In this document: piece by piece, positions 1 to 64,000 of the stretch
How the letters are laid out: each line of letters starts with the position of its first letter
Position numbering within the stretch: the stretch's first letter is position 1
NCBI GenBank assembly: GCA_963841735.1
Contig: CAWJDT010000001.1
Coordinates: 320,001 to 384,000, forward strand
Reading direction: 5' to 3'
Length of the DNA stretch: 64,000 bases
Origin: an uncultured Actinomycetes bacterium
GTDB taxonomy: Bacteria > Actinomycetota > Thermoleophilia > RBG-16-64-13
Notes under the pieces: generated by a model
Told to the model about the DNA's origin: nothing
Seen by the model: only the letters and a program-made list of their open reading frames with translations
Database searches by the model: none
Position numbers and translations under genes: made by a program

Positions 1-628
1 TGACGGCGATGCCCCCCAGAGCTCCGATGGCGGCCGATATAGCAAAGGCCAGAAGGATCATGCGCCCGGTATTGATTCCCGACAGACTGGCCGCGCCCGG
101 GTCGGAGGCGGTGGCCGACATCTGCTTGCCGATGCGGGTGTAACTGGTGAGAAGATGCAGGGCCACCAGCACAACGATCATCAGCCCGATTACCCACAGG
201 CTCTGCCTCGATACGTTCACCCCGCCAATGCGGATGACCTGCTCGCCGGTGAAGTACGGGATGCTCTTGCCGTAGCCCCCCCAGCGCAACAGACTGAAGT
301 TCTCGAACAGGATGCTGAGCGCCAAGGTGGCCAGGATTATGGACACCAGCGAGATCTTGAGAAGAGGCTTGAGCACCAGCACATACATGATCAGACTCAA
401 GATGACCACGCAGATGATGCCCAGGATGGTGGAAAGCCAATACGGGAGGCCCAGTTCGACCAGGAACGAAAAGGTGAAGAACGCCCCGAACATAACGAAG
501 GCCCCTTGGGCCATGTTGACGATACGCGAAGTGCGATAGATGGTGACGTACCCAAGGGCTATGAGGGAGTAGATACTCCCCATGGTTATGCCGGTCACCA
601 GTAGCTGGATCCACTTGACCACAAGCAC
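1..628 (-). CDS. livH: Branched-chain amino acid ABC transporter permease (LivH-like), runs off the window edge
   Basis: Not in the ORF track. Manual minus-strand translation from GTG 628 gives ...WIQLLVTGITMGSIYSLIALGYVTIYRTSRIVNMAQGAFVMFGA..., the LivH N-terminal signature. Confidence 0.85.
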   Translation of the reverse strand, partial: MLVVKWIQLLVTGITMGSIYSLIALGYVTIYRTSRIVNMAQGAFVMFGAFFTFSFLVELGLPYWLSTILGIICVVILSLIMYVLVLKPLLKISLVSIILATLALSILFENFSLLRWGGYGKSIPYFTGEQVIRIGGVNVSRQSLWVIGLMIVVLVALHLLTSYTRIGKQMSATASDPGAASLSGINTGRMILLAFAISAAIGALGGIAV

Positions 629-684
629 CTCGCGCAAAAGAGACGACGAAGCAGCCCGACCATCGACTGGCGGGTCGGCACATT

Positions 685-713
685 ATGCTAGAGCCCGCGC
701 GCGCTCTTGTCAA
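685..713 (-). promoter_or_regulatory. Sigma70/SigA-type promoter for the livH-like gene
   Basis: Minus strand TTGACA-17 nt-TAGCAT, about 55 nt upstream of the start codon. Confidence 0.6.
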
Positions 714-899
714 GTATTTCCATCAGCGTTATGTATTGTCATGTCGTATTGCGCTCCGCCGATGCTCGGCCGCCCGGTGCGATTGCGGTGTATCTTGGCG
801 GGAAGCGCCACCGAGGGCCGTTCACGGACAGCGGGAAGATGCTCCGGCCAGGTGATGTGGGAGCGCCGCGGGCCACACCGTCCAACGTATGGAGGTCAG

Positions 900-1926
900 A
901 TGATCGTCGCAACCGGAGCCACCGGCCATGTGGGCAACGCACTGCTACGCGCCCTCTTGGAACGCCAAGCGGGCGGCGCGAAGGCCGGCCCCGCCGATGC
1001 TGCCGGGTTCACCGGCCCTTTGCGGGCGGTCGTGAGGCGTCAGAGCGACAGGTCCAGCCTGGCCGGCCTGAGACGTCGAGTTGGTCGAAGCCGACATGGG
1101 CGACGTCGAGTCCCTGGCCGCAGCCTTCCGGGGAGCGGACGCCGTCTTTCATGTAGCCGGGCTCATCAGCATCGGGGGCGAGAGACTCGAGAGCCTCCGC
1201 GCCACCAACGTGGAGGGCACCCGCAACGTGATCGAGGCCTGCCGGCTCGCGGGCGTCCGCCGACTGATCTACACCAGCTCGGTGCACGCTTTCGTCGAGC
1301 CGCCGCACGGCACTCCCACCGACGAGAACACCCCCATAGACCCAGAGCGGGCCCACGGTCCCTACGGCGTCACCAAGGCGGCGGCCACGCAGTTGGTGTT
1401 CGCCGCCGCCCGGGAGGGTCTCGACGCCGTGGTGGTATTCCCCTCGGGCATCATCGGGCCGTATGACTATCGGCCGTCGCATACGGGGTCGTTCATCAGG
1501 AGCGTCCTCCGGCGGAGGCTGGGGGCCTACGTCGACGGCGGATACAACTTTGTGGACGTGAGAGACGTGGCTGCCGGCCTCATCGCGGCGCTTGAAAGCG
1601 GCCGCTCAGGGGAGGGATACCTCCTGGCCGGGCAAGAGGTGACGGTGAGGCAACTGCTCAGCACCATCGAGGAACTTTCGGGTGTGCCCGCGCCCCGGCT
1701 CCGGCTCCCCTTCGGCTTCGTGCGCGCAGTCAGCTTCCTCACCCCCGCCTACTACAGGGTCACGAGGCAGAAGCGCGTATTCACCACCTACTCGCTCGAC
1801 GTCATCGCCTCGAACTGCTGCATGGACAGCAGCAAAGCCGCCCGGGAGCTGGGCTACTCGCCTCGGCCCCTGCGCGAGACCTTGGCAGACACCGTGCGCT
1901 GGTTCCGAGAGCAGGGGATGGTCTAG
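900..1926 (+). CDS. NAD-dependent epimerase/dehydratase (extended SDR, dihydroflavonol-reductase-like); one frameshift near 1070
   Basis: GGAGG RBS then ATG 900 with MIVATGATGHVG (Rossmann motif). Continues in ORF 1081..1926 with YTSSVH and the YGVTK (YxxxK) motif. Confidence 0.8.
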
Positions 1927-2044
1927 GGGATGGCGAGCGTGACGTCGCACATAGTTGGCCTCCGCGCTAAAGCTTCGCCTTGAGAAAGACGACAAGACCG
2001 TAAGTGCTTCCGAACTTCGCGCCTAACCGAAAGTCCACGTCAGG

Positions 2045-4288
2045 GTGAGATTGTCAATACAATACTCGCGGATGTCCCTCCGCTGGAGGATTCTCGTCCC
2101 CTTTCTAGCGGTCTCCCTGATCGTGTCGTTCACGGGTGCGTGGGTGCTCGGGCGTTCGCTGGAAGACCAAGTGTACGATCAAGCCGACGAAGAGGTGCAG
2201 CAAGAGGCCGCATTCATCGCCTCCTATCTCGAACGCGAGGGGTCGTTCATCGTCTCGCAGCTGACCCTCGCGGTCGAAGAGGGCAGGATGCTGATAGGCA
2301 CCGAGACAAACCTCGCCGAGGCGATGTCTGAGCTGGATGTGGTGAGCATCATGCGGATGCTCGGATTCGGTGGCAATAGTCTGGTCAAGGTCGACCTCGT
2401 CAAGATCGTGGGCCCTCATGGAGAGACGGTGCTCGAGCTGCACCGAGATCTGCTCACGGGACGCCAGCTCGATGACGAAGCACTAGTCGCCAAAGGTCTC
2501 GATGGCATCAGCTGCGGGGACATCATCACGACGACCGATGGCAAGAGCGCATACCTCGTGGGCACCGCGGCACTCGCGGGCACCTCGACGCTAGAGGACG
2601 CGTCCTCGGGTGGACTTCTCATTCTGGGAAGCAAGATCGATCGGAAAGCGTTGTTGGGTACGGGGTTGTCAGAGCGCGTGCTCTTTGCCTTCACCGACGA
2701 CGGCATCGCGGCCTGCAGCGAGAACGGATACAACGATGCCGAGTGGACCGAGGCACTTGCCACGGCAAGCGGCGGGCGCCTCACAGTAGGCGGCGAGCAG
2801 TACGTGATGGCGAGCGCCCCGGTGAACATCAACGGCGCACCCAGCGCGGTGCGCGTGGCCACTGCCCTGCCCCTTGAGGCTCTGGCGGCCGAGGCCGCCG
2901 GCGACTGGACACGCACCTGGCTGATATTCGCGGCGGGGGCGGCGGTGCTACTCCTAGCCGGGCTCATCGTCGCCCGACGACTCGTCCATCCCGTGCGCCA
3001 ACTGACCGCCGCGACCGCGCGGTTGAAGAACGGCGATTTTGACACGCGCATCGAGATAAGGCGTGGCGACGAGATAGGCGAACTGGCCCGGGCTTTCAAT
3101 ACGATGGGCGAGGAGCTCAAGACACGAGATGCGCGTCTGGCCGAGAGTTTTAACGAGGTCAAGCGGCTCAGCGAGACCGACGCCCTTACCGGCCTACTCA
3201 ACCACCGCATGATCGCCGAGCACATAGGCCGAGAAGTGGCCAGAGCAATGCGCTATGGAGGCCGCTTCGGCTTGATCGTCATCGATCTGGACAACTTCAA
3301 ACTTCTAAACGACACCTACGGCCACCCCGTGGGCGACGAGGCTCTCCGGCGATTCGCCCGGATACTCATGGACCAGACCCGAGAGATAGACTCAGTCGGC
3401 CGGTGTGGCGGAGACGAATTCATGCTGGTTCTGCCGGAATGCGGCCCGCAGGAAATAGCAGGAGCTGTCGAGAAACTGCGGACAGTACTGGCCTCCAATG
3501 CATTCGAAGCCCCCGACGGCAGCCTCGTACCGATCAGGATGAGCCTGGGTGTGGCCTGCTATCCGGATGACGCCCAAGACGTGAACACGCTCATCGCGTT
3601 GGCCGACGCCAACCTATACCTGTCAAAGAGCCGCGGTGGCGAAACGGTCACAGGTGTACCGCTGGATGAGATCTCGTTGGAGGACATGACCGCCTTTGGC
3701 ATGTTGGGCTCACTCGTCACCCTCGTGGACAACAAAGACCGCTACACGCGCCACCATTCGGAAGAAGTGACAGCGCTGGCCATGATTATCGGCAAGGCTC
3801 TCGACCTCTCCGAGGAAAGCCAGCGGGTACTGCGTGTCGCCGGATTGCTGCACGATGTCGGCAAGATCGGCGTGCCTGATCGCATTCTGCGCAAGCCGGG
3901 GCGCCTCACCGATGAAGAGTACGAGATAGTCAGACAGCACTCCGCGGTGGGCGACGCGATCATTGCCGCCATACCCGACCTCGCCGAGATCCGCTCCATC
4001 GTCTTGTCGCACCACGAGCGTTACGACGGCAGCGGATATCCCAGTGAATTGTGTGGCGACAAGATCCCGCTCATGGCTCGCATTCTGGCCGTTGCCGATT
4101 CCTACTCGGCCATGGTGACCGACCGGCCGTACCGGAAGGCGCGGACCAAAGAGGCGGCGATTGCCGAGCTGCTGGCCTGCAGAGGCACCCAGTTCGATCC
4201 CGAATGCGTCGACGCGTTCATCGGCGTGCTGGAAGGCCAGAAAAGCACTCTCGGAGCCGAGAGAACGAACGTGGTCAGTCAGGACTAG
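2045..4288 (+). CDS. Membrane-anchored HAMP-GGDEF-HD-GYP c-di-GMP signalling protein
   Basis: Two TM helices flank an extracytoplasmic domain, then HAMP (DEIGELARAFN), RxxD I-site with GGDEF, and HD-GYP motifs (HDVGK, HHERYDGSGYP). Confidence 0.92.
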   Translation: MRLSIQYSRMSLRWRILVPFLAVSLIVSFTGAWVLGRSLEDQVYDQADEEVQQEAAFIASYLEREGSFIVSQLTLAVEEGRMLIGTETNLAEAMSELDVVSIMRMLGFGGNSLVKVDLVKIVGPHGETVLELHRDLLTGRQLDDEALVAKGLDGISCGDIITTTDGKSAYLVGTAALAGTSTLEDASSGGLLILGSKIDRKALLGTGLSERVLFAFTDDGIAACSENGYNDAEWTEALATASGGRLTVGGEQYVMASAPVNINGAPSAVRVATALPLEALAAEAAGDWTRTWLIFAAGAAVLLLAGLIVARRLVHPVRQLTAATARLKNGDFDTRIEIRRGDEIGELARAFNTMGEELKTRDARLAESFNEVKRLSETDALTGLLNHRMIAEHIGREVARAMRYGGRFGLIVIDLDNFKLLNDTYGHPVGDEALRRFARILMDQTREIDSVGRCGGDEFMLVLPECGPQEIAGAVEKLRTVLASNAFEAPDGSLVPIRMSLGVACYPDDAQDVNTLIALADANLYLSKSRGGETVTGVPLDEISLEDMTAFGMLGSLVTLVDNKDRYTRHHSEEVTALAMIIGKALDLSEESQRVLRVAGLLHDVGKIGVPDRILRKPGRLTDEEYEIVRQHSAVGDAIIAAIPDLAEIRSIVLSHHERYDGSGYPSELCGDKIPLMARILAVADSYSAMVTDRPYRKARTKEAAIAELLACRGTQFDPECVDAFIGVLEGQKSTLGAERTNVVSQD

Positions 4289-4475
4289 AGAGTCGGGTGC
4301 GGACGAAGCCAACGTGACTCCGGGCTGCCCAAAACCCTAGTATCCGCTCGACCGCCACGGTGTCGTTACCCCCTAGACAATCGTCTGAACAACGACCAAT
4401 ATGTGGAGTACCGCTACGTCAGCAGCTAGCCGGTAGGCAACGTCACGGCAGACGTAGCAAAGAGGAGGTTCGACA

Positions 4476-5764
4476 ATGCCGTCGGAGATCGAGAGTCTAC
4501 ACAAGAAGTACCTGTTTCCCTGCGTAGCTACCTACTATGAGAAGCCCCTCACGCTGGTCCGGGGCAAGGGCATGCATCTCACCGACGCTGAGGGCAAGAA
4601 GTACCTTGACTTCTTCGGCGGCATCCTCACCGTCAGCGTGGGCCACTGCAACTACAACGTGAACCAGGCGGTCATCGACCAGTGCCAGACGCTGCAGCAC
4701 ACCTCCACGCTCTATGTTACCGAGCCCCAGGTGCGACTGGCCAAGAAGCTGGCGGACCTCACACCCGGGGCACTCAGCAAGAGCTTCTTCACTTCTTCGG
4801 GCACCGAAGCCAACGAGACGGCCGTGCTCTTTGCCGGCGTTCCACCGGCCGCTCCGACGTCGTCGCGCTTCGCCACGCCTACTCCGGCCGTAGCGAGGTG
4901 ACCCTCAACATCACCGCTCACTCCACCTGGCGCCCGATGCCCAGCAGCATCGCCTACATCAAGCACGCCCACAACCCGTACTGCTATCGCTGCGGCCTGG
5001 GTCTCTCCTATCCGTCCTGCGACCTGCGCTGCGCACGCGACGTGGAGGAGCTGATTCAGACGACCACGACCGGCGAGATCGCAGCCTTCATGGCTGAGCC
5101 CATCCAGGGAGTGGGCGGGTTCATCACGCCGCCCAAGGAGTACTTCCAAGTGGTCCTGGAGATCGTGCGCAAGTACGGCGGGCTGTTCATCTGCGACGAG
5201 GTGCAGACGGGATGCGGTCGCACGGGCAAGACGTTCTGCGGCATCGAGCACTGGGATGTGCAGCCCGACATCATGACCTTCGCCAAGGGCCTGGCCAACG
5301 GACTACCGATCGGAGCCACCATCGCCACGCCCGCCGTAGCCGACTGCCTCACGGGGCTCTCCATCGCCACTTTCGGCGGCAACCCGGTAAGCACCCGGGG
5401 TGCGCTGGCCACCATCGAGTTCATCGAGAGCCAGCGACTGGCCGACAACGCTCACCTGCAGGGGGGACGGCTCCGCGATGGCCTCGAGGCTCTCAAGGCC
5501 AAGTACCCCTGCATCGGCGACGTGCGCGGCATGGGCCTCATGCAGGGCATGGAGGTGGTCGATCCGGCCTCGCCCGGCGGCAAGGCGCCCGATGCCAAGA
5601 AGGTGCTGCGGGTGTTTGAAGAGACGCGCCACTTGGGGCTGCTGATCGGCAAGGGCGGACTCTACGGCAACGTCATACGCCTCACACCGCCGCTGATAGT
5701 GTCTTCGAGCGAAATCGACGAGGCGCTGGTCGTGCTCGACAAGGCCTTCGCCGCGGCAGGCTGA
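4476..5764 (+). CDS. Class III PLP aminotransferase (AGXT2/4-aminobutyrate aminotransferase-like); frameshift near 4835
   Basis: Motifs YLDFFGGI, SGTEANE, EPIQGVGG, DEVQTGCGRTG and TFAKGLANG (PLP Lys), split over ORFs 4476..4901 and 4682..5764. Strong RBS GAGGAGG. Confidence 0.88.
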
Positions 5765-5815
5765 TCGCGCCGCAAACGGGGGCTCGCGCCCTCGTGGGCC
5801 GCGAGCGCTGCGCTG

Positions 5816-6776
5816 TCAGTCCAGCAGCCCCGCGGGCAGATCCGACCCACGCGGCGATAATCGCCTGGATCTGGTCCTCGTAGCGCGCCAGCCGCGAGTC
5901 TATGTCGACTTCGCCGCTCAGGGCGGCTTGGATGGCCAGAAACAGCCAGAGATGGGTCCGGAGAAGATCTCCGCGATCGTACTTGTCGTCCCAGGAGGCC
6001 CTCATGTAGCTGTTGTCCTGAGCGCCGAGCAGACTGTAGGCGATCAACTCGAAGGGAACAGGCTCCCCGGGTGACCCCTTCGGGCGCATGGCCTTCAGGT
6101 CCTCGATCATGGGACCGACGATGGCCCCAAACGCCTCCTCCACGAACTTGCGGATGTCGCTCTCCCCGTGAGTGCCCTCCGAGTGGATGAGACCTATCAC
6201 ATCCACACCCAGAGCACGTATCCGGAGGTCGCCGACCAAGTTGGCAAGCAGCCTCTCTCCAAAGTCGGTTGTCCTGGCCAGTTCGGGCTGCCGGTCGGCC
6301 ACGTTCCACTTGATGAAGGTGTTGTGACACTCGATCAGGAGCCGGCGCTTGCTCGGGAAGTGATCATAGAAGACGTGCGGAGTGACTCCGGCCTTCTTGA
6401 TGATGGTGGCCACGTGGGTCTGCCGGTACCCCTTGGTCATGAACTCCCTGGTGGCGACCAGGATGATGGCCCTGTGGGTCCGCACATTCTCCTGCTCCGC
6501 AAGATCGACACCGCTCTGGTTGGCCCGGTCGAGCGTGTGCTCAAGCTCGTCCTTGATCTCCGCCAGCGAGCGGCCGGCCTGCTTCAGCTCACCGATCTGC
6601 ATGAGCATCTGAACGTGGTCCTCGGAGTACAGTGAGCGGCTGGCCGCCGTCTTCGCGGGTTGGGGCAGCAGCCCTTCGCGGATGTAGTAGTGGATGGTGC
6701 TTCGCGCCACCCCGGTCGCCTGCTCAAGAGCGGAGATTGTCAGTGCCTTGCACGATGTGCGGTCTCCTCGACTCAC
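5816..6776 (-). CDS. MerR-HTH plus TetR-HTH fusion transcriptional regulator (exact ends uncertain, probable frameshift near the 3' end)
   Basis: N-terminal ISALEQATGVARSTIHYYIREGLLP (MerR), then FMTKGYRQTHVATIIKKAGVTPHVFYDHFPSK (TetR). The called ORF overlaps the convergent aminotransferase; a TGA at 5816-5818 in another frame is the likely real stop. Confidence 0.8.
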
Positions 6777-6797
6777 CCGGTCGCGGATGCCGGGTAT

Positions 6798-6826
6798 CTA
6801 GTAGCATCTTGGCAGATGTCGGTCAA
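6798..6826 (-). promoter_or_regulatory. Promoter of the MerR/TetR gene with an inverted repeat in its spacer
   Basis: Minus strand TTGACC-17 nt-TACTAG; the spacer contains CATCT-N4-AGATG (6805..6818). Confidence 0.5.
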
Positions 6827-7496
6827 AGCCGCATCCGCCTATCTGTGCCGTCCTCACTCTGAAATAGTCCCAGGAGTTCAGTGATCCCCCCCAACCTGAA
6901 GTCGGCTTCGCTGCTGCGCACTGCATCTCCGATCGCCGCCGCCAGCATCCCGGCCGCTTTCGCCGCCTTGATACCCGCCTCCGCGTCTTCGACCACGACG
7001 CACTCGTCCGGCCTTACCCCGAGCCGGCGGGCGGCGACCAGGAAGACGTCGGGGGCCGGTTTTGTCCGCTTTATGTCATTGCCATCCGCCAGCGCGTCGA
7101 AAGCGTCTTGCAGACCTATCTGCTCGTAGAATGCGCGGGGCGTTCCTGCTGGACGAGCCTACGGCGATCTTGATACCCGCGGCCTTCAGCGCGTCGAGAA
7201 CTGCCGTGACCTCCTTCGGCACGTCGTCCGGAGTAAGACTCCGCAGAGCCTCCACGTAGCGGGCGTTCTTGGTCTCCGCCAGCGCGAGCTTCTCCGCATC
7301 GCTGTACTGCCTCGGAGCCCCCTCCAGGATCATCTCCAGACTCTCCATCCGGGAGACGCCCCGCAGGCGGTTGTTGATGACTTCGTCGAAGTAGATGCCC
7401 TCGCTATCGGCGATAGACTTCCACGCCCGGTAGTGCAGGGCGTCGGTGCTGACTATCACCCCGTCCAAGTCGAATATCACCGCCCGGATGTTCATC
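6823..7496 (-). CDS. pgmB: Beta-phosphoglucomutase (HAD); frameshift near 7130
   Basis: MNIRAVIFDLDGVIVSTDALHYRAW...LRGVSRMESL...GSSSRNA. The downstream frame has KPAPDVF...VVEDAEAG. Confidence 0.88.
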
Positions 7497-7497
7497 C

Positions 7498-9216
7498 CTA
7501 TAGCCTGGTGTCCCATTTGCCGCAGAACGGATCCACGGGGCTCGTGCCCTTGAACGGCGACCTGCCCATCAGCTTGTCCATCAACTTCTCCAGGACCGTG
7601 TCCGAGGAACCGTAGGTGTTGATGTAGGTCTTCACCCGCGGAACATCGAGTAGGTGGTAGGGATTCTCGAGCGAGATGAAGACGGTCGGGACGGAATTGA
7701 CGTAGATGGGGACATCGCTGCCCATGGGGGGCGCCCACTTGATTCTGACTGTGGTCTGATTGCTCCTGGTGCCCAGGTTGGCCACGTAGATCATGAGGTC
7801 ATAGCCGGCCACAAGTCGGCATAGGACCGCAGGCGGCCTTCCATACCTTCAGGGGCCGCAAAGACCTCGACGGTGAAGCCCTCCTTCTCCAGCAGCGACC
7901 TGGACTTGCTCCGTCAGCCCTGCGTCCGGGCGCCGCGGCCAAAGAAGTCCCCATCGCTTTCCAGTCGGTACAGCAACACCCGCTTCGTCCTGCTCGGGAC
8001 TCAAGGGGAGGACTCCCTTCTGCTGCTTCACAAGCGTTATCGACTCGTCCGCGCACTCTCCGGCCCAAGCGCGGTGCTCTGGGCAGTTCAGTATCTCCTT
8101 GGCGGTCTCCAACCGAGGAACAAGCGCGCCCTGTGCCTTCTTCTCGTGCAGCCGCAGACGCGGCCTTGAGCGCAAGCACGTTGCGCACTGCGTCCGTCAG
8201 CCTCTCCTCCGTCAGGATGCCGCTCGTCAAGCCGTCTCTCATGTAGCCGAAGTCTTCCGTCCAGATTCCTGGTGAACAAGAAGACGTCACAGCCCGCGGC
8301 TATGGTCTGCGGCACAGCCTTCGACCGTTCCATGGCCATGGCCATCCCCGCCATGGGGGTGGCGTCGCTGACCACCAAGCCGGCAAATCCGAGCTTCTCC
8401 CGAAGAAGAGTAGTGGTGATCTCGTACGACAGCGAGGCCGGCAGGATGTCCTCGTCCTTGATGCCGGGATGAAGCCTTCTCGAATACTCCGGCAGGGCGA
8501 TGTGCCCCACCATCACAGCCAGCGCGCCCGCGTCGATGCAGGCCTTGAACACCTGGCCGTAGCTGTCGTCCCATGCCTCACAGCTCAGAGTGTTGACCGT
8601 GGTGACCAGGTGGTGGTCTCGTTCGTCCACGCCGTCGCCCGGGAAGTGCTTCACCGTCGCGGCGACCCCGTTTTCCTGGAGCCCCTTCAGACAGGCCGTA
8701 GCCATGTCGATCACGCACCCCGGGTCAGATCCGAAGGTCCTCGTGTTGGTGATGGGGTTCCGGAAGTTGTAGTCGATGTCGACGACGGGCGCATAGGCCC
8801 AGTTGATCCCCACCGCGGAAGCCTCCCGGCCGCAGGCGACGCCCAGCTTGTAGGCCATGCTCCACGTCGCCGGTGGCGGCGACCGCCATCAGGCTGCCGA
8901 TGCGCGTGCCATCGGTAGACACACCATCCCCGCCCGCCTCGAGGTTGCCGGACATAAGCAGGGGCACCTCGCCGCTCTCTTGGAGCAATCTCACCGTGTC
9001 GATGACGTCTTCGGCCGAGCCGCTGCGGCACATCACCCCGCCGACCTTGAGGACGCCGGCCATATGCCGCAGGGCCTTCTCGTCGGCGCCGTAGGAGACC
9101 AGGCAGAACACCTGCCCGATCTTCTCCTCCACCGACATGGCGCCGAGCGTGCTCTCCACCCAGTCGACATCGGCGTCGCTGAGCAGAAACGGGGCCTGTT
9201 GCAGTCTGCTATTCAT
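7498..9216 (-). CDS. GH3 glycoside hydrolase/phosphorylase (NagZ/Nag3/BglP-like subgroup); several frameshifts
   Basis: Fragments give MSVEEKIGQVF, APVVDIDYNFRNPITNTRTFG, KHFPGDGVDERDHH, VVSDA (nucleophile) and C-terminal ISLENPYHLLDVP...SPVDPFCG. Confidence 0.85.
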
Positions 9217-9990
9217 CGGCGTCTCTGTAGATGATCGACGCTTTGCCGTGCGACGTTCTCCGCAGCTCCGCGGCGAAGGGTAGTTCGCGGCTCAGATACC
9301 AGTGGTTCAGCCGCGGAGCCACCTGCTGGCTGACCTTCGAGGATGGCCCTGTCGAGCTCGATGAAATCGTCGATGTGCGAACAGGCGATGGGGGCGCCAT
9401 TGTGCGCGGGGCAGATAGACGCGAACTCCGCCTGCCGGGCCTTCAGTCTCAGCATGTTGGCCAGGTGCTTGTCGACCATGGCCATCCAGCGCGGCCCGGT
9501 CGTTCGTATGGTAGTCGAACAGCAGGACCTGCCCCGCCTCGATCTCGTCACCCGCAAACAGCATCTTCGTCTGCCGATCCAACAGCGCGATGCTGCCCGA
9601 AGCGTGAGCGGGTATCTCGATTACTTCCACTTGTCGCCCGCCCAGCTCGAACACGAAGCCCTCGCCTACAAAGACCTTCGTGTAGTCGGGCCACGGAAGC
9701 TCGCGCCGCTCGCGGCAGCGGGGGCATGCCGGCGATGTCGGCCAGCCGCGTCGGCATGCATGTGCACTTCTTGCCACCAGCCGTTGCCGCCCACGTGGTC
9801 GAGATGGCCATGAGTGTTCACTACGATCAGCGGCTTGTCCGTGAGCCGCTCGACGTACTTCCTCAGCGGCCCGCATCCCCAGCCCGTGTCGATGAGGAGG
9901 GCCCGCTCGCTCCCCTCCAGGAGGTACATGTACTGCGTCCCACGCAGCATGGTGATGAATACGGTGGTGTCGTCGCCCGCCAGTGTTCAT
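9213..9990 (-). CDS. MBL-fold metallo-hydrolase; frameshifted
   Basis: YLLEGSERALLIDTG, THGHLDH (HxHxDH), PAHASGS, LFAGD and CPAH across ORFs 9666..9950, 9307..9990 and 9213..9557. Confidence 0.8.
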
Positions 9991-10115
9991 AACTTTCCCG
10001 CAGCATTCTCCACACGCTCTTCCCGCGACCGCTCTCGGTCGCCAACCTCGGCTTCACCATCGATCGTAGACGCTCTCGCGGCTGTGACCATAGCCGGAGG
10101 GCGCTTAGCTCCTGG

Positions 10116-10181
10116 ATAGTAGAGCTTGCCAAGCCGAGTGTCAACAATACAGATTGTGGTTTCTAGTCGTGAAGTGCCATG
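10116..10181 (-). promoter_or_regulatory. SigA promoter with a conserved upstream 22-bp element (copy 1)
   Basis: Minus strand TTGACA-17-TACTAT (10116..10144). Plus-strand element TTTCTAGTCGTGAAGTGCCATG at 10160..10181 matches 24384..24405 at 19/22 positions with identical spacing. Confidence 0.65.
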
Positions 10182-10261
10182 GCCGGCGGCAGCGGCTTGA
10201 GCAACAGCCGGCGCCCGGCTATGGAACAGCACTTTGCGACCCGCATTGTTGAGCGCCGTTA

Positions 10262-10290
10262 TTGACAGCCCAACCACCAACCCCTACCAT
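10262..10290 (+). promoter_or_regulatory. SigA promoter for the lipoprotein esterase cluster
   Basis: TTGACA-17 nt-TACCAT upstream of the GGAGGGAG RBS and ATG 10349. Confidence 0.6.
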
Positions 10291-10348
10291 CAGTACTCAG
10301 GTTGGGACAGGTAGGGGGCAACGTTGCTCTACGCTCGGAGGGAGTGTC

Positions 10349-12070
10349 ATGAGGAAACATCCAAGAACTTTGCTCATCGCCTTGTTGACAGTCGCGGCGA
10401 TACTGGGCCTCTTGGTCGCAAGTGCCTGCGGAGAAGAGAAACCCACCGGCACCATCACCCAGCTTCATGTAACGGGCGAGGCGGGCGGTACGGCGACCGT
10501 CTATGTGTACTCGCCCACGAATCCGGATTTCCCGGGCACCGTGATGCCCACCACCTTTGTCTATCCCGACAAGACGGTGGCCAGCGCCGACGAGGCGCTT
10601 GACTACCTCGTAAAGACGGGCGTCAAAGACATCCTCGAGATCAACCGGTCTTTCGGCATGGTCTTCACACCCATCGACGCCGAGGGTTACACCGAAGCCG
10701 ACCTGCAGATCATGAACTCCGCCAAGGGCCAGTTCAGCGATATCGGCTTCATCTATAAGGGAACGCGGGAAGCCGAAGGCGGCATGGTGACGAGCGACTC
10801 AGGCCTGCAGTACGCCGGTAGCCGCTTCAGGAACTACATCTACGCCGACGGCGCCGGCGCAGACTTCATCGCCAAATATGCGACCAAGAGCATGCCCTAC
10901 ATCTTGCGCTTCTCCGACGGCGGCATGATCACGTTCAACCATCTGGCTGCCGCGGTTGCGCTCTTCAACGTCTCCGAGCCGGCCGTTCCGGGCGACAAGC
11001 CGAATGCCATCCCCGCCTACCTCGCCAACGCCGGCGATACAGTGGTGGACTCTTTCAAGGCCATCAACGGGGTTGATTACCCCACAGTCACCGTCGACAA
11101 GAAGGACGGCATCACTCCAAAGCTGGCCCAAGAGGCCTGGCAAGTCATGTCCGAGTGGCAGAGGACCGAGTGCACCCCCGGCATCTTCCTGCTGACCAAG
11201 TACATCGTCGACTACCAGGCGGCCGGTCTGGACTACACCGAGCATCTCTGGACGCCTATCCCCGAGGTCGGCAACGGCTACGCGTATACCTACTTCACCT
11301 GGGCCCCAGCGGCGAAGGGTGACGCCAAAAGGCCCGCGATCTTGCTGTTCCACGGCGGCGACAATTCCGCCCTATATATAGCCCAGACCTCCGACTGGCT
11401 GCGCGTCGCGCTTGAGAACAACCTGGCGGTAGTCTCGGTGCAGCACTCCGGCGTCAAGGACGAAACAGGCGCCGACATCGCCGCTGCCACTCCCGCCGAC
11501 ATCAAGGCACTTCTGGACTACCTCCTTACGGACAGCAGCCTCAACATCGACCCCGCCAGGGTGTACGCTACGGGCTTCTCCATGGGCTCGCTGATGACGG
11601 CCGGCCTGGCCAAGGAATTCCCCACCAGCTTCGCCGGTTTCGGACCATGCAACCCTGCCGGTCCGATGGACACGGGCGGAGTCGTCGCTCCGGTGTTCGC
11701 CGTGGGCGGGCTCACTGATCCTTTGGCCAAGCCTTCGATCCCGCGATCCCTTGGAGCAGCCAACGTTCAGATATCGCTGACCAACAATGGCGGTACCCCC
11801 GACCCGGCGGTCATCCCTGAGGACAACAAGACGTGGAAGGACCCGGTGTTCGGCTATGCGCCCGATGACACCAAGGAGATATCCGCTTACAACGGCAACA
11901 ACGTCTACACCATCAACTACTACAAGAGCGCCGACGGTGTCGCCTACACAGCCTACTGCGCGGTGACAAACTTGTCCCACGAGACCATCGGCCAGACCTC
12001 CTGGATCCAATGGGATTTCTTGAAGCACTTCGCTCGGAATGCGGACGGCAGCATCACCTACACGCCGTAG
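10349..12070 (+). CDS. Lipoprotein alpha/beta-hydrolase esterase (PHB-depolymerase/LpqC/CE1-like) with a long N-terminal domain
   Basis: Lipobox LVASAC; LLFHGG; VYATGFSMG nucleophile elbow; C-terminal His (LSHE); WDFLKHFAR tail. Confidence 0.75.
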   Translation: MRKHPRTLLIALLTVAAILGLLVASACGEEKPTGTITQLHVTGEAGGTATVYVYSPTNPDFPGTVMPTTFVYPDKTVASADEALDYLVKTGVKDILEINRSFGMVFTPIDAEGYTEADLQIMNSAKGQFSDIGFIYKGTREAEGGMVTSDSGLQYAGSRFRNYIYADGAGADFIAKYATKSMPYILRFSDGGMITFNHLAAAVALFNVSEPAVPGDKPNAIPAYLANAGDTVVDSFKAINGVDYPTVTVDKKDGITPKLAQEAWQVMSEWQRTECTPGIFLLTKYIVDYQAAGLDYTEHLWTPIPEVGNGYAYTYFTWAPAAKGDAKRPAILLFHGGDNSALYIAQTSDWLRVALENNLAVVSVQHSGVKDETGADIAAATPADIKALLDYLLTDSSLNIDPARVYATGFSMGSLMTAGLAKEFPTSFAGFGPCNPAGPMDTGGVVAPVFAVGGLTDPLAKPSIPRSLGAANVQISLTNNGGTPDPAVIPEDNKTWKDPVFGYAPDDTKEISAYNGNNVYTINYYKSADGVAYTAYCAVTNLSHETIGQTSWIQWDFLKHFARNADGSITYTP

Positions 12071-12128
12071 TGCCAAGCCCGGTGCCTGGTCAGAGACTAG
12101 CGCCAACGAAAGTCAGGGGTGAAGGAGC

Positions 12129-13410
12129 ATGAAAGGGTTGAGAAGTCTGACAGTGCTACTGGCCATCGGAATCCTGGTGCTGGGAACCGCGGCATGTGAC
12201 TCCTCCGAATCGGCCACGACCTCCGAGGCCGCCCAGACCACGGTCACTAGCGCAGCCGTGGTGGGCACGACCACTACGGTCGCCGTCCCGACTACGGTGG
12301 CCGAGAGAGACTATCCGGGCAAAGACAAATGGTTTGTGGAGCTGCCTGGCCAGCCGAACGCCTACTCCATCGTGGGCGTCAACGGCAGCGAGGGCTTTGA
12401 CATGGCCTCGTTCGTGAACTCCGTGATGGCGGAGAAGCTTATCGCGCTGCAGTACAACACACTCGTCCTCTACACGGACGACATGGACCCCGCGCTCGTG
12501 GCGTTCTGGGATGGCTTGGGGATCAAGAAGGAGCTCCACGACGCAGAGGACAAGAACAAAGCATGGGCCAGCTACACTCCGGTGGCGGCTCTCGAACCTG
12601 GGAACACCACCAAGTACCCGGTCGTGTTCTCGTTCCACGGCAACAAGAACACCATCCTGCACGCTGAGGGCTTTGGGTTCGCCAACCTGGGGGCCACCGC
12701 AGGGCTTCATCACCGTCATTCCCGACTGCAACAACAGCGACGGACCGACCGCGGCGGCGGCGATCCCGGTGATCCTCGACACTCTCGAAGCGGGAGGCTA
12801 TCCCATCGACAGAAGCCGCGTGTATCTCACCGGCATGTCAAAAGGCGGCATTTGCAGCGCTCAAGCGGCCCTCGCTCTCCCCGATGTGGTGACCGCGATC
12901 GCGATCCATGGTTCGGCCTTTGCGCTGAACACGCAACCCGCGGGGGAGGCAGGAGCCCAGCCATCAGCGGCGGCGATAGGCATCCCGCCGACGGCCTATG
13001 AGAAGGCCATGGCCTACGATATCCCCATGTATCTCGCGGTAGGGCAGTATGACTTTGGTCAACTCCCCCTCAAGACACAGCCGATCATCGACGGGCTCAA
13101 TCTGTGGCTGGAGATGGACGGCTGCCCCACGAGACTGACGCTGGACGCGTGCCTGGCGGCTGCGGCCAGCGGGACCGACCCAGCTGTGACCTTTCTTGGG
13201 GTCACTGCCGACAAGACCTACACTGACACGATCGACGGCTCCATGCACTACTTCGCTGAGTACAACAACACAGATGGCGTGACGATGATCAAACTCATCG
13301 GTGTGGCCAACCACCCGCACTGGACCACCGCCTCATATCCACAGATGGCCTGGGACTTCATGAGCAAGTTCTCCAAGGATGCCGAGGGCAATCTGATCGT
13401 CGCTCAGTAG
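12129..13410 (+). CDS. Lipoprotein esterase paralog 2; frameshift near 12695
   Basis: Lipobox TAAC, Thr-rich linker, VFSFHG, VYLTGMSKG, NHPHW, WDFMSKFSKD. Confidence 0.75.
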
Positions 13411-14706
13411 TCACATGAGGACGCGAACCCTGAACGGCAAAGAAAGGGGTGCACAATGAAAAGACCATTCTTGGCAGTCGCCAGCATGGTCCTGGTCGGC
13501 CAACTGACAGTGAGTCTGCTCACCGGCTGCGGCGGCGACTCGACCGCCGCTACCGCCGGCGCAGTCACGACAGACACCACCGCGGCGGCTCCGACGACCA
13601 CCCTCTCGGCCGGAGACACGGGCGTCGTTCTTCCCGACGCCGTCTACACCGACTTCAAGAACCTCGGCAAAGGGCAACTCGACGTCGAAGCCTGGAAGGC
13701 TACCGAAGCGGCCCAGAAGACCGTCGAGCACAAGAGGAACCCCTTCCTCTACAGGAACGAGATGGACCCGGCCGTAATAGCCTACTGGGACGCCTTGGGG
13801 ATCAAGAAGGAGATGCACGACGCGGATGAACCGGCCCTGAAATGGGCGAGCTACACTCCGCTGGCGGCGCTCGCGGACGGCAACACGGCCGTCTATCCGG
13901 TGGTGTTCGACTTCGTCGGGGCTGAGAAGCTCATATTCTACGCAGAGACCCACGGAATAGCATATCGTGGGGGCCACAGAGGGCTACATCACCATCTGCC
14001 CCTCCAATCCCGTAGCCATGAAGGCTATCGACCCCGCCGCCATGGGCGCCTACGAGGATCTCACCGCAGGGGGCCAGGTCGTCAGGATCCTGGACGCTCT
14101 TGAGGCACAGGGCTATCCGATCGACAGGAGCCGAGTCTACGTGACCGGCATGTCGACGGGCGGCGTCGCGACTGCGCTGGCGGGCCTCGAACATACCAGA
14201 TGTCGTCGCGGCGTGTCGCCATGCACAGTTCGGTCTCATGCGCTCTCAATACCGAGCAAGACGGCGTCGTTCACATTCTTCACTCCCGCGAGCGACTACG
14301 CGAAGGCCATGGACTACGGAGCATCCCCATGCTCGCGGTGGCTGGCGATCACGACATGGCGATGCTCCCGATCAACGACCGCGGGCGTCATCAGCGGGAC
14401 TGAACCTGTGGCTGCAGGTGAACGGCTGCCCCACCCAACTCGCCTTGGAGGATAGCCTCGCGGCCCAGGCGAGCAGCACCGATCCGGCGGTCAAGGCCAT
14501 AGGCGTGGTGGGCGACAAGATGTGGACCGAGACCATCGACGGACGTCGTGCACTACGGCGCTGAGTTCAACCGCGCCGATGGCGTGAAGATGGTCGAGCT
14601 CGTATGTGTGACCAACCTGCCGCACATGGCGAGACTCCGCCTTTCCGCAGATGGCCTGGGACTTCATGAGCAGGTTCTCCAGGGATGCCGAAGGCAATCT
14701 GATCGT
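13342..14706 (+). repeat. Near-identical 59-bp 3' segments of esterase paralogs 2 and 3 (13342..13400 and 14648..14706)
   Basis: CAGATGGCCTGGGACTTCATGAGCA...GGCAATCTGATCGT; 56/59 identical by manual comparison. Confidence 0.85.
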
Positions 14707-14716
14707 GGCGGACTGA
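13456..14716 (+). CDS. Lipoprotein esterase paralog 3; multiple frameshifts
   Basis: Lipobox LTGC, Thr-rich linker, VYVTGMSTG, NLPH. Shares MDPA..WD.LGIKKE.HDA and WASYTP with paralog 2. Confidence 0.72.
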
Positions 14717-14739
14717 GCGCGAGCCACCACAGCTGCCAA

Positions 14740-14780
14740 GAGAGGAGGTCCACTTTCGAGTGGGCCTCCTCTCCTTCTTC
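14740..14780 (+). terminator. Intrinsic terminator hairpin between convergent genes, possibly bidirectional
   Basis: GAGAGGAGGTCCACT-TTCG-AGTGGGCCTCCTCTC followed by CTTCTTCT. Confidence 0.7.
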
Positions 14781-14791
14781 TGGGAATATCG

Positions 14792-17443
14792 TCAGCGCAG
14801 ATCGACGAAGACCTGGTGCTCTCCTCCACCCAGCGCGCGTGTCTCCCCGTCCAAGCGAAGTTCGGCGGTGGCCATCGCCGGCACGGTGAGATCCACCGAG
14901 ACCCTCTCCCCTCCCGCTTCCACGAGCAGGAAGCCTCCCCGTAGGGGGTCTGCACGCTGCAGTCAGCGTGCGCCAGCCCGCAGTGAAGGTCGGGGCTGAA
15001 TACTATGTGCCGGTACCCGGCTTCCCCTATCGTGATGCCGCCGATGTTCCGGTATATCCAGTCACCCACACTGCCCAACGCGTAGTGATTGAAGGACGAG
15101 TTGGTGACGGTGCCGTCGGGCGCGATCGCTTCCCAACTCTCCCAGATGGTCGTCGCGCCCCTCTCCACCATGTACAGCCACGACGGGCTCTCAGTCTGGA
15201 ACAGCAGCCGGTAGGCCACGTCCTTGTGGCCCGCTTCGGTGAGCACGTCCAGCAGATGCGGAGTGGACACGAAGCCGGTATCCAGCCGATATCCGTTCTC
15301 TTCGATCATGCGGACCAGACGCCCGGCCACCCGCTCCTTAAGCGCGCCTTCGACAACATCCGCGTACAGGGCCAGGACGTACATGCCCATCAGGTCGCCG
15401 CGGATCAGCCCGTCGTCGGAGATGAACTCCTCTCGGACCGCCTGTTTGATCTTGGGCAGCAGCGCTCCGTAGCGCGCCCGCTTCTCCAGAAGGTCCTCGC
15501 TGGGCTCCTCCTCCAGCAGCGCGTCCAGCACGGCCAGGAACGCCCGCACCGTGACAGCGTAATAGCAGGCCGCGATCACCTCTCGGGTGGCCGCCACGCC
15601 GTTCATCACACCCCCGGGCTCTTTGGCGAAGCTGGGGATGAGCCAATCGCCAAAGTGATGCCCCTTGGTCCAGAGGTAGGGGTTGCGCGCCTGTTGCGCC
15701 GGAGTCAGTGAGTCCCAGCCCTCGGGCTTCCGAGCGGCCGCGGCGGCGATGAAACCCAGCCAGCGCTCCATCATGGGGAGGTTGTCCCGCAGCACATGCT
15801 TGTCGCCGTAGCAGCGGTAGAGGTCGTACGGCACCAGCACGCAGGCGTCACCCCACGCCGCGGAGGAGTTGTCCCCCGCCTTCTCCCGCTCCATGCGGTC
15901 CTGCGCGGGATAGCACGGCACGACCATCGGGACCTCGCCGTCCTCTTTCTGCTCTGCCCGCATGTCGGCCAACCAGCTCACCAGAAAGTTGTGCAGGTCG
16001 AAATCGAAGCACCCCGTCTTGGCAAAGACCAAGATGTCCCCCGTCCAGCCCATCTTCTCCCGCTGGGGGCAGTCCGTCGGCACCGAGAACATGTTGCTGC
16101 GCTCGCTCTGCCGGATGTTGCGCTGCAGGGCGTTCAGGCGCTCGTCGGAGCACGAGAAGTGTCCGGTGCTTCTAAGCGCGGTCCCCAGGGCGAGAGCCTG
16201 CACCCGGACTATCTGATCGTGGGCGACGCCTGCGATACGCACGTAGCGGAACCCGTGATAGGTGAACCGGGGGCGGAACGTGGTCACCCCCGCCGGGCAG
16301 ACAAATACGTCGCGCTGGTCCTTGTTGCGGCCCATGATGTTGCGGATGAATCCGCCGTCCTTGCCCAAGACCTCCGAGAAGTCGAGCACTACCTCAGTCT
16401 GCTCGGCGGCCCGCACCGTCAACTCGGCGACACCGGCCAAGCACTTGCCGAAATCGACCACCAAGTCCCCTTCGGGCGTGGTGAAGACTGTCTGCGGGTC
16501 CAGCCGTTCCCACTCGACCACGGGCGGCTTCGGCTGTGCGATCAGATTGCCGGTGCCGTAGGCCGCCGGCGTCACGGGCTCCCAAGCGCGCGGGGAGTGC
16601 CACATAGTCATGACGCTCACCTATGAACAGGTCGGCATAGTCGATGTACGAGCGACGACTCTCAAAGGAAGTGTCGGAGCAGACCTGGTGCGTCGCCCCG
16701 TCCTCATCGATCCACTCCAGCTGCATCAGGAATCCCAGCCTGTCGCCGTACTGGCAGCTGTCGCCCGACAGCCCGATGCGCCCTATCCACCAGCCGTCCG
16801 CCAGCGTCACGGTGATCTCGTTCTCGCCCTCCCGGAGAAGGGCCGCCACATCGTAGGTCTGATAGAAGAGGCGGTCGTGGTAGGCCGAAGTCTCCGGGGC
16901 CAGCAGGTTCTTGCCCGCCGGCTGTCCGTTGACGAGCAACTCGTATACGCCGTGTGCGGTGGCGTATAGCCTGGCCTTTCGCGTGCGTCCGGCGCAGGTC
17001 AACGTCTTCTTCAGTTCTCGACACGGTCGCAGGCGGTCCTGCCCACCGAAGTCGTCGTCGTGGGGCGTAAAAAGGTAGTGCATCTGCACTTCCTTTTCCC
17101 GGATAGCCGGGTCCTGCAGGGGCTCGATCCACTCAGCAGCCCAGGGGGTACCCATGAAACCCGTCTCGAACGCGGCACCGCACTCGCCCGCGACCTCGCC
17201 CTGCAGATAGGAGACAGCCTTCGCGGTGAAGACGGTCTTGGGGGACAGCGCCGCCCCGCCATACCGGAAGTGCGGACTCGCGAACGCCGATACGCCCGTG
17301 TCCCACAGCACCTCGCCGCCCGGGCCCGTCACGACCAGGCGCACCGCGTCGAAGCGCTCGATGCTCCGCAGCTGGAGCGAGAAGGTCGGCCCGCCGTCGT
17401 CGGTCACGACGTGGCCCGCGAGACCGTTGACGAACAGTTCCAT
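14792..17443 (-). CDS. GH78 alpha-L-rhamnosidase; frameshifts near 16600 and 14900
   Basis: LYATAHGVYE, FTYHGFRY, PTDCPQREKMGWTGD, AWGDA, FGDW, GATTIWESW, SFNHYALG. The ATG overlaps the upstream TAA (TAATG). Confidence 0.9.
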
Positions 17444-18384
17444 TACAGCTTCGCCCAATCCTCGAAGTGCAATTTGATGAACTCCATGGTGCGCGCTGTC
17501 TGTTCCGCCAACGTTCCATCGGCCGCGGCCGCCAAGATCGCGGGCGGGCACCAGTCCTCCAGCTCACCGCGATGGGCGAATTCGAAGAACCCGTGGGCCA
17601 TGCCTTTCGCCACCATGCTGTCCACCTGCACACCCGCTTGCCGCAGCATGTCCGCGTACTTTTCGCCCTCGTCAAACAGGCCGTCCGCCTCGGCCAGCAC
17701 GAACACCGCGCGTGGAAGCCCAATCAGATCGTCCGTCGAAGCGCAGATAGGGGAGAGCAACGGATCCGCCGGGTCTTCCTTGCCGATGTGGGCTTGGTTG
17801 AAGTACGTGTACATCGCCAGTTCCATCGGATCGAGGCGCTTCGCCTGCGGCGGTGTCACGGAGTCCACGAACGGATACACCAGGATCTGCAGACCGATGG
17901 AGTATTCCTTCTTCCTGTTGGCCATGATGCACACCGTCGCCGACTCGGTCGCACCCGCGCTGTTGCCCATCACCGCGACCCTACCGCGGTCGAAGTCGTG
18001 GGCGCCGCTGTCCAGGTAGTACTTGATGACGTCGTACGCGTCGTAGAGAGGGGCCGGGAAGGGGTTCTCCTCTCCCTTGCGATAGTCGATGGAGACCACG
18101 TTCGCCCCCAAAGCCTGCCGCACCGCATGCCAGAGGATGTCGTCCAGCGCGCTGCCGCCGAACATGAAGCCGCCGCCATGGAAGGCGAACACCACCGGCG
18201 CTCCCGCCTGGTCGACCGGGTAGAACACGGTATCCAGCGTCCTACCGGGGAGCGAGATGGACTCGCGTATGCCGCGGACGGGCACGATCTTGTTGAGTTC
18301 TTTCATCAGCTTGACGCCAGCGGCCACTTCCAGCTTTGCGGCTGCCATCGCCTCAGGCGAGGGGGCATCGGTCACAACGATCAC
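17443..18384 (-). CDS. Alpha/beta hydrolase, HSL/family IV esterase
   Basis: FHGGGF oxyanion motif, GNSAG nucleophile elbow, AEADGL, HGF. Confidence 0.88.
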   Translation of the reverse strand: MIVVTDAPSPEAMAAAKLEVAAGVKLMKELNKIVPVRGIRESISLPGRTLDTVFYPVDQAGAPVVFAFHGGGFMFGGSALDDILWHAVRQALGANVVSIDYRKGEENPFPAPLYDAYDVIKYYLDSGAHDFDRGRVAVMGNSAGATESATVCIMANRKKEYSIGLQILVYPFVDSVTPPQAKRLDPMELAMYTYFNQAHIGKEDPADPLLSPICASTDDLIGLPRAVFVLAEADGLFDEGEKYADMLRQAGVQVDSMVAKGMAHGFFEFAHRGELEDWCPPAILAAAADGTLAEQTARTMEFIKLHFEDWAKL

Positions 18385-19265
18385 CTCTTGAATCCGTCGT
18401 CGGTTTCTATCAACTCGATGAGCGTCGGGCGCTCTTGGCCGCTCGAATTCGGGGCGTGCAGCGCCAGCAGCAGCCGTCCCTCCCTCGACCTGAAGACCAT
18501 GCCGTGGCCGCCGTCCTCGGCGAAGAGCGGCTGCGCCTCATGTACCCAGGGCCCGAGGATGCCACCAGCCGCGGAACGGGCGATGCCCGTCGCGTACCCC
18601 GATGGCCCGAAGCTCGACCACAGGAGCAACAACTGCCCCGACCGGGTCTGGTACGCAAACGGCCCGTCGGAGAGATACACCTCCCCTTCGATTCCAAAAT
18701 CCTTCGCAAAGGGGAACGGCCGCGCCCACGGCGCGTCGACCGCGTTGAAGATCACGTGGATGTCCCCCACCGTGGTCTTGAGGTCCCGAGCCAGTTCCAC
18801 GACGCACATCTGGCCCTCGGCAGCCTGCTTGAACGATCCGCTGAAGACAAGGTAGGGGGCACCACCGGCGTCCACGTAAAGCGTTCCGTCCAGGTAATCC
18901 CCACCGGCCGGCGTCACCGGTCCGTCGCTGTGCAGTTCGAAAGGCCCCAACGCAGAATCCGCTTTCAAGATCTGGATCCCAACTCCCCTATCGTCCGCGC
19001 CGAATGTCGCGATCAGGTAGTAGGAACCTTCATAGAAGAAGCACTCCGGCGCCCAGTAGGACCTGTCCGCCCAGAAGTCCTGAGGCTTGTGGAATATCTC
19101 AAAGGGACCTCGCCAAGAGACCAGATCGTCGCTGGTGTAGCAGTCGAACCCGTCGGCCTGGGTCCACACAGTCGGGCCTCTGGTCCCGTAGAGATGGTAG
19201 CGATCGTCGCTCAAGAGGACGAACGGATCCCGGAGATGGATATCCTTCAGTTCCAGGCTGCGCAT
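18381..19265 (-). CDS. GH43 glycoside hydrolase (arabinanase/arabinofuranosidase/xylosidase-like)
   Basis: IHLRDPFV, YWAPE, YLDGTLY, SDGPF, DGGHGM. Start taken at ATG 19265 after GGAAGGA. Confidence 0.85.
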   Translation of the reverse strand: MRSLELKDIHLRDPFVLLSDDRYHLYGTRGPTVWTQADGFDCYTSDDLVSWRGPFEIFHKPQDFWADRSYWAPECFFYEGSYYLIATFGADDRGVGIQILKADSALGPFELHSDGPVTPAGGDYLDGTLYVDAGGAPYLVFSGSFKQAAEGQMCVVELARDLKTTVGDIHVIFNAVDAPWARPFPFAKDFGIEGEVYLSDGPFAYQTRSGQLLLLWSSFGPSGYATGIARSAAGGILGPWVHEAQPLFAEDGGHGMVFRSREGRLLLALHAPNSSGQERPTLIELIETDDGFKR

Positions 19266-19386
19266 ACCGGCGTCCTTCCAGTTAGGGTCTGCAGCGTTCC
19301 AATGATGACTTCCGGGCGCAGCCCCCTCAGCGCAAGCCCGTTGGTAAGAACTGTGATGCCGGCAGCGCCGATCAAACCAGCATGGA

Positions 19387-20406
19387 TCAGTCGGTGCCCG
19401 ACCTGTCATCAAAGGCGGCCTGCTTCTTGAGCTTGAACATCTTATACAGGCCGATCTTGTGGCTGTTGGAGAGGTAGACCAGGAACACAAGCACGATGGC
19501 GCCGGTGAGTGCTTGCTGAACGGATATGGAGAACCCCAGCTTGATAAAGGCCTGATAGATAGAGGCTTGGATGAAAGCCCCAATGATCGTGCCGATGTTC
19601 TTGTCGGAGTACTTAGCCAGCGAAACGCCTATGAACATGGGCAGGAAGGCATCCATGATGAACGGTAGGCTACCCAGACCGGTCTTCGGCTGCATGATCC
19701 CGAAGTTCGAGAAGTAGACCGCGCCCGCCATTGCCAGCAGAGCGCCGGCTATGACGTAGCAGGCGACGGTGTTGCGCTTCTCGTTGACGCCCACGTCCAC
19801 CGCGTTTTTCTGCCCCGTGCGCAGCGAATTGGTGTTGTATCCGAACTTGGTGAAGTTCAGTAGGTATACCAAGACGACCAAGACGCAGGCCAGGAGGATC
19901 ACGTTGTTGGGCCACTTCGCGAAGATGAGCAGGTCGTCCCTACCGATGAGGCGGATGCCCTTGGAGTCGTTCAGTCCATACGCGATGGCCTCGTATAGCA
20001 TCGCTATGCCCAGAGAGACCACCATGGCAGGCAGTCTGAGCCACACATAGATCAGACCACCGATGGAGCCTAGCACCATCCCGGCGAGAACCATCAGCAG
20101 CAACATCGAGAAAGGACCCCCACCCAACTTGCCGGCCAAGGTCCCACCGACTATCACGGAGAGAATGATCACCGAACCCACGGAGAAGTCGAACCTGCCC
20201 GAGGTCAGGTTGTAGGACACCGCCAGAGCGATCAGACCGTAGTAGACGGTGTTGTAGGCAAGCGTCTTCCACTCCTGTGCCGATAGGAAATCGGGAGACT
20301 GCCCAGCAGCGGCGATGATGCCTTTGAGCAGCAAGTAGACGGCCAGCGGCACGCCGATGGTCACCAGCGTGTTCAGACCTATCTTCTTTAACCTCGTTGC
20401 TGTCAT
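19387..20406 (-). CDS. Sugar ABC transporter permease (CUT2)
   Basis: Hydrophobic multi-TM protein with SGRFDFSVG and TKFGYN...A...G motifs. Confidence 0.88.
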   Translation of the reverse strand: MTATRLKKIGLNTLVTIGVPLAVYLLLKGIIAAAGQSPDFLSAQEWKTLAYNTVYYGLIALAVSYNLTSGRFDFSVGSVIILSVIVGGTLAGKLGGGPFSMLLLMVLAGMVLGSIGGLIYVWLRLPAMVVSLGIAMLYEAIAYGLNDSKGIRLIGRDDLLIFAKWPNNVILLACVLVVLVYLLNFTKFGYNTNSLRTGQKNAVDVGVNEKRNTVACYVIAGALLAMAGAVYFSNFGIMQPKTGLGSLPFIMDAFLPMFIGVSLAKYSDKNIGTIIGAFIQASIYQAFIKLGFSISVQQALTGAIVLVFLVYLSNSHKIGLYKMFKLKKQAAFDDRSGTD

Positions 20407-20428
20407 GGCCTCACCTGTTCCGCGGTCT

Positions 20429-20461
20429 GGCCGCAACGGGTCCGCTGGACCCGTTGCGGCC
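20429..20461. other. Perfect 15-bp stem-loop between the SBP and permease genes
   Basis: GGCCGCAACGGGTCC-GCT-GGACCCGTTGCGGCC with no U-tract. Confidence 0.8.
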
Positions 20462-20481
20462 GCCTCGTGCCGCTTTCTCTA

Positions 20482-21657
20482 CTACTTGGCCGCGGCCGCC
20501 TGCGCCGCGCGCCTTGCCTCCACGTCTGAGATCGAGTTCGCCGCATACAGCGCAGCGACATCTGCGAACGTCGCATCGGCGTTGACACCCTTCACTACCG
20601 ACAGGATGTCCTCGGCGTTCCAGCACCAGATGCCACCGGTCTCGATATCCGAATAGGCTGCATACTCTTCAGCCGACTTGATCACCCACCAGCTGACCTC
20701 GACCCGCGGTGCGAGACCATTGTCTCGGTACGCGTCTTCGGCCCCGTCCAGAGCGTTCAGAAGGAGTGGGACTCCCATGCCGAAAGCGCTGGTAGTCTCG
20801 ATAGGCGTACATACCATCTGGCCGCTCTCCCACGCGCTCTTGGTCAGATCGCTGAAGGCGTCGATGGCCGCGATCTTGACACTGTCGGTCATACCCGCGT
20901 TCGAGAGCGCCTGGTACCAGGTGGCCGCGCCGAATGAGCAACCCAAGCCGTCGAAACCCTGCTGTATGGCATCGTCCTGAGCCGGTTTGTACGTTCCGAG
21001 CTCCGGCCAGCCGCCCACGTCAGCAACGAGCTCGACATCCTTGCCGGCCTGCTTGGCTTCGTCGATCGCGGCCATGAAACCCTTGGAGCGATCGATGAAC
21101 ATCTGCACGCCGTAGTCCCTGCCGCCGGAGACGTAAACGAGCCTCTTGCAGCCGGCGTCGATCAGAGCCTGCGCCATGTCGTGGCCGGCGTCGTAGTTTT
21201 GGGTCTCGTTGTACCAGCCGCCCAGATACATCGGGTTGTCCTTGAAGGCGTCATAGACCGTAGGCTCTTCGGCGACGCCGAAGTAGTACATCCCCTTGTC
21301 GATGCAGAGCTGCACCGACGCCACCCTCGCGACGTTGAAGTAGCCGATGATGGCTTTGCATCCCGCTGCAGCGCACGATTCGATGAAGGCCAGCTCGCCT
21401 TCGGCGTTACCGATGGCTTCAGAGTAGATGACATCGATGTTGATCTTCGTTTTCAGGTAGTCGAAATACCCCTTGACAGCCAAGAACTGTTCAGCCGTCG
21501 GGTCGAAGGTGACAACGCCTATCTTCACCGTCTCGGCCGGATACTTCTCCCCTTCCGGAAGGACTCCCGTGCTGCCGGAGCCACCGCCGCAGGCCGCGAG
21601 GCTCACTGTCAAGACAAAGGCCAACAAACACGCCGACACTATCAGTGATTTCTTCAT
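20482..21657 (-). CDS. Sugar ABC substrate-binding lipoprotein (periplasmic-binding protein type 1)
   Basis: MKKS... signal with lipobox LAAC; lies inside the ABC operon. Confidence 0.8.
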   Translation of the reverse strand: MKKSLIVSACLLAFVLTVSLAACGGGSGSTGVLPEGEKYPAETVKIGVVTFDPTAEQFLAVKGYFDYLKTKINIDVIYSEAIGNAEGELAFIESCAAAGCKAIIGYFNVARVASVQLCIDKGMYYFGVAEEPTVYDAFKDNPMYLGGWYNETQNYDAGHDMAQALIDAGCKRLVYVSGGRDYGVQMFIDRSKGFMAAIDEAKQAGKDVELVADVGGWPELGTYKPAQDDAIQQGFDGLGCSFGAATWYQALSNAGMTDSVKIAAIDAFSDLTKSAWESGQMVCTPIETTSAFGMGVPLLLNALDGAEDAYRDNGLAPRVEVSWWVIKSAEEYAAYSDIETGGIWCWNAEDILSVVKGVNADATFADVAALYAANSISDVEARRAAQAAAAK

Positions 21658-21762
21658 GAATACTTCCCTCCTGTTGGTCACGTTTTTCGCACCGCCCACT
21701 GGAGCCCCGTCAGTCCTTCCCGTCGTCCTCCTCGTTCAAGCCTGCCCATCGAGCTTCGTCGA

Positions 21763-22734
21763 TCACCTTGGCAACAACTTAGTGCGATAGCTCATGCTCG
21801 CGATGAACACCACCGCTATAAAGACGACTCCCCTACATGTCTGGATGATTTCCAGGGGAAGCCCCATCATAGTGAGACCGTTAGTCAACACCGTGATGCT
21901 GGCTGCCCCTATCAGGCCCGCATATATGCTGGACCGTGGACCGCCAGTGAGTGGCATGCCGCCCAACACCAGCGCGACAAGCACGTCCGTGCCCAGCGAC
22001 CCCCCGGTGCTGGCCCCCACGGTCCTCGTACGGATGAGAAGCACGAAAGCGGCAAGACCGATGCCTAGCGCACCTAGGAGATAGGAGAGGATGACGGTTC
22101 TCTTGATCGGCAGACCGGTCTGTCGGGCGACGACGCCGCTACCCCCCGTGATCTTGGCGCTCTTGCCAAGGGTGCCGAAGGAAAAGAGCACCCAGCAAAG
22201 GATGAAGAAGCTCCCTAAGGTGGCCACATTGACCACGGTCATCTGCCTGAAGCTGAACAACTGTATCGTGCTGGGTTCGGTGCCCGGGCTGGGGAGCAGC
22301 AGGTTGGCACTGTCGCCCATCACGACAAGAACGATCGCCGTTATGACCATACCCATCACAATGGTGACAATGAAGCTCGGCGCCGACACGTAAGCGGCGA
22401 ACAGACCCTTCAGCAGGCCAAGAGCCAGCGCCGAGCCCACGCAGACCAGGAGCGCCAACCCGATGCTGCCGGTGTTTATTGCCACCGTCCCCCCAAGCAC
22501 GGCACTCAACGACACACATGCGCCCATGGACATATCGATGCTGCCGCTACCGAATACGAAGACGGCCCCGGTAGCGACGAGAGCGGTCACGATCACCTGG
22601 TTCAGGAGACTCTGCAAGTTGGAGATGCCGAGACTGTCCCCGTTGGTGAGCCCAGCGAATAGCGCGAACAGCAAGACGAGGCCGCCGAACGGGGCGAGGG
22701 TCCTTAGTAGCGGGAGTCTCTTCTGGAAATCCAT
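21763..22734 (-). CDS. Sugar ABC transporter permease (RbsC-like)
   Basis: GSIDMSMG, ALVLGGMPLTGG, multiple TM segments. Confidence 0.88.
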   Translation of the reverse strand: MDFQKRLPLLRTLAPFGGLVLLFALFAGLTNGDSLGISNLQSLLNQVIVTALVATGAVFVFGSGSIDMSMGACVSLSAVLGGTVAINTGSIGLALLVCVGSALALGLLKGLFAAYVSAPSFIVTIVMGMVITAIVLVVMGDSANLLLPSPGTEPSTIQLFSFRQMTVVNVATLGSFFILCWVLFSFGTLGKSAKITGGSGVVARQTGLPIKRTVILSYLLGALGIGLAAFVLLIRTRTVGASTGGSLGTDVLVALVLGGMPLTGGPRSSIYAGLIGAASITVLTNGLTMMGLPLEIIQTCRGVVFIAVVFIASMSYRTKLLPR

Positions 22735-22737
22735 CGT

Positions 22738-24300
22738 CTACACCATGACCTCGATGACGCGGTTCTCACTGAGGTCTCTGCTGCGTTCGAACTCGCCGGC
22801 CAGCTTGCCTTCCTTGAGCACCAGCAGGCGGTCGCTCATGCCTATCAACTCCGTCAGCTCCTCGGAGATCATGACGATGGTCTTGCCCTGCTTCTTCATC
22901 TCCGCCATGAGTTGGTACATAGCCGCCTTAACACCTATGTCCACGCCACGGGTGGGACAGTCGAGTATCAGGACCTCGCAGTCACGCCCGACCCACTTGC
23001 CGAACGCCACCTTCTGCTTGTTACCGCCCGAAAGATACTGAACATTCTGATCCATCGACGAGCACTTGATGCTGAGGCTGTCGATCTGCCGGTTCACGTA
23101 TTCCTTCTCCGGTTTCGGCCAGATGAGGCCAAGTGCGTTCCTCAACTTGTCCAGAGCAGCAGAGGCTATGTTGTCTCGGATACTGGCGGTGAGAACCAAC
23201 GCTTCCCGGTCCCGGTCCTTCGACACATAGCCCAGCCCACACTTCACCGCCACCTGCGGATCGTCGATCTTGGTACCGCTGGGAAGATGCCGCACCTCAC
23301 CCGTAAGTAGCCTCTCTTCGCCGAACAACACCTTGCCCAGCTCGTGCATGCCACAGTGAGACAGACCGCCGATGCCAAGGATCTCGCCCTTGTACACCTT
23401 CATCGAGAAGTTCATCAGTAGACCTGAGCCGGATGTGACCTCGATGGCTTCAAGTACGACCTCTGCTCCGCGACTCGCCTCGTAGTCGTCGCGGTAGTAT
23501 TCACCCTTCATCTCCCGACCCACCATGAGGCGCTTGATGTCGTCCTCTATCATCTGCGCCTTGTCCAGAGTGGCGATGAGCTTGCCGTCCCTGAGCACGG
23601 TCAGAGAGTCGCAAAGCCCGATGAGTTCTTCGAGGTCGTGAGAGATGAAGACGACGGCCTTGTTGTCGTCGCGCATCCTCTTCATGATGCCGTAGATGAT
23701 CTCGCGGCCCTTTTGCGACAGGGCAGTCGTGGTCTCGTCCACGATCAGGAGTTCGGGATCGTCGTGCATCACCCGAGCGATCTCCACGAGTTTCCTGTCC
23801 TGCAGGTCCAGCGAATCGATGGTGGCCGCAGGGTCAACGCCCTCCAGACCGATATCCTCCAAAGCCTGCTTTGCCGCCCTGTTCATCGCCCCGGCACTGA
23901 TGAAGACAGGCAAGCGCCCTAGTGACTTGCGAAACTTGTCCTCTTCGCCAAGAAAGATGTTCTGCGCGACAGAGATGCCCGGTACGTAGCCCTGCTCCTG
24001 GACAATCATGCCGATGCCGCTCTTGGCCGCTTCGATCATGGTCGCGGGCTTGTGGCGCTGGCCCTTGAAGAACATCTCACCCCGCGTGGGAGGCTGCATT
24101 CCCGCGATGATCGATCCGATAGTGGACTTGCCCGAGCCGTTCTCGCCCACCAGGCCCATGATCTGACCCCGGTAAAAGCGCATGTCGACCTCGTCCACCG
24201 CTACTGTGGGCCCGAAAGTCTTGACCAGCCCTTTCGTCTCCACTATTAGTCTGTCGTCTATGTCGCCCGGTGTTCCTATGTCACGACCTTCGGTTTCCAC
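22738..24300 (-). CDS. Sugar ABC ATP-binding protein with two NBDs (RbsA/AraG-like)
   Basis: GENGSGKST, LIVDE, ISHDLEE, LSGGNKQKV, PTRGVDIG. Confidence 0.92.
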   Translation of the reverse strand: METEGRDIGTPGDIDDRLIVETKGLVKTFGPTVAVDEVDMRFYRGQIMGLVGENGSGKSTIGSIIAGMQPPTRGEMFFKGQRHKPATMIEAAKSGIGMIVQEQGYVPGISVAQNIFLGEEDKFRKSLGRLPVFISAGAMNRAAKQALEDIGLEGVDPAATIDSLDLQDRKLVEIARVMHDDPELLIVDETTTALSQKGREIIYGIMKRMRDDNKAVVFISHDLEELIGLCDSLTVLRDGKLIATLDKAQMIEDDIKRLMVGREMKGEYYRDDYEASRGAEVVLEAIEVTSGSGLLMNFSMKVYKGEILGIGGLSHCGMHELGKVLFGEERLLTGEVRHLPSGTKIDDPQVAVKCGLGYVSKDRDREALVLTASIRDNIASAALDKLRNALGLIWPKPEKEYVNRQIDSLSIKCSSMDQNVQYLSGGNKQKVAFGKWVGRDCEVLILDCPTRGVDIGVKAAMYQLMAEMKKQGKTIVMISEELTELIGMSDRLLVLKEGKLAGEFERSRDLSENRVIEVMV

Positions 24301-24339
24301 GTCCCGAGATTGTGCCCGCGCCTGCTCTTCGTTTGCCGG

Positions 24340-24405
24340 ATACTAGAGGCTGAAACCTCGCTTGTCAACAAGGACACTTCTCATTTCTAATTGTGAAGTG
24401 CAATG
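24340..24405 (-). promoter_or_regulatory. SigA promoter with a conserved upstream 22-bp element (copy 2)
   Basis: Minus strand TTGACA-17-TAGTAT (24340..24368). Element TTTCTAATTGTGAAGTGCAATG at 24384..24405. Confidence 0.65.
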
Positions 24406-24454
24406 TCATATGTTGTACTGTATTCCTTTGTGCGCTCAGGTCTTCTGTTGGCCA

Positions 24455-24470
24455 ATGTGCGCGTTAACAT
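24455..24470. promoter_or_regulatory. LacI-type operator, putative AraR site
   Basis: ATGTGCGCGTTAACAT, which matches the two araA/araR intergenic palindromes. Confidence 0.6.
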
Positions 24471-24488
24471 GCCTAATGCATTTGCAAG

Positions 24489-26948
24489 CTAGACCACTTC
24501 CCCCGAAATGTCAACCTTGTAGACCAAACCTTGTTCCTCTCCGGTCCAGATCACGCAGGCGGAGGCCGTCAGCCCCCCGGCGCTCGCCTTCACTCGGATC
24601 TCTCCAGCCTCGCCGGCGCTGCGGATTATCGCCAGAAGACGTCCCTGGAACGCCCGACCGCGCTCGGCGTTATGTGGACCTTCAAAGACCGGGTCTGCGG
24701 TCCCCAGAGCTATCAGTTCGCCCACCCCGTCCACCTCCACGGTGACCTCCTCCGACCGGTCGGACTTCACCACCGCTCCCTCGCTGTCGACGATCTCCAC
24801 CGTGACGTACACCAAATCGCCATGACTCGCCCTGATGGTCGTTCGATCAGGAGTCAGGCGCAAGGCACACGGCGCGCCGGCAGTCTTCAGCTCTGTTCTA
24901 CCCGTCTCCCGGCCGCCCGCGAATGCGACTGCCGTGATCGTCCCCGGTTGATAGGTGACCTCAAACACGGACTTGTTCTCGGAACTCGCGCCCGCCGGGC
25001 GACGGCCTACCGAGACACCGTTCAAGATGAGCTCCACTTCGTCGTCGGCGGAGTAGACCTCCACCCGAGTAGGCTTGCCTTCCCACCCTGGGAAGGTCCA
25101 GTTGTCGCTCACCGGCTCCCATCCCCACGGGGTGAAGCTGAGCTTCTTGCCGTGGAGCCGCGGATCGAAGACGCCGATGTAGGGGGCCTGCCGCACACCC
25201 CACAGGATGTCGCGGAAGTACGACTGCGGACGTTTGAAGCCGCAGATGTCCAAGTCGCCGCAGTTGGCCAGGTAATAGGGCCAGGGATCCTGAGCGAAGA
25301 ACAGACCCGCGGGCGCATCGACGTACACCTTGCCGACGCCCGATTCACCCCGGTAGTCGATGGCGGTCCACACGAAATCGCCAATCACGTTGGGCTGGCG
25401 GACGGTGTCGTTCCAAGTGGCGTAGGCCCTGAGGGGAAAGGTCTCGGTACCGCATATCACTCGGTCGGGGAAATGCGCCTGGTCGAATTCGTAGCGACTG
25501 TTCATGTAGTTGTAGCCGGCGACATCAAGCGGAGCAAGGAAGGCCGAAGTGAGCTTGCCCCAGCGGTCGCTCTGAGGGTCGGCCGGCGGACGGTTGTGAC
25601 TCTCGAAGAAGTCTTCCGTATCGCCCGGCTCGGCTTCCCCGGTGGCGAGAGTCTCCTCGAAGAGAGTCGCGAGCGCCACCGTGACCGGGCGGGTGCTGTC
25701 CAAGGCGCGGACGTAGTCGGCCTGTTTGCGGCACCACGTGTAGCCGTCCGAGATACCGGTACGCTCGGGCACTTCGTTGCCTACCGACCACATGATCACC
25801 GACGGGTGGTTGCGGTCGCGCTTGACCATCGACTCGGTGTCGCGCTGCCACCAGTCTTCGAAGTGCAGGTGATAGTCGTTGGGGTTCTTCCCCATGCGCC
25901 AGCAATCAAAGGTCTCGTCGATCACCAGCATGCCCAGCCGGTCACAGGCATCCAGCAGCGCCGGCGCGGGCGGATTGTGTGCCGAACGAAGGGCGTTGAA
26001 CCCAGCCGCCTTCAGCAGCTCCACCTTGCGCTCTTCGGCTCGGTCGTAGCTGGCCGCTCCAAGCAGACCATGATCGTGATGGACGCAGCCGCCGCGCAGC
26101 TTCATGGGTACGCCGTTCAGGCGAAACCCATTCTCCGCGTCCACGGCGATAGAGCGGATGCCAAAGCTGGTCGTCTCTGCATCTAACACCTCGGAGCCAT
26201 CCAAGACTTCGCTGGTCAAGGAATACAGTTGAGGATCATCGACCGACCACAATCTGGCATCCGTCACTTCCAGAGCCTGCTCAACAGTCGCCGTCGAATG
26301 CGCGGGGATTTCAGCCGACGCCTCTGTCAGCCCCACCCGCTTACCTGTGGAGTCCTTCACGGTCGTGCGCAGAACGATCTTGGCCGAGGCACCCGTGTCG
26401 TTGGCGATCTCTGTCGAAACAGCCACTGACGAGACCGCAGGGCCCACCTGCGGGGTGGTCACGCACACCCCCCAGGGCTGGATGCGGACCTCAGCACCGC
26501 TCCGCAGCCAGACGTGCCGGTAAATGCCGGTGCCGCTATACCAGCGCGAATTGGGTTGCGCGCTGTTGTTGGCCACCACCGTGATCTCGTTCTCTGCCCC
26601 GTAGAGCAGATATGGCTTGATATCGACCAGGAAGCTCGTGTATCCGTAGGGATGAAACGCAGCCAGATGCCCATTCACAAGAACTTGGGCATTCATGTAG
26701 ACGCCTTCAAACTCCAGGTAGACGCTACGATCCCTCCAAGCCGCGGGAACCTGCAGTGTCTTGCGGTAGGCGACTACTCCGCTCCAGGCGAAACCCCCAC
26801 TCGACCCAGTCGGGTTTTGATGCTCACGTGACCTCGAGATAGACGCATCATGGGGAAGAGCAACCGGACGCCAGTTTCTGGACGGACGGGGGAACGTACC
26901 CACCTCATCGGTGTACTCCCACCCGAAATCGAACAGCTGTCTCTCCAT
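24489..26948 (-). CDS. GH2 glycoside hydrolase (beta-galactosidase-like)
   Basis: EFEGVY, RWYSGTGIYR, RSAHNP, DRNHPSVIMWSVGNE (acid/base), GTET (nucleophile), WTAIDYRGE. Confidence 0.92.
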   Translation of the reverse strand: MERQLFDFGWEYTDEVGTFPRPSRNWRPVALPHDASISRSREHQNPTGSSGGFAWSGVVAYRKTLQVPAAWRDRSVYLEFEGVYMNAQVLVNGHLAAFHPYGYTSFLVDIKPYLLYGAENEITVVANNSAQPNSRWYSGTGIYRHVWLRSGAEVRIQPWGVCVTTPQVGPAVSSVAVSTEIANDTGASAKIVLRTTVKDSTGKRVGLTEASAEIPAHSTATVEQALEVTDARLWSVDDPQLYSLTSEVLDGSEVLDAETTSFGIRSIAVDAENGFRLNGVPMKLRGGCVHHDHGLLGAASYDRAEERKVELLKAAGFNALRSAHNPPAPALLDACDRLGMLVIDETFDCWRMGKNPNDYHLHFEDWWQRDTESMVKRDRNHPSVIMWSVGNEVPERTGISDGYTWCRKQADYVRALDSTRPVTVALATLFEETLATGEAEPGDTEDFFESHNRPPADPQSDRWGKLTSAFLAPLDVAGYNYMNSRYEFDQAHFPDRVICGTETFPLRAYATWNDTVRQPNVIGDFVWTAIDYRGESGVGKVYVDAPAGLFFAQDPWPYYLANCGDLDICGFKRPQSYFRDILWGVRQAPYIGVFDPRLHGKKLSFTPWGWEPVSDNWTFPGWEGKPTRVEVYSADDEVELILNGVSVGRRPAGASSENKSVFEVTYQPGTITAVAFAGGRETGRTELKTAGAPCALRLTPDRTTIRASHGDLVYVTVEIVDSEGAVVKSDRSEEVTVEVDGVGELIALGTADPVFEGPHNAERGRAFQGRLLAIIRSAGEAGEIRVKASAGGLTASACVIWTGEEQGLVYKVDISGEVV

Positions 26949-26963
26949 GTCCTGTGCCGCCTC

Positions 26964-27650
26964 CTATTGCCCGTAGTAGGCGCCTGCGCCATGTTTGCGC
27001 AGGTAGTGCTTGTCAAGCAATGTCTGCTGCATCGGCGGAGTCTGAGTGTCCAACGCCAGTGTGTGCCAGGCCATAAAAGCTATTTCTTCCATCATGGCGG
27101 CGATCTCAACGGCCTCCGCTGGCGATGCCCCCCAGCAGAACGCGCCGTGACTGTGAACAAGTGCGGCCGGGATCCTTCTGTGATCGATGTCCTGGAAGCG
27201 CTCCGCTATGACCTTGCCCGTATTCAGCTCATAGCCTTCGCGGATCTCTTCGTCCTTCATCGGCCGCGTGCACGGTATCTCGCCGTAGAAGTAATCGGCA
27301 TGAGTCGTACCAAGCGCGGGGATGCCCGTCCCGGCCTGCGCAAACACCGTCGCCCAACGGGAATGCGTGTGCACGATGGCACCGATATCGGGGAACGCCT
27401 TGTAGAGCACGAGATGACTGGGCGTGTCCGAGGACGGCTTGAGCTTGCCCTCGATAGTGCCACCATCGAGATCGACGAGCACGATGTCTTCCTCCGTCAG
27501 CTCGTCATACTCCACGCCCGATGGCTTGATCGCCACAAGACCGCGCTCCCTGTCGATGCCCGACACATTGCCCCAAGTGAACGTGACCAACCCATGCTTG
27601 GGCAGCGCCAGATTTGCCTCCAGGACCTGCTTCTTGAGCTCTTCCGGCAC
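26964..27650 (-). CDS. araD: L-ribulose-5-phosphate 4-epimerase
   Basis: [44 protein letters not shown]. Confidence 0.95.
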
Positions 27651-29125
27651 TAGAGATCCCTCAGCTTCCATAACGTGTCCGAAACCGCGAGACGAGTCTT
27701 CAGCTCATCAGCGCGCGTTTCCGCCGTCAAGTGCACGAACTCTACACCCATGATATCGGCCCAGTCCTCCAGCGTCTGTGCGCCGGCCGCGTATGTCAAC
27801 ACTGTGTGGTGCGCGCCGCCTGCCTGGATCCAATGGCGGATACCTTCGACAAGCCCGGCCTTCGGACGCCACATGACCCGCGCCACCGGCAGATTGGGCA
27901 TCTCGAAGAGGGGCTTCACGCACTCGACGTCTTGCACGATCAGTCGCAGTCTGCCGCCCATGTCGATCAGCGAGATGTTGATCGCGTCGCCCGCCTGTCC
28001 TTCGAACACCATCCTCGCGGGGGCATCCTTGCCTCCTATGCCCAGCGCATGCACCTCGATGCGTGGCTTGGCCGCGGCGATAGTGGGACAGACCTCCAGC
28101 ATGTGCGCGCCGAGGACATACTCGTTGCCCTGCTCGAAGTGATAGGTGTAGTCCTCCATGAAGCTGGTGCCACCCTCGAGCCCCTGAGCCATCGCCTTGA
28201 CGAGGTAGGTCATCGCCGCGGTCTTCCAGTCGCCTTCGCCACCGTAGCCGTAGCCCTTCTCCATCAGGCGCTGCGAAGCCAGACCGGGAAGCTGTTCCAT
28301 GCCCCACAGATCCTGGAACGAGTTGGAGTAGGCGCTCGCGCCTTCGCGCACGAGGATGCGCTCCATGGCGATCTCTTCTTTGGCCTGGTAGCGCACCGCG
28401 GCTAGATCGTCGGTGGCGACGACGTACTTGTCCCGGTACTCATCAAGCAAGGCCTCGACTTCTGCTTCGGTCACCCTGCCGATCTCGTCCGCCAACTCGC
28501 CCACCGGCCAGGTGTTCACCTGCCAGCCCAGCTTGATCTGAGCCTCCACCTTGTCGCCCTCGGTGACCGCCACCTCGCGCATGTTGTCGCCAAAGCGCAC
28601 CACACGGAGGTCGCGGCTCATCTTGCAGCCCACCGCCGCGCGCATCCACTCGCCCAACTCCTTGAGCGGTTCTTCGTCCTGCCAGTAGCCTACGACCACC
28701 TTGCGTGGCAACCGCATCCGCGAGCCTATGAACCCGTGTTCGCGATCCCCGTGCGCCGCCTGATTGAGGTTCATGAAGTCCATGTCGATCTGTTGGTCGG
28801 GGATCGACCGGTTGTATTGCGTGGCGAAGTGGCACCACGGTTTCTGCAGGAGGGCGAGACCGTTGATCCACATCTTGCTGGGAGAGAAGGTGTGCGCCCA
28901 GGTCACGACCCCGCAGCAGTTGTCGTCATAGTTCGCCTCTTTGACGACTTTCGTGACTTCCTGCGCGGACTTGATCGTTCCCTTGTATACAAACTTGCAG
29001 GGAATAGGCGGGGATTCGTTGATGAACGCCGCCATCTCCGCTCCCCGTGCCGCTACTGTCTCGAGCACCTCAGCGCCGTACATGAGCTGCGAGCCCACGA
29101 CGAACCAGACTTCTTGTGCCTTCAT
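27650..29125 (-). CDS. araA: L-arabinose isomerase
   Basis: [47 protein letters not shown]. Confidence 0.96.
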
Positions 29126-29154
29126 GCCCCGCCTACCATTGTTCGCATTGACGT

Positions 29155-29170
29155 ATGTTCACGCTAACAT
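29155..29170. promoter_or_regulatory. LacI-type operator, AraR site 1
   Basis: ATGTTCACGCTAACAT, an imperfect palindrome with central CG, between the divergent araA and LacI genes. Confidence 0.7.
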
Positions 29171-29197
29171 AACTCCACTGGATTTTGTAGCGATTGG

Positions 29198-29213
29198 ATG
29201 TTAGCGTTAATAT
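29198..29213. promoter_or_regulatory. LacI-type operator, AraR site 2
   Basis: ATGTTAGCGTTAATAT. Confidence 0.7.
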
Positions 29214-29262
29214 CGTTCGTCGGCAGTAGATCCTGCACCGAGTCGCGTACCTAGGAGTCAAC

Positions 29263-30306
29263 ATGCCTCAGAGTGAGCGCCGCCGGCCGACTATGGTGGA
29301 TGTCGCTCGTCTGGCCGGGCTATCCCACCAGACCGTCTCGCGAGTACTTAACGATCAACCGGGGGTAGTACCGGAGACACGCGAACGCGTCCTTGCGGCG
29401 ATAGAGGAGCTCGGATATCGCCGTAACGCTTTTGCCCGCGCGCTGGTCACCAGCAAGACTCGGCTGCTGGGCGTCATAGTCTTCGGGACCTCGTGGTATG
29501 GACCTTCGGGCACACTCCACGGCATCCAGCTGGCGGCACGCGAGGCCAAGTACTTCGTCACGGTAGTGGACCTCGACAAGCTGACCAACGCGACAGTGAA
29601 ACGGGCTCTCCACGTTCTTACCGAGTACTCGCCCGATGGCATCGTAGTCATCACTCTCAAGCGCACTGTAAGCGATGCGCTCAGAGAGATGGCGCTGGGC
29701 ATCCCGACGGTAGCCGTCGAAGGTGGGGAGGGGACACCCGACATACCCGTGGTCTGTGTCGGCCAAGAAGAGGGCGCGCGTCTCGCGACGGAGCACCTGC
29801 TTGCCCTCGGACACTCCACGGTGCATCACCTCGCGGGCCCTGTCGACTGGCTCGAGGCCGAAGCACGCATTAGAGGCTGGCGATCTTGCCTTGAGACAGC
29901 TGGGGTATTGCCCCCTCCGATAGTGCGAGGCGATTGGAGTTCACGCTCCGGCTACGAGGCCGGCTTGAAACTACTCAAACAGCCGGATGTCACCGCGGTG
30001 TTCGCGGCGAACGACCAAATGGCTCTGGGCCTGCTGATGGCTTGTCGAGAGACCGGCGTCCGGGTGCCGGAAGACATCAGCGTGGTCGGGTTCGACTGCA
30101 TGCCCGAGTCAGAGTTCTTCGCACCTCCCCTGACGACGGTGGTACAGGACTTTCAGGAGGTCGGCCGCACGAGCATCCAACTGCTGCTTAGCATGATCGA
30201 CCGTGAGGGCGCCCCCGTCTCGCGCTCGGTGATCGCCCCGACGCTTGTCGTCCGCGCCAGCACAAGCCGGCCCCGAGAGACCGGGGCGGGCCCGAACACG
30301 GCATAA
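29263..30306 (+). CDS. araR: LacI-family repressor, probable AraR
   Basis: TMVDVARLAGLSHQTVSRVLN HTH; VPEDISVVGFD...PPLTTV; located between araA and araB. Confidence 0.88.
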   Translation: MPQSERRRPTMVDVARLAGLSHQTVSRVLNDQPGVVPETRERVLAAIEELGYRRNAFARALVTSKTRLLGVIVFGTSWYGPSGTLHGIQLAAREAKYFVTVVDLDKLTNATVKRALHVLTEYSPDGIVVITLKRTVSDALREMALGIPTVAVEGGEGTPDIPVVCVGQEEGARLATEHLLALGHSTVHHLAGPVDWLEAEARIRGWRSCLETAGVLPPPIVRGDWSSRSGYEAGLKLLKQPDVTAVFAANDQMALGLLMACRETGVRVPEDISVVGFDCMPESEFFAPPLTTVVQDFQEVGRTSIQLLLSMIDREGAPVSRSVIAPTLVVRASTSRPRETGAGPNTA

Positions 30307-30321
30307 GGGAGACGAGAGACC

Positions 30322-31992
30322 ATGCGCCCCCATGCATCTGAACCCACCTACACCGTCGGGATAGACTTCGGGACGCTGTCGGCCCGCGCTCTGGTCGCCC
30401 GAGTCCAAGATGGGGCCGAGATGGGCAGCGCCGTTTGGGAGTACCGGCACGGAGTCGTCGACGAGGTGCTCCCCACCACCGGCGAACGCCTGCCTCCTGA
30501 CTGGGCGCTACAAATTCCGGAGGACTGGCGGCAGGCGCTGCGCATGGCCGTTCCGGCGGCCCTGCTTGACGCCGGAGTCGATCCGCGCGATGTCGTCGGC
30601 GTTGGCACGGACTTCACGGCCTGCACGGTCATGCCCACACTTCGTGACGGCACGCCCTTGTGTGAGCTGGACGAGCTCCGCGAGCGGCCGCACGCCTACC
30701 CGAAACTCTGGAAGCATCACGCCGCGCAGCCTTGGGCGGACCTGATCAATGAGGTCGCCCACAAACGCGGCGAACCGTGGATCGCACGTTACGGCGGCCG
30801 GATCTCCTCGGAATGGGAGTTCGCCAAGGCGCTCCAGATCCTCAATGAGGACCCGCCGCTCTACCATCGTATCGAGCGATGGATCGAGGCGGCCGATTGG
30901 ATCATCTGGCAGCTCTGCGGCGTAGAGACGCGCAACATCTGCACCGCCGGATACAAGGGCATCTACCAGGATGGAACGTGGCCCTCGCGCGACTACCTGG
31001 CGGCACTGTCGCCGGACTTCGTCGACTTCGTCGACGACAAGCTGGCCCACCCCCTGTCGCCCCTTGGCGGGCGAGCGGGTTCGCTCACAGCCCAGGCGGC
31101 CGCATGGACGGGCCTCCCTGAGGGCATCGCGGTAGCCGTCGGCAACGTCGACGCCCACGTGACCGCCCCAGCCGCTCAAGCTGTGCAGCCGGGCCAGATG
31201 CTGGCCGTCATGGGCACGTCCACCTGCCACGTCATGAACAGCGACGTACTCGCGGAAGTGCCTGGCATGTGCGGCGTCGTCAAGGACGGCATCGTCCCCG
31301 GGCTCTGGGGCTACGAAGCCGGCCAGAGCGCGGTGGGCGACATCTTCGCTTGGTTCCTGGAGACAAGCGTACCCGGCTCTTACGCTGAAGCCGCGGAAGC
31401 GAACGGCGTCAGCCTGCACGATCACCTGACGGGCCTAGCCGCCGGCCAGGCGATCGGTGCGCATGGACTGGTCGCCCTCGACTGGCACAATGGCAACCGC
31501 TCTATCCTGGTGGATCACCACCTGAGCGGAGTCATCGCGGGCCTGACTTTGGCCACCCAGCCCGAAGATGTCTACCGCGCGTTGCTGGAATCCACCGCCT
31601 TCGGAACGCGCACGATCATCGAAGCCTTCGAACAGCACGGGGTCACAGTCGAAGAGCTTGTGGTAGCCGGCGGACTGGTCAAGAACGAACTCCTGATGCA
31701 GATCTACGCCGACGTGACCCGCCGCCCCCTCAGTGTCGTCCGCTCCGACCAAGGCCCGGCGCTTGGTTCGGCCATCCACGCCGCGGTCGCCGCCGGCGCA
31801 TACCCCGACGTGTTTGCGGCCTCGGCGGCCATGGGCAAAGTAGAGAAGGGCGTGTTCGTCCCGGTCGAGTCTAGGGCGAATGCCTACGACGCGCTCTACG
31901 AGCAGTACGCGCGTTTGCACGACTACTTCGGGCGCGACTCCGAGGTGCTGCACCGGCTTCGAGAGATCCGCGATCAGACCGTGGGCAGGTGA
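30322..31992 (+). CDS. araB: L-ribulokinase (FGGY family)
   Basis: GIDFGTLS, DFTACT, KLWKHH, NVDAH, MGTSTC, EAGQSAVGD, DWHNGNRS. Confidence 0.93.
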   Translation: MRPHASEPTYTVGIDFGTLSARALVARVQDGAEMGSAVWEYRHGVVDEVLPTTGERLPPDWALQIPEDWRQALRMAVPAALLDAGVDPRDVVGVGTDFTACTVMPTLRDGTPLCELDELRERPHAYPKLWKHHAAQPWADLINEVAHKRGEPWIARYGGRISSEWEFAKALQILNEDPPLYHRIERWIEAADWIIWQLCGVETRNICTAGYKGIYQDGTWPSRDYLAALSPDFVDFVDDKLAHPLSPLGGRAGSLTAQAAAWTGLPEGIAVAVGNVDAHVTAPAAQAVQPGQMLAVMGTSTCHVMNSDVLAEVPGMCGVVKDGIVPGLWGYEAGQSAVGDIFAWFLETSVPGSYAEAAEANGVSLHDHLTGLAAGQAIGAHGLVALDWHNGNRSILVDHHLSGVIAGLTLATQPEDVYRALLESTAFGTRTIIEAFEQHGVTVEELVVAGGLVKNELLMQIYADVTRRPLSVVRSDQGPALGSAIHAAVAAGAYPDVFAASAAMGKVEKGVFVPVESRANAYDALYEQYARLHDYFGRDSEVLHRLREIRDQTVGR

Positions 31993-32280
31993 GCGGTTGG
32001 CACTCAAGCGACCACTTCGGTATAATGGAACACGGTTATCGCCAATGTCGGTTGTCGTCGTGTATTGTGAGATTCAGTCGACTATCGGTGAGGCGGGCGC
32101 CGGTGAGTAGGCGATGGACAGAGGGGCCGCAAATTCTCACTTGAGACTGGGGTAAGGGGTGATGCGATTGTCGATGCCTTGACCACCATGCCGTCTCCAT
32201 CAACCAACACACTTGCTCTGGGGTATCCTTACAGTGGCAAGGACAGGTTAATTCGAATCAATCACAGAAGGAGAACATCA

Positions 32281-32730
32281 ATGAAGAAGCTGTATTCACT
32301 AGGGCTGCTGGTTCTGGTACTGGTGCTGGTTGGCACCACGGTCGTAGCTTGCGGAGGCACCGACGAGACCACGACCACCGCCGCTCCGACTACCGTCGCA
32401 CCGGAAGTCACCGATACGACCATGGCTGAAGTCACCGACACGACCGCGGGCGGCGCTGTTGGCACCGAGATCGGTGTCTACTTCGAAGACCAGGGCAACA
32501 ACGTGGTCAAGGTCACCGACGTGCCCGCGCCGGGTCTGGCGTTCCCCATGTCCACCGAGGGCGACTTTGCCGCCACGATGGAAGCTTTTGACGCAGCCGG
32601 AGCCAGCCTCGGTCTCCTCGAGACCACGACTGGTCTGCTGGACTACTCCTCGGTTGCCGACACGGCCGCCACGATCGTTGTCACGACTTCTTCCGCTACC
32701 GTGTTCACATACGAGGTTCCCGCCAAGTAG
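32281..32730 (+). CDS. Small Thr-rich lipoprotein of unknown function
   Basis: AAGGAG RBS, MKK signal, lipobox VVAC, Thr-rich linker with tandem EVTDTT (32404..32421 and 32428..32445). Confidence 0.75.
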   Translation: MKKLYSLGLLVLVLVLVGTTVVACGGTDETTTTAAPTTVAPEVTDTTMAEVTDTTAGGAVGTEIGVYFEDQGNNVVKVTDVPAPGLAFPMSTEGDFAATMEAFDAAGASLGLLETTTGLLDYSSVADTAATIVVTTSSATVFTYEVPAK

Positions 32731-32762
32731 TATCACCTCGGAGCAATCCGACCGCTTCTGCT

Positions 32763-32797
32763 GAGGGAGGCCATGAAAATGGCCTCCCTCTCTTTTT
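32763..32797 (+). terminator. Rho-independent terminator
   Basis: GAGGGAGGCCAT-GAAA-ATGGCCTCCCTC followed by TCTTTTT. Confidence 0.85.
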
Positions 32798-32830
32798 GCC
32801 CTCGACCAAGCATAGCGGCGAGGTCGAAAA

Positions 32831-35053
32831 TCACGTCAGCGCCCGCGCCAGCACTTCGATAGGGTGCACCACCCTTCGTCCGGTCCCCGACTCGATCTGC
32901 GAACGACACGAGATGCCGCAAGCGGCAACATCCCCCGGATGAGCTTTGAGTCGTTCGAAAAGCTGAGCGCCGATTGCCCTCGAGAGCGTCGAGTACTCTT
33001 TCTTGTAGCCAAACGAGCCCACCATGCCGCAGCAAAGCACCTCGACCTCATTGACGGTTACTCCGGGGATAAGACGGAGTAGTTCGGCAGGGTACGAGCC
33101 GATGCCTAGGCTCTTCTGGTGGCAGTGGCCGTGCACGACATAGGTTTCCGGCAACGTTTCGAGCCGAAGATTCAGCCGCCCGGCCCGGGCAAGCATGACA
33201 AGGTACTCCGTGATGTCGTAGCTATGCTCGGCAACGTGACGACCACGGTCGTCGCTCCGATACGTCATGGCTTCCAGCAATCTCGCATAGTCGTCACGCA
33301 CGGCCGAAAGGCAAGAGGGTTCGATGAACACCACCTCATAGCCTTGGTCCACCAGACTGCCGAGCTGGGCGATGTTCTTGACGGCCCACTCTCGGGGCTT
33401 GTCCAACAACCCTTGGCTAAGGGCCGCTCTTCCACAACATGAGTTGTGAGCGACGATGACCTCCAAACCCGCGTGCTCAAGAACCTCCACCGCGGCCTGT
33501 CCCACCTGAGGCAGGTTGTGATTCATGAAGCAGTCGACGAAGAGGGCCACGCGTCCGGTCGGGCCAGGCGCCTCAGCGGCCGGACCCGGGACCTCCGCGG
33601 TCGGAGCCATGGCCTCCATAACGGGAGTCGGCGGCGGCGCGGTCGTGCGCCCGGCGGCCTTTCGGTGCTCCCACCAGTCGCGGAACGTTTCTCTTTCGTA
33701 GGCCGGCATCGCGCGTGAGGGATCGATGCCTAGCAGACCAAAGGACAACCGTGCGGGCGGCGTGCGCATCAGCGCATTGCCGGCGGGAGCAAAGGCGCTG
33801 AGGGTCTTGCCCATCAGGTCTGTGCGGGCGAACACCCGCTGCCTCATGCCCGGGCCATACTCATTGTTGTTCCGCTCCCGGACCACTGTGTTCAGCCAGG
33901 GGATATCGATCTTCACCGGACAGACCTCCGTGCACCGCGAGCAGGTGGTACAAAGCCCGTTGAAATCCCGCGCGAGAGAATGGCCCTTGGTCACGTAGGT
34001 CCAGGCGCAGCCTATGCCTCCCGGGTAGGGGTCACCTCCGTACACGTGACCCCCGACCAAGGTATACGGAGCGCACGTGTTAAGACACGCGCCACACCGG
34101 ATGCACCTCAGAAGCTCCCGCAGTTCGCTGTCTTCAAGAGCTTGGGTCCGTCCGTTATCCAGAATGATGAGATGAAACTCCCGCCGCCTGCCGGCCGGCT
34201 GCCCCAAGAGTGGAGACGCCTGGCGTCCAGTGACAAGCGACACGTAGCTGGTCATCTTCTGTCCGGTGGCACTACGCGGAAGAAGCTCGAGAAACACAGC
34301 GAGATCCAACAGCCTGGGGATCAGTTTCTCCCGACCCACGACGGCCACGTGGATAGGCGGAAGCAGCGTGGTCAGACTGGCGTTTCCTTCGTTCTCCACA
34401 AGGACGATGGACCCCGTCTCGGCGATGGCGAAGTTCGCGCCGGTGATCCCCATGCCGGCTCGAAGAAAGTGTCGGCGCAGGTCTTCTCGCACCAGCCTCG
34501 TCAGACCCTCCGCGTCGGCGGGCGGATCGGCGATGCCCATCTTCTCCGAGAAGAGGCGGATGATCTCTTCCTTGCTCTTGTGGATGGCGGGCACCACGAG
34601 ATGGCTCGGGCGCTCTCCGGCCAGCTGGATGATCCGCTCGCCCAGGTCGCCCTCTACGACGCTGAGCCCGGCGCTCTCGAGAGCGTGGCCAAGGCCGATC
34701 TCCTCTGAAGTCATCGATTTTGACTTGACCACAAGGTCTACCGACCGCTCCCGCGCAAGGTCGCAGATGTAGTCGCAGGCGGCCTGACCATCCGCCGCGC
34801 GCACGATGACCGCTCCGGCGGCCTCGGCCTTGCTCTCGAATTCAGCAAGCAACTCGTCGTGCCTGTTAAGCGCCTCGTCTTTGATGGCCCTCGCCCGCTC
34901 GCGCAGTTCTTCGAACCCAGATCGGGGGGGCCAGGCCGTCGCCCGCCGCTCGAGCATGGTGCCCATGGCCCGGCTCATCGCGTCCCTCAAGATGGGGTTG
35001 GCCAGAGCAACATCGATCTCGCCGCCGATGTCTCTATCATGTGACTTAGCCAT
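32831..35053 (-). CDS. lutB: LutB/LldF lactate-utilisation Fe-S protein fused to a CCG (LutA/GlcF-like) domain
   Basis: VKSKSMTSEE, GITGANF, ENEGNA, CIRCGACLNTC, CTTCSRCTEVCP, then SCCG, EPSC, HGHCH and LCCG. Confidence 0.85.
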   Translation of the reverse strand: MAKSHDRDIGGEIDVALANPILRDAMSRAMGTMLERRATAWPPRSGFEELRERARAIKDEALNRHDELLAEFESKAEAAGAVIVRAADGQAACDYICDLARERSVDLVVKSKSMTSEEIGLGHALESAGLSVVEGDLGERIIQLAGERPSHLVVPAIHKSKEEIIRLFSEKMGIADPPADAEGLTRLVREDLRRHFLRAGMGITGANFAIAETGSIVLVENEGNASLTTLLPPIHVAVVGREKLIPRLLDLAVFLELLPRSATGQKMTSYVSLVTGRQASPLLGQPAGRRREFHLIILDNGRTQALEDSELRELLRCIRCGACLNTCAPYTLVGGHVYGGDPYPGGIGCAWTYVTKGHSLARDFNGLCTTCSRCTEVCPVKIDIPWLNTVVRERNNNEYGPGMRQRVFARTDLMGKTLSAFAPAGNALMRTPPARLSFGLLGIDPSRAMPAYERETFRDWWEHRKAAGRTTAPPPTPVMEAMAPTAEVPGPAAEAPGPTGRVALFVDCFMNHNLPQVGQAAVEVLEHAGLEVIVAHNSCCGRAALSQGLLDKPREWAVKNIAQLGSLVDQGYEVVFIEPSCLSAVRDDYARLLEAMTYRSDDRGRHVAEHSYDITEYLVMLARAGRLNLRLETLPETYVVHGHCHQKSLGIGSYPAELLRLIPGVTVNEVEVLCCGMVGSFGYKKEYSTLSRAIGAQLFERLKAHPGDVAACGISCRSQIESGTGRRVVHPIEVLARALT

Positions 35054-35582
35054 CGATGACCACCACATCCAACCTCAGAGGTCCGTGCACCCCGATGACG
35101 GGAGTGAGTTCGATATCCGAAGTGCGAGACGGGCCTGTGATGAAGACAAAGCGAGAACCTGGTTCGCCCACCTGCGAGGCGACGGAAGCAAGAACCGTCC
35201 CTAGATCCGGCTCAAGGCGAGAGGCGGGCAGCAAGGCCACATGGTGCGGAGGCAGAATGGAGACGAATCCCTCCAGGCCCAGCCCCGGTCCCATTAGAAT
35301 GGTGCCCGACGCCGCGACTCCCGCGAGCGCCTGACTGATTCCGGCGTCGGCTCCGGGAAGGACCGCTCCCGCCCGGTCGCTTCCGTCGTCGCAGACTATC
35401 TTGACACCTCGGCTCCGCAGCTCCTCAACAACGCCCTCGATCCCGGCGGCCGCGACCACGAAGTCGTCGTCCTTCAAGAGCTCGACGAGTTTGGTGCTCA
35501 CCTCATCTTCGGAAACTAGGTGAGCACCGGCTCCCACAGCCTCGCACTCTCGGACGAATCGGGCGATCAACGCCTCATCCAC
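35046..35582 (-). CDS. lutC: LutC/LUD-domain lactate-utilisation protein
   Basis: FITGPSRTSDIELTPVIGVHGP. Confidence 0.88.
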   Translation of the reverse strand: MDEALIARFVRECEAVGAGAHLVSEDEVSTKLVELLKDDDFVVAAAGIEGVVEELRSRGVKIVCDDGSDRAGAVLPGADAGISQALAGVAASGTILMGPGLGLEGFVSILPPHHVALLPASRLEPDLGTVLASVASQVGEPGSRFVFITGPSRTSDIELTPVIGVHGPLRLDVVVIDG

Positions 35583-35597
35583 AACGTCACCCGCTCC

Positions 35598-37061
35598 CTA
35601 TTGCGCCCCTTGGTCGTATTGCAGGTAGACCACATGGCTCTGCAGATATTCCTCGAGGCCATGTTTGCCGTCGGCCCCGCCTATGCCCGACTTGCGCCAG
35701 CCGGCATGGAAGCCCTGCATGGCCTCGAAGTTCTCCCGATTGACGTAGGTCTCGCCGAACTTGAGTTCTTTGCAGGCCCGCATGGCCACGTCGATGCTCT
35801 TGGTATAGATGGACGAGGTGAGGCCGAATTCGCAGTCATTGGCCAGCTCGATAGCTTCGTCCAGGTCCTTGAAGGTGGTGATGGGCAGCACCGGGCCGAA
35901 GATCTCCTGCTGCATGATCGCAGTCTCCTGCCGACAGCCGGTGAGCACCGTCGGCTCGAAGTAGAATCCCGGCCTCTGTTCGGCCCGCCTGCCGCCCAAC
36001 AGGCACGTAGCCCCGTCCGCAAGCGCCTGCGCGACGGCCGCCTCCACGCTTTCAAGCTGCGCCTTGCTGACCAAGGGCCCCATGTCCAAAGTGTCGTCCT
36101 GCAGCGGATCACCGTAACGCACCGCCTCCATGGCCGCCACGACCTTCGTGACGAACGCGTCGGCAACGGCCTCGTGCACATACACCCGCTCGGCACAGTT
36201 GCACACTTGGCCGGTGTTGATGATCCGCGAGTCGCAGATGGCCCGAGCCGCCAGATCCAAGTCGGCGTCGGCCATGACGATAGCCGGTGCCTTGCCGCCC
36301 AACTCCAGGGAGACCTTGGTGACGTTGTCCGCGGCCGCGTGCATGATCTTGACGCCCCCCTCCACGCTGCCCGTCATGCTGACCATGTCGACGCGGGGGT
36401 GGCCGGCAAGCGCGTGGCCCACGACAGCTCCAGCGCCCGACACCAGGTTGAACACGCCCTTCGGGAGGGAGCTCTCAGCGACGATGGCCGCGAATTCAAA
36501 GGCGTTGTTGGGCGTCTCGCTACTGGGCTTGATGACTATGGTGTTGCCCGTCACCAATGCCGGGGCCAGCTTGCGGGCGATGAGGAAAAAGGGGAAGTTC
36601 CAGGGCAGGATCCCCGCCACCACACCGATGGGGAGCTTAAACAGCAGGATATTCTCGTTGGGACGATCACTCTGAATGATCTCTCCCTCGTAGCGCCGGG
36701 CGAACTCGGCCATGTAGTCGAGGTAGTCAGCGGTGAAGAGGACCTCCACCTTGGCCAGCGGCATGACCTTGCCCTGCTCCTCGGCGATGATGCGGGCCAG
36801 GAAGTCCGCCTTGGCCCGGATGCCCTGGGCGATCTCGCGCAGGTAGCCGGCGCGCTCGATGGCCGGCCGCTTCGCCCAAGCCTTCTGGGCCCTCTCCGCG
36901 GCCAGCACGGCGGCATTTACATGCTTGGCACTCCCGGCCGGTACCTCAGACACCACCGCCTCGGTGGCAGGGTTGACCACCTGGATCATCGGCGTGTCCT
37001 CGTGGACAAACTCCCCGTCGATGAACATCTCGTACCGTTTCAACTGGGGTACCTCCCTCAC
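35598..37061 (-). CDS. aldA: NAD-dependent aldehyde dehydrogenase, lactaldehyde dehydrogenase-like
   Basis: ILPWNFPFFLIARK, LELGGKAP, NTGQVCNC, EIFGPV, ENFEAMQGFHAGW; directly downstream of rhaI. Confidence 0.88.
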   Translation of the reverse strand: MREVPQLKRYEMFIDGEFVHEDTPMIQVVNPATEAVVSEVPAGSAKHVNAAVLAAERAQKAWAKRPAIERAGYLREIAQGIRAKADFLARIIAEEQGKVMPLAKVEVLFTADYLDYMAEFARRYEGEIIQSDRPNENILLFKLPIGVVAGILPWNFPFFLIARKLAPALVTGNTIVIKPSSETPNNAFEFAAIVAESSLPKGVFNLVSGAGAVVGHALAGHPRVDMVSMTGSVEGGVKIMHAAADNVTKVSLELGGKAPAIVMADADLDLAARAICDSRIINTGQVCNCAERVYVHEAVADAFVTKVVAAMEAVRYGDPLQDDTLDMGPLVSKAQLESVEAAVAQALADGATCLLGGRRAEQRPGFYFEPTVLTGCRQETAIMQQEIFGPVLPITTFKDLDEAIELANDCEFGLTSSIYTKSIDVAMRACKELKFGETYVNRENFEAMQGFHAGWRKSGIGGADGKHGLEEYLQSHVVYLQYDQGAQ

Positions 37062-38167
37062 CTGAGTTGCGTTGCCCTCACAGCCGCGAGCGGGTCTGCC
37101 TCCGCGCCCAGGCTAACCCGCGCCTGCGCACACAATCCGCGGACGTCCGTCGCGAAAGCATCTAGAAGAAGACGGTGTGCACCGAGGATGTCACCGTTCG
37201 CCTGGGCCGCCCGCAGCGCGTCCCGGTCGACCAGGAGAGCCTTAGCGTACGCCTCCTGGACGTTGAGTACGCTGAGGACGATCGCCTCCACCTTGGGCTC
37301 GATGCTGTGAGACTGATCTATGGTCAGTCGCGGCAACGGCCCGCCATCTGCAGTCAACTCGACAAACACCATGAAGAGCCCGAAGGGATCGACCGAGCCC
37401 ACTATGAGGTCGTCGTCGGCGTAGCGCCGGGCATTGAGGTGGATTCCGCCGAGGCGCTCTTCCATGGCCAGCAAGGCCACGATCTGCTCCACGTTCACAC
37501 CGTGCAGATGGTGTCCCAGATCGACGAGCACCCGCGCCCGCTCACCCAGCGACCGGCAGAGCAGCAGAGCCGAGCCCCAATCGGCCAGATCGGTGGCATA
37601 AAACGCGGGCTCGAACGGCTTGTACTCCACCAGAAGCTCTTGACCGGCAGGCAGGGCGGCATAGAGAACCTCCAGCGCGGCGAGCATGCGCCGCCTGCGC
37701 TCGCGTAGGTCGTCCTGGCCGGCATAGTTGGTGCCATCGGCAAACCAGAGCGACTGGGCCGTGGATCCGAGTTCAGCGGCGATACGCACGCAGTCGAGCA
37801 GGTGGTCCAGCGCCTTGGCTCTGACTCTTGCATCGGGATTTGTGACCGACCCGATGCGATAGTCAGGGTCCTGGAAAAGGTTGGCGTTGACCGCTCCGGC
37901 CCGCATCCCCCGCGATTCGATATGGGAGCGCAGCCCCGTCAGATCGTCTACTGCGTCCCAGGGAAAATGCAGAGCCACAGCAGGTGCGGTTCCGGTAAGC
38001 CGGTGCACCTCAGCCGCACGGTCTACCCTCTCGAACACATCCCGGGGCCCGTCTATCTGCGGAAACACACAGAATCGCGTGCCCGAGTCGGCGTAGCCCC
38101 AAGAGGGCGTCTCGATCTCCAGCTTGGCCAAGCGCTCTCTAACAGCGGTCTCGCTCAGTATGCTCAA
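37058..38167 (-). CDS. rhaI: L-rhamnose isomerase (actinobacterial RhaI type)
   Basis: IETPSWGY..SGTRF, LHFPWD, WFADGTNY, EYKPFEPAFY, DLGHH, YADDDL, IDQSH. Confidence 0.9.
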   Translation of the reverse strand: MSILSETAVRERLAKLEIETPSWGYADSGTRFCVFPQIDGPRDVFERVDRAAEVHRLTGTAPAVALHFPWDAVDDLTGLRSHIESRGMRAGAVNANLFQDPDYRIGSVTNPDARVRAKALDHLLDCVRIAAELGSTAQSLWFADGTNYAGQDDLRERRRRMLAALEVLYAALPAGQELLVEYKPFEPAFYATDLADWGSALLLCRSLGERARVLVDLGHHLHGVNVEQIVALLAMEERLGGIHLNARRYADDDLIVGSVDPFGLFMVFVELTADGGPLPRLTIDQSHSIEPKVEAIVLSVLNVQEAYAKALLVDRDALRAAQANGDILGAHRLLLDAFATDVRGLCAQARVSLGAEADPLAAVRATQLR

Positions 38168-39681
38168 GTACTCCTCCTATGCTCTCTTCCCACTCGACCA
38201 GGGTGCGAAAGGCCGGTGACCTTCAAGAATCGCTCGTAGGTATCGTCGCAAGCCGGCCCATCAGCCGCGGGAAGGTAGCGCTCGACCGCGACTGAGGCCC
38301 GAGCGACCTCCCTCATCTCCTCTTCCCCTGCGAGGTAGCCAAGCGAAACCGCCTGCATCAGCACATTCCCAAGCGCTGAGGCCTCGGCCGGCCCGGCGAC
38401 GACTTCGCGGCGCGTGATATCCGCGGTCAACTGGCAAAGCAACCTATTGCGGGTGCCGCCTCCCACTGCATGGATCACCTGGATAGTCCGGCCGCTGCAC
38501 CGCTCAAGATCCTCGATGACCAGCCGGTACTTGCAGGCCAGAGAGACGAGGATCGCCCGCACCAGAGCCCCCCTACTCTCCGGGCCGGCTTGGCCGCTCT
38601 TTTCGATCAGCGCCGCGATCCTACCGGGCATGTCTCCCGGGTAGGCGAGAGACGGTTCGTCCGGATCGAACAAGGACGTCTGCCCTTCTGCCGACGCGGC
38701 CAGAGTGGCAAGCTCGTCGTAGCTGGGCGGGGTTGCTCCTTCGCCCCAAGCGGCGCGGCACTGCTGCAGCAGCCAAAGTCCCATGACGTTGCGAAGCAGA
38801 CGCACCTTGCCGAACACGCCCCGCTCATTCGACAGGTCGGCAAGCCGGGCCGCCTCGGTCAACACGGGGGCGTCCAGCTCGAGGCCCACCAACGACCAGG
38901 TGCCCGATGCCAGAATCGCCGCGCCGGGCGTGCTCAAAGGCACTCCCGCAAACGCCGCGGCTGTGTCATGCGCCGCTGTGGCGATCACGGAAACTCCTCC
39001 CGGGAGGTGAAGATCCTCGGCATGCGTGGCCAGCAACGGTCCGAGTACCGTCCCGGCATCGACCAAGTCACCAAAGACGCGCGCCGGCAACCCGAGGCGG
39101 TCGATGATCTCGCCCGCCCAGAGGCCGCTCTGCGCCTCCAACAGCCCGGTGGTCGAGGCTGCCGTCCGCTCGTTTGCCACTACCCCGCAGAGCCAGAAGC
39201 TCAGCAGGTCGGAGATGAGGGCTACGCGGTGCGCAGCTCCAAAGGTCGGCGCCGTCTCCTCGGCGAGCAACTGGTACACAGTGTTAATGGGCATCGACCG
39301 GATGCCTGTTATCTGATACATGCGGTCTTTCGGTACGCGTTGAGCGGCAAGGTCGACCATGCCCTCGGTGCGTCGATCGCGATAGTGGAAGGGCGGCCCG
39401 AGCAGCGCCAGACTCTCGTCCAGCAGGCCATAGTCGACGCCCCACGAATCGACGGCGATGCTGTGGATGCGATGAGCCCGTCCCGCCAAGCCGATGCCCG
39501 CAAGGCTCTGCCGGTAGAGTTCGTGGATGTTCCAATGCAGCCCGTCGGGCAGTTGGTCGGGCCGATTTGCGAACCGGCTCACCTCTTCGAGTCTGACGGT
39601 GCCGCCCTCGAACCGTCCCAAGACGACTCGCCCGGACTCGGCGCCCAGGTCGATCGCGACAAATGCCACGTTAGCGTTCAC
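38164..39681 (-). CDS. rhaB: Rhamnulokinase
   Basis: AIDLGAESGR, DSWGVDYG, HYRDRRT, HDTA, SGTWSLVG, LRNVMGLW. Start taken at GTG 39681 after AGAGG. Confidence 0.92.
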   Translation of the reverse strand: MNANVAFVAIDLGAESGRVVLGRFEGGTVRLEEVSRFANRPDQLPDGLHWNIHELYRQSLAGIGLAGRAHRIHSIAVDSWGVDYGLLDESLALLGPPFHYRDRRTEGMVDLAAQRVPKDRMYQITGIRSMPINTVYQLLAEETAPTFGAAHRVALISDLLSFWLCGVVANERTAASTTGLLEAQSGLWAGEIIDRLGLPARVFGDLVDAGTVLGPLLATHAEDLHLPGGVSVIATAAHDTAAAFAGVPLSTPGAAILASGTWSLVGLELDAPVLTEAARLADLSNERGVFGKVRLLRNVMGLWLLQQCRAAWGEGATPPSYDELATLAASAEGQTSLFDPDEPSLAYPGDMPGRIAALIEKSGQAGPESRGALVRAILVSLACKYRLVIEDLERCSGRTIQVIHAVGGGTRNRLLCQLTADITRREVVAGPAEASALGNVLMQAVSLGYLAGEEEMREVARASVAVERYLPAADGPACDDTYERFLKVTGLSHPGRVGREHRRST

Positions 39682-39884
39682 ATGCAACCTCTGTAACCGG
39701 CCGTCGGGTGAATCAAGCACGGTGACTGAAGTTTAGGCGAAGCGAGCGACGGCCGCAAGGACGCCGCGCCAAATCGAAACCGTCGTCCACGTTCCGGCGG
39801 CTTGTTGCCCAATCACGAATGGGATAGATTGTGGCTTGAAACACCAATTGCGCGGGCACTTACGCAGACCAGAGGGGCGACCAT

Positions 39885-40661
39885 ATGAAACGGGCGCTAG
39901 AGAACATAGCGGAGATCGCGGGACTGATTTCGGAGCGGGGGTGGGCCGAGCGCAACGCCGGCAACGTGTCTATTGACGTGACCGACGAGTGCAGGTCACG
40001 AGAGAAGCGCGGCGTCGAGTCCGCCAAAGTGAAGACGGCCAAGAAGTACCCAGAACTTGCCGGGCGCTGCTTCCTGGTGACCGCCACGGGCTCCCGCTTC
40101 AGGGACATCGCGAAGCGACCGGAAGAACACGTGTACATCGCGAGGATCGCCGATGATCTGGACGGCTATCACGTAGTGAGCGGGTCGGCCAACGGTGGGG
40201 GTGGCCCGACGTCGGAGTTCCCCTCACACCTCGGCATCCACGCCCATCTGCGGCGAAACGACCCCACCAAGAAGGTGGTCCTGCACACCCACCCCGATAG
40301 CCTGCTGGCGCTGACCCACATCCGCCAATATCTGGCTGAAGACGCGCTGAATCACCTGCTCTGGTCCATGCACCCGGAGATGAGGATCGTCATGCCCGAC
40401 GGCCTGGGTGTGGTGCCCTACGGCCTGCCCGGAAGCGAAGACCTGGCCGACAGCACCGTCAAGGTCCTGGAGAAGCACCGCATGGTGTTGTGGGAGAAAC
40501 ACGGCTGCGTCGCGGTCGGACAGGATGTTTTCGATGCATTCGACCTCATCGACACGGCCAACAAGTCGGCCAACGTATTCTTCATCGTGAAGAGCGCAGG
40601 CTTCGAGCCCGAAGGGCTTTCCACGGCCCAACTGGACGAGCTCGCCACCTGGGGCTCGTAG
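39885..40661 (+). CDS. rhaD: Rhamnulose-1-phosphate aldolase
   Basis: GWAERNAGNVS, PTSEFPSH, LHTHP, WEKHG. Confidence 0.9.
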   Translation: MKRALENIAEIAGLISERGWAERNAGNVSIDVTDECRSREKRGVESAKVKTAKKYPELAGRCFLVTATGSRFRDIAKRPEEHVYIARIADDLDGYHVVSGSANGGGGPTSEFPSHLGIHAHLRRNDPTKKVVLHTHPDSLLALTHIRQYLAEDALNHLLWSMHPEMRIVMPDGLGVVPYGLPGSEDLADSTVKVLEKHRMVLWEKHGCVAVGQDVFDAFDLIDTANKSANVFFIVKSAGFEPEGLSTAQLDELATWGS

Positions 40662-40763
40662 ATCTGACCGACGAGAGGCTCTCGGCTGCGCCTTCTCTAT
40701 GGTCGGCGTGCTCCACTGCCGAGCCTCCGCGTCGGCAACAAAGTGCGGGGGCGCATATGGGCT

Positions 40764-42236
40764 TTACGCGTGGTGGGCTTGTGCCGTGGGGCCTGCGCCG
40801 CCATCGGCGACATGAACCACTCTTCGCAGTGCCGGGTAGAGGCTCCGGAAGCGCGCATACAACTCGTCATAGCGATCTGCCCAGCGCGCGTCAGGCTCGA
40901 CGGTCCCGCTCACGCGCACGCAGCGGGACACGGCATCCTCAGCATCGCTGAAGACACCGGCCGAGATACCCCCAAGCAGCGCCGCTCCAAAGGCCGCGCC
41001 CGCGGAACTCGCCGTACGATCGAGCGGTAGCCGCAGAACTGAGGCGACGATCCTGAGCCAGAGCTCGCTCTCGGCACCTCCACCGGAAACGCGCACCGAA
41101 CCTGACCTCACGCCGAGCGAGCGCATGAGCTCCAGAGAGTCTCGCAGCCCAAAGGCCACACCTTCAAGCACCGAGCGGCAGAGCGCGCCCCGGTCGTGGC
41201 GTAGGTCGAGCCCACAAAAGGCTCCCCTGATGTCGGGGTCGGCGTGCGGGGTGCGCTCACCCGAGAGGTAGGGAGCAAAGGATAGGCCTTCGCATCCGGG
41301 AGGCCACGCCTCAGCCTCCTTAAGCAGCTCCTCATACGAGCCACCGAGGACACCTCTGAGCCAGCCAAGTGAACCAGCCGCTGAGAGCATGACTCCCATC
41401 GCGTGCCAAGTGTCGGGGACTGCGTGGCAGAAAACGTGCAGACGCGCCTGCTGGTCGGAGACATAGGCAGGGAGTGCCGAGAAGACCACGCCCGAGGTAC
41501 CGAGCACCACCGAGAGCGGCCCAGGCCTGACGACACCGACTCCGAGAGCCCCCGCGGCCTGGTCACCCGCGCCCGCCGCCACCGGGATCCCCGCCTGCGT
41601 TCGGCCGGAACGCTCCTGCGACTCGAGGGCTTGTGGAAGCCAGGCGACCGGCACCTCGAACGCCTCCAAGAGCTCTTCGCTCCAACTTCTCGCGGCCACG
41701 TCGAAGAGGAGAGTACCCGAGGCATCGGACACGTCGGTCGCGTGTTCGCCCGTGAGCCTCAGACGTACGTAGTCCTTTGGCAGGCAGATGTGCGCGATCT
41801 CGCCGTAGATGTCAGGCTCGTGGGCGCGCAGCCAGAGCAGCTTCGGTGCCGTGAATCCCGTCAATGCCCGGTTGCCGGTCAGCTCGATCAATCGTTCCAG
41901 TCCCAGCCTGCGCTCGATTTCCGAGCACTCAGCGCCGGTGCGTTGGTCGTTCCAGAGGATGGCAGGCCGCAGCACGCGGTCGTGTCTGTCGAGACATACG
42001 AGCCCGTGCATCTGGCCCGTGAGACCTATTGCCGCCGGCTCACCCTCGAGGCGCGCGAGCGCACGCTGCGTCGCGCTCCACCAAACACCGGGGTCCTGCT
42101 CCGCCCAACCAGGCCTGGGACTCTGGAGTTCGTACTGCTCTGAGACCTCCCCCGTCACCTCACCATCGGCCGTGACTGCAACCGCTTTGACGCTTGTTGT
42201 GCCGATGTCGAGACCGATGAGTATCTGTTGGGGCAT
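40764..42236 (-). CDS. xylB: Xylulokinase (FGGY family)
   Basis: GLDIGTTSVK, GQMHG, ILWNDQRT, DASGT, GAGDQAA, LGTSG, PYLSGERTP. Confidence 0.88.
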   Translation of the reverse strand: MPQQILIGLDIGTTSVKAVAVTADGEVTGEVSEQYELQSPRPGWAEQDPGVWWSATQRALARLEGEPAAIGLTGQMHGLVCLDRHDRVLRPAILWNDQRTGAECSEIERRLGLERLIELTGNRALTGFTAPKLLWLRAHEPDIYGEIAHICLPKDYVRLRLTGEHATDVSDASGTLLFDVAARSWSEELLEAFEVPVAWLPQALESQERSGRTQAGIPVAAGAGDQAAGALGVGVVRPGPLSVVLGTSGVVFSALPAYVSDQQARLHVFCHAVPDTWHAMGVMLSAAGSLGWLRGVLGGSYEELLKEAEAWPPGCEGLSFAPYLSGERTPHADPDIRGAFCGLDLRHDRGALCRSVLEGVAFGLRDSLELMRSLGVRSGSVRVSGGGAESELWLRIVASVLRLPLDRTASSAGAAFGAALLGGISAGVFSDAEDAVSRCVRVSGTVEPDARWADRYDELYARFRSLYPALRRVVHVADGGAGPTAQAHHA

Positions 42237-42253
42237 CGTCCCAGCGCCGAGGG

Positions 42254-43255
42254 CTACTCGCCGCCCATGGCGGCGTAGACGAGCTCGTAGGCGCGGACAG
42301 CGTCCTTGTGGCTCTGTGCCTCCCGTAGCGCGGGCCCGTCGATCTTGGCCGCGATCGAGTCGATATGCCGCCACTGCAGCACACTGCGTCTCACGGCGGC
42401 GACTGGATCCTCGGTGTAAGGAAAGAGGTCAAAACCCAGCCTGCCGCCGGCCTCCGCATAGCCCGCGCGCCGCAGCTCGATCGCCAGTTCGACCGTCTCC
42501 AGGAAGTACGTGGCCCCGACCATGTTGTCGTCGTCGAAGTCGCCCCAGCCTGAGTTGGCATGCTGGTGGCCCAGCAGGCCTTCGGCAGCAAGCAGAGCTG
42601 CGTACTCCGGCAGGTGCTCGCGGTTCATTATCAGATGCTGCCAGTCCATATTGACCTGCACATTGTCGATGCCGCGTGCGCGCAATGTATGAATGACATG
42701 CAGAGTCATGCCGATGTTGCGCATGAAGATCTTCATCGCGGGCTCGGAGTTCTTGTGCTCCAGGAACAGCTTGACACCATGCGCGGCACAGACCTCAGCC
42801 GCCTGGGCGACGCCGTCGATGAAACGGCGCCAGCTCTCGGCGTACGGGGTCTGGAAGGGGTAGTTATAGCCCTCGATGCCCGGCCAGATTATGAAATGGG
42901 CCCCTAGTTCGCCGGCAAACTCCGCAGCTTCGAGCGTACGCTCGAGCGCCAACGCGCGCACTTTGTCGTCAGGCGACGAGAGCCCGCCGCGCCCGAAGAT
43001 GGGATCGAGGTGTAGGCCGCTCGCGATGCAGTAGATGTCGTGGCCGCCAAGCGCCTGCTTCACCTCCGCGAGGTTCTCCCGAGAGAGCTCCTGCGGGTAG
43101 TGGAACTCATAGCTGTCGATCAAGTCACCGAGGCCGCCAACCGCGCGCTCGACCTTCTGCACCGTGGTCTGGCCGGTGATATCGGGCTTGAAACCAATCG
43201 GGACGAAGCGGGTCACCATGGGGCCAAACGCCCATATGCCGAGGCTGGTCTTCAT
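42254..43255 (-). CDS. Xylose-isomerase-like TIM-barrel sugar isomerase (non-canonical)
   Basis: EFHYP, IWPGIEGY, LEHKNSEP, NMDWQH, HAN, DDD and FD resemble XI-family metal and substrate motifs; immediately upstream of xylB. Confidence 0.75.
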   Translation of the reverse strand: MKTSLGIWAFGPMVTRFVPIGFKPDITGQTTVQKVERAVGGLGDLIDSYEFHYPQELSRENLAEVKQALGGHDIYCIASGLHLDPIFGRGGLSSPDDKVRALALERTLEAAEFAGELGAHFIIWPGIEGYNYPFQTPYAESWRRFIDGVAQAAEVCAAHGVKLFLEHKNSEPAMKIFMRNIGMTLHVIHTLRARGIDNVQVNMDWQHLIMNREHLPEYAALLAAEGLLGHQHANSGWGDFDDDNMVGATYFLETVELAIELRRAGYAEAGGRLGFDLFPYTEDPVAAVRRSVLQWRHIDSIAAKIDGPALREAQSHKDAVRAYELVYAAMGGE

Positions 43256-43357
43256 GACTTGACACTCTTTCTCTTAATTAGTCCAGTGCCCGTCATAATA
43301 CCCGATTCGGGGAGACCGCGAAACTATTCAGAGAAACACGTGCTGCGCCGCGAGCTG

Positions 43358-43741
43358 CTAGGTCTCGTACAATTCGAGCGGCAGCCCGTCCGGATCCGCG
43401 AGAAAGACGAAACGCTTCTTGGTGAATTCATCTTCCCGGATCGATTCGACCAGGACTCCCTTCGCCTCAAGCTCGGCTTTGCATCGAGCCACGTCATCGA
43501 CCGCGAACGCGAGGTGACGCAGACCGCGGGCCTCGGGATATGAGAGGCGCGACGGTGATTCTGGGAAGGAGAAGAGCTCTAGCTGAGAGCCGTCCGGCAG
43601 CGCCAAGTCCAGTTTGTAGGAGTCCCGCTCGGAACGAAAGTGCTCGGCTATGACCTCGAGGCCAAGAACCTCCGTATAGAAGCGCTTCGATCTATCGTAG
43701 TCCGAGCAGATGATTGCCGCGTGGTGGATGCTCAGCAGCAT
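43358..43741 (-). CDS. VOC/glyoxalase family protein (YwkD/YaeR-like)
   Basis: IHHAAII, LELFSF, GLRHLAF, DPDGLPLELYE. Confidence 0.88.
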   Translation of the reverse strand: MLLSIHHAAIICSDYDRSKRFYTEVLGLEVIAEHFRSERDSYKLDLALPDGSQLELFSFPESPSRLSYPEARGLRHLAFAVDDVARCKAELEAKGVLVESIREDEFTKKRFVFLADPDGLPLELYET

Positions 43742-43819
43742 GCAATGGGCCCTTCTGACGTCTCAATTCCTAGTGAGCTTGCCTGTCGGCGGCCGTGAGA
43801 ATCCGCTGATGCGACCCGT

Positions 43820-45004
43820 CTACTTCTTCTTGCGGGTAGCAACGTCAAAGATCACCGCGCCGGCCAACACCAGCGCGCGGACGATGTACTGAATAGAGAT
43901 GTCCGCGTGCATCAGGTTCATGCCGTTGGTAAGCGAAGCCATCACCAAGGCACCAACGATGGAGCCGGTCACCTTGCCGACGCCGCCGGACACGGCCGCG
44001 CCGCCGACGAAGGCCGCGGCAATGGCATCCAGCTCCATGCCGGTACCGGCGATCGTGGTCGCCGAGCGCAGCCAAGAAGAATACAGAATGCCTGCCAGGC
44101 CGGTCAGGAGACCCATCGACCCAAAGACCAAGTAGGTGATCTTCTTGATACTGATGCCGTTCAGCTGAGCCGCTTCCGGATTGCCACCGACCGCGAAGAT
44201 ATGCCTGCCGACGGTCGTCCTGGTGGTGACGTATGCATAGAGCAAGACGACGACTATCACAATGACCGCGGCCCAGGAGAGGCCCTGGTAGCCGGCGAGA
44301 ACCCAGGTGACACCGACGATCACAGCCGATATGAAAACCAGCTTGAAGATGAAAATGTTGGTCGGTGCTACTTCGAAACCGTACGTCTGGTTCTTTCGCC
44401 TCTTGCGGAACTCATTCTGAATGAAGATAAGAACTGCTAATAAGCCAAGTAATAGGGTGACTTTGTGTATTCCAGGGAGAAATCCCATATCGGGAAGGTC
44501 GGGAATGTAACCGTTGCCGAGTGCGTTGTAGGAGTCTTGCTCGATGATGATCGAGCCTGTGGACCTCGTTATCAGTTGGAGCACGCCCTTGTACAACAGC
44601 CAACCGGCAAGCGTCGCCACAAAGGCCGGGATCCTCATCTGCGCCACCAACAGAGCCGTCACCAGCCCGGCGATCACTCCAATCCCCAGCACGAGAGGAA
44701 TGGTCGCGGCGACAGGCAGGTGCCAGTACTTGAGCGAAATGGCGGCAACCGCGCCGAGAGTGCCGGCCAAGAACCCGACCGACAGGTCGATGTGGCGAAT
44801 GACTATCACCAGAGTCATGCCGATCGCCAATACGGCGACGTAGCTGGTCGCATTCACCAGGTTGCCTATGTTTCTCGAGGAAACAAATAGACCTTTGGTG
44901 GCAATGGTGAAGAAGACCACCACCAGAACAAACGCGATGTACATGCCGTAATCGCGAATATTGCGGGTTTGCGCCCTCAATGCGTCTTTAAAAGAAGTGG
45001 ACAT
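43820..45004 (-). CDS. Sugar ABC permease (GguB/XylH-like)
   Basis: HIDLSVG, IPAFVATLAG, AVGGNPEAA, ELDAIAAAFVGG. Confidence 0.9.
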   Translation of the reverse strand: MSTSFKDALRAQTRNIRDYGMYIAFVLVVVFFTIATKGLFVSSRNIGNLVNATSYVAVLAIGMTLVIVIRHIDLSVGFLAGTLGAVAAISLKYWHLPVAATIPLVLGIGVIAGLVTALLVAQMRIPAFVATLAGWLLYKGVLQLITRSTGSIIIEQDSYNALGNGYIPDLPDMGFLPGIHKVTLLLGLLAVLIFIQNEFRKRRKNQTYGFEVAPTNIFIFKLVFISAVIVGVTWVLAGYQGLSWAAVIVIVVVLLYAYVTTRTTVGRHIFAVGGNPEAAQLNGISIKKITYLVFGSMGLLTGLAGILYSSWLRSATTIAGTGMELDAIAAAFVGGAAVSGGVGKVTGSIVGALVMASLTNGMNLMHADISIQYIVRALVLAGAVIFDVATRKKK

Positions 45005-45024
45005 TTAGAGCCCCTGGCTAGAAA

Positions 45025-45819
45025 TCACGACACGGATACTTCGGCAAAGTCATCGCGGGCGCCGATCATATAGGCCACTACTCCTGAGCGAAACTCATCC
45101 AAGGTTCCGGTGACGGCGGCGTCGCGGCATTTGCGGCCCTGCCGCATCACGATCAACCTATCACTGACACTGTAGATGTCTTCCAGGCGGTGGCTGATGA
45201 TGATTATCGAAGCCCCTTGGGCCTTGAGCTCCCGCACCAGGTCGAGCACCTGACTGATGGCCGCCACACTTAAGGCTGCCGTTGGCTCGTCCATGATGAT
45301 CACCTTGGAGTCGAAAGCCATCGCTCGGGCTATGGCGACTGCTTGGCGTTGCCCGCCGGAAAGCCTTTCCACCAGCGAGCGCACAGACGGGATCTGGATC
45401 TTGAGACGGTCGAGTAGACGATCCGCCTCTCGCTCCATGCGCTGGTTGTCCAGTACTCCGAACGGTCCAAGCCGCGCGCTGACCTCTTCGCGCCCAAGGA
45501 ATATGTTCGCGGTAACGTCTAGATTGTTTGCGATGGCCAGGTCCTGATAGACCATCTCGATGCCCAGGCGGCGCGCATCCAGAGGACTGGCCATGTGGAC
45601 CTTTTTGCCGTCAATGAGGATCTCGCCCCCGTCTGGCATGTAGGCCCCGCTGAGGACTTTCATCAGGGTCGACTTGCCGGCCGCGTTGTCGCCCATCAGT
45701 CCGAGTACTTCATTGTGATGCAACGTCAAGTCGACTCCGCGCAGGGCCTCGACGGCGGCGAAGTTCTTGACGATGTTCCGCATTTCCACTACGGGAGTGG
45801 CTTCTGTCATTGCACTCAC
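45025..45819 (-). CDS. Sugar ABC ATP-binding protein with a single NBD
   Basis: [33 protein letters not shown]. Confidence 0.9.
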
Positions 45820-45838
45820 CTATCCAAGATACAAGAAG

Positions 45839-45882
45839 GACCGCAGGAATCGGACGGACAAGCCGCCAAGATCCCTGCGGTC
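45839..45882 (-). other. Stem-loop downstream of the SBP gene
   Basis: Minus strand GACCGCAGGGATC...GATTCCTGCGGTC; the mismatch becomes a G-U pair on the transcribed strand. Confidence 0.65.
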
Positions 45883-45895
45883 GGGAACCTAGATG

Positions 45896-47002
45896 CTAGT
45901 TCAGTCCGGTGAACTCAGCGGCCGTGTAGTAGCCGGAGTCGATCACAGCCGCCTGGACGTTAGCCTTATCCACGGTGACGATCGCGGACGGCTTGGCGGG
46001 TACATCTATCTTGCCGTTGTTGTAGGTACTAGTCTGCGCGGGGGTACCGTCGGTCAGGTAGGCCGTCGCGGCGACGATGGCATCTGCGACCAGCGTGCGG
46101 ACGTCCTTGAGGACCGTCATGGACTGCTTGCCGTCGATGATGTACTGGACGGAGGGGATCTCAGCATCCTGTCCGGTAACGACGTAGCTGGTGACGTCCG
46201 CGTCAGCGCCAAACACGTCGGCGATGGCCCGTGCGGTGCCATCATTGGGAGCGAGGATGAAGACATCGCCCTTGTCGGCGGCCGGGGCGGTGGTCAGGTT
46301 GGCCTGAGCCAGGTTCTTGGCCACGTCGAACTTCCAATCGGTGGTGACCTGACCGATGATGTTGCCCATCTCGTCACGGGTGAGAGTGGCCTTATCCTGA
46401 AGGGCAATCGCCTCGCTGGAGTTCTTGATGACGAAAGTACCGTCGGCGATCTTGGGCTGCAGCACATTCCAAGCGCCCTCGAAGAAGAGGAATGCGTTGT
46501 TGTCGGAGGCTGCACCAGCGTAGAGATAGAGCGGGTTGCCGGTACCGGTGGCTTTGTCGACCAAATACTGCGCTTGGGCTTCGCCGACCGCGATGCTATC
46601 GAAGGTCACATAGTAGTCTACGGCGTCGGTATCGCGGATCAGCCGGTCGTACGAGATGACTTTGACGCCGGCCGCCCGGGCTTCAGCAGCAGCGGCGGCA
46701 GCCGCAGTGGCATCCTGCGGGCAGATGATGATCACCTTGACGCCCGAAGAGATCAACGACTGAACGTTGGTCTTCTCCACAGCAGAATCGCCCTGGCTGA
46801 ATAGGATCTGAACATCATAACCGGCAGCTTTGAAAGCATCATTGAAGCGGGTCTCATCCTGAATCCAACGCGGCTCGTCCTTGGTCGGCAGAACAACACC
46901 AACCGAAAGCTTATCTCCGCCCCCACAGCCGGCCACCATGGGAACGAGACTCAGCGCCAGCAGCAAACCTATGATGATCCATAATGTGCTCTTCTTAGAC
47001 AT
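45896..47002 (-). CDS. Sugar-binding lipoprotein (ChvE/XylF-like)
   Basis: Lipobox VAGC; LPTKDEPRWIQD, ISYDRLI, DNNA, APND, TGQDAE, QSMTV.KD. Confidence 0.88.
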   Translation of the reverse strand: MSKKSTLWIIIGLLLALSLVPMVAGCGGGDKLSVGVVLPTKDEPRWIQDETRFNDAFKAAGYDVQILFSQGDSAVEKTNVQSLISSGVKVIIICPQDATAAAAAAAEARAAGVKVISYDRLIRDTDAVDYYVTFDSIAVGEAQAQYLVDKATGTGNPLYLYAGAASDNNAFLFFEGAWNVLQPKIADGTFVIKNSSEAIALQDKATLTRDEMGNIIGQVTTDWKFDVAKNLAQANLTTAPAADKGDVFILAPNDGTARAIADVFGADADVTSYVVTGQDAEIPSVQYIIDGKQSMTVLKDVRTLVADAIVAATAYLTDGTPAQTSTYNNGKIDVPAKPSAIVTVDKANVQAAVIDSGYYTAAEFTGLN

Positions 47003-47146
47003 ATTCCCCTGTCCTTCTGTGTTTGGTGAATCGACTTAGCATTGCCCGATACATCCCACCTCGTTTGTCCTGCTGCTTCAAACTCACCCCCCTTCAGTAT
47101 GAATGGGATAACCCTTGATTCCACGAATGGCGGCAACGGTAAACAA

Positions 47147-47171
47147 GGAGTTCAGTGGAGAAGCAAACTTC
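47147..47171. promoter_or_regulatory. Possible ROK-family (XylR-like) operator
   Basis: GGAGTTCA-N9-CAAACTTC resembles the GTTTG-N9-CAAAC xyl operator layout. Confidence 0.3.
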
Positions 47172-47330
47172 TTGGTCTGTCGGTGGCCAGATGGGAGTGT
47201 AGATCGGCTTGGTGGAACCATGTCGGCCACACCAAAGGACGGTCGAGCGACGGCCCGGCGCGTATGTGAGATATCACTCACGCCCTTGCCCCTCCCCCTC
47301 ACTTCGATCCGAGAAGCAGGATTTATAGCA

Positions 47331-47358
47331 ACTATACTCACCGGGGGAAACCTGTCAA
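47331..47358 (-). promoter_or_regulatory. Candidate SigA promoter for the ChvE-type ABC operon
   Basis: Minus strand TTGACA-16 nt-TATAGT. Confidence 0.5.
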
Positions 47359-47376
47359 TCGCGTGTGGTGCGCACC

Positions 47377-47757
47377 CTAGGCCGTCAGCTCTACCCGGTT
47401 CCGCTCAGGGTCCAAGATGACCGCCTCGTAGTAACCGTCCCCGGTGACTCGAGGCCCCGACTCAACCGGTACTCCTAACCGGCCTAGTGCCGCTACCGCC
47501 GCGTCGACCGCGTCGTGGCTACCCAGGGACAAGGCGATGTGGGCGTAGCCCGCCGCGATATCGGTCGGCGGCGGACAAAGCGAAGGCCGGTGCATCAGTT
47601 CTATGCGGGCACCCTCGCCGAGAGACACAAAGTATGATTTGAAGCCGGTAGTCGGGTTCTCATAGAGGTCGCCGCTTGTACCGCCAAGAGTGTCTGCGTA
47701 GAAGGCGCGCATTGCCTCAAGGTCGCGAACCCAGATGGCCACGTGTTCCACGATCAT
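47377..47757 (-). CDS. VOC/lactoylglutathione-lyase-like protein
   Basis: EHVAIWV, IELM, GYAHIA, GDGYYE, DPE.N.VEL. Confidence 0.88.
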   Translation of the reverse strand: MIVEHVAIWVRDLEAMRAFYADTLGGTSGDLYENPTTGFKSYFVSLGEGARIELMHRPSLCPPPTDIAAGYAHIALSLGSHDAVDAAVAALGRLGVPVESGPRVTGDGYYEAVILDPERNRVELTA

Positions 47758-47779
47758 CTAATCGGCTCCGTCGTTTGAT

Positions 47780-48430
47780 CTACATTGACTCGACTATTAC
47801 CCGAAGCTGGTCACCTTCAGTCTCTACCCTCACGTCCGCAATCGCATGCGCGATGATGTGAGCGTGCGCCAGCGCCAGAGAGCCGTGCGTGGTTGCCACT
47901 GCTATCACCCTCATCCCTGCTGCCCGCGCGGCGGCGATGCCTGCTGGGGCGTCTTCTATCACCACACACTTTTCGGGTTTCACACCTAGACGCGTTGCTG
48001 CGAGAAGGTAAGCCTCGGGGTCTGGCTTGCCCAGTTGCACGTCTTCAGAGGTCACCAGGATAGGTGGCGTTGGGAAATCTCCGTAGTGCAGCCGAGTGAG
48101 GGCCGTGCGGTTATTGCCACTGGTGACGACGGCCCAGCTGTGAGGAGGAAGCGCTTGCAGCAAGCTGCGAGCCCCCGGATAGGCCTCCAAACCGTCTGTG
48201 TCTATGCCTTCCTGCGCTTCGCGGATGCGACCTTCGTGTTCCGCATCGAGATGGGGCGCCATAATGCGAATGATCCCGGCTGACGTACGACCGTGCATTA
48301 CTTCGGCCAGGTGTTCAAAACAGACGTCATGACTGTCGGCCCACCTCTTCCAGTGACGATTGACCACCACGGAAGAGTCGACGAGGACTCCGTCTAGGTC
48401 GAAAAGCATCGCCGTACAAATGAGTTCCAT
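47780..48430 (-). CDS. HAD sugar-phosphatase (YfbT/HxpA-like)
   Basis: FDLDGVLVDS, AVVTS, GKPDPE, IEDAPAG. Confidence 0.88.
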   Translation of the reverse strand: MELICTAMLFDLDGVLVDSSVVVNRHWKRWADSHDVCFEHLAEVMHGRTSAGIIRIMAPHLDAEHEGRIREAQEGIDTDGLEAYPGARSLLQALPPHSWAVVTSGNNRTALTRLHYGDFPTPPILVTSEDVQLGKPDPEAYLLAATRLGVKPEKCVVIEDAPAGIAAARAAGMRVIAVATTHGSLALAHAHIIAHAIADVRVETEGDQLRVIVESM

Positions 48431-48520
48431 GAGTCAGCCTCGATAGAAAGCAATGGCAGCCGGAGTTGCGAGCACGGCGAGTATGCCCCACTCGCTTGTC
48501 TGGCACCAGGTGTCTGGGAG

Positions 48521-49026
48521 TCAGGACCTGCCAGAGGTCTCGACGGCCGGCCTCGCCTGCCTGGTGTGTCTCCTCAGAGCTAGTGTCTCAAGCAGGGATC
48601 GCTCGATCACCTCCGGCGAAGGTGGGCAGCCCCGGATACGGAGAGCGACCGGCAACACGTCCTCGAGCGGTCCCGCCAGTTCGCTGGGAGCCCCCAGCAC
48701 CCCACATCCGCATGCGCAGTCCCCCAGCGCGACCACCAGCCGCGGCTCGGGCATGGCGTCGTAGGCCGTGCGAAGGGGCACGACCATTCGCGTGGTGATG
48801 GCGCCCGTCACCAGCAGGACGTCGGCGTGCCGAGGCGAGGCGACCACGTTGAGGCCGTGACGCCCCAGGTCGTAGTGCGGACCCGACCCGGCGCCCAGCT
48901 CGTGCTCGCAGCCATTGCACGAGCCGGCGTCCACGTGACGCACGGCGAGCGACCCCGGCCGCTTGGATGACGGCAGCAGCTGATCTGGCGCCGGAGTCTG
49001 CGCAGTTCGTTAAGCAGGACGAACAC
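48521..49026 (-). CDS. Group 4 hydrogenase/Ehr small subunit (NuoB/HycG/HyfI family); frameshift near the 5' end
   Basis: GSCNGCE, ASPRHADVLLVTG, GDCA, GCPP. Confidence 0.88.
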
Positions 49027-49035
49027 GGTGCCCCC

Positions 49036-50520
49036 TCAACGGTCGCAACAGGAGTAACAGAGCTCGAAGCTCTTGTTGATAAGGGGAAAGTCGGGCAGGA
49101 TCTCCCCGGCCGCCGCCCTGGCCAGCGCGGGCCAGTTGGCGTAGGAAGCCGGTGCGGAGGTGAAGACGCGTGACGCGGTCGTCGGCGGCTTCCAGGATGC
49201 AGACCGTTTCTCCGCGCGGACTCTCGACGCTCGCCACACCCACGGGTTCGGCCGACACCCGCGACAGTGCCCTGCCGGCTCCACGCCCTCCGCCAGCAGC
49301 TCGTCCAACAAGCCGAGGGTCACCTCCAGTTCCATGGCCCGCACGTCCATGCGACCGGCGACGTCGCCGGTCGCGGGACTGGGCACGGCAGGCGAGAAGT
49401 CCCGATAGCTCAGACGCGGACTGTCGACCCTCGCGTCCAGAGCCACACCCGCCGCGCGCGCCGCCGGCCCGACGACACCCAGCTGGGCGCACTTCGTCCG
49501 GGGAGATAACACCAACACCGACGAAACGGTCCTGAACCGAAGCGTTGAACAGCACCTCGTGCCAGGCCCTGCGGGCGTCATCTCTCAACGCGCGCAGTTC
49601 TTGGCGGGCCTCCGCCACAGCAACGCGGTCGATCTGCCATTTGCTGCCCCCCACGGCGATGGTGTCGAAGAGAAACCGGTGCCCGGTGAGAGATCCGGTT
49701 GAGGCGCTGGGCGCGCTCTTTGAGCGCGGCAAAGGCCATGTTGCCCGGCTGCGAAGCCCACGCCGGCGCAGACGGCGCCGATGTCGTTGAGATGGTTGTA
49801 GAGACGCTCCAGTTCGAGCAGTATCGTGCGAACACGAGCCAGTCCGGGCTCGGGCCACAGACCCAGAAGCGACTCCGCGGCGTGCGCATAGGCCACCGAG
49901 TTGCTCACGGCGCAGGCGGCGCAGGCGCGCTGCGCATAGACCAGGCCTTCCGCGAGGGTGCGGCCTTCGGCGGCACGCTCCAGGCCTCGGTGCTTGTAGA
50001 ACAGACGCAGGTCGATGTGGAGGATCTTCTCGCCCACCACGTGGAAGCGGAAGTGGCCCGATTCGATCACCCCCGCGTGGATGGGACCGACCGCCACCTG
50101 GAAGGCGTCGTGACCAGAGACCGGCACCGTCCATGAGGACAGTCCGCTCGTATGCTCGACCAGCGGCCGCAGAGGCACGTGGCCGGAGAAGCCGCAGGCC
50201 GTAGAGGTCCTTGGCTTCTCGCTCATCCCAGCCCGCGGCAGGCGCCAGGTCGACGATGCTCGGGCACCTCGCCGTCCGGCGCGGCTGCCGCCAGCAGGAT
50301 CGGACCCTCCGGGTCTGGCGAACAGCGCCCGCACTCCACGCCCAGCCGGCATCACCGCGCTACCCGGAGTATTTTCGTCCACCCCGTAAAGCGCAAGAAA
50401 GCGCCCCGTGCCAGCCAAGACGGCTGCGCAGCGCTCTGGCCAGTCGGCGAGCGTGATCTGGTCGATCTGCAGCCCGACAGGCCGCTGTTCGGGCATGGGC
50501 GTCACATTCTCGGCACTCAC
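49036..50520 (-). CDS. Group 4 hydrogenase/Ehr large subunit (NuoC+NuoD, HycE/HyfG-like); several frameshifts
   Basis: VGPIHAGVIESGHF, YKHRGLE, QRACAACAVSN, ELERLYNHL, VESPRGE, DFPLINKSFELCYSCCDR-stop. Confidence 0.88.
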
Positions 50521-51998
50521 GGCAGACCTCCAGCCAAGGTGTGGACAAGGTCCGACCCGGGCAGCACCAGTGTCAGCGCCGCGAGAGCAACCAGCAGAAC
50601 CGCGGCCGCGATGCTGAGCACACCCACCCCGCGTCCACCGGCCAAGCCGTCGCGACGCGGGCGGCGGCTCGAACCAAGAAGATCCTGCACCAACACGTGG
50701 GCAAGGCCCAGGAAGCCGAACGCAAGCAGCAACGCGGCGACCGCTGCGCTGACCGTGTGGCCGGAGGTGAACCCACCCATGAGTATAAGCACCTCGCTAA
50801 AGAAGAGCGGCGACGGCGGCAGGCCGCTGAGCGAGCCCAGGCTCAGGCCCATGCCCGCCACGAGAGCGGGATTCTCCCCCAGCAGGCCACGCGGCCGGGT
50901 ACCGCCGCGCCGAGGGTCGCAGGTCGAAGAGCGGCGTAGCCGCGTAGAAGCCCAGAGACTTGGCTACCGCGTGCCCGCCCAGATGCAGGACGACGCCGGC
51001 GATGGCCAGCGAGTTGCCGAACCCGATGCCGAGTGCGATCACTCCCATGTGTTCCAGGCTGGAATAGGCCAGTAGTCGTTTCCAGGCCAAGAGGCCGCCA
51101 CAAGAACGGGCACGGCCACCGCCAAGGGATGCCAGGCCGAACGCCAGAAACACGCCGTGGCCGACACGGACTCCCACTGCCGGCACCAACGCCTGTTCGG
51201 TCCGCCAGGCGATGAGCATGACTGTCGGTAGGAGCGCCGCTGAGAGCAGAGCCGAGATGGGCGGCGGTGCTTCGCTGTGGGCATCCGGAAGCCAGTTGTG
51301 CACCGGAGCCCAGCCGATCTTGGTGGCCAAGACCGCAGAACAGAAGCAGAAAGCCGCCCAACGTGGCCGCGTGTGGCATCGCCGAAGCCGAGGCGGCGAG
51401 ACCGCGCCAAGATAGCCCGGCCATGCCCGACGCTGCGCTCGGGGAGCGCGACGTACAGCACCACCACGCCAAGCAGCGCCACGGTCAGACCCGCCGTGGT
51501 GAGGATCAAGTACTTCCACCCGGCTTCGAGAGCCCGGGGGCGACCGCTGTAGGCCACAAGGAGAGCTGAGACCGCCGGTGGTGGCCTCGATGACGATCCA
51601 GGCGACTCCCAGATTGCCGGCAAGCGGAATGGCCAGCAGCGCCGCCCAGAAGATGTGAGAAGCAGAGGTAGTACGAGGCTCGAGCGCGCGATGGCCGGAA
51701 GAAACTACGGTGACCGGTGCTCAGATAGGCAGGTGATACCAGGGCGCTGCACAAACCCACGAACGCGATGACGGCCGAGAAAGGGCGCGCCGAGCGTATC
51801 CAAGACGACCCAGTCGCTGCCGCCAACCTTGTCTGCGCCGACGACTGCGAGGACGGCGGCCCCGAAAGCTGCGGCTGCCGTGAGCGCCGCCGTAACGCGA
51901 TTTATCCAGTCCTGACTGCGCGCCGTGGGGGCGACTTGTATCAGAGCCCCGCCTAACAGCGGAAGGGCGGGAACGATGAGAGCATAGTATGCGGGCAT
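50517..51998 (-). CDS. hyfF: HyfF-like antiporter-type membrane subunit; frameshifted
   Basis: EAGWKY, TKIGWAPVHNWLPDAHSEAP, KRLLAYSSLEHMG, GLPPSPLFFSE. Confidence 0.8.
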
Positions 51999-51999
51999 G

Positions 52000-52617
52000 T
52001 CAATCACGCAGACCCCGCAAAACCGCGGTATCTCCGGTGCCGAACTCGCCGAAGATGCGCTTGTGAAAAGCCACCGCTACAGTGATCACCATGACAAGAT
52101 CGAAAGCCACCCCAAGCTCGATCACAAGCGGCAGACCTCCGGGAACCACCACCGCAACAAGGGCCACAGCGTTTTCGGCGACGATGAGACCCAACAGGTG
52201 GAAGATGGTCTGGCGGCGTACGACGATCGTGGCGATACCGATCGTGAGCAGACCCACGCCGGCCTGCTCGGCCGCCGGAGAGGCGAGACCGAAGGGGGGC
52301 GCAAGCATGACTACGACGAACACCGCTGCCACGACCAAGCCTAGGCGCATGAGCGGTTTCATCCGCGAACGCAGCGGGCGTGGCTCACGGGTACGGCTGA
52401 CGCTGTAGGCCAGCAGCCCACAGAGAGGCAGCGCACGGACGAAAAGGGCCAGGCTCGCGATCAGAAACTCCGTCGAGCGTCCGTGAGAGAGCACCAGCGC
52501 GTACACCCCGAGCAGCAGGGTTTGGAGGGCGACCAGCGCGATGGCCGTCGCCCGGCGACGAGTGCTCACAACCAGCAGTCCGAGAGCCACCATCCCCCAA
52601 CTGAGCGCCTCAGTCAT
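52000..52617 (-). CDS. hyfE: HyfE-like membrane subunit
   Basis: Multi-TM protein with AENAV, P..IELG..FD and DT..LR.LRD tail. Confidence 0.8.
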   Translation of the reverse strand: MTEALSWGMVALGLLVVSTRRRATAIALVALQTLLLGVYALVLSHGRSTEFLIASLALFVRALPLCGLLAYSVSRTREPRPLRSRMKPLMRLGLVVAAVFVVVMLAPPFGLASPAAEQAGVGLLTIGIATIVVRRQTIFHLLGLIVAENAVALVAVVVPGGLPLVIELGVAFDLVMVITVAVAFHKRIFGEFGTGDTAVLRGLRD

Positions 52618-53543
52618 AGTTGGCCGCCGATCAGCCAACTGAGCAGCCCCAGGAAACAGAGGCCCATGCCGACCACCAGCAGTCGCGGCACCCGCAGCAG
52701 CCGCATCTTAGCCTGCCACGACTCCACCACCGCCAGCACTGCGCACAGGATCGGCAGCCCGACCGCCAGGACGACCATCCGCCACACAAAACCGACAGGA
52801 TGAGGCGCGAACAGCTCGAGGGCCAACACGAGCATGATCCAATGCTTGGCAGCCGCGGCCCACTGCAGGTAGGCCAGATCCCGCCCGGCGTATTCCAGCA
52901 GCGGGCCCTCGTGGATCATGGTGAGCTCAAGATGAGTGTCGGGGTTGTCCACTGGTTGACGCCCGGTCTCGGCGATCACCACGAGGGCGAAGGCCGCTGC
53001 CGCAAGCCAGTGAGTCGGCAGGCTCCAGATGTGCGCCCCCGCCGCGGCGTCGCTCAAGGAGCGCAGATCGGTGCTGCCAAAAGGCAGCGCCGCCAACATC
53101 AGCACAAACAACAGCAGTCCCTCCACCGCGACGCCGATTGTGAGATCACGGCTGGAGCCCATGAGCGCAAAGCCGCTCCCTGTATCCCAGGAAGCCATGG
53201 CCAGAGCAAAGCGGGCCAGCGCGAGCATCCCGACCAGCAGCAGGGCATCGTGGCCCACAGGCCAGGCGAGGGAGTGTCCACCAATCGGGACCAGGAGCAG
53301 CGAGACGGCCAGACCGGCCGCGACCACCGGCGGTGCCAGACGATAGAGCACAGTGCCGCCCTCAGGGTCGACGGCGCTCCGCGACCAAAGACGGGCGAGC
53401 TCCCGGTAGGGCTGCAACGGTGACGGTCCCCGCCGTCCCTGAAGCCTCGCTTTGAAACTCTGCGTCAGACCGGGCAGCAGGGGAGCAAGGGCGACCCCCC
53501 CAACCACCTGCACAGCGCCGGCCACTATGTCGGCGGCGCTCAT
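52614..53543 (-). CDS. hyfC: HyfC/HycD (NuoH-family) membrane subunit
   Basis: QGRRGPS.LQPY, GSSR, ETGRQPVDNPDTHLELTMIHE..LEY. Confidence 0.88.
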   Translation of the reverse strand: MSAADIVAGAVQVVGGVALAPLLPGLTQSFKARLQGRRGPSPLQPYRELARLWSRSAVDPEGGTVLYRLAPPVVAAGLAVSLLLVPIGGHSLAWPVGHDALLLVGMLALARFALAMASWDTGSGFALMGSSRDLTIGVAVEGLLLFVLMLAALPFGSTDLRSLSDAAAGAHIWSLPTHWLAAAAFALVVIAETGRQPVDNPDTHLELTMIHEGPLLEYAGRDLAYLQWAAAAKHWIMLVLALELFAPHPVGFVWRMVVLAVGLPILCAVLAVVESWQAKMRLLRVPRLLVVGMGLCFLGLLSWLIGGQL

Positions 53544-53568
53544 ATGCACCGCCCGCATCCCTGGGGTC

Positions 53569-55607
53569 TCATCTCACACCCCACAGCCAGGCCGCCGCGA
53601 GCGCGACGATGACCAGTAGCAGCAGATAGGCCATGTAGGCCCGGATGCTGCCCGACTGCAGACGCCGGGCATAGGACGCGGCGGCGAGAGCCCAGCGCAC
53701 CACCGGACGGTAGAGCTTCGTGTCAAAGAGGTGCGGCACCGATCCGCTGTAGGTGAGGCGCTGCACAACGCCATTCTCCCTTTCGAGGGTGACGGTCCGC
53801 TCCGGTCGAAGCACCGCCTCCAACACCAAGCGCAGCGGTTTGGTGAATCCGGCCGAGGTCCAGTTCAGAGCCGGTTCGACCCGCTGCCCGCAGGTCCAGA
53901 CGGGAGCCGTAGCCGCCCGCCGCTTGCCCCGCATTAGCACCAGCAGAGCGACCAGGGCCACTAGGATCAGCCCAAGTCCCAGAGTGGGCAACCCGCCCGT
54001 TCCCGTTAGCGGCACACCCACCTTCCACGGCAGCACCGAGGCACCCACCCCCGAGAACACGCCGGCCGCCGCCTCGCCGCCGGGAGCGAGCCTGGCCAGG
54101 GAGGGCAACAGAAGTCCGGGGAGCAGGCCCAGTACCACGCAGAGCGCGGCCAACGTAGTTGTCGCAACCATCATGGGCATGGACACCTCGCGAGCGGCCT
54201 CACAGGCCGGGCGTCGCGGAGGGCCCAGAAGCACGAGCCCGACCACTTTGGCGAAGCAGAACACGGCCAAGGCCGCGGTCATCGCCAGCGCGACCGTCGC
54301 TACCGCGCCCACGATGGCCGGTCCCCAAGTGGCCCCCTGCGCCGCGCCGGCACCGGCAGCGCTCAGCCCGGCCGCCCCCGTGCCAGTCACCACGTGCACC
54401 AGTGCCTGAAGCGTGAGCCATTCGGAGACAAATCCATTCAGAGGCGGCAGACCTGCGATGGCCATGGAGCCAATCAAGAAGGCCCCGCCCGTCCAGGGCA
54501 TCCGACGCAGCAGCCCGCCCAGGCGGTCGAGTTCCAGCCCATGTACTGCCTTGTCGATCGATCCGGCGCTGAGGAAGAGAAGGCCCTTGAACACGGCGTG
54601 ATTGAGGACGTGCAGCAAGGCGGCGGCAAATGCCAGTGCCGCCCAAGCGGGTTGGCCCAGCCGTCTGGAAGAGAAGCGAAGCGCCCAGCCCGAGCACGAT
54701 GATGCCGATGTTCTCGATGGAGTGAAAGGCGAGCAGTCGCTTGAGTTCGTGCTGGAAGAGCGCATAGACGACGCCTCCCAGCGACGAGAGCGCACCCAGG
54801 CCCAGAAGCACCAGGGCCAGCCACACCGGCGTCCCGCCCAGCCACTCGAAGAGCACCCGGATCAAGCCGTAGAGGGCCACCTTGATCATCATGCCCGACA
54901 TCAACGCCGAGATGTGGCTGGGAGCCAGCGGATGGGCCCTGGGCAACCAGCTGTGAAGAGGCATTATGCCCTGCCTTGGCGCCGAAACCCACGATGGCCG
55001 CGAGCCCGATGAACACCTGTAGAGGCGCGCCTATGCCTTGGAGGGCCGTGGGATCACCAAGCACGCCGTGGCCGGCCAGCAGCAGAAGCGACACCCATAC
55101 CCCGACGCCGCCGAGGTGCGTGATGGCGAGATACTCGAACACCGAGCGGCGGGCGTCCGTGTCACGCCGCACGACCAATATGGCCCCAGCCGGCAGCAGC
55201 GTCATGAGTTCCCAGAAAGTCAGAAACGAGGGAGCCGAGCGCGCCGTGAGCACCCCGACCATGGCCAGGAGAAAACCCGCCGTGAGCGCCCCGATCACGG
55301 TGGCGCGGCGAATGCCACGGAGATAGCCCATCGCATAGACCAGCGCGGGCACGCCAGAGACGGCAAGAGCGGCCAAGAAGAATCCGGTCAGCGGGTCGAC
55401 GCCGAACGTCAGTTCCGGGCCACTGCCGAAGGGCGACCCAGCTGTAGTTCTACCCAGAAGGGCGACGAGCCCACCTGCGCCGATCGTGGCAAGACCCGCG
55501 ACCTGTAGCCCCAGGCCCCAAGTCAGCAGCGCCCGCCCCAGGCACAGCGCACCTCCCGCCGCGACCGCGATGGCCCCGGCGACTATGAACCAGGCGACCA
55601 GACTCAC
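53569..55607 (-). CDS. hyfB: HyfB-like antiporter-type membrane subunit; frameshifted
   Basis: FWELM, PLHSWLPRAHP.APS, KRLLAFHSIENIG, NHAVFKGLLF, GLPPLNGFVSEW, WTCG, LQSG. Confidence 0.85.
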
Positions 55608-55978
55608 GAAATACTGTTCGCTTCTTGGTCGGAAGCGGGTGGGGGCTCGGGTATTGAAAGCTCCTCGAGCAGAGCGCGGGTCTCTGACAGGCCGGAGAGA
55701 ATGACCTGGCGAGCGGTCTCGAGCATCTGGAACATGAGGGGGTCCCGAACCGAGTACCGGACGGTCGTGCCCACCTTGCGGCCTTCGACGATGCCCTGCT
55801 GCCGCAGCGCCGCCAGATGCTGCGAGGTGCCGCTGGAGTCAAGTTGGAGCTCCACCTGCAGCTCACCCACCGTCATGTCGCCGTCCCTCAACAGCTCGAG
55901 AATGCGCACCCGGGCCGGGTGACCCAATACACGGAAGAAGTCCGCCTTCACCGTGTGTATGGGCAGTTGACTGTTCAA
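55604..55978 (-). CDS. ArsR/SmtB-family regulator (Rv0081-like)
   Basis: KADFFRVLGHPARVRILELL...SQHLAALR...Y; first gene of the hyf-like operon. Confidence 0.9.
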   Translation of the reverse strand: MNSQLPIHTVKADFFRVLGHPARVRILELLRDGDMTVGELQVELQLDSSGTSQHLAALRQQGIVEGRKVGTTVRYSVRDPLMFQMLETARQVILSGLSETRALLEELSIPEPPPASDQEANSIS

Positions 55979-56018
55979 AGGGAACGCTCCTGGCCTGCCG
56001 GCTGGTCGCCTTGCTTAC

Positions 56019-56040
56019 AATCTTAAGAGTTTGTTAGATT
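56019..56040. promoter_or_regulatory. Candidate ArsR operator
   Basis: AT-rich imperfect inverted repeat AATCTTAAGAGTTTGTTAGATT just upstream of the ArsR gene. Confidence 0.45.
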
Positions 56041-56202
56041 ACCAGCCTTTAAGTCTACGAGCAAGGCGCGAGCCATACTTGGCGCAAAGACAACGACTAT
56101 GTTTCCGTGCGCCCCAAGATGGATAGAGTCTTGGCTGTAGCGACAGGCGCCCCAGAGCCTTGGTCGACCGGCAGCGGAAGAGCAGGAGGTGCTGGACAAG
56201 CA

Positions 56203-56868
56203 ATGAGCGCTAACGATGCCAGACCGACGATCTCCGCGGAAGCCAGACTGCATGGGTTCGAGCAAGCGCTTCTGGAAATGGACCGCGCTAAAACCCAGCG
56301 AGTTGTTGCAGCCGCGCGAGACACGCTATCCGCGGACCGCATCGTGGAGGATCTGATAGTCCCCGCTCTTGAGAGCATGGGGCACGAGTGGGAGTCAGGC
56401 CGGCTGGCCCTCTCCCAGATCTACATGGGCGGGCGCATCTGCGAAGAACTGGTAGACGCTCTGATGCCACCGGCCAGCCCCCAGCGCAAGAACCAACCGC
56501 ATATGGCGATCGCCGTGCTGGAGGATCACCATCTGCTGGGCAAGCGCATCGTCTATTCTCTGCTGAGGGCTGGCGGGTATGACTTGCTCGACTATGGAAA
56601 CGTTGATGCCGCCTCCCTGATGCACCAGACCCAGCGCGACCAGATCGAGGTCCTGCTCATCTCTACGCTCATGTTGCCCTCCGCGCTGCGTATCGGGGGG
56701 GTGAGCCTCGGTTTGAGGAGCGCCGGATGGACCGGAAAGATAGTGGTGGGCGGCGCGCCGTTCCGCTTCGACGATCAGCTCTGGCGAGAGGTAGGCGCAG
56801 ATGCGACCAGCGCCACCGCATCCGGCCTCATATCACTCCTAGCCCAATTCGGAGTTGAGGCCGCATGA
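56203..56868 (+). CDS. Corrinoid (cobalamin-binding) protein
   Basis: Four-helix cap (PALESMG..WESG), DHHLLG (DxHxxG), ISTLM (SxL), VGGAPF. AGGAGG RBS before ATG 56203. Confidence 0.9.
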   Translation: MSANDARPTISAEARLHGFEQALLEMDRAKTQRVVAAARDTLSADRIVEDLIVPALESMGHEWESGRLALSQIYMGGRICEELVDALMPPASPQRKNQPHMAIAVLEDHHLLGKRIVYSLLRAGGYDLLDYGNVDAASLMHQTQRDQIEVLLISTLMLPSALRIGGVSLGLRSAGWTGKIVVGGAPFRFDDQLWREVGADATSATASGLISLLAQFGVEAA

Positions 56869-57926
56869 AGACCACGGCCATGACGTCAATGCAACGAACA
56901 CTGACCACCCTGGGTCATCAGGAGCCGGACAGGGTGCCGCTTTTCCTACTGCTTTCCCTACACGGGGCCAAGGAGCTGGGACTCTCCATCAAAGACTACT
57001 TTGCCCGGCCCGAATACGTCGCCGAAGGTCAAATCCGGCTCCGAGCAAAGTACGGCAATGACTGTCTCGACGCTTTCTTCTATGCACCCATCGAGGTGGA
57101 AGTTTGGGGGGGTGAGGTGTTGTACCGCGAGGACGGACCTCCCAACTCGGGCGAGCCGTTTCTCCGCCGGCCAGAGGACATCCTGGAACTCACGGTGCCT
57201 CGAGTGGCTGAGTCGCCCTGCCTGCTCAAGGTCATACAGGCCATCGAGATGATGAAGGTCCGCGGCGGTGACGAGATCCCCATCATCGGCGTGGTCATGT
57301 CGCCATTCTCCCTGCCGGTGATGCAGCTTGGCTTCGACCATTACTTGGACGTGCTCTATGAACGGAAGGACCTCTTCGCCCGTCTGCTGCGGGTCAACGA
57401 GGAGTTCTGCGTCGAGTGGGCCAACGCTCAGCTGACAGCGGGGGCTACGGCCATCTGCTATTTCGACCCTGTTTCCTCCCCGAGCATCATCCCCCGCGAG
57501 CTTTTCCTCAAAACCGGCTACCTCATCGCCAAGCAGACGATTTCTCGCATCGCCGGCCCGACGGCCGGTCACCTGGCCTCAGGCACATGTCTGCCCATCT
57601 TGGACGCCCTCGCACAAACGGGGATGGCCGCGGTGGGGGTGAGCGCGTCGGAGGATCTTGCGGAACTCAAGGCAGCGGCAGCGGGCAAGATCACTCTACT
57701 CGGCAACCTGAACGGCATCGAGATGCGGCGCTGGACCCCGGACCAAACCGAAGCCGCAGTCAAGCAGGCCATCGCGAAAGCAGGGGCCGATGGAGGCTTC
57801 ATTCTGTCGGACAACCACGGCGAGATCCCGTGGCAGGTCCCAGACGAGGTCTTGTTGAACATCTCGGAAGCCGTGGAGCATTGGGGGCAGTACCCGCTTC
57901 GCTGGACGCGGGCCTATGCAGACTGA
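56865..57926 (+). CDS. UroD/MtaA(MT2)-superfamily protein
   Basis: MTSMQR...EPDRVP, SPFSL, YFDP, LLGNL, GGFILS. Lacks the HemE RQAGR motif. Starts in an ATGA overlap. Confidence 0.85.
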   Translation: MKTTAMTSMQRTLTTLGHQEPDRVPLFLLLSLHGAKELGLSIKDYFARPEYVAEGQIRLRAKYGNDCLDAFFYAPIEVEVWGGEVLYREDGPPNSGEPFLRRPEDILELTVPRVAESPCLLKVIQAIEMMKVRGGDEIPIIGVVMSPFSLPVMQLGFDHYLDVLYERKDLFARLLRVNEEFCVEWANAQLTAGATAICYFDPVSSPSIIPRELFLKTGYLIAKQTISRIAGPTAGHLASGTCLPILDALAQTGMAAVGVSASEDLAELKAAAAGKITLLGNLNGIEMRRWTPDQTEAAVKQAIAKAGADGGFILSDNHGEIPWQVPDEVLLNISEAVEHWGQYPLRWTRAYAD

Positions 57927-59190
57927 GCTTGTCTTCCTTGTCTGCGAGAACCTCGAACAGGAAGCACGGGCCGTCACGGAGATAGAGCATTGGGAGAACG
58001 TCGAGGTGTTGACGTGCCCTGCACTCTGCACAGACCCCCAGGACCACTCCAGGACCGCCCGGGAGATCGAGGCCGCGAGTAGCCAACATCCTGAGCACTG
58101 CCTGGTGGTCGGCTGTGGAGGGCTGCGGGAGTTGGCCGGCAGCGGACATGAAGGACCGCCGCGCGGCAGAGTGGCCATGGCTTCCTGCTTCGAGTTGGTG
58201 GTGGGGCCCCATCTTGCGGCAGGCTGGATGCAGGACGGCGCCCTTCTCCTTACCCCTGGGTGGCTGGAGCATTGGCCGGAATATGTCCGGGTCTGGGGAT
58301 TCGACCAAGCCACCGCGAAGGAGTTCTTCGCCGAATCCGCTTCCCGCTTGGTCCTGCTCGATACCGGAGTGCGGCTTGAGAGCGCCCGGTGCCTGGCCGA
58401 GTTTGCCTCGTTCGTGGGCCGCCCTGCCGAGACCGTCCCGGTGGGGTTGGACTACTTCCGCCTTAACCTGGCCCAAATGCTTCTTTCCTCGCAACTTGAT
58501 GAGCAACGAGCGACACACACCTCCGCTCTGGCCGACTCCCAGCGGAAGCTTGCGGACTACGCCATGTCCTACGATCTGGTGGGCAGCTTGGCAGGGATGA
58601 AGTCGGAAGACCGGGTGGTCGAAGCGATATTCGAGTTGTTCGCTATGTTGTTCGCTCCCGCGGGCCTGGTCTATATTCCGATGGTCGGAGGCAAGGCGAG
58701 GCCCACACGCTTCATGCCCGAACGGCTGGCAACAGACCCCAGCGCCACAACCGGACTGGCCGAGCTGCGCGAGGAGTACGCTTGGACCGATTCGGGCCAA
58801 GGCTTCGTACTACGCCTGGGAGAACCAGAGGCGGTGTTGGGTATCCTCAAGGTGGAAGGCATCGCGTTCCCGCAGTACATCCAGCACTACCTGAACCTGG
58901 GCCTGAACCTGGCCCGGGTTTGCGCCCTGGCACTACGCAATGCCCGCGTATATGGGGAACTGCAATCCACTATCGGCCAGCTTCAGGAAGCCCTGACCAG
59001 TATCAAGACCTTGTCAGGACTCCTACCCATATGCGCCGGATGCAAGAAGATCCGTGACGACAATGGCTTCTGGACGCAGGTTGAATCATATGTGAGCAAG
59101 CGCACCTCGGCCACCTTCAGCCATGGTCTTTGCCCTGACTGCCTGGCTAAGTACTATCCAGAGTTGGCGGACGAGACGGAGACGGCATGA
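57916..59190 (+). CDS. DUF1638-like domain, GAF-like domain and C-terminal Cys/His domain protein
   Basis: Cys-rich N-terminus (LVC, CPALC, VGCG, SCFE, LTPGW, LLDTG, VGLDYF); GAF-like LGILKV...LALRNARVY; tail LSGLLPICAGCKKIRDD.G.W...FSHGLCPDC. Confidence 0.75.
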   Translation: MQTELVFLVCENLEQEARAVTEIEHWENVEVLTCPALCTDPQDHSRTAREIEAASSQHPEHCLVVGCGGLRELAGSGHEGPPRGRVAMASCFELVVGPHLAAGWMQDGALLLTPGWLEHWPEYVRVWGFDQATAKEFFAESASRLVLLDTGVRLESARCLAEFASFVGRPAETVPVGLDYFRLNLAQMLLSSQLDEQRATHTSALADSQRKLADYAMSYDLVGSLAGMKSEDRVVEAIFELFAMLFAPAGLVYIPMVGGKARPTRFMPERLATDPSATTGLAELREEYAWTDSGQGFVLRLGEPEAVLGILKVEGIAFPQYIQHYLNLGLNLARVCALALRNARVYGELQSTIGQLQEALTSIKTLSGLLPICAGCKKIRDDNGFWTQVESYVSKRTSATFSHGLCPDCLAKYYPELADETETA

Positions 59191-59281
59191 ACCGCCTCCG
59201 TCGCCCTAGCGGATGGCGCCCGGCCGGCAACCGCTACCTCACGACAGTGGACCGATCCGCGAACCACTCCGCTACAGCCTG

Positions 59282-59878
59282 CTAGCCGCGGGCCCGCTCC
59301 AACAGCACCATCATCATAAGGCTCAAAAAGGCTCTCTTCTCATCCTCTGGGCTCAGCTCAGCGTGCTTCTCTATCTTGAACTTACCCTCAAACAACGCCG
59401 GCTGCTTCTGCATCCTCAAGACCATCCGGCCGTCCGTGGACGAGACAGTGTAGGCCGGATGAAACATGTAGCCCGAGAACATCCCGATTATCGGCAATCC
59501 TCCTACCAGGCTGTCCCAAACCTTCACCCAGGGCTTCTCTTCCCGAATGAGCATCTTGAGGCTCTCGCCCTCATACACATCGTAATGCGCCTTCCAGAGA
59601 GACTTCTTCCCCTCACGCTTGACCGAACCGACCGTCTGTCCCAACTGATCAACGAAGGTGTACCGCGGCGACCAGTCAATTATCTTGTCCGCTTTGATGT
59701 TGAAAGCCGGCCGCGTCTTCTTCTCATCCTCGAACACGGTCACGTCTTCCCTGAGCTTGAACAGTTTCTGCTTGATGTAGCCGACCAGGTTGCCGTTGGC
59801 ATCGCGGACCGCCAGTTGGGGAGACATCGCCACGATCTTGAAGGATAGGGTCAAGGGGAAACTAAGCGGGAACTGCAT
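59282..59878 (-). CDS. LURP-one/scramblase-like (Tubby C-terminal-like) protein
   Basis: From ATG 59878 after AAGGAG: KQKLFKLREDV.VFED, IKAD.IID...Y, GSVKR.G.KSLW. Confidence 0.65.
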   Translation of the reverse strand: MQFPLSFPLTLSFKIVAMSPQLAVRDANGNLVGYIKQKLFKLREDVTVFEDEKKTRPAFNIKADKIIDWSPRYTFVDQLGQTVGSVKREGKKSLWKAHYDVYEGESLKMLIREEKPWVKVWDSLVGGLPIIGMFSGYMFHPAYTVSSTDGRMVLRMQKQPALFEGKFKIEKHAELSPEDEKRAFLSLMMMVLLERARG

Positions 59879-59966
59879 TCTTGTCTCCTTGGTCGTCGCC
59901 TGTTGTTTGATTCTACCGGATTGCCTGTTCGCTTTGGGCCGCCTTATGGGCCGCCTGTTGCGCCGC

Positions 59967-60281
59967 CTATCCGTAAGAACAGCAGTAGTCCGCCGGCCCC
60001 TTGAGCACCAGTTTGAAAGACGAGTCCGCAGGCACCTCAAAGGACTGACCGGCCGCGAAGGTCTGCCAGTCTTTCGTATCGGGCAGGAGCACATGCATTT
60101 CGCCGCCCAGGATCTCCATCACCTCACGAGATTCGGTGCCAAATTCGTATTCCCCGGGCATCATGAAGCCGAGGGTCTTGTGCGTGCCATCGGCGAACAG
60201 GACGGTGCGGCTGCTGACTTTGCCGTCGAAATAGACGTTGGCTTTCTTGACGATCGTGACGTTGGCGAAATTGTCTGACAT
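59967..60281 (-). CDS. ppnP: Pyrimidine/purine nucleoside phosphorylase (DUF1255)
   Basis: [35 protein letters not shown]. Confidence 0.9.
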
Positions 60282-60504
60282 GCGCCTGTAGCTCCGTTCA
60301 GGTAGTGATTCTATGGTCGGTATGCCACAACAAAGATCACGGTCGCCGGTCGCTCGACCGCGACCCGCGCCGCGAGGTCGACTGAGGGTCGCGTCCGCTC
60401 GTCACTGAAACGCATGTACTCGCCGGGATCCCAGGATTCCACAGCTTCTCCCTCCCCGCTATCGAGGCTGTTTGATAATCATGACGAGCGAGAGCTCTTG
60501 CTCA

Positions 60505-61260
60505 CTACAACAGGAACAACATCAGGGCCGCGACGCCGGTCATCACCATGACGAATACGCGATATGCCCTTTCGGGAATCTTGCCCGCCACTCTGATGCC
60601 AATGAACGCCCCTGCCGCTATTCCCGGGATCATGATCGCATCGAAAGTGAGTGTAGCCGCGTCGATGTTCCTCCAAAAGAATATCTGAAGAGGGAGCTTC
60701 AACAAGTTGATGATCAGAAAGAACCAAGCCGCAGTTCCGATGAATGCTTTCTTGGGGAGATGCATCGATAGCAGATAGATGGACATTATCGCTCCGGCAG
60801 CGTTGCCCACCATGGTGGTGAAGCCTGCCAACAATCCGGCCAAAACCGAAAACCACCAGGCCCCAGGGTAGGCCACGGTGTTCTTTTGCGTGTCCTGCCA
60901 GATCATCAAACCCAGCAAGACGACAATGATGCCGCCCAGCAACATCCGGAATGAGTCATCCGATAGGCCTCCGCCGACAGCTACACCCACACCCAGCCCC
61001 ACCACTGCGCTTGGGAGAAGCTTCAGCAGATAGCCGGTCTCTGCATGTCTGCGGTACCAGGACACGGCGAAGACATCGCCGACACACAGCATGGGAAGAA
61101 TTATGCCTGTCGAAGCCTTACCCCCGAAAGAAAGCGCCATGAGCGGAATGAAGAGTAGAGCCAAGCCGTTCAGCCCGGCCTTTGACATGCCGATCACTAC
61201 GCCGCTGGCGATCGCCAGAACCCACTGGTAGCTCGCCAACTGAGCAAGGTCAAAATGCAT
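60505..61260 (-). CDS. TauE/SafE-family (TSUP) permease
   Basis: GMSKAG, GFTTMVGNAAG, FIGT.AWFF.IN.LKLP; about 8 TM segments. Confidence 0.85.
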   Translation of the reverse strand: MHFDLAQLASYQWVLAIASGVVIGMSKAGLNGLALLFIPLMALSFGGKASTGIILPMLCVGDVFAVSWYRRHAETGYLLKLLPSAVVGLGVGVAVGGGLSDDSFRMLLGGIIVVLLGLMIWQDTQKNTVAYPGAWWFSVLAGLLAGFTTMVGNAAGAIMSIYLLSMHLPKKAFIGTAAWFFLIINLLKLPLQIFFWRNIDAATLTFDAIMIPGIAAGAFIGIRVAGKIPERAYRVFVMVMTGVAALMLFLL

Positions 61261-61275
61261 ATTGGTCCTCGGTCA

Positions 61276-62313
61276 TCAGACCACCCAGTAGGCGAGCGTC
61301 ACGGCAAGCGCATTCATAAGCGCGTGAACGATCATTCCCGGCCATACCGAGTCGGACCTCTGATAGAGATAAGCAAAGAGCAGGCCCACCGCGAACCCAG
61401 GAAGGAAGAAGGTAAGCTCCAGGTGAGCAGCGGAGAACAGAGCAGCGCTTATGACCGCCGCCTTGCGCCAATCGTAGCGCGAGCGCAGGCCGGCAAAGAC
61501 GAAGCCGCGGAAGAACGTCTCCTCCACCACCGGGGCGATAATTACGATCGTGACGAACAGCGGCCAGGGAGTGGAGAGCCCCCGCAAAACGGGCGTCATG
61601 TCAGTCTGCACCCGCAGGCCGAACTCATAGAGCAGCCTGGCATAGAGACCATTGGCGAAGTAAAAGACCAGGAGCAGCCCGAGCCCTATCCCCACGACCG
61701 AGAATCCAAAGCGCACGAAGCCAAGCGTCCTCGAGGAGGCATGGTACTTGCGCACAGCGAACCACCATACGGGCACCAAGAAGAGCAGCTCGAGCACGGC
61801 CGGGACTATGGCGAGCCAGAGATTCACGTGCTTGAGCGAAAAGGCGCGAAGCATGTACGCGAGTGCAAACGTGACCCCGACTATCACCACGGCTACAAGC
61901 ACTCCCAACCAAACATCCCGAGTGCTCCAGGGTATCGCGGCCTGTTTGGCCTGTCCGCCTTGCGCGGTGAGTGTTCCGCCGGACTGCCGCTGAAGTCCCC
62001 GCCGCCCCTTGAGCACCTCGACCCAGTGCTTGACGCCCGGGGTCACATGGCTATGTGAGATCTGCCATTCGCCGAGAGCAATGAAGGCGTCCTGAATCTC
62101 GGGTCGGGCTCCCCGCCATCGTGCCACCCCGGCGCCGTCCACGATGGACCCATTTCCGCCCCACAGTTCCCCGGACATCAGAAAGGCTCCCACATACGTG
62201 TCCGGTTCTCCAAGCACATGATCGATACGCCTGGCCAGCGACGGGTCGTATCGCCGCAGAACATCGCTCAGAGCTGAAAGCTCAACCCGGGCGGCGGCTC
62301 CCGAGATACCCAT
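61276..62313 (-). CDS. CPBP (CAAX/Abi) intramembrane metalloprotease with an extra N-terminal soluble domain
   Basis: APVVEETFFRG, FSAAH, HALMN. Start uncertain (62313-62379). Confidence 0.8.
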   Translation of the reverse strand: MGISGAAARVELSALSDVLRRYDPSLARRIDHVLGEPDTYVGAFLMSGELWGGNGSIVDGAGVARWRGARPEIQDAFIALGEWQISHSHVTPGVKHWVEVLKGRRGLQRQSGGTLTAQGGQAKQAAIPWSTRDVWLGVLVAVVIVGVTFALAYMLRAFSLKHVNLWLAIVPAVLELLFLVPVWWFAVRKYHASSRTLGFVRFGFSVVGIGLGLLLVFYFANGLYARLLYEFGLRVQTDMTPVLRGLSTPWPLFVTIVIIAPVVEETFFRGFVFAGLRSRYDWRKAAVISAALFSAAHLELTFFLPGFAVGLLFAYLYQRSDSVWPGMIVHALMNALAVTLAYWVV

Positions 62314-62345
62314 TTCCACTGTCTCAGCCCCCCAATTCCGAACAG

Positions 62346-63833
62346 TCAGTTCGCCGGGACGGTCCGGCCCTTGGCCCACTCGCGCACCATGGCGATCTTC
62401 TCCCGGGCGGTGGAAACGATGGGCGAGGTCCGCTTCAGCTCCTCGAGCAGAAGGTCGCTCGTCAGCGACTCACCCGCGGAAAACGCAGAATACAGCGCGG
62501 AGACGACGATCTGCTCCAAATCTGCCCCGCTGTAGCCCTCACTCTCGCGCGCCAACAGCGCCAGGTCGAAGCAATCCGGGTCCTGCTTGCGCTTTCGCAG
62601 GTGGATGCGCAAAATGAGCGCCCGCGCCGTCTCGTCGGGCAGGTCGACGAAGAACGTCTCGTCGAAACGTCCCTTGCGCAACAGTTCGGCCGGCAGGCGC
62701 TGAACATCGTTGGCCGTTGCGACCACAAACACGTCGCCGCGACGCTCCTGCAGCCATGAGAGAAACGTGCCAAGGATGCGCTGGGAAGTGCCGCCGTCTT
62801 CTTCGCCCCCAACGGCGAAGGCCTTCTCGATCTCGTCGATCCACAGCACCAAAGGCGCGAGCCGGTCGGCGGAGCCGACGGCCTTACGGAAGTTCCGCTC
62901 CGACTCACCCATGTACTTGTTGTAGAGCGCTCCCGGATCGAGCCTCACCAGCGGGACCCCCCACGCCGCGGCCACCGCCTTGGCGCAGAGGCTCTTGCCA
63001 CAACCGGGCACACCCACCAGCAAGACGCCGCGAGGAAACTCAAGACCGAATTGCCTTGCCCTCTGCGGGTCGCTCATGAACGTCCGCCGCTTCTCGAGCC
63101 ACTCCTTGAGTCGCACCAGATCGGCGATCTCTTCCAGCGACTGGTCGGTAGAACAGTACTCCAGAAGGCCGTCGCGCTCGACCAGTTCACGCTTCCCCTT
63201 GATGATCTCCTTGAGATCGCTCACGTCAAGACGGCCGTCCTCGACAATCGCCCGGATCAGCAGTTTCTCGGCCTCGAGAAGGGTGAGCCCCTTCAGGTTG
63301 GCCAACAGACGGTCCTGATCCTGCGGCGTCAACACTACTTCGAGCTTCATCCGAGTGGAGATATCGCGGATCACACGCCCAAGCACTGCCTCGTACTCCT
63401 CGCGTGTGGGGACGGGGATTCGCACCAGTCCCACCAGGGTCCGCAGGCCGTCGGGAAGAACGACCTCAGCGCCGGTCAGCACGACGGCACCCGCGCGGCC
63501 TGAGTACCGCTGCGCCGCCTCACGCAGAAGATCGGCGACTTCCGGGTTTTCCAGGTCCGGGGCGAGGCCGTGGAAAAGGTAGAGGGCCGGAAAATCGGAG
63601 TTGATGACGTGGCCGAGTGCAGTGCGCGGATCCTGAGTTCCATAGATACCGTTGGCCACGCCCGCCCGCCTCAGCCCGAAGGCACGCCGCCAGACGAACA
63701 GCGAAAGCTGCATCCGCTCCGCGGCGCTCTCCACGAGCGCAGCTGCACGGTCGTCCTCAGCTGTATCGACAAGCAGGGCGCCGTAGCGGGAGCGGATCAG
63801 CAGTTCGAGATCGTGGAGTGGGTCACCGTTCAC
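62346..63833 (-). CDS. Ycf46-like AAA+ ATPase
   Basis: Degenerate N-terminal domain, GVPGCGKS, LWIDEIEK, ATAN, LRKGRFDE, WAKGR. Confidence 0.88.
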   Translation of the reverse strand: MNGDPLHDLELLIRSRYGALLVDTAEDDRAAALVESAAERMQLSLFVWRRAFGLRRAGVANGIYGTQDPRTALGHVINSDFPALYLFHGLAPDLENPEVADLLREAAQRYSGRAGAVVLTGAEVVLPDGLRTLVGLVRIPVPTREEYEAVLGRVIRDISTRMKLEVVLTPQDQDRLLANLKGLTLLEAEKLLIRAIVEDGRLDVSDLKEIIKGKRELVERDGLLEYCSTDQSLEEIADLVRLKEWLEKRRTFMSDPQRARQFGLEFPRGVLLVGVPGCGKSLCAKAVAAAWGVPLVRLDPGALYNKYMGESERNFRKAVGSADRLAPLVLWIDEIEKAFAVGGEEDGGTSQRILGTFLSWLQERRGDVFVVATANDVQRLPAELLRKGRFDETFFVDLPDETARALILRIHLRKRKQDPDCFDLALLARESEGYSGADLEQIVVSALYSAFSAGESLTSDLLLEELKRTSPIVSTAREKIAMVREWAKGRTVPAN

Positions 63834-64000
63834 AGTGCGTCAAGATACACGGTTAGAGCATTTCATGATGCCTATTCGTTGCCAAGCCAGCACCTTTGGA
63901 CAATCGAAGGGTCCCAGGTTCTTCCTTCAGGCTACGCTCGCGGCGAGCCAAGAGAGCGCGAAGGCTCTCCGCTTGCGTCGGTGTTGCTGGAATCTCGGTG

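Follow-up and report, generated by a model that had tools for sequence, protein, structure and literature searches.

A candidate B12-state signalling cassette: a corrinoid protein, a URO-D-like protein and a DUF1638-GAF signalling protein encoded together

Catabolic corrinoid methyl-transfer systems consist of two methyltransferases, a carrier and an activase. The window analysed here (the whole stretch of 64,000 nucleotides from an uncultured Actinomycetes bacterium) encodes a corrinoid protein and a single methyltransferase-like protein of the URO-D fold, immediately followed by a protein that looks like a signalling protein, which raises the question of whether such a set of genes serves metabolism or sensing. 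The sequence-only reading of the locus took it for a cobalamin-dependent sensing module, in which the methylation or redox state of the corrinoid, set by an 'MT2' enzyme, is read by a DUF1638 domain and relayed to an output.

The three-gene operon and its products

All three genes are intact and lie on the plus strand in open reading frames (Table 1); the ORF coordinates reproduced both overlaps, namely ATGA at 56865-56868, shared by the corrinoid stop and the URO-D start, and 11 nt at 57916-57926 between the URO-D and sensor genes. Since AGGAGG is located 12 nt 5' of the ATG at 56203, this start of the corrinoid gene is favoured over that at 56107. The plus-strand ORF 59213-59848 just 3' of the sensor gene was rejected as probably spurious (GC3 0.55), its place as downstream neighbour being taken by a convergent minus-strand gene (GC3 0.75), so that the operon comprises exactly three genes. 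Neither a sigma-70-like promoter nor a plausible terminator was found around it, and the window gave no Rfam match, hence no B12 riboswitch there. RNA evidence was sought over a 3.4-kb stretch, with no entry returned. As had been claimed, no corrinoid-methyltransferase partner is encoded by the other 55 of the 58 gene calls of the window, among which a second methyltransferase (substrate- or folate/CoM-specific) and RACo are both absent.

Table 1. Coordinates of the cassette genes and of the sensor domains in the window
Feature	Coordinates	Strand	Description
Corrinoid protein gene	56203..56868	+	221 aa; open ORF 56107/56203-56868
URO-D/MtaA-fold protein gene	56865..57926	+	353 aa; open ORF
Soluble signalling protein gene (DUF1638, helix, GAF, helix, Cys/His tail)	57916..59190	+	424 aa; open ORF
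DUF1638 input domain	57916..58485	+	residues 1-190; alpha/beta; PF07796
GAF-fold domain	58528..58965	+	~residues 205-350, between long helices 179-226 and 319-368
C-terminal Cys/His tail	59011..59154	+	~residues 366-413; L-P-I-C373-x2-C376-K-K-I-R-D-D ... F-S-H403-G-x-C406-P-x-C409

The corrinoid protein is complete, with a four-helix cap (B12-binding_2, PF02607, 44.1 bits at a cut-off of 23) and a Rossmann B12-binding domain (PF02310, 40.5 bits at a cut-off of 32.1). It carries the His-on/base-off motif DHHLLG (D108-x-H110-x2-G113) as well as S154-x-L and G183-G184, which we take to be the cobalamin-binding motifs named DxHxxG, SxL and GG; D108, H110, G113, S154, G183 and G184 are invariant in 55/55 orthologues from such cassettes. 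Profile comparison placed MttC and MtmC as its closest solved relatives, with MtaC also near and AerR last in the list, and the score of 57.8 bits stays below the curated cut-off (215.3) of the pyl_corrinoid subfamily TIGR02370. The protein possesses G60-x2-W63, with I73 and the invariant Y74 at positions 10 and 11 after W63; thus, of the CarH-type combination for adenosylcobalamin, given as GxxW plus EH in the available part of PMC11796333, the EH is missing.

The UroD/MtaA-fold identity of the second product was borne out by Pfam (URO-D, PF01208, 165.8 bits at a cut-off of 23.9, residues 7-339), its scores remaining under the curated cut-offs of both MtaA/CmuA (TIGR01463; 102.1 vs 235.4 bits) and HemE (TIGR01464; 44.2 vs 302.95 bits). 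Mean column identity among 46 orthologues from across phyla reaches 68%, and R11, R23, D66, Y160, S205, A238, D316, H318 and E320 are invariant. The zinc ligands of MtaA are H-x-C ... C. When aligned with MtaA (4ay7), the protein presents H236-L-A238 against the H-I-C of MtaA, the alignment as printed covering H-x-C while the position of the third ligand falls outside; position 238 is Ala in 46/46 orthologues, and H236 is His in 41/46. With the zinc Cys replaced by Ala, a thiol methyltransferase role is unlikely, and the 'MT2' label needs correction; judging by these residues, the protein may be no methyltransferase at all.

The N-terminal domain of the third product was correctly named DUF1638 (35.8 bits against a gathering cut-off of 27, residues 47-182), and the same family was matched in 75 of 80 related sensors at the thresholds used. 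Four cysteines are conserved, C10 (67/68), C38 (66/68), C67 (67/68, within region 60-76) and C91 (61/68), together with the motifs T113-P-G-W, W120 and L-L-D149-T. The model of the domain on its own is of good quality (pLDDT 89.9, pTM 0.87), yet no clear solved relative emerged, and the fold therefore gives no hint of a ligand: a PDB sequence search found nothing (best E 0.68), and the top VIA matches had Z 9.0 over 110 aligned residues and Z 8.4 over 158, followed by generic flavodoxin-like folds. We do not propose a PBP-like or chelatase-like fold, the Foldseek matches to LacI/PBP-like proteins, PrpR-N and CbiK having TM 0.35-0.46 and rmsd of ~10.

The middle domain is predicted to be GAF-like, as proposed, its model aligning over 143 residues with the PDE6 GAF (VIA Z 15.2, rmsd 2.3) and also with the KdpD GAF (Z 13.7; Foldseek TMt 0.61-0.67), numerous GAF entries scoring above Z 10; the Pfam GAF model found no match in the sensor at E <= 0.1. 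Homology with other sensors stops at residues 340-379 in 68/81 cases. Beyond this point, C373, C376, H403, C406 and C409 of the tail are invariant in 32/32 homologues of the same architecture, and the same tail, at 60-67% identity, terminates REC, PAS, GAF and MASE proteins. It belongs to no Pfam family, does not match HalOD2 (PF18547) at E <= 0.1, is modelled with low confidence (pLDDT 44-65) and retrieved only unnamed proteins of 75-95 aa from the ESM Atlas. One candidate second DUF1638 protein (L007:7572-8345) was discarded, as it matches only via the tail. The HisKA/HATPase_c kinase core, present in 45/80 homologous sensors, is absent from the sensor described here.

Conservation of the cassette and exchange of its outputs

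Related loci (n=80) were collected from 16 named phyla, 74 of them with at least 1700 nt upstream of the sensor. The corrinoid protein, the URO-D-like protein and the DUF1638-GAF sensor are encoded in that order and on one strand in 70 of these 74 (68 recognized by script, plus L048 and L089 after over-long ORF starts had been corrected). The four exceptions (L015, L019, L027 and L079) miss one or both partner genes beside the sensor, and in three of the four genomes a URO-D-like gene of 66% identity is located at a different site. While the trio is kept, the C-terminus of the sensor swaps among His kinase, GGDEF, PP2C and the tail, just as had been anticipated: the 80 sensors end in a kinase (33), hybrid kinase (12), GGDEF (15), GGDEF-EAL (1), SpoIIE of the PP2C type (1), the tail (13) or a coiled coil only (2), three being cut by a contig end, and a further search added HD-type outputs. 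The tree of the DUF1638-GAF core implies 27 output changes, its starred branches alone forcing 5-6 each for HK, GGDEF and hybrid HK. The input domain was matched by 826 clusters (50% identity) at E <= 1e-30, and the sensor-type DUF1638 stands N-terminal to signalling outputs in all of the best 150 of 1505 representatives.

All-against-all clustering of flanking ORFs recovered only the trio families as recurrent, the next real family reaching at most 5 loci. The claimed lack of MT1, pterin methyltransferase and RACo as linked genes was corroborated by the 53 nearest same-strand neighbours, none of which contains Pterin_bind, MTTB, MtaB, RACo or URO-D; 25 of the 53 are further signalling proteins, and cobamide uptake or synthesis genes showed no link among them. 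RACo was detected in only 30 of the 48 host genomes, which may be incomplete, and not in the other 18, e.g., Rubrivivax sp. A210, a Smithellaceae chromosome and Ca. Viridilinea mediisalina. The three proteins co-diverge (Mantel r 0.52 for corrinoid protein and DUF1638, 0.34 for URO-D and DUF1638, 0.68 for URO-D and corrinoid protein; 31 loci, p 0.001 each), which shared history can explain.

Among relatives of the present bacterium the distribution is sporadic: the DUF1638-GAF part occurs in 3 of 41 genomes, this one included, an orthologue was found in none of 15 genomes of the same genus, and a metagenome scan for close relatives gave one distant locus only. Hosts come, inter alia, from dark anoxic habitats (deep mine, digesters, groundwater) and include Thermosipho as well as the phototrophs Rubrivivax and Viridilinea; cultured ones with measurable outputs (kinase, c-di-GMP) are Geomonas, Geomesophilobacter, Rubrivivax, Desulfatitalea and Dethiosulfatarculus. 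The supposed lack of an activator and of catabolic partners holds for the cassette and the window and fails for the genome, which elsewhere has two RACo activases (RACo_C_ter genes outside the window) and a full catabolic corrinoid system. In its paralogous catabolic cluster, URO-D is fused to DUF1638, next to a corrinoid protein and a pterin-binding methyltransferase; in hhalign, the sensor-type DUF1638 matched the catabolic one with only 42.6% probability over 58 columns.

Proposed mechanism and alternative explanations

Recurrence in many phyla with interchangeable outputs makes it most likely that the cassette represents an undescribed B12-state signalling route, and our literature search found no description of it. 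We regard it as rather probable that the cassette is a self-contained cytoplasmic sensory module, which generates a cellular signal according to the chemical state of its B12 cofactor. The initial proposal thus survives as regards signalling, which the kept trio and the swapping outputs support, and is to be amended as regards the 'MT2' label and the genome-wide absence of an activase.

The following sequence of events could be envisaged. The corrinoid protein would carry a cobamide, and the URO-D-like protein would dock on it as MtaA does on MtaC, setting or gating the cobalt state, most likely via a methyl group added to or removed from one ubiquitous small molecule. As a full catalytic cycle is impossible with a single methyltransferase-like partner, the state of the corrinoid, i.e., the methylated or oxidised fraction of the protein, would be the read-out, with no flux. 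The Cys4 DUF1638 and its dedicated GAF domain would form the conserved input, reading this state by touching the corrinoid protein, and the signal would run along the coiled-coil spine to whichever output is fused. In this genome, a small Cys4/His module that probably binds metal would serve as the output, working by partner binding without catalysis. We infer the setting of the methylation or redox state by the URO-D-like enzyme and its reading by DUF1638, as well as the contacts, the direction in which the signal runs and the presence of metal in DUF1638 and the tail; the sensed quantity may be the methylation state, the cobalt/Fe-S redox state or the cobamide loading.

Prediction of the complex of the corrinoid protein with DUF1638 gave a score of 0.38 (runs 0.38, 0.41 and 0.37) against 0.00 for the best of three controls, the runs agreeing in at least 70% of contacts with partner pLDDT of at least 78. 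Of 157 solved complexes 116 reached the mark, as did 2 of 215 mismatched pairs; as the zone at or below 0.60 holds only 18 of the 157 solved complexes and both passing mismatches, the postulated contact obtained a weak pass, for which no interface is given. Also in favour of the sensory reading are the dependence of a split B12 methionine synthase on a stand-alone DUF1638 protein (PMC5764234) and the URO-D::DUF1638 fusion in this genome; the missing zinc Cys, the four loci with incomplete trios and the sporadic distribution among relatives weigh against it. The more far-reaching proposition is a tentative one, its chances falling somewhat short of even: that in 16 or more bacterial phyla a corrinoid protein serviced by an enzyme acts as a chemical flag, through its methylation or through the cobalt states Co(I), Co(II) and Co(III), and that this flag is read by a Cys4 DUF1638-GAF and wired to kinases, c-di-GMP enzymes, phosphatases or the tail. 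A reductive activase is the usual requirement of Co(I) chemistry. For the 18 of 48 hosts where RACo was not found, a non-catalytic or redox role fits as well as methyl sensing.

An ordinary metabolic half-system, with an unlinked second methyltransferase, with DUF1638 maintaining the corrinoid (reactivation or electron delivery) and with GAF and output regulating metabolism via a separate ligand, appears unlikely to us, though it has several facts behind it. According to the available part of PMC5764234, a B12 enzyme of metabolism depends on a stand-alone DUF1638, which in alpha-proteobacteria is found together with RamA-like activases; DUF1638 is predicted to help recharge cobalamin in the accessible text of PMC12478193; widespread clusters of MtaA/MtaC-like genes that lack a folate methyltransferase are known to be metabolic, as far as the available part of PMC10418091 goes; and the present genome has its own catabolic URO-D::DUF1638 cluster and RACo pair. 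However, the surroundings of the trio show no recurrent second methyltransferase or activase, hosts without a detected RACo exist, the sensor-type DUF1638 invariably precedes signalling outputs in the above set of representatives, other signalling proteins prevail among the neighbours (25 of 53), and GGDEF, hybrid kinases and the tail do not directly act on the enzyme pair.

The URO-D fold is known to bind tetrapyrroles. This, along with the loss of the MtaA zinc Cys, the lack of a B12 riboswitch in the window and the occurrence of the cassette in genomes without RACo, would suit a gauge of cobamide supply, where DUF1638-GAF distinguishes the apo from the holo form of the corrinoid protein, or one type of lower ligand from another, and the URO-D-like protein acts as a non-enzymatic partner in loading or holding. 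We consider such a gauge quite improbable, as the strong column identity and the invariant R11, R23, D66, Y160, H318 and E320 resemble a constrained active site, three proteins are elaborate for a job that riboswitches do, and the 53 neighbours show no link to cobamide uptake or synthesis genes. Still far less credible is a light sensor, in which the corrinoid protein would have a photolabile Co-C bond that light breaks and the URO-D-like protein restores, the sensor reporting the bond state. CarH and photocobilins do exist, B12 domains fused to GGDEF, GAF and other outputs are described in the available part of PMC11796333, and some hosts are phototrophic; yet the EH is replaced by I73-Y74 despite the GxxW, the profile is closest to methyltransferase corrinoid proteins with AerR last, and many hosts are from dark anoxic habitats.

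Returning to the sensing of corrinoid state, its consequences, if it is true, would be the following. The cassette would constitute a new class of cytoplasmic signal input based on organometallic B12 chemistry, reporting on a ubiquitous pair of methyl donor and acceptor or on the redox poise inside the cell. To our knowledge, B12-based regulation is of two kinds, riboswitches binding the free cofactor and photoreceptors using a light-sensitive bond; a sensor of protein-bound corrinoid state, kept by an enzyme-like partner, would be a third and widespread one. It would also provide the first functional context for DUF1638, a domain whose importance for the B12 enzymes of marine bacteria is known from genetics, and for the orphan tail module, supplying an upstream signal for this ending of many signalling proteins.

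Comparison with known systems

The cassette is similar to MtaC/MtaA, MtbC/MtbA, MtsB/MtsA and bacterial O-demethylases in that a separate His-on corrinoid protein adjoins a URO-D-fold gene, MtaA being the nearest solved relative of the URO-D-like partner. Unlike those systems, it has one methyltransferase-like gene, with no substrate, folate or CoM methyltransferase and no activase; the subfamily cut-offs are missed, the zinc Cys is Ala, and the third gene encodes a signalling protein. CFeSP with RACo provides a metabolic example of a corrinoid carrier served by a Cys-ligated cluster domain; by analogy, the four conserved cysteines of DUF1638 could have a similar electron-transfer role, although DUF1638 has no sequence or fold relation to it.

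Type 1 mlp clusters (Kountz and Balskus, bioRxiv 2023, PMC10418091) are likewise widespread and horizontally moving, with MtaA-like and MtaC-like genes and without a folate methyltransferase, according to the available part of that preprint. It describes them as having two or three Mlps and a Ram/RACE activase, as confined to obligate anaerobes and as proposed for methyl-sulfur/methyl-selenide metabolism, and in the same part no DUF1638 or signalling protein belongs to them. Type 1 clusters comprise at least Mlp2 and Mlp3, a corrinoid protein and Ram/RACE, whereas the cassette has one URO-D-family gene and no RACo, being set apart by its gene content.

Proteins of the same Pfam family, PGA1_c13340 of Phaeobacter inhibens and SPO2162 of Ruegeria pomeroyi, have a B12-binding protein as their encoded neighbour and are functionally associated with a corrinoid enzyme (PMC5764234, PMC12478193; available parts), and a stand-alone DUF1638 protein is genetically required for a split B12 methionine synthase (PMC5764234, same part). 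As described there, they differ from the cassette in being single-domain, in serving either methionine synthesis or the demethylation of glycine betaine and in co-occurring with RamA-like activases, while the DUF1638 of the cassette is the N-terminal input of signalling proteins, in hosts over a third of which (18/48) lack a detected RACo. In layout, as a short C-terminal module of two CxxC-type knuckles in output-domain position, the tail is similar to HalOD2 (PF18547) of haloarchaeal response regulators (PMC5847659, available part), and it differs from HalOD2 by the conserved His and the K-K-I-R-D-D stretch. The methanol regulator of PMC13602510, considered as a counterpart, is a different, MEDS/PocR-type system.

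Finally, under the proposed reading the cassette shares with CarH/LitR, AerR/PpaA and photocobilins the use of a B12-binding domain for regulation. In those light-responsive systems the B12 domain is fused to the regulator or binds it directly; unlike them, the cassette has a methyltransferase-type carrier without EH, an enzyme-like partner and, as proposed, a separate DUF1638-GAF reader.

Cassette genes and their genomic surroundings

The overlapping plus-strand genes proposed by the sequence-only reading, encoding a corrinoid protein (carrier), a URO-D/MtaA-fold protein (URO-D-like) and a DUF1638-helix-GAF-Cys/His-tail protein (sensor), were all recovered as intact open frames (see the table). 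The longest frame of the carrier gene opens at GTG 56107; an AGGAGG motif 12 nt upstream of ATG 56203 backs the latter as its start. Scores with the NCBIfam subfamily models (MtaC-like, MtaA/CmuA-like, HemE) were all far under the cut-offs, which places the proteins in their superfamilies but outside all named subfamilies. The GC3 of the three genes (0.73-0.77) resembles that of adjoining genes. The 211-aa ORF directly after the sensor gene is probably a shadow of the convergent LOR/Tubby-like gene; since it is likely no gene and the true neighbour is convergent, the operon comprises the trio alone. No Rfam family, and hence no cobalamin riboswitch, reached the threshold in the window.

Features of the window and of related stretches
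Feature	Position	Strand	Remark
Corrinoid protein (gene 1)	56203-56868	+	Intact ORF; both B12-binding Pfam domains above curated cut-offs
URO-D-like protein (gene 2)	56865-57926	+	Intact ORF; URO-D Pfam match above curated cut-off
DUF1638-GAF-tail sensor (gene 3)	57916-59190	+	Intact ORF; DUF1638 Pfam match above curated cut-off
ArsR-type regulator	55604-55978	-	Upstream of cassette, divergent
Group-4-hydrogenase or complex-I-like membrane complex operon	48521-54795	-	Downstream of ArsR gene
49-kDa large subunit ORFs	49010-50134, 49036-49581		Overlapping, in different frames, within the preceding operon
LOR/Tubby-like gene	59282-60094	-	Weak match; downstream, convergent, GC3 0.75
ORF, 211 aa	59213-59848	+	GC3 0.55, without family match
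HAMP-GGDEF-HD-GYP protein	2045-4288	+	747 aa
MerR- and TetR-type HTH ORF	5682-6776	-	364 aa
Alpha-L-rhamnosidase ORFs	14491-16620, 16394-17551	-	Domains divided between the overlapping ORFs (14491-17551)
Catabolic corrinoid cluster, own genome	C1:1423330-1433350 (L006:1331-11352)
Second tail protein, own genome	C1:1621571-1622344 (L007:7572-8345)		257 aa, no Pfam domain
Corrinoid protein beside it	L007:8785-9417		Pair spans C1:1621571-1623416
Tandem cassettes	L052:2223-8779		Full cassette, then second carrier and sensor
Geobacter sensor	L049:6947-8239		Coiled-coil end
Geomonas sensor	L059:6875-8236		Coiled-coil end

The other 55 gene calls of the 64-kb window, the majority of them for sugar catabolism, include no corrinoid-methyltransferase partner. 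The reported absence of an MT1, a THF methyltransferase and an activator thus holds for the window, but not for the genome (assembly of 2.8 Mb, 89.7% complete), which possesses two RACo-type activase genes, both far from the window, and a catabolic cluster with formate-THF ligase, MTHFR-like, dihydrolipoamide-dehydrogenase-like, corrinoid protein, URO-D::DUF1638 fusion and pterin-binding methyltransferase genes, likely an O-demethylase-type system. Consequently, the organism also owns an ordinary corrinoid system, where DUF1638 is physically joined to a URO-D-type methyltransferase; this 669-aa fusion is a Rosetta-stone link between the two domains. The Cys/His tail occurs in two proteins of the genome only, gene 3 and a protein whose gene precedes a further corrinoid protein gene by 440 nt, with CoA-transferase genes following the latter. 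Both tail proteins therefore adjoin corrinoid-protein genes (2 of the 4 found with the query used), although for the second one this may be chance.

Elsewhere in the window, the HAMP-GGDEF-HD-GYP gene indicates that c-di-GMP signalling exists in this genome. The single ORF with both MerR-type and TetR-type helix-turn-helix domains is either an unusual architecture or a fused gene call. The overlapping matches to the 49-kDa subunit suggest a frameshift or assembly error, which is also possible for the split alpha-L-rhamnosidase.

Conservation of the trio and exchange of the sensor output

A word-indexed search yielded 1729 homologues of gene 3, and among the matches listed the DUF1638 N-terminus was joined to HisKA/HATPase, GGDEF, SpoIIE, HD-type and PAS domains. 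A scan that took a single genome for each species led to 98 confirmed stretches, and the 80 best were retained; these loci belong to 16 named phyla, plus 9 loci with a class-level name or none. Partner genes were sought with phmmer on six-frame ORFs, and at least 1700 nt 5' of the sensor were available at 74 loci. Both partners lay upstream on the same strand at 68 of these as scored, and at 70 when L048 and L089 were counted as complete after correction of over-extended sensor ORF starts, so the proposed conservation of the trio was borne out. At the remaining loci the sensor was accompanied by the corrinoid gene alone (L019, L079), by the URO-D-like gene alone (L015) or by neither (L027); the genomes of L019, L027 and L015 each have a 66%-identical URO-D-like gene elsewhere, in the L019 genome as part of a second complete cassette. 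When the flank ORFs of at least 90 aa were all clustered against one another, only three families proved frequent, namely the sensor (80 loci), the URO-D-like protein (74) and the corrinoid protein (74). The remaining frequent clusters were opposite-strand shadows of the trio genes, and no fourth recurrent family was found by this clustering, the next real one occurring in at most 5 loci.

Multiple cassettes per genome also occur: Ca. Parabeggiatoa (L019 and L091) has a carrier-sensor pair plus a separate full cassette, while in the tandem arrangement at L052 a second URO-D-like gene was not found.

The predicted exchange of the sensor C-terminus is evident from the 80 retained sensors, where the GAF domain is followed by a histidine kinase (33, one known from a cut HisKA only), a hybrid kinase (12), GGDEF (15), GGDEF-EAL (1), SpoIIE/PP2C (1), the Cys/His tail (13) or a coiled coil alone (2), the other 3 being interrupted by contig ends. 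In 68 of 81 sensor ORFs similarity to the window sensor stops between residues 340 and 379, whereas in 10 it extends to the end, which defines DUF1638, helix and GAF as the conserved input. On a quick maximum-likelihood tree of this DUF1638-GAF core (75 rows, each sensor having 280 or more aligned positions) the output type switches 27 times with deep branches unresolved, and the starred branches alone require at least 6 changes for kinase, at least 5 for GGDEF and at least 5 for hybrid kinase. A profile of the input domain (68 domains) matched 1505, 1213 and 826 representatives among 1.84 billion at E-values up to 1e-3, 1e-10 and 1e-30, respectively; in all of the best 150 of the 1505 (188-1479 aa) the domain was N-terminal. 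The Geobacter and Geomonas sensors, ending in a coiled coil of about 70 residues without an output domain, group with a GGDEF-type sensor inside a well-supported clade.

The sequence-only reading held consistent association of such trios with MT1, RACE and THF methyltransferase genes to be incompatible with sensing. No such association was seen: of the 53 same-strand genes lying closest, at most 150 nt downstream or 170 nt upstream, none had Pterin_bind, MTTB, MtaB, RACo or URO-D domains; 25 were additional PAS, GAF, REC, kinase, GGDEF or SpoIIE proteins, and two others encoded a B12-binding radical SAM protein and the carrier belonging to a second cassette in tandem.

Residue conservation and predicted contact

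In the AlphaFold model of gene 3 (pLDDT 82.5) an alpha/beta domain (residues 1-178) is followed by a long helix, a GAF fold, a second long helix and the poorly modelled tail. The Pfam match confirms the N-terminal domain as DUF1638, and the fold match (VIA Z 15.2, rmsd 2.3, 143 aligned) the middle one as GAF. DUF1638 has no relatives among PDB sequences, and no clear structural relative was found. Across 68 sensor-type domains C10 (67), C38 (66), a Cys within 60-76 (67) and C91 (61) are conserved, likewise T113-P-G-W, W120 and D149; in the model the Cys residues come after the first three strands and start a helix, a placement compatible with a cluster or metal site. In the tail, C373-x2-C376 and H403-x2-C406-x2-C409 are unchanged in 32/32 proteins of the same architecture.

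The carrier, aligned with 54 of the 75 corrinoid-cluster ORFs (205-232 aa), has invariant D108, H110, G113, S154, G183 and G184. Its profile is closest to MttC (93 bits), then to MtmC, two bacterial corrinoid proteins, MetH and MtaC, with AerR last. It keeps GxxW, a motif of B12 caps, but has I73-Y74 in place of the EH pair that marks light-responsive B12 domains. The URO-D-like protein, aligned with 45 of the 75 cluster ORFs (343-360 aa), shows a mean column identity of 68%, far above that of the carrier (52%) and the DUF1638 domain (42%), and R11, R23, D66, Y160, S205, D316, H318 and E320 are invariant in the 46 proteins. In a phmmer alignment the H-I-C stretch of MtaA (4ay7) lies opposite H236-L-A238, with Ala in 46/46 proteins in place of the Cys, a zinc ligand of MtaA. 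The proposed MT2-type enzyme retains the URO-D fold but, from its residue pattern, looks like a constrained active site unlike a zinc-thiolate methyltransferase.

Pairwise identities co-vary over 31 loci (Mantel r 0.68 for URO-D-carrier, 0.52 for carrier-DUF1638 and 0.34 for URO-D-DUF1638, each p 0.001), a co-variation for which joint transfer of the trio can account. For the postulated DUF1638-corrinoid interface, prediction with each partner supplied as an alignment gave a score of 0.38 (runs 0.38, 0.41, 0.37; at least 70% of contacts shared, partner pLDDT at least 78) against 0.00 for the best of three controls. The benchmark mark was met by 116/157 solved complexes and 2/215 mismatches, but scores of 0.60 or less at the mark comprised only 18 of the 157 complexes together with both passing mismatches; the predicted complex therefore speaks weakly for carrier-DUF1638 contact, as a small addition only.

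Possible mode of action and relation to known systems

Given the fixed three-part front end, swappable outputs, variable context and signalling-rich neighbours, the comparative pattern is that of a putative sensory input module. As one methyltransferase-like partner is not enough for a carrier to finish a methyl-transfer cycle, our preferred model is that of a stoichiometric 'flag': the carrier state would mirror a donor/acceptor ratio or redox poise and would be read by DUF1638-GAF, the tail presumably being the output in this genome. Instead of its methyl state, the redox state of the carrier or its cobamide loading could be what is read; room for both readings is left by the Cys4 site, by the lack of the zinc site and by RACo often being absent. 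In particular, RACo_C_ter was present in 30 and not found in 18 of the 48 host genomes searched (48 of 80 loci, genome completeness not stated), the latter including a chromosome-level Smithellaceae assembly, cultured Rubrivivax sp. A210 and Ca. Viridilinea mediisalina.

Among relatives the cassette is of patchy occurrence. The DUF1638-GAF part was found in only 2 of 40 relatives, one from the same family (a full cassette of the kinase type, 37% identity) and one from the same genus (29%), and six others match through the tail alone. This distribution and the lower GC of the cassette (0.60-0.635 vs 0.65-0.69 upstream) fit lateral movement.

No description of the cassette was found in the literature covered, subscription journals being mostly outside it. 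DUF1638 is required for split MetH, with no specific function proposed there (PMC5764234), and the mlp gene clusters treated in PMC10418091 are of another type than the window cassette.
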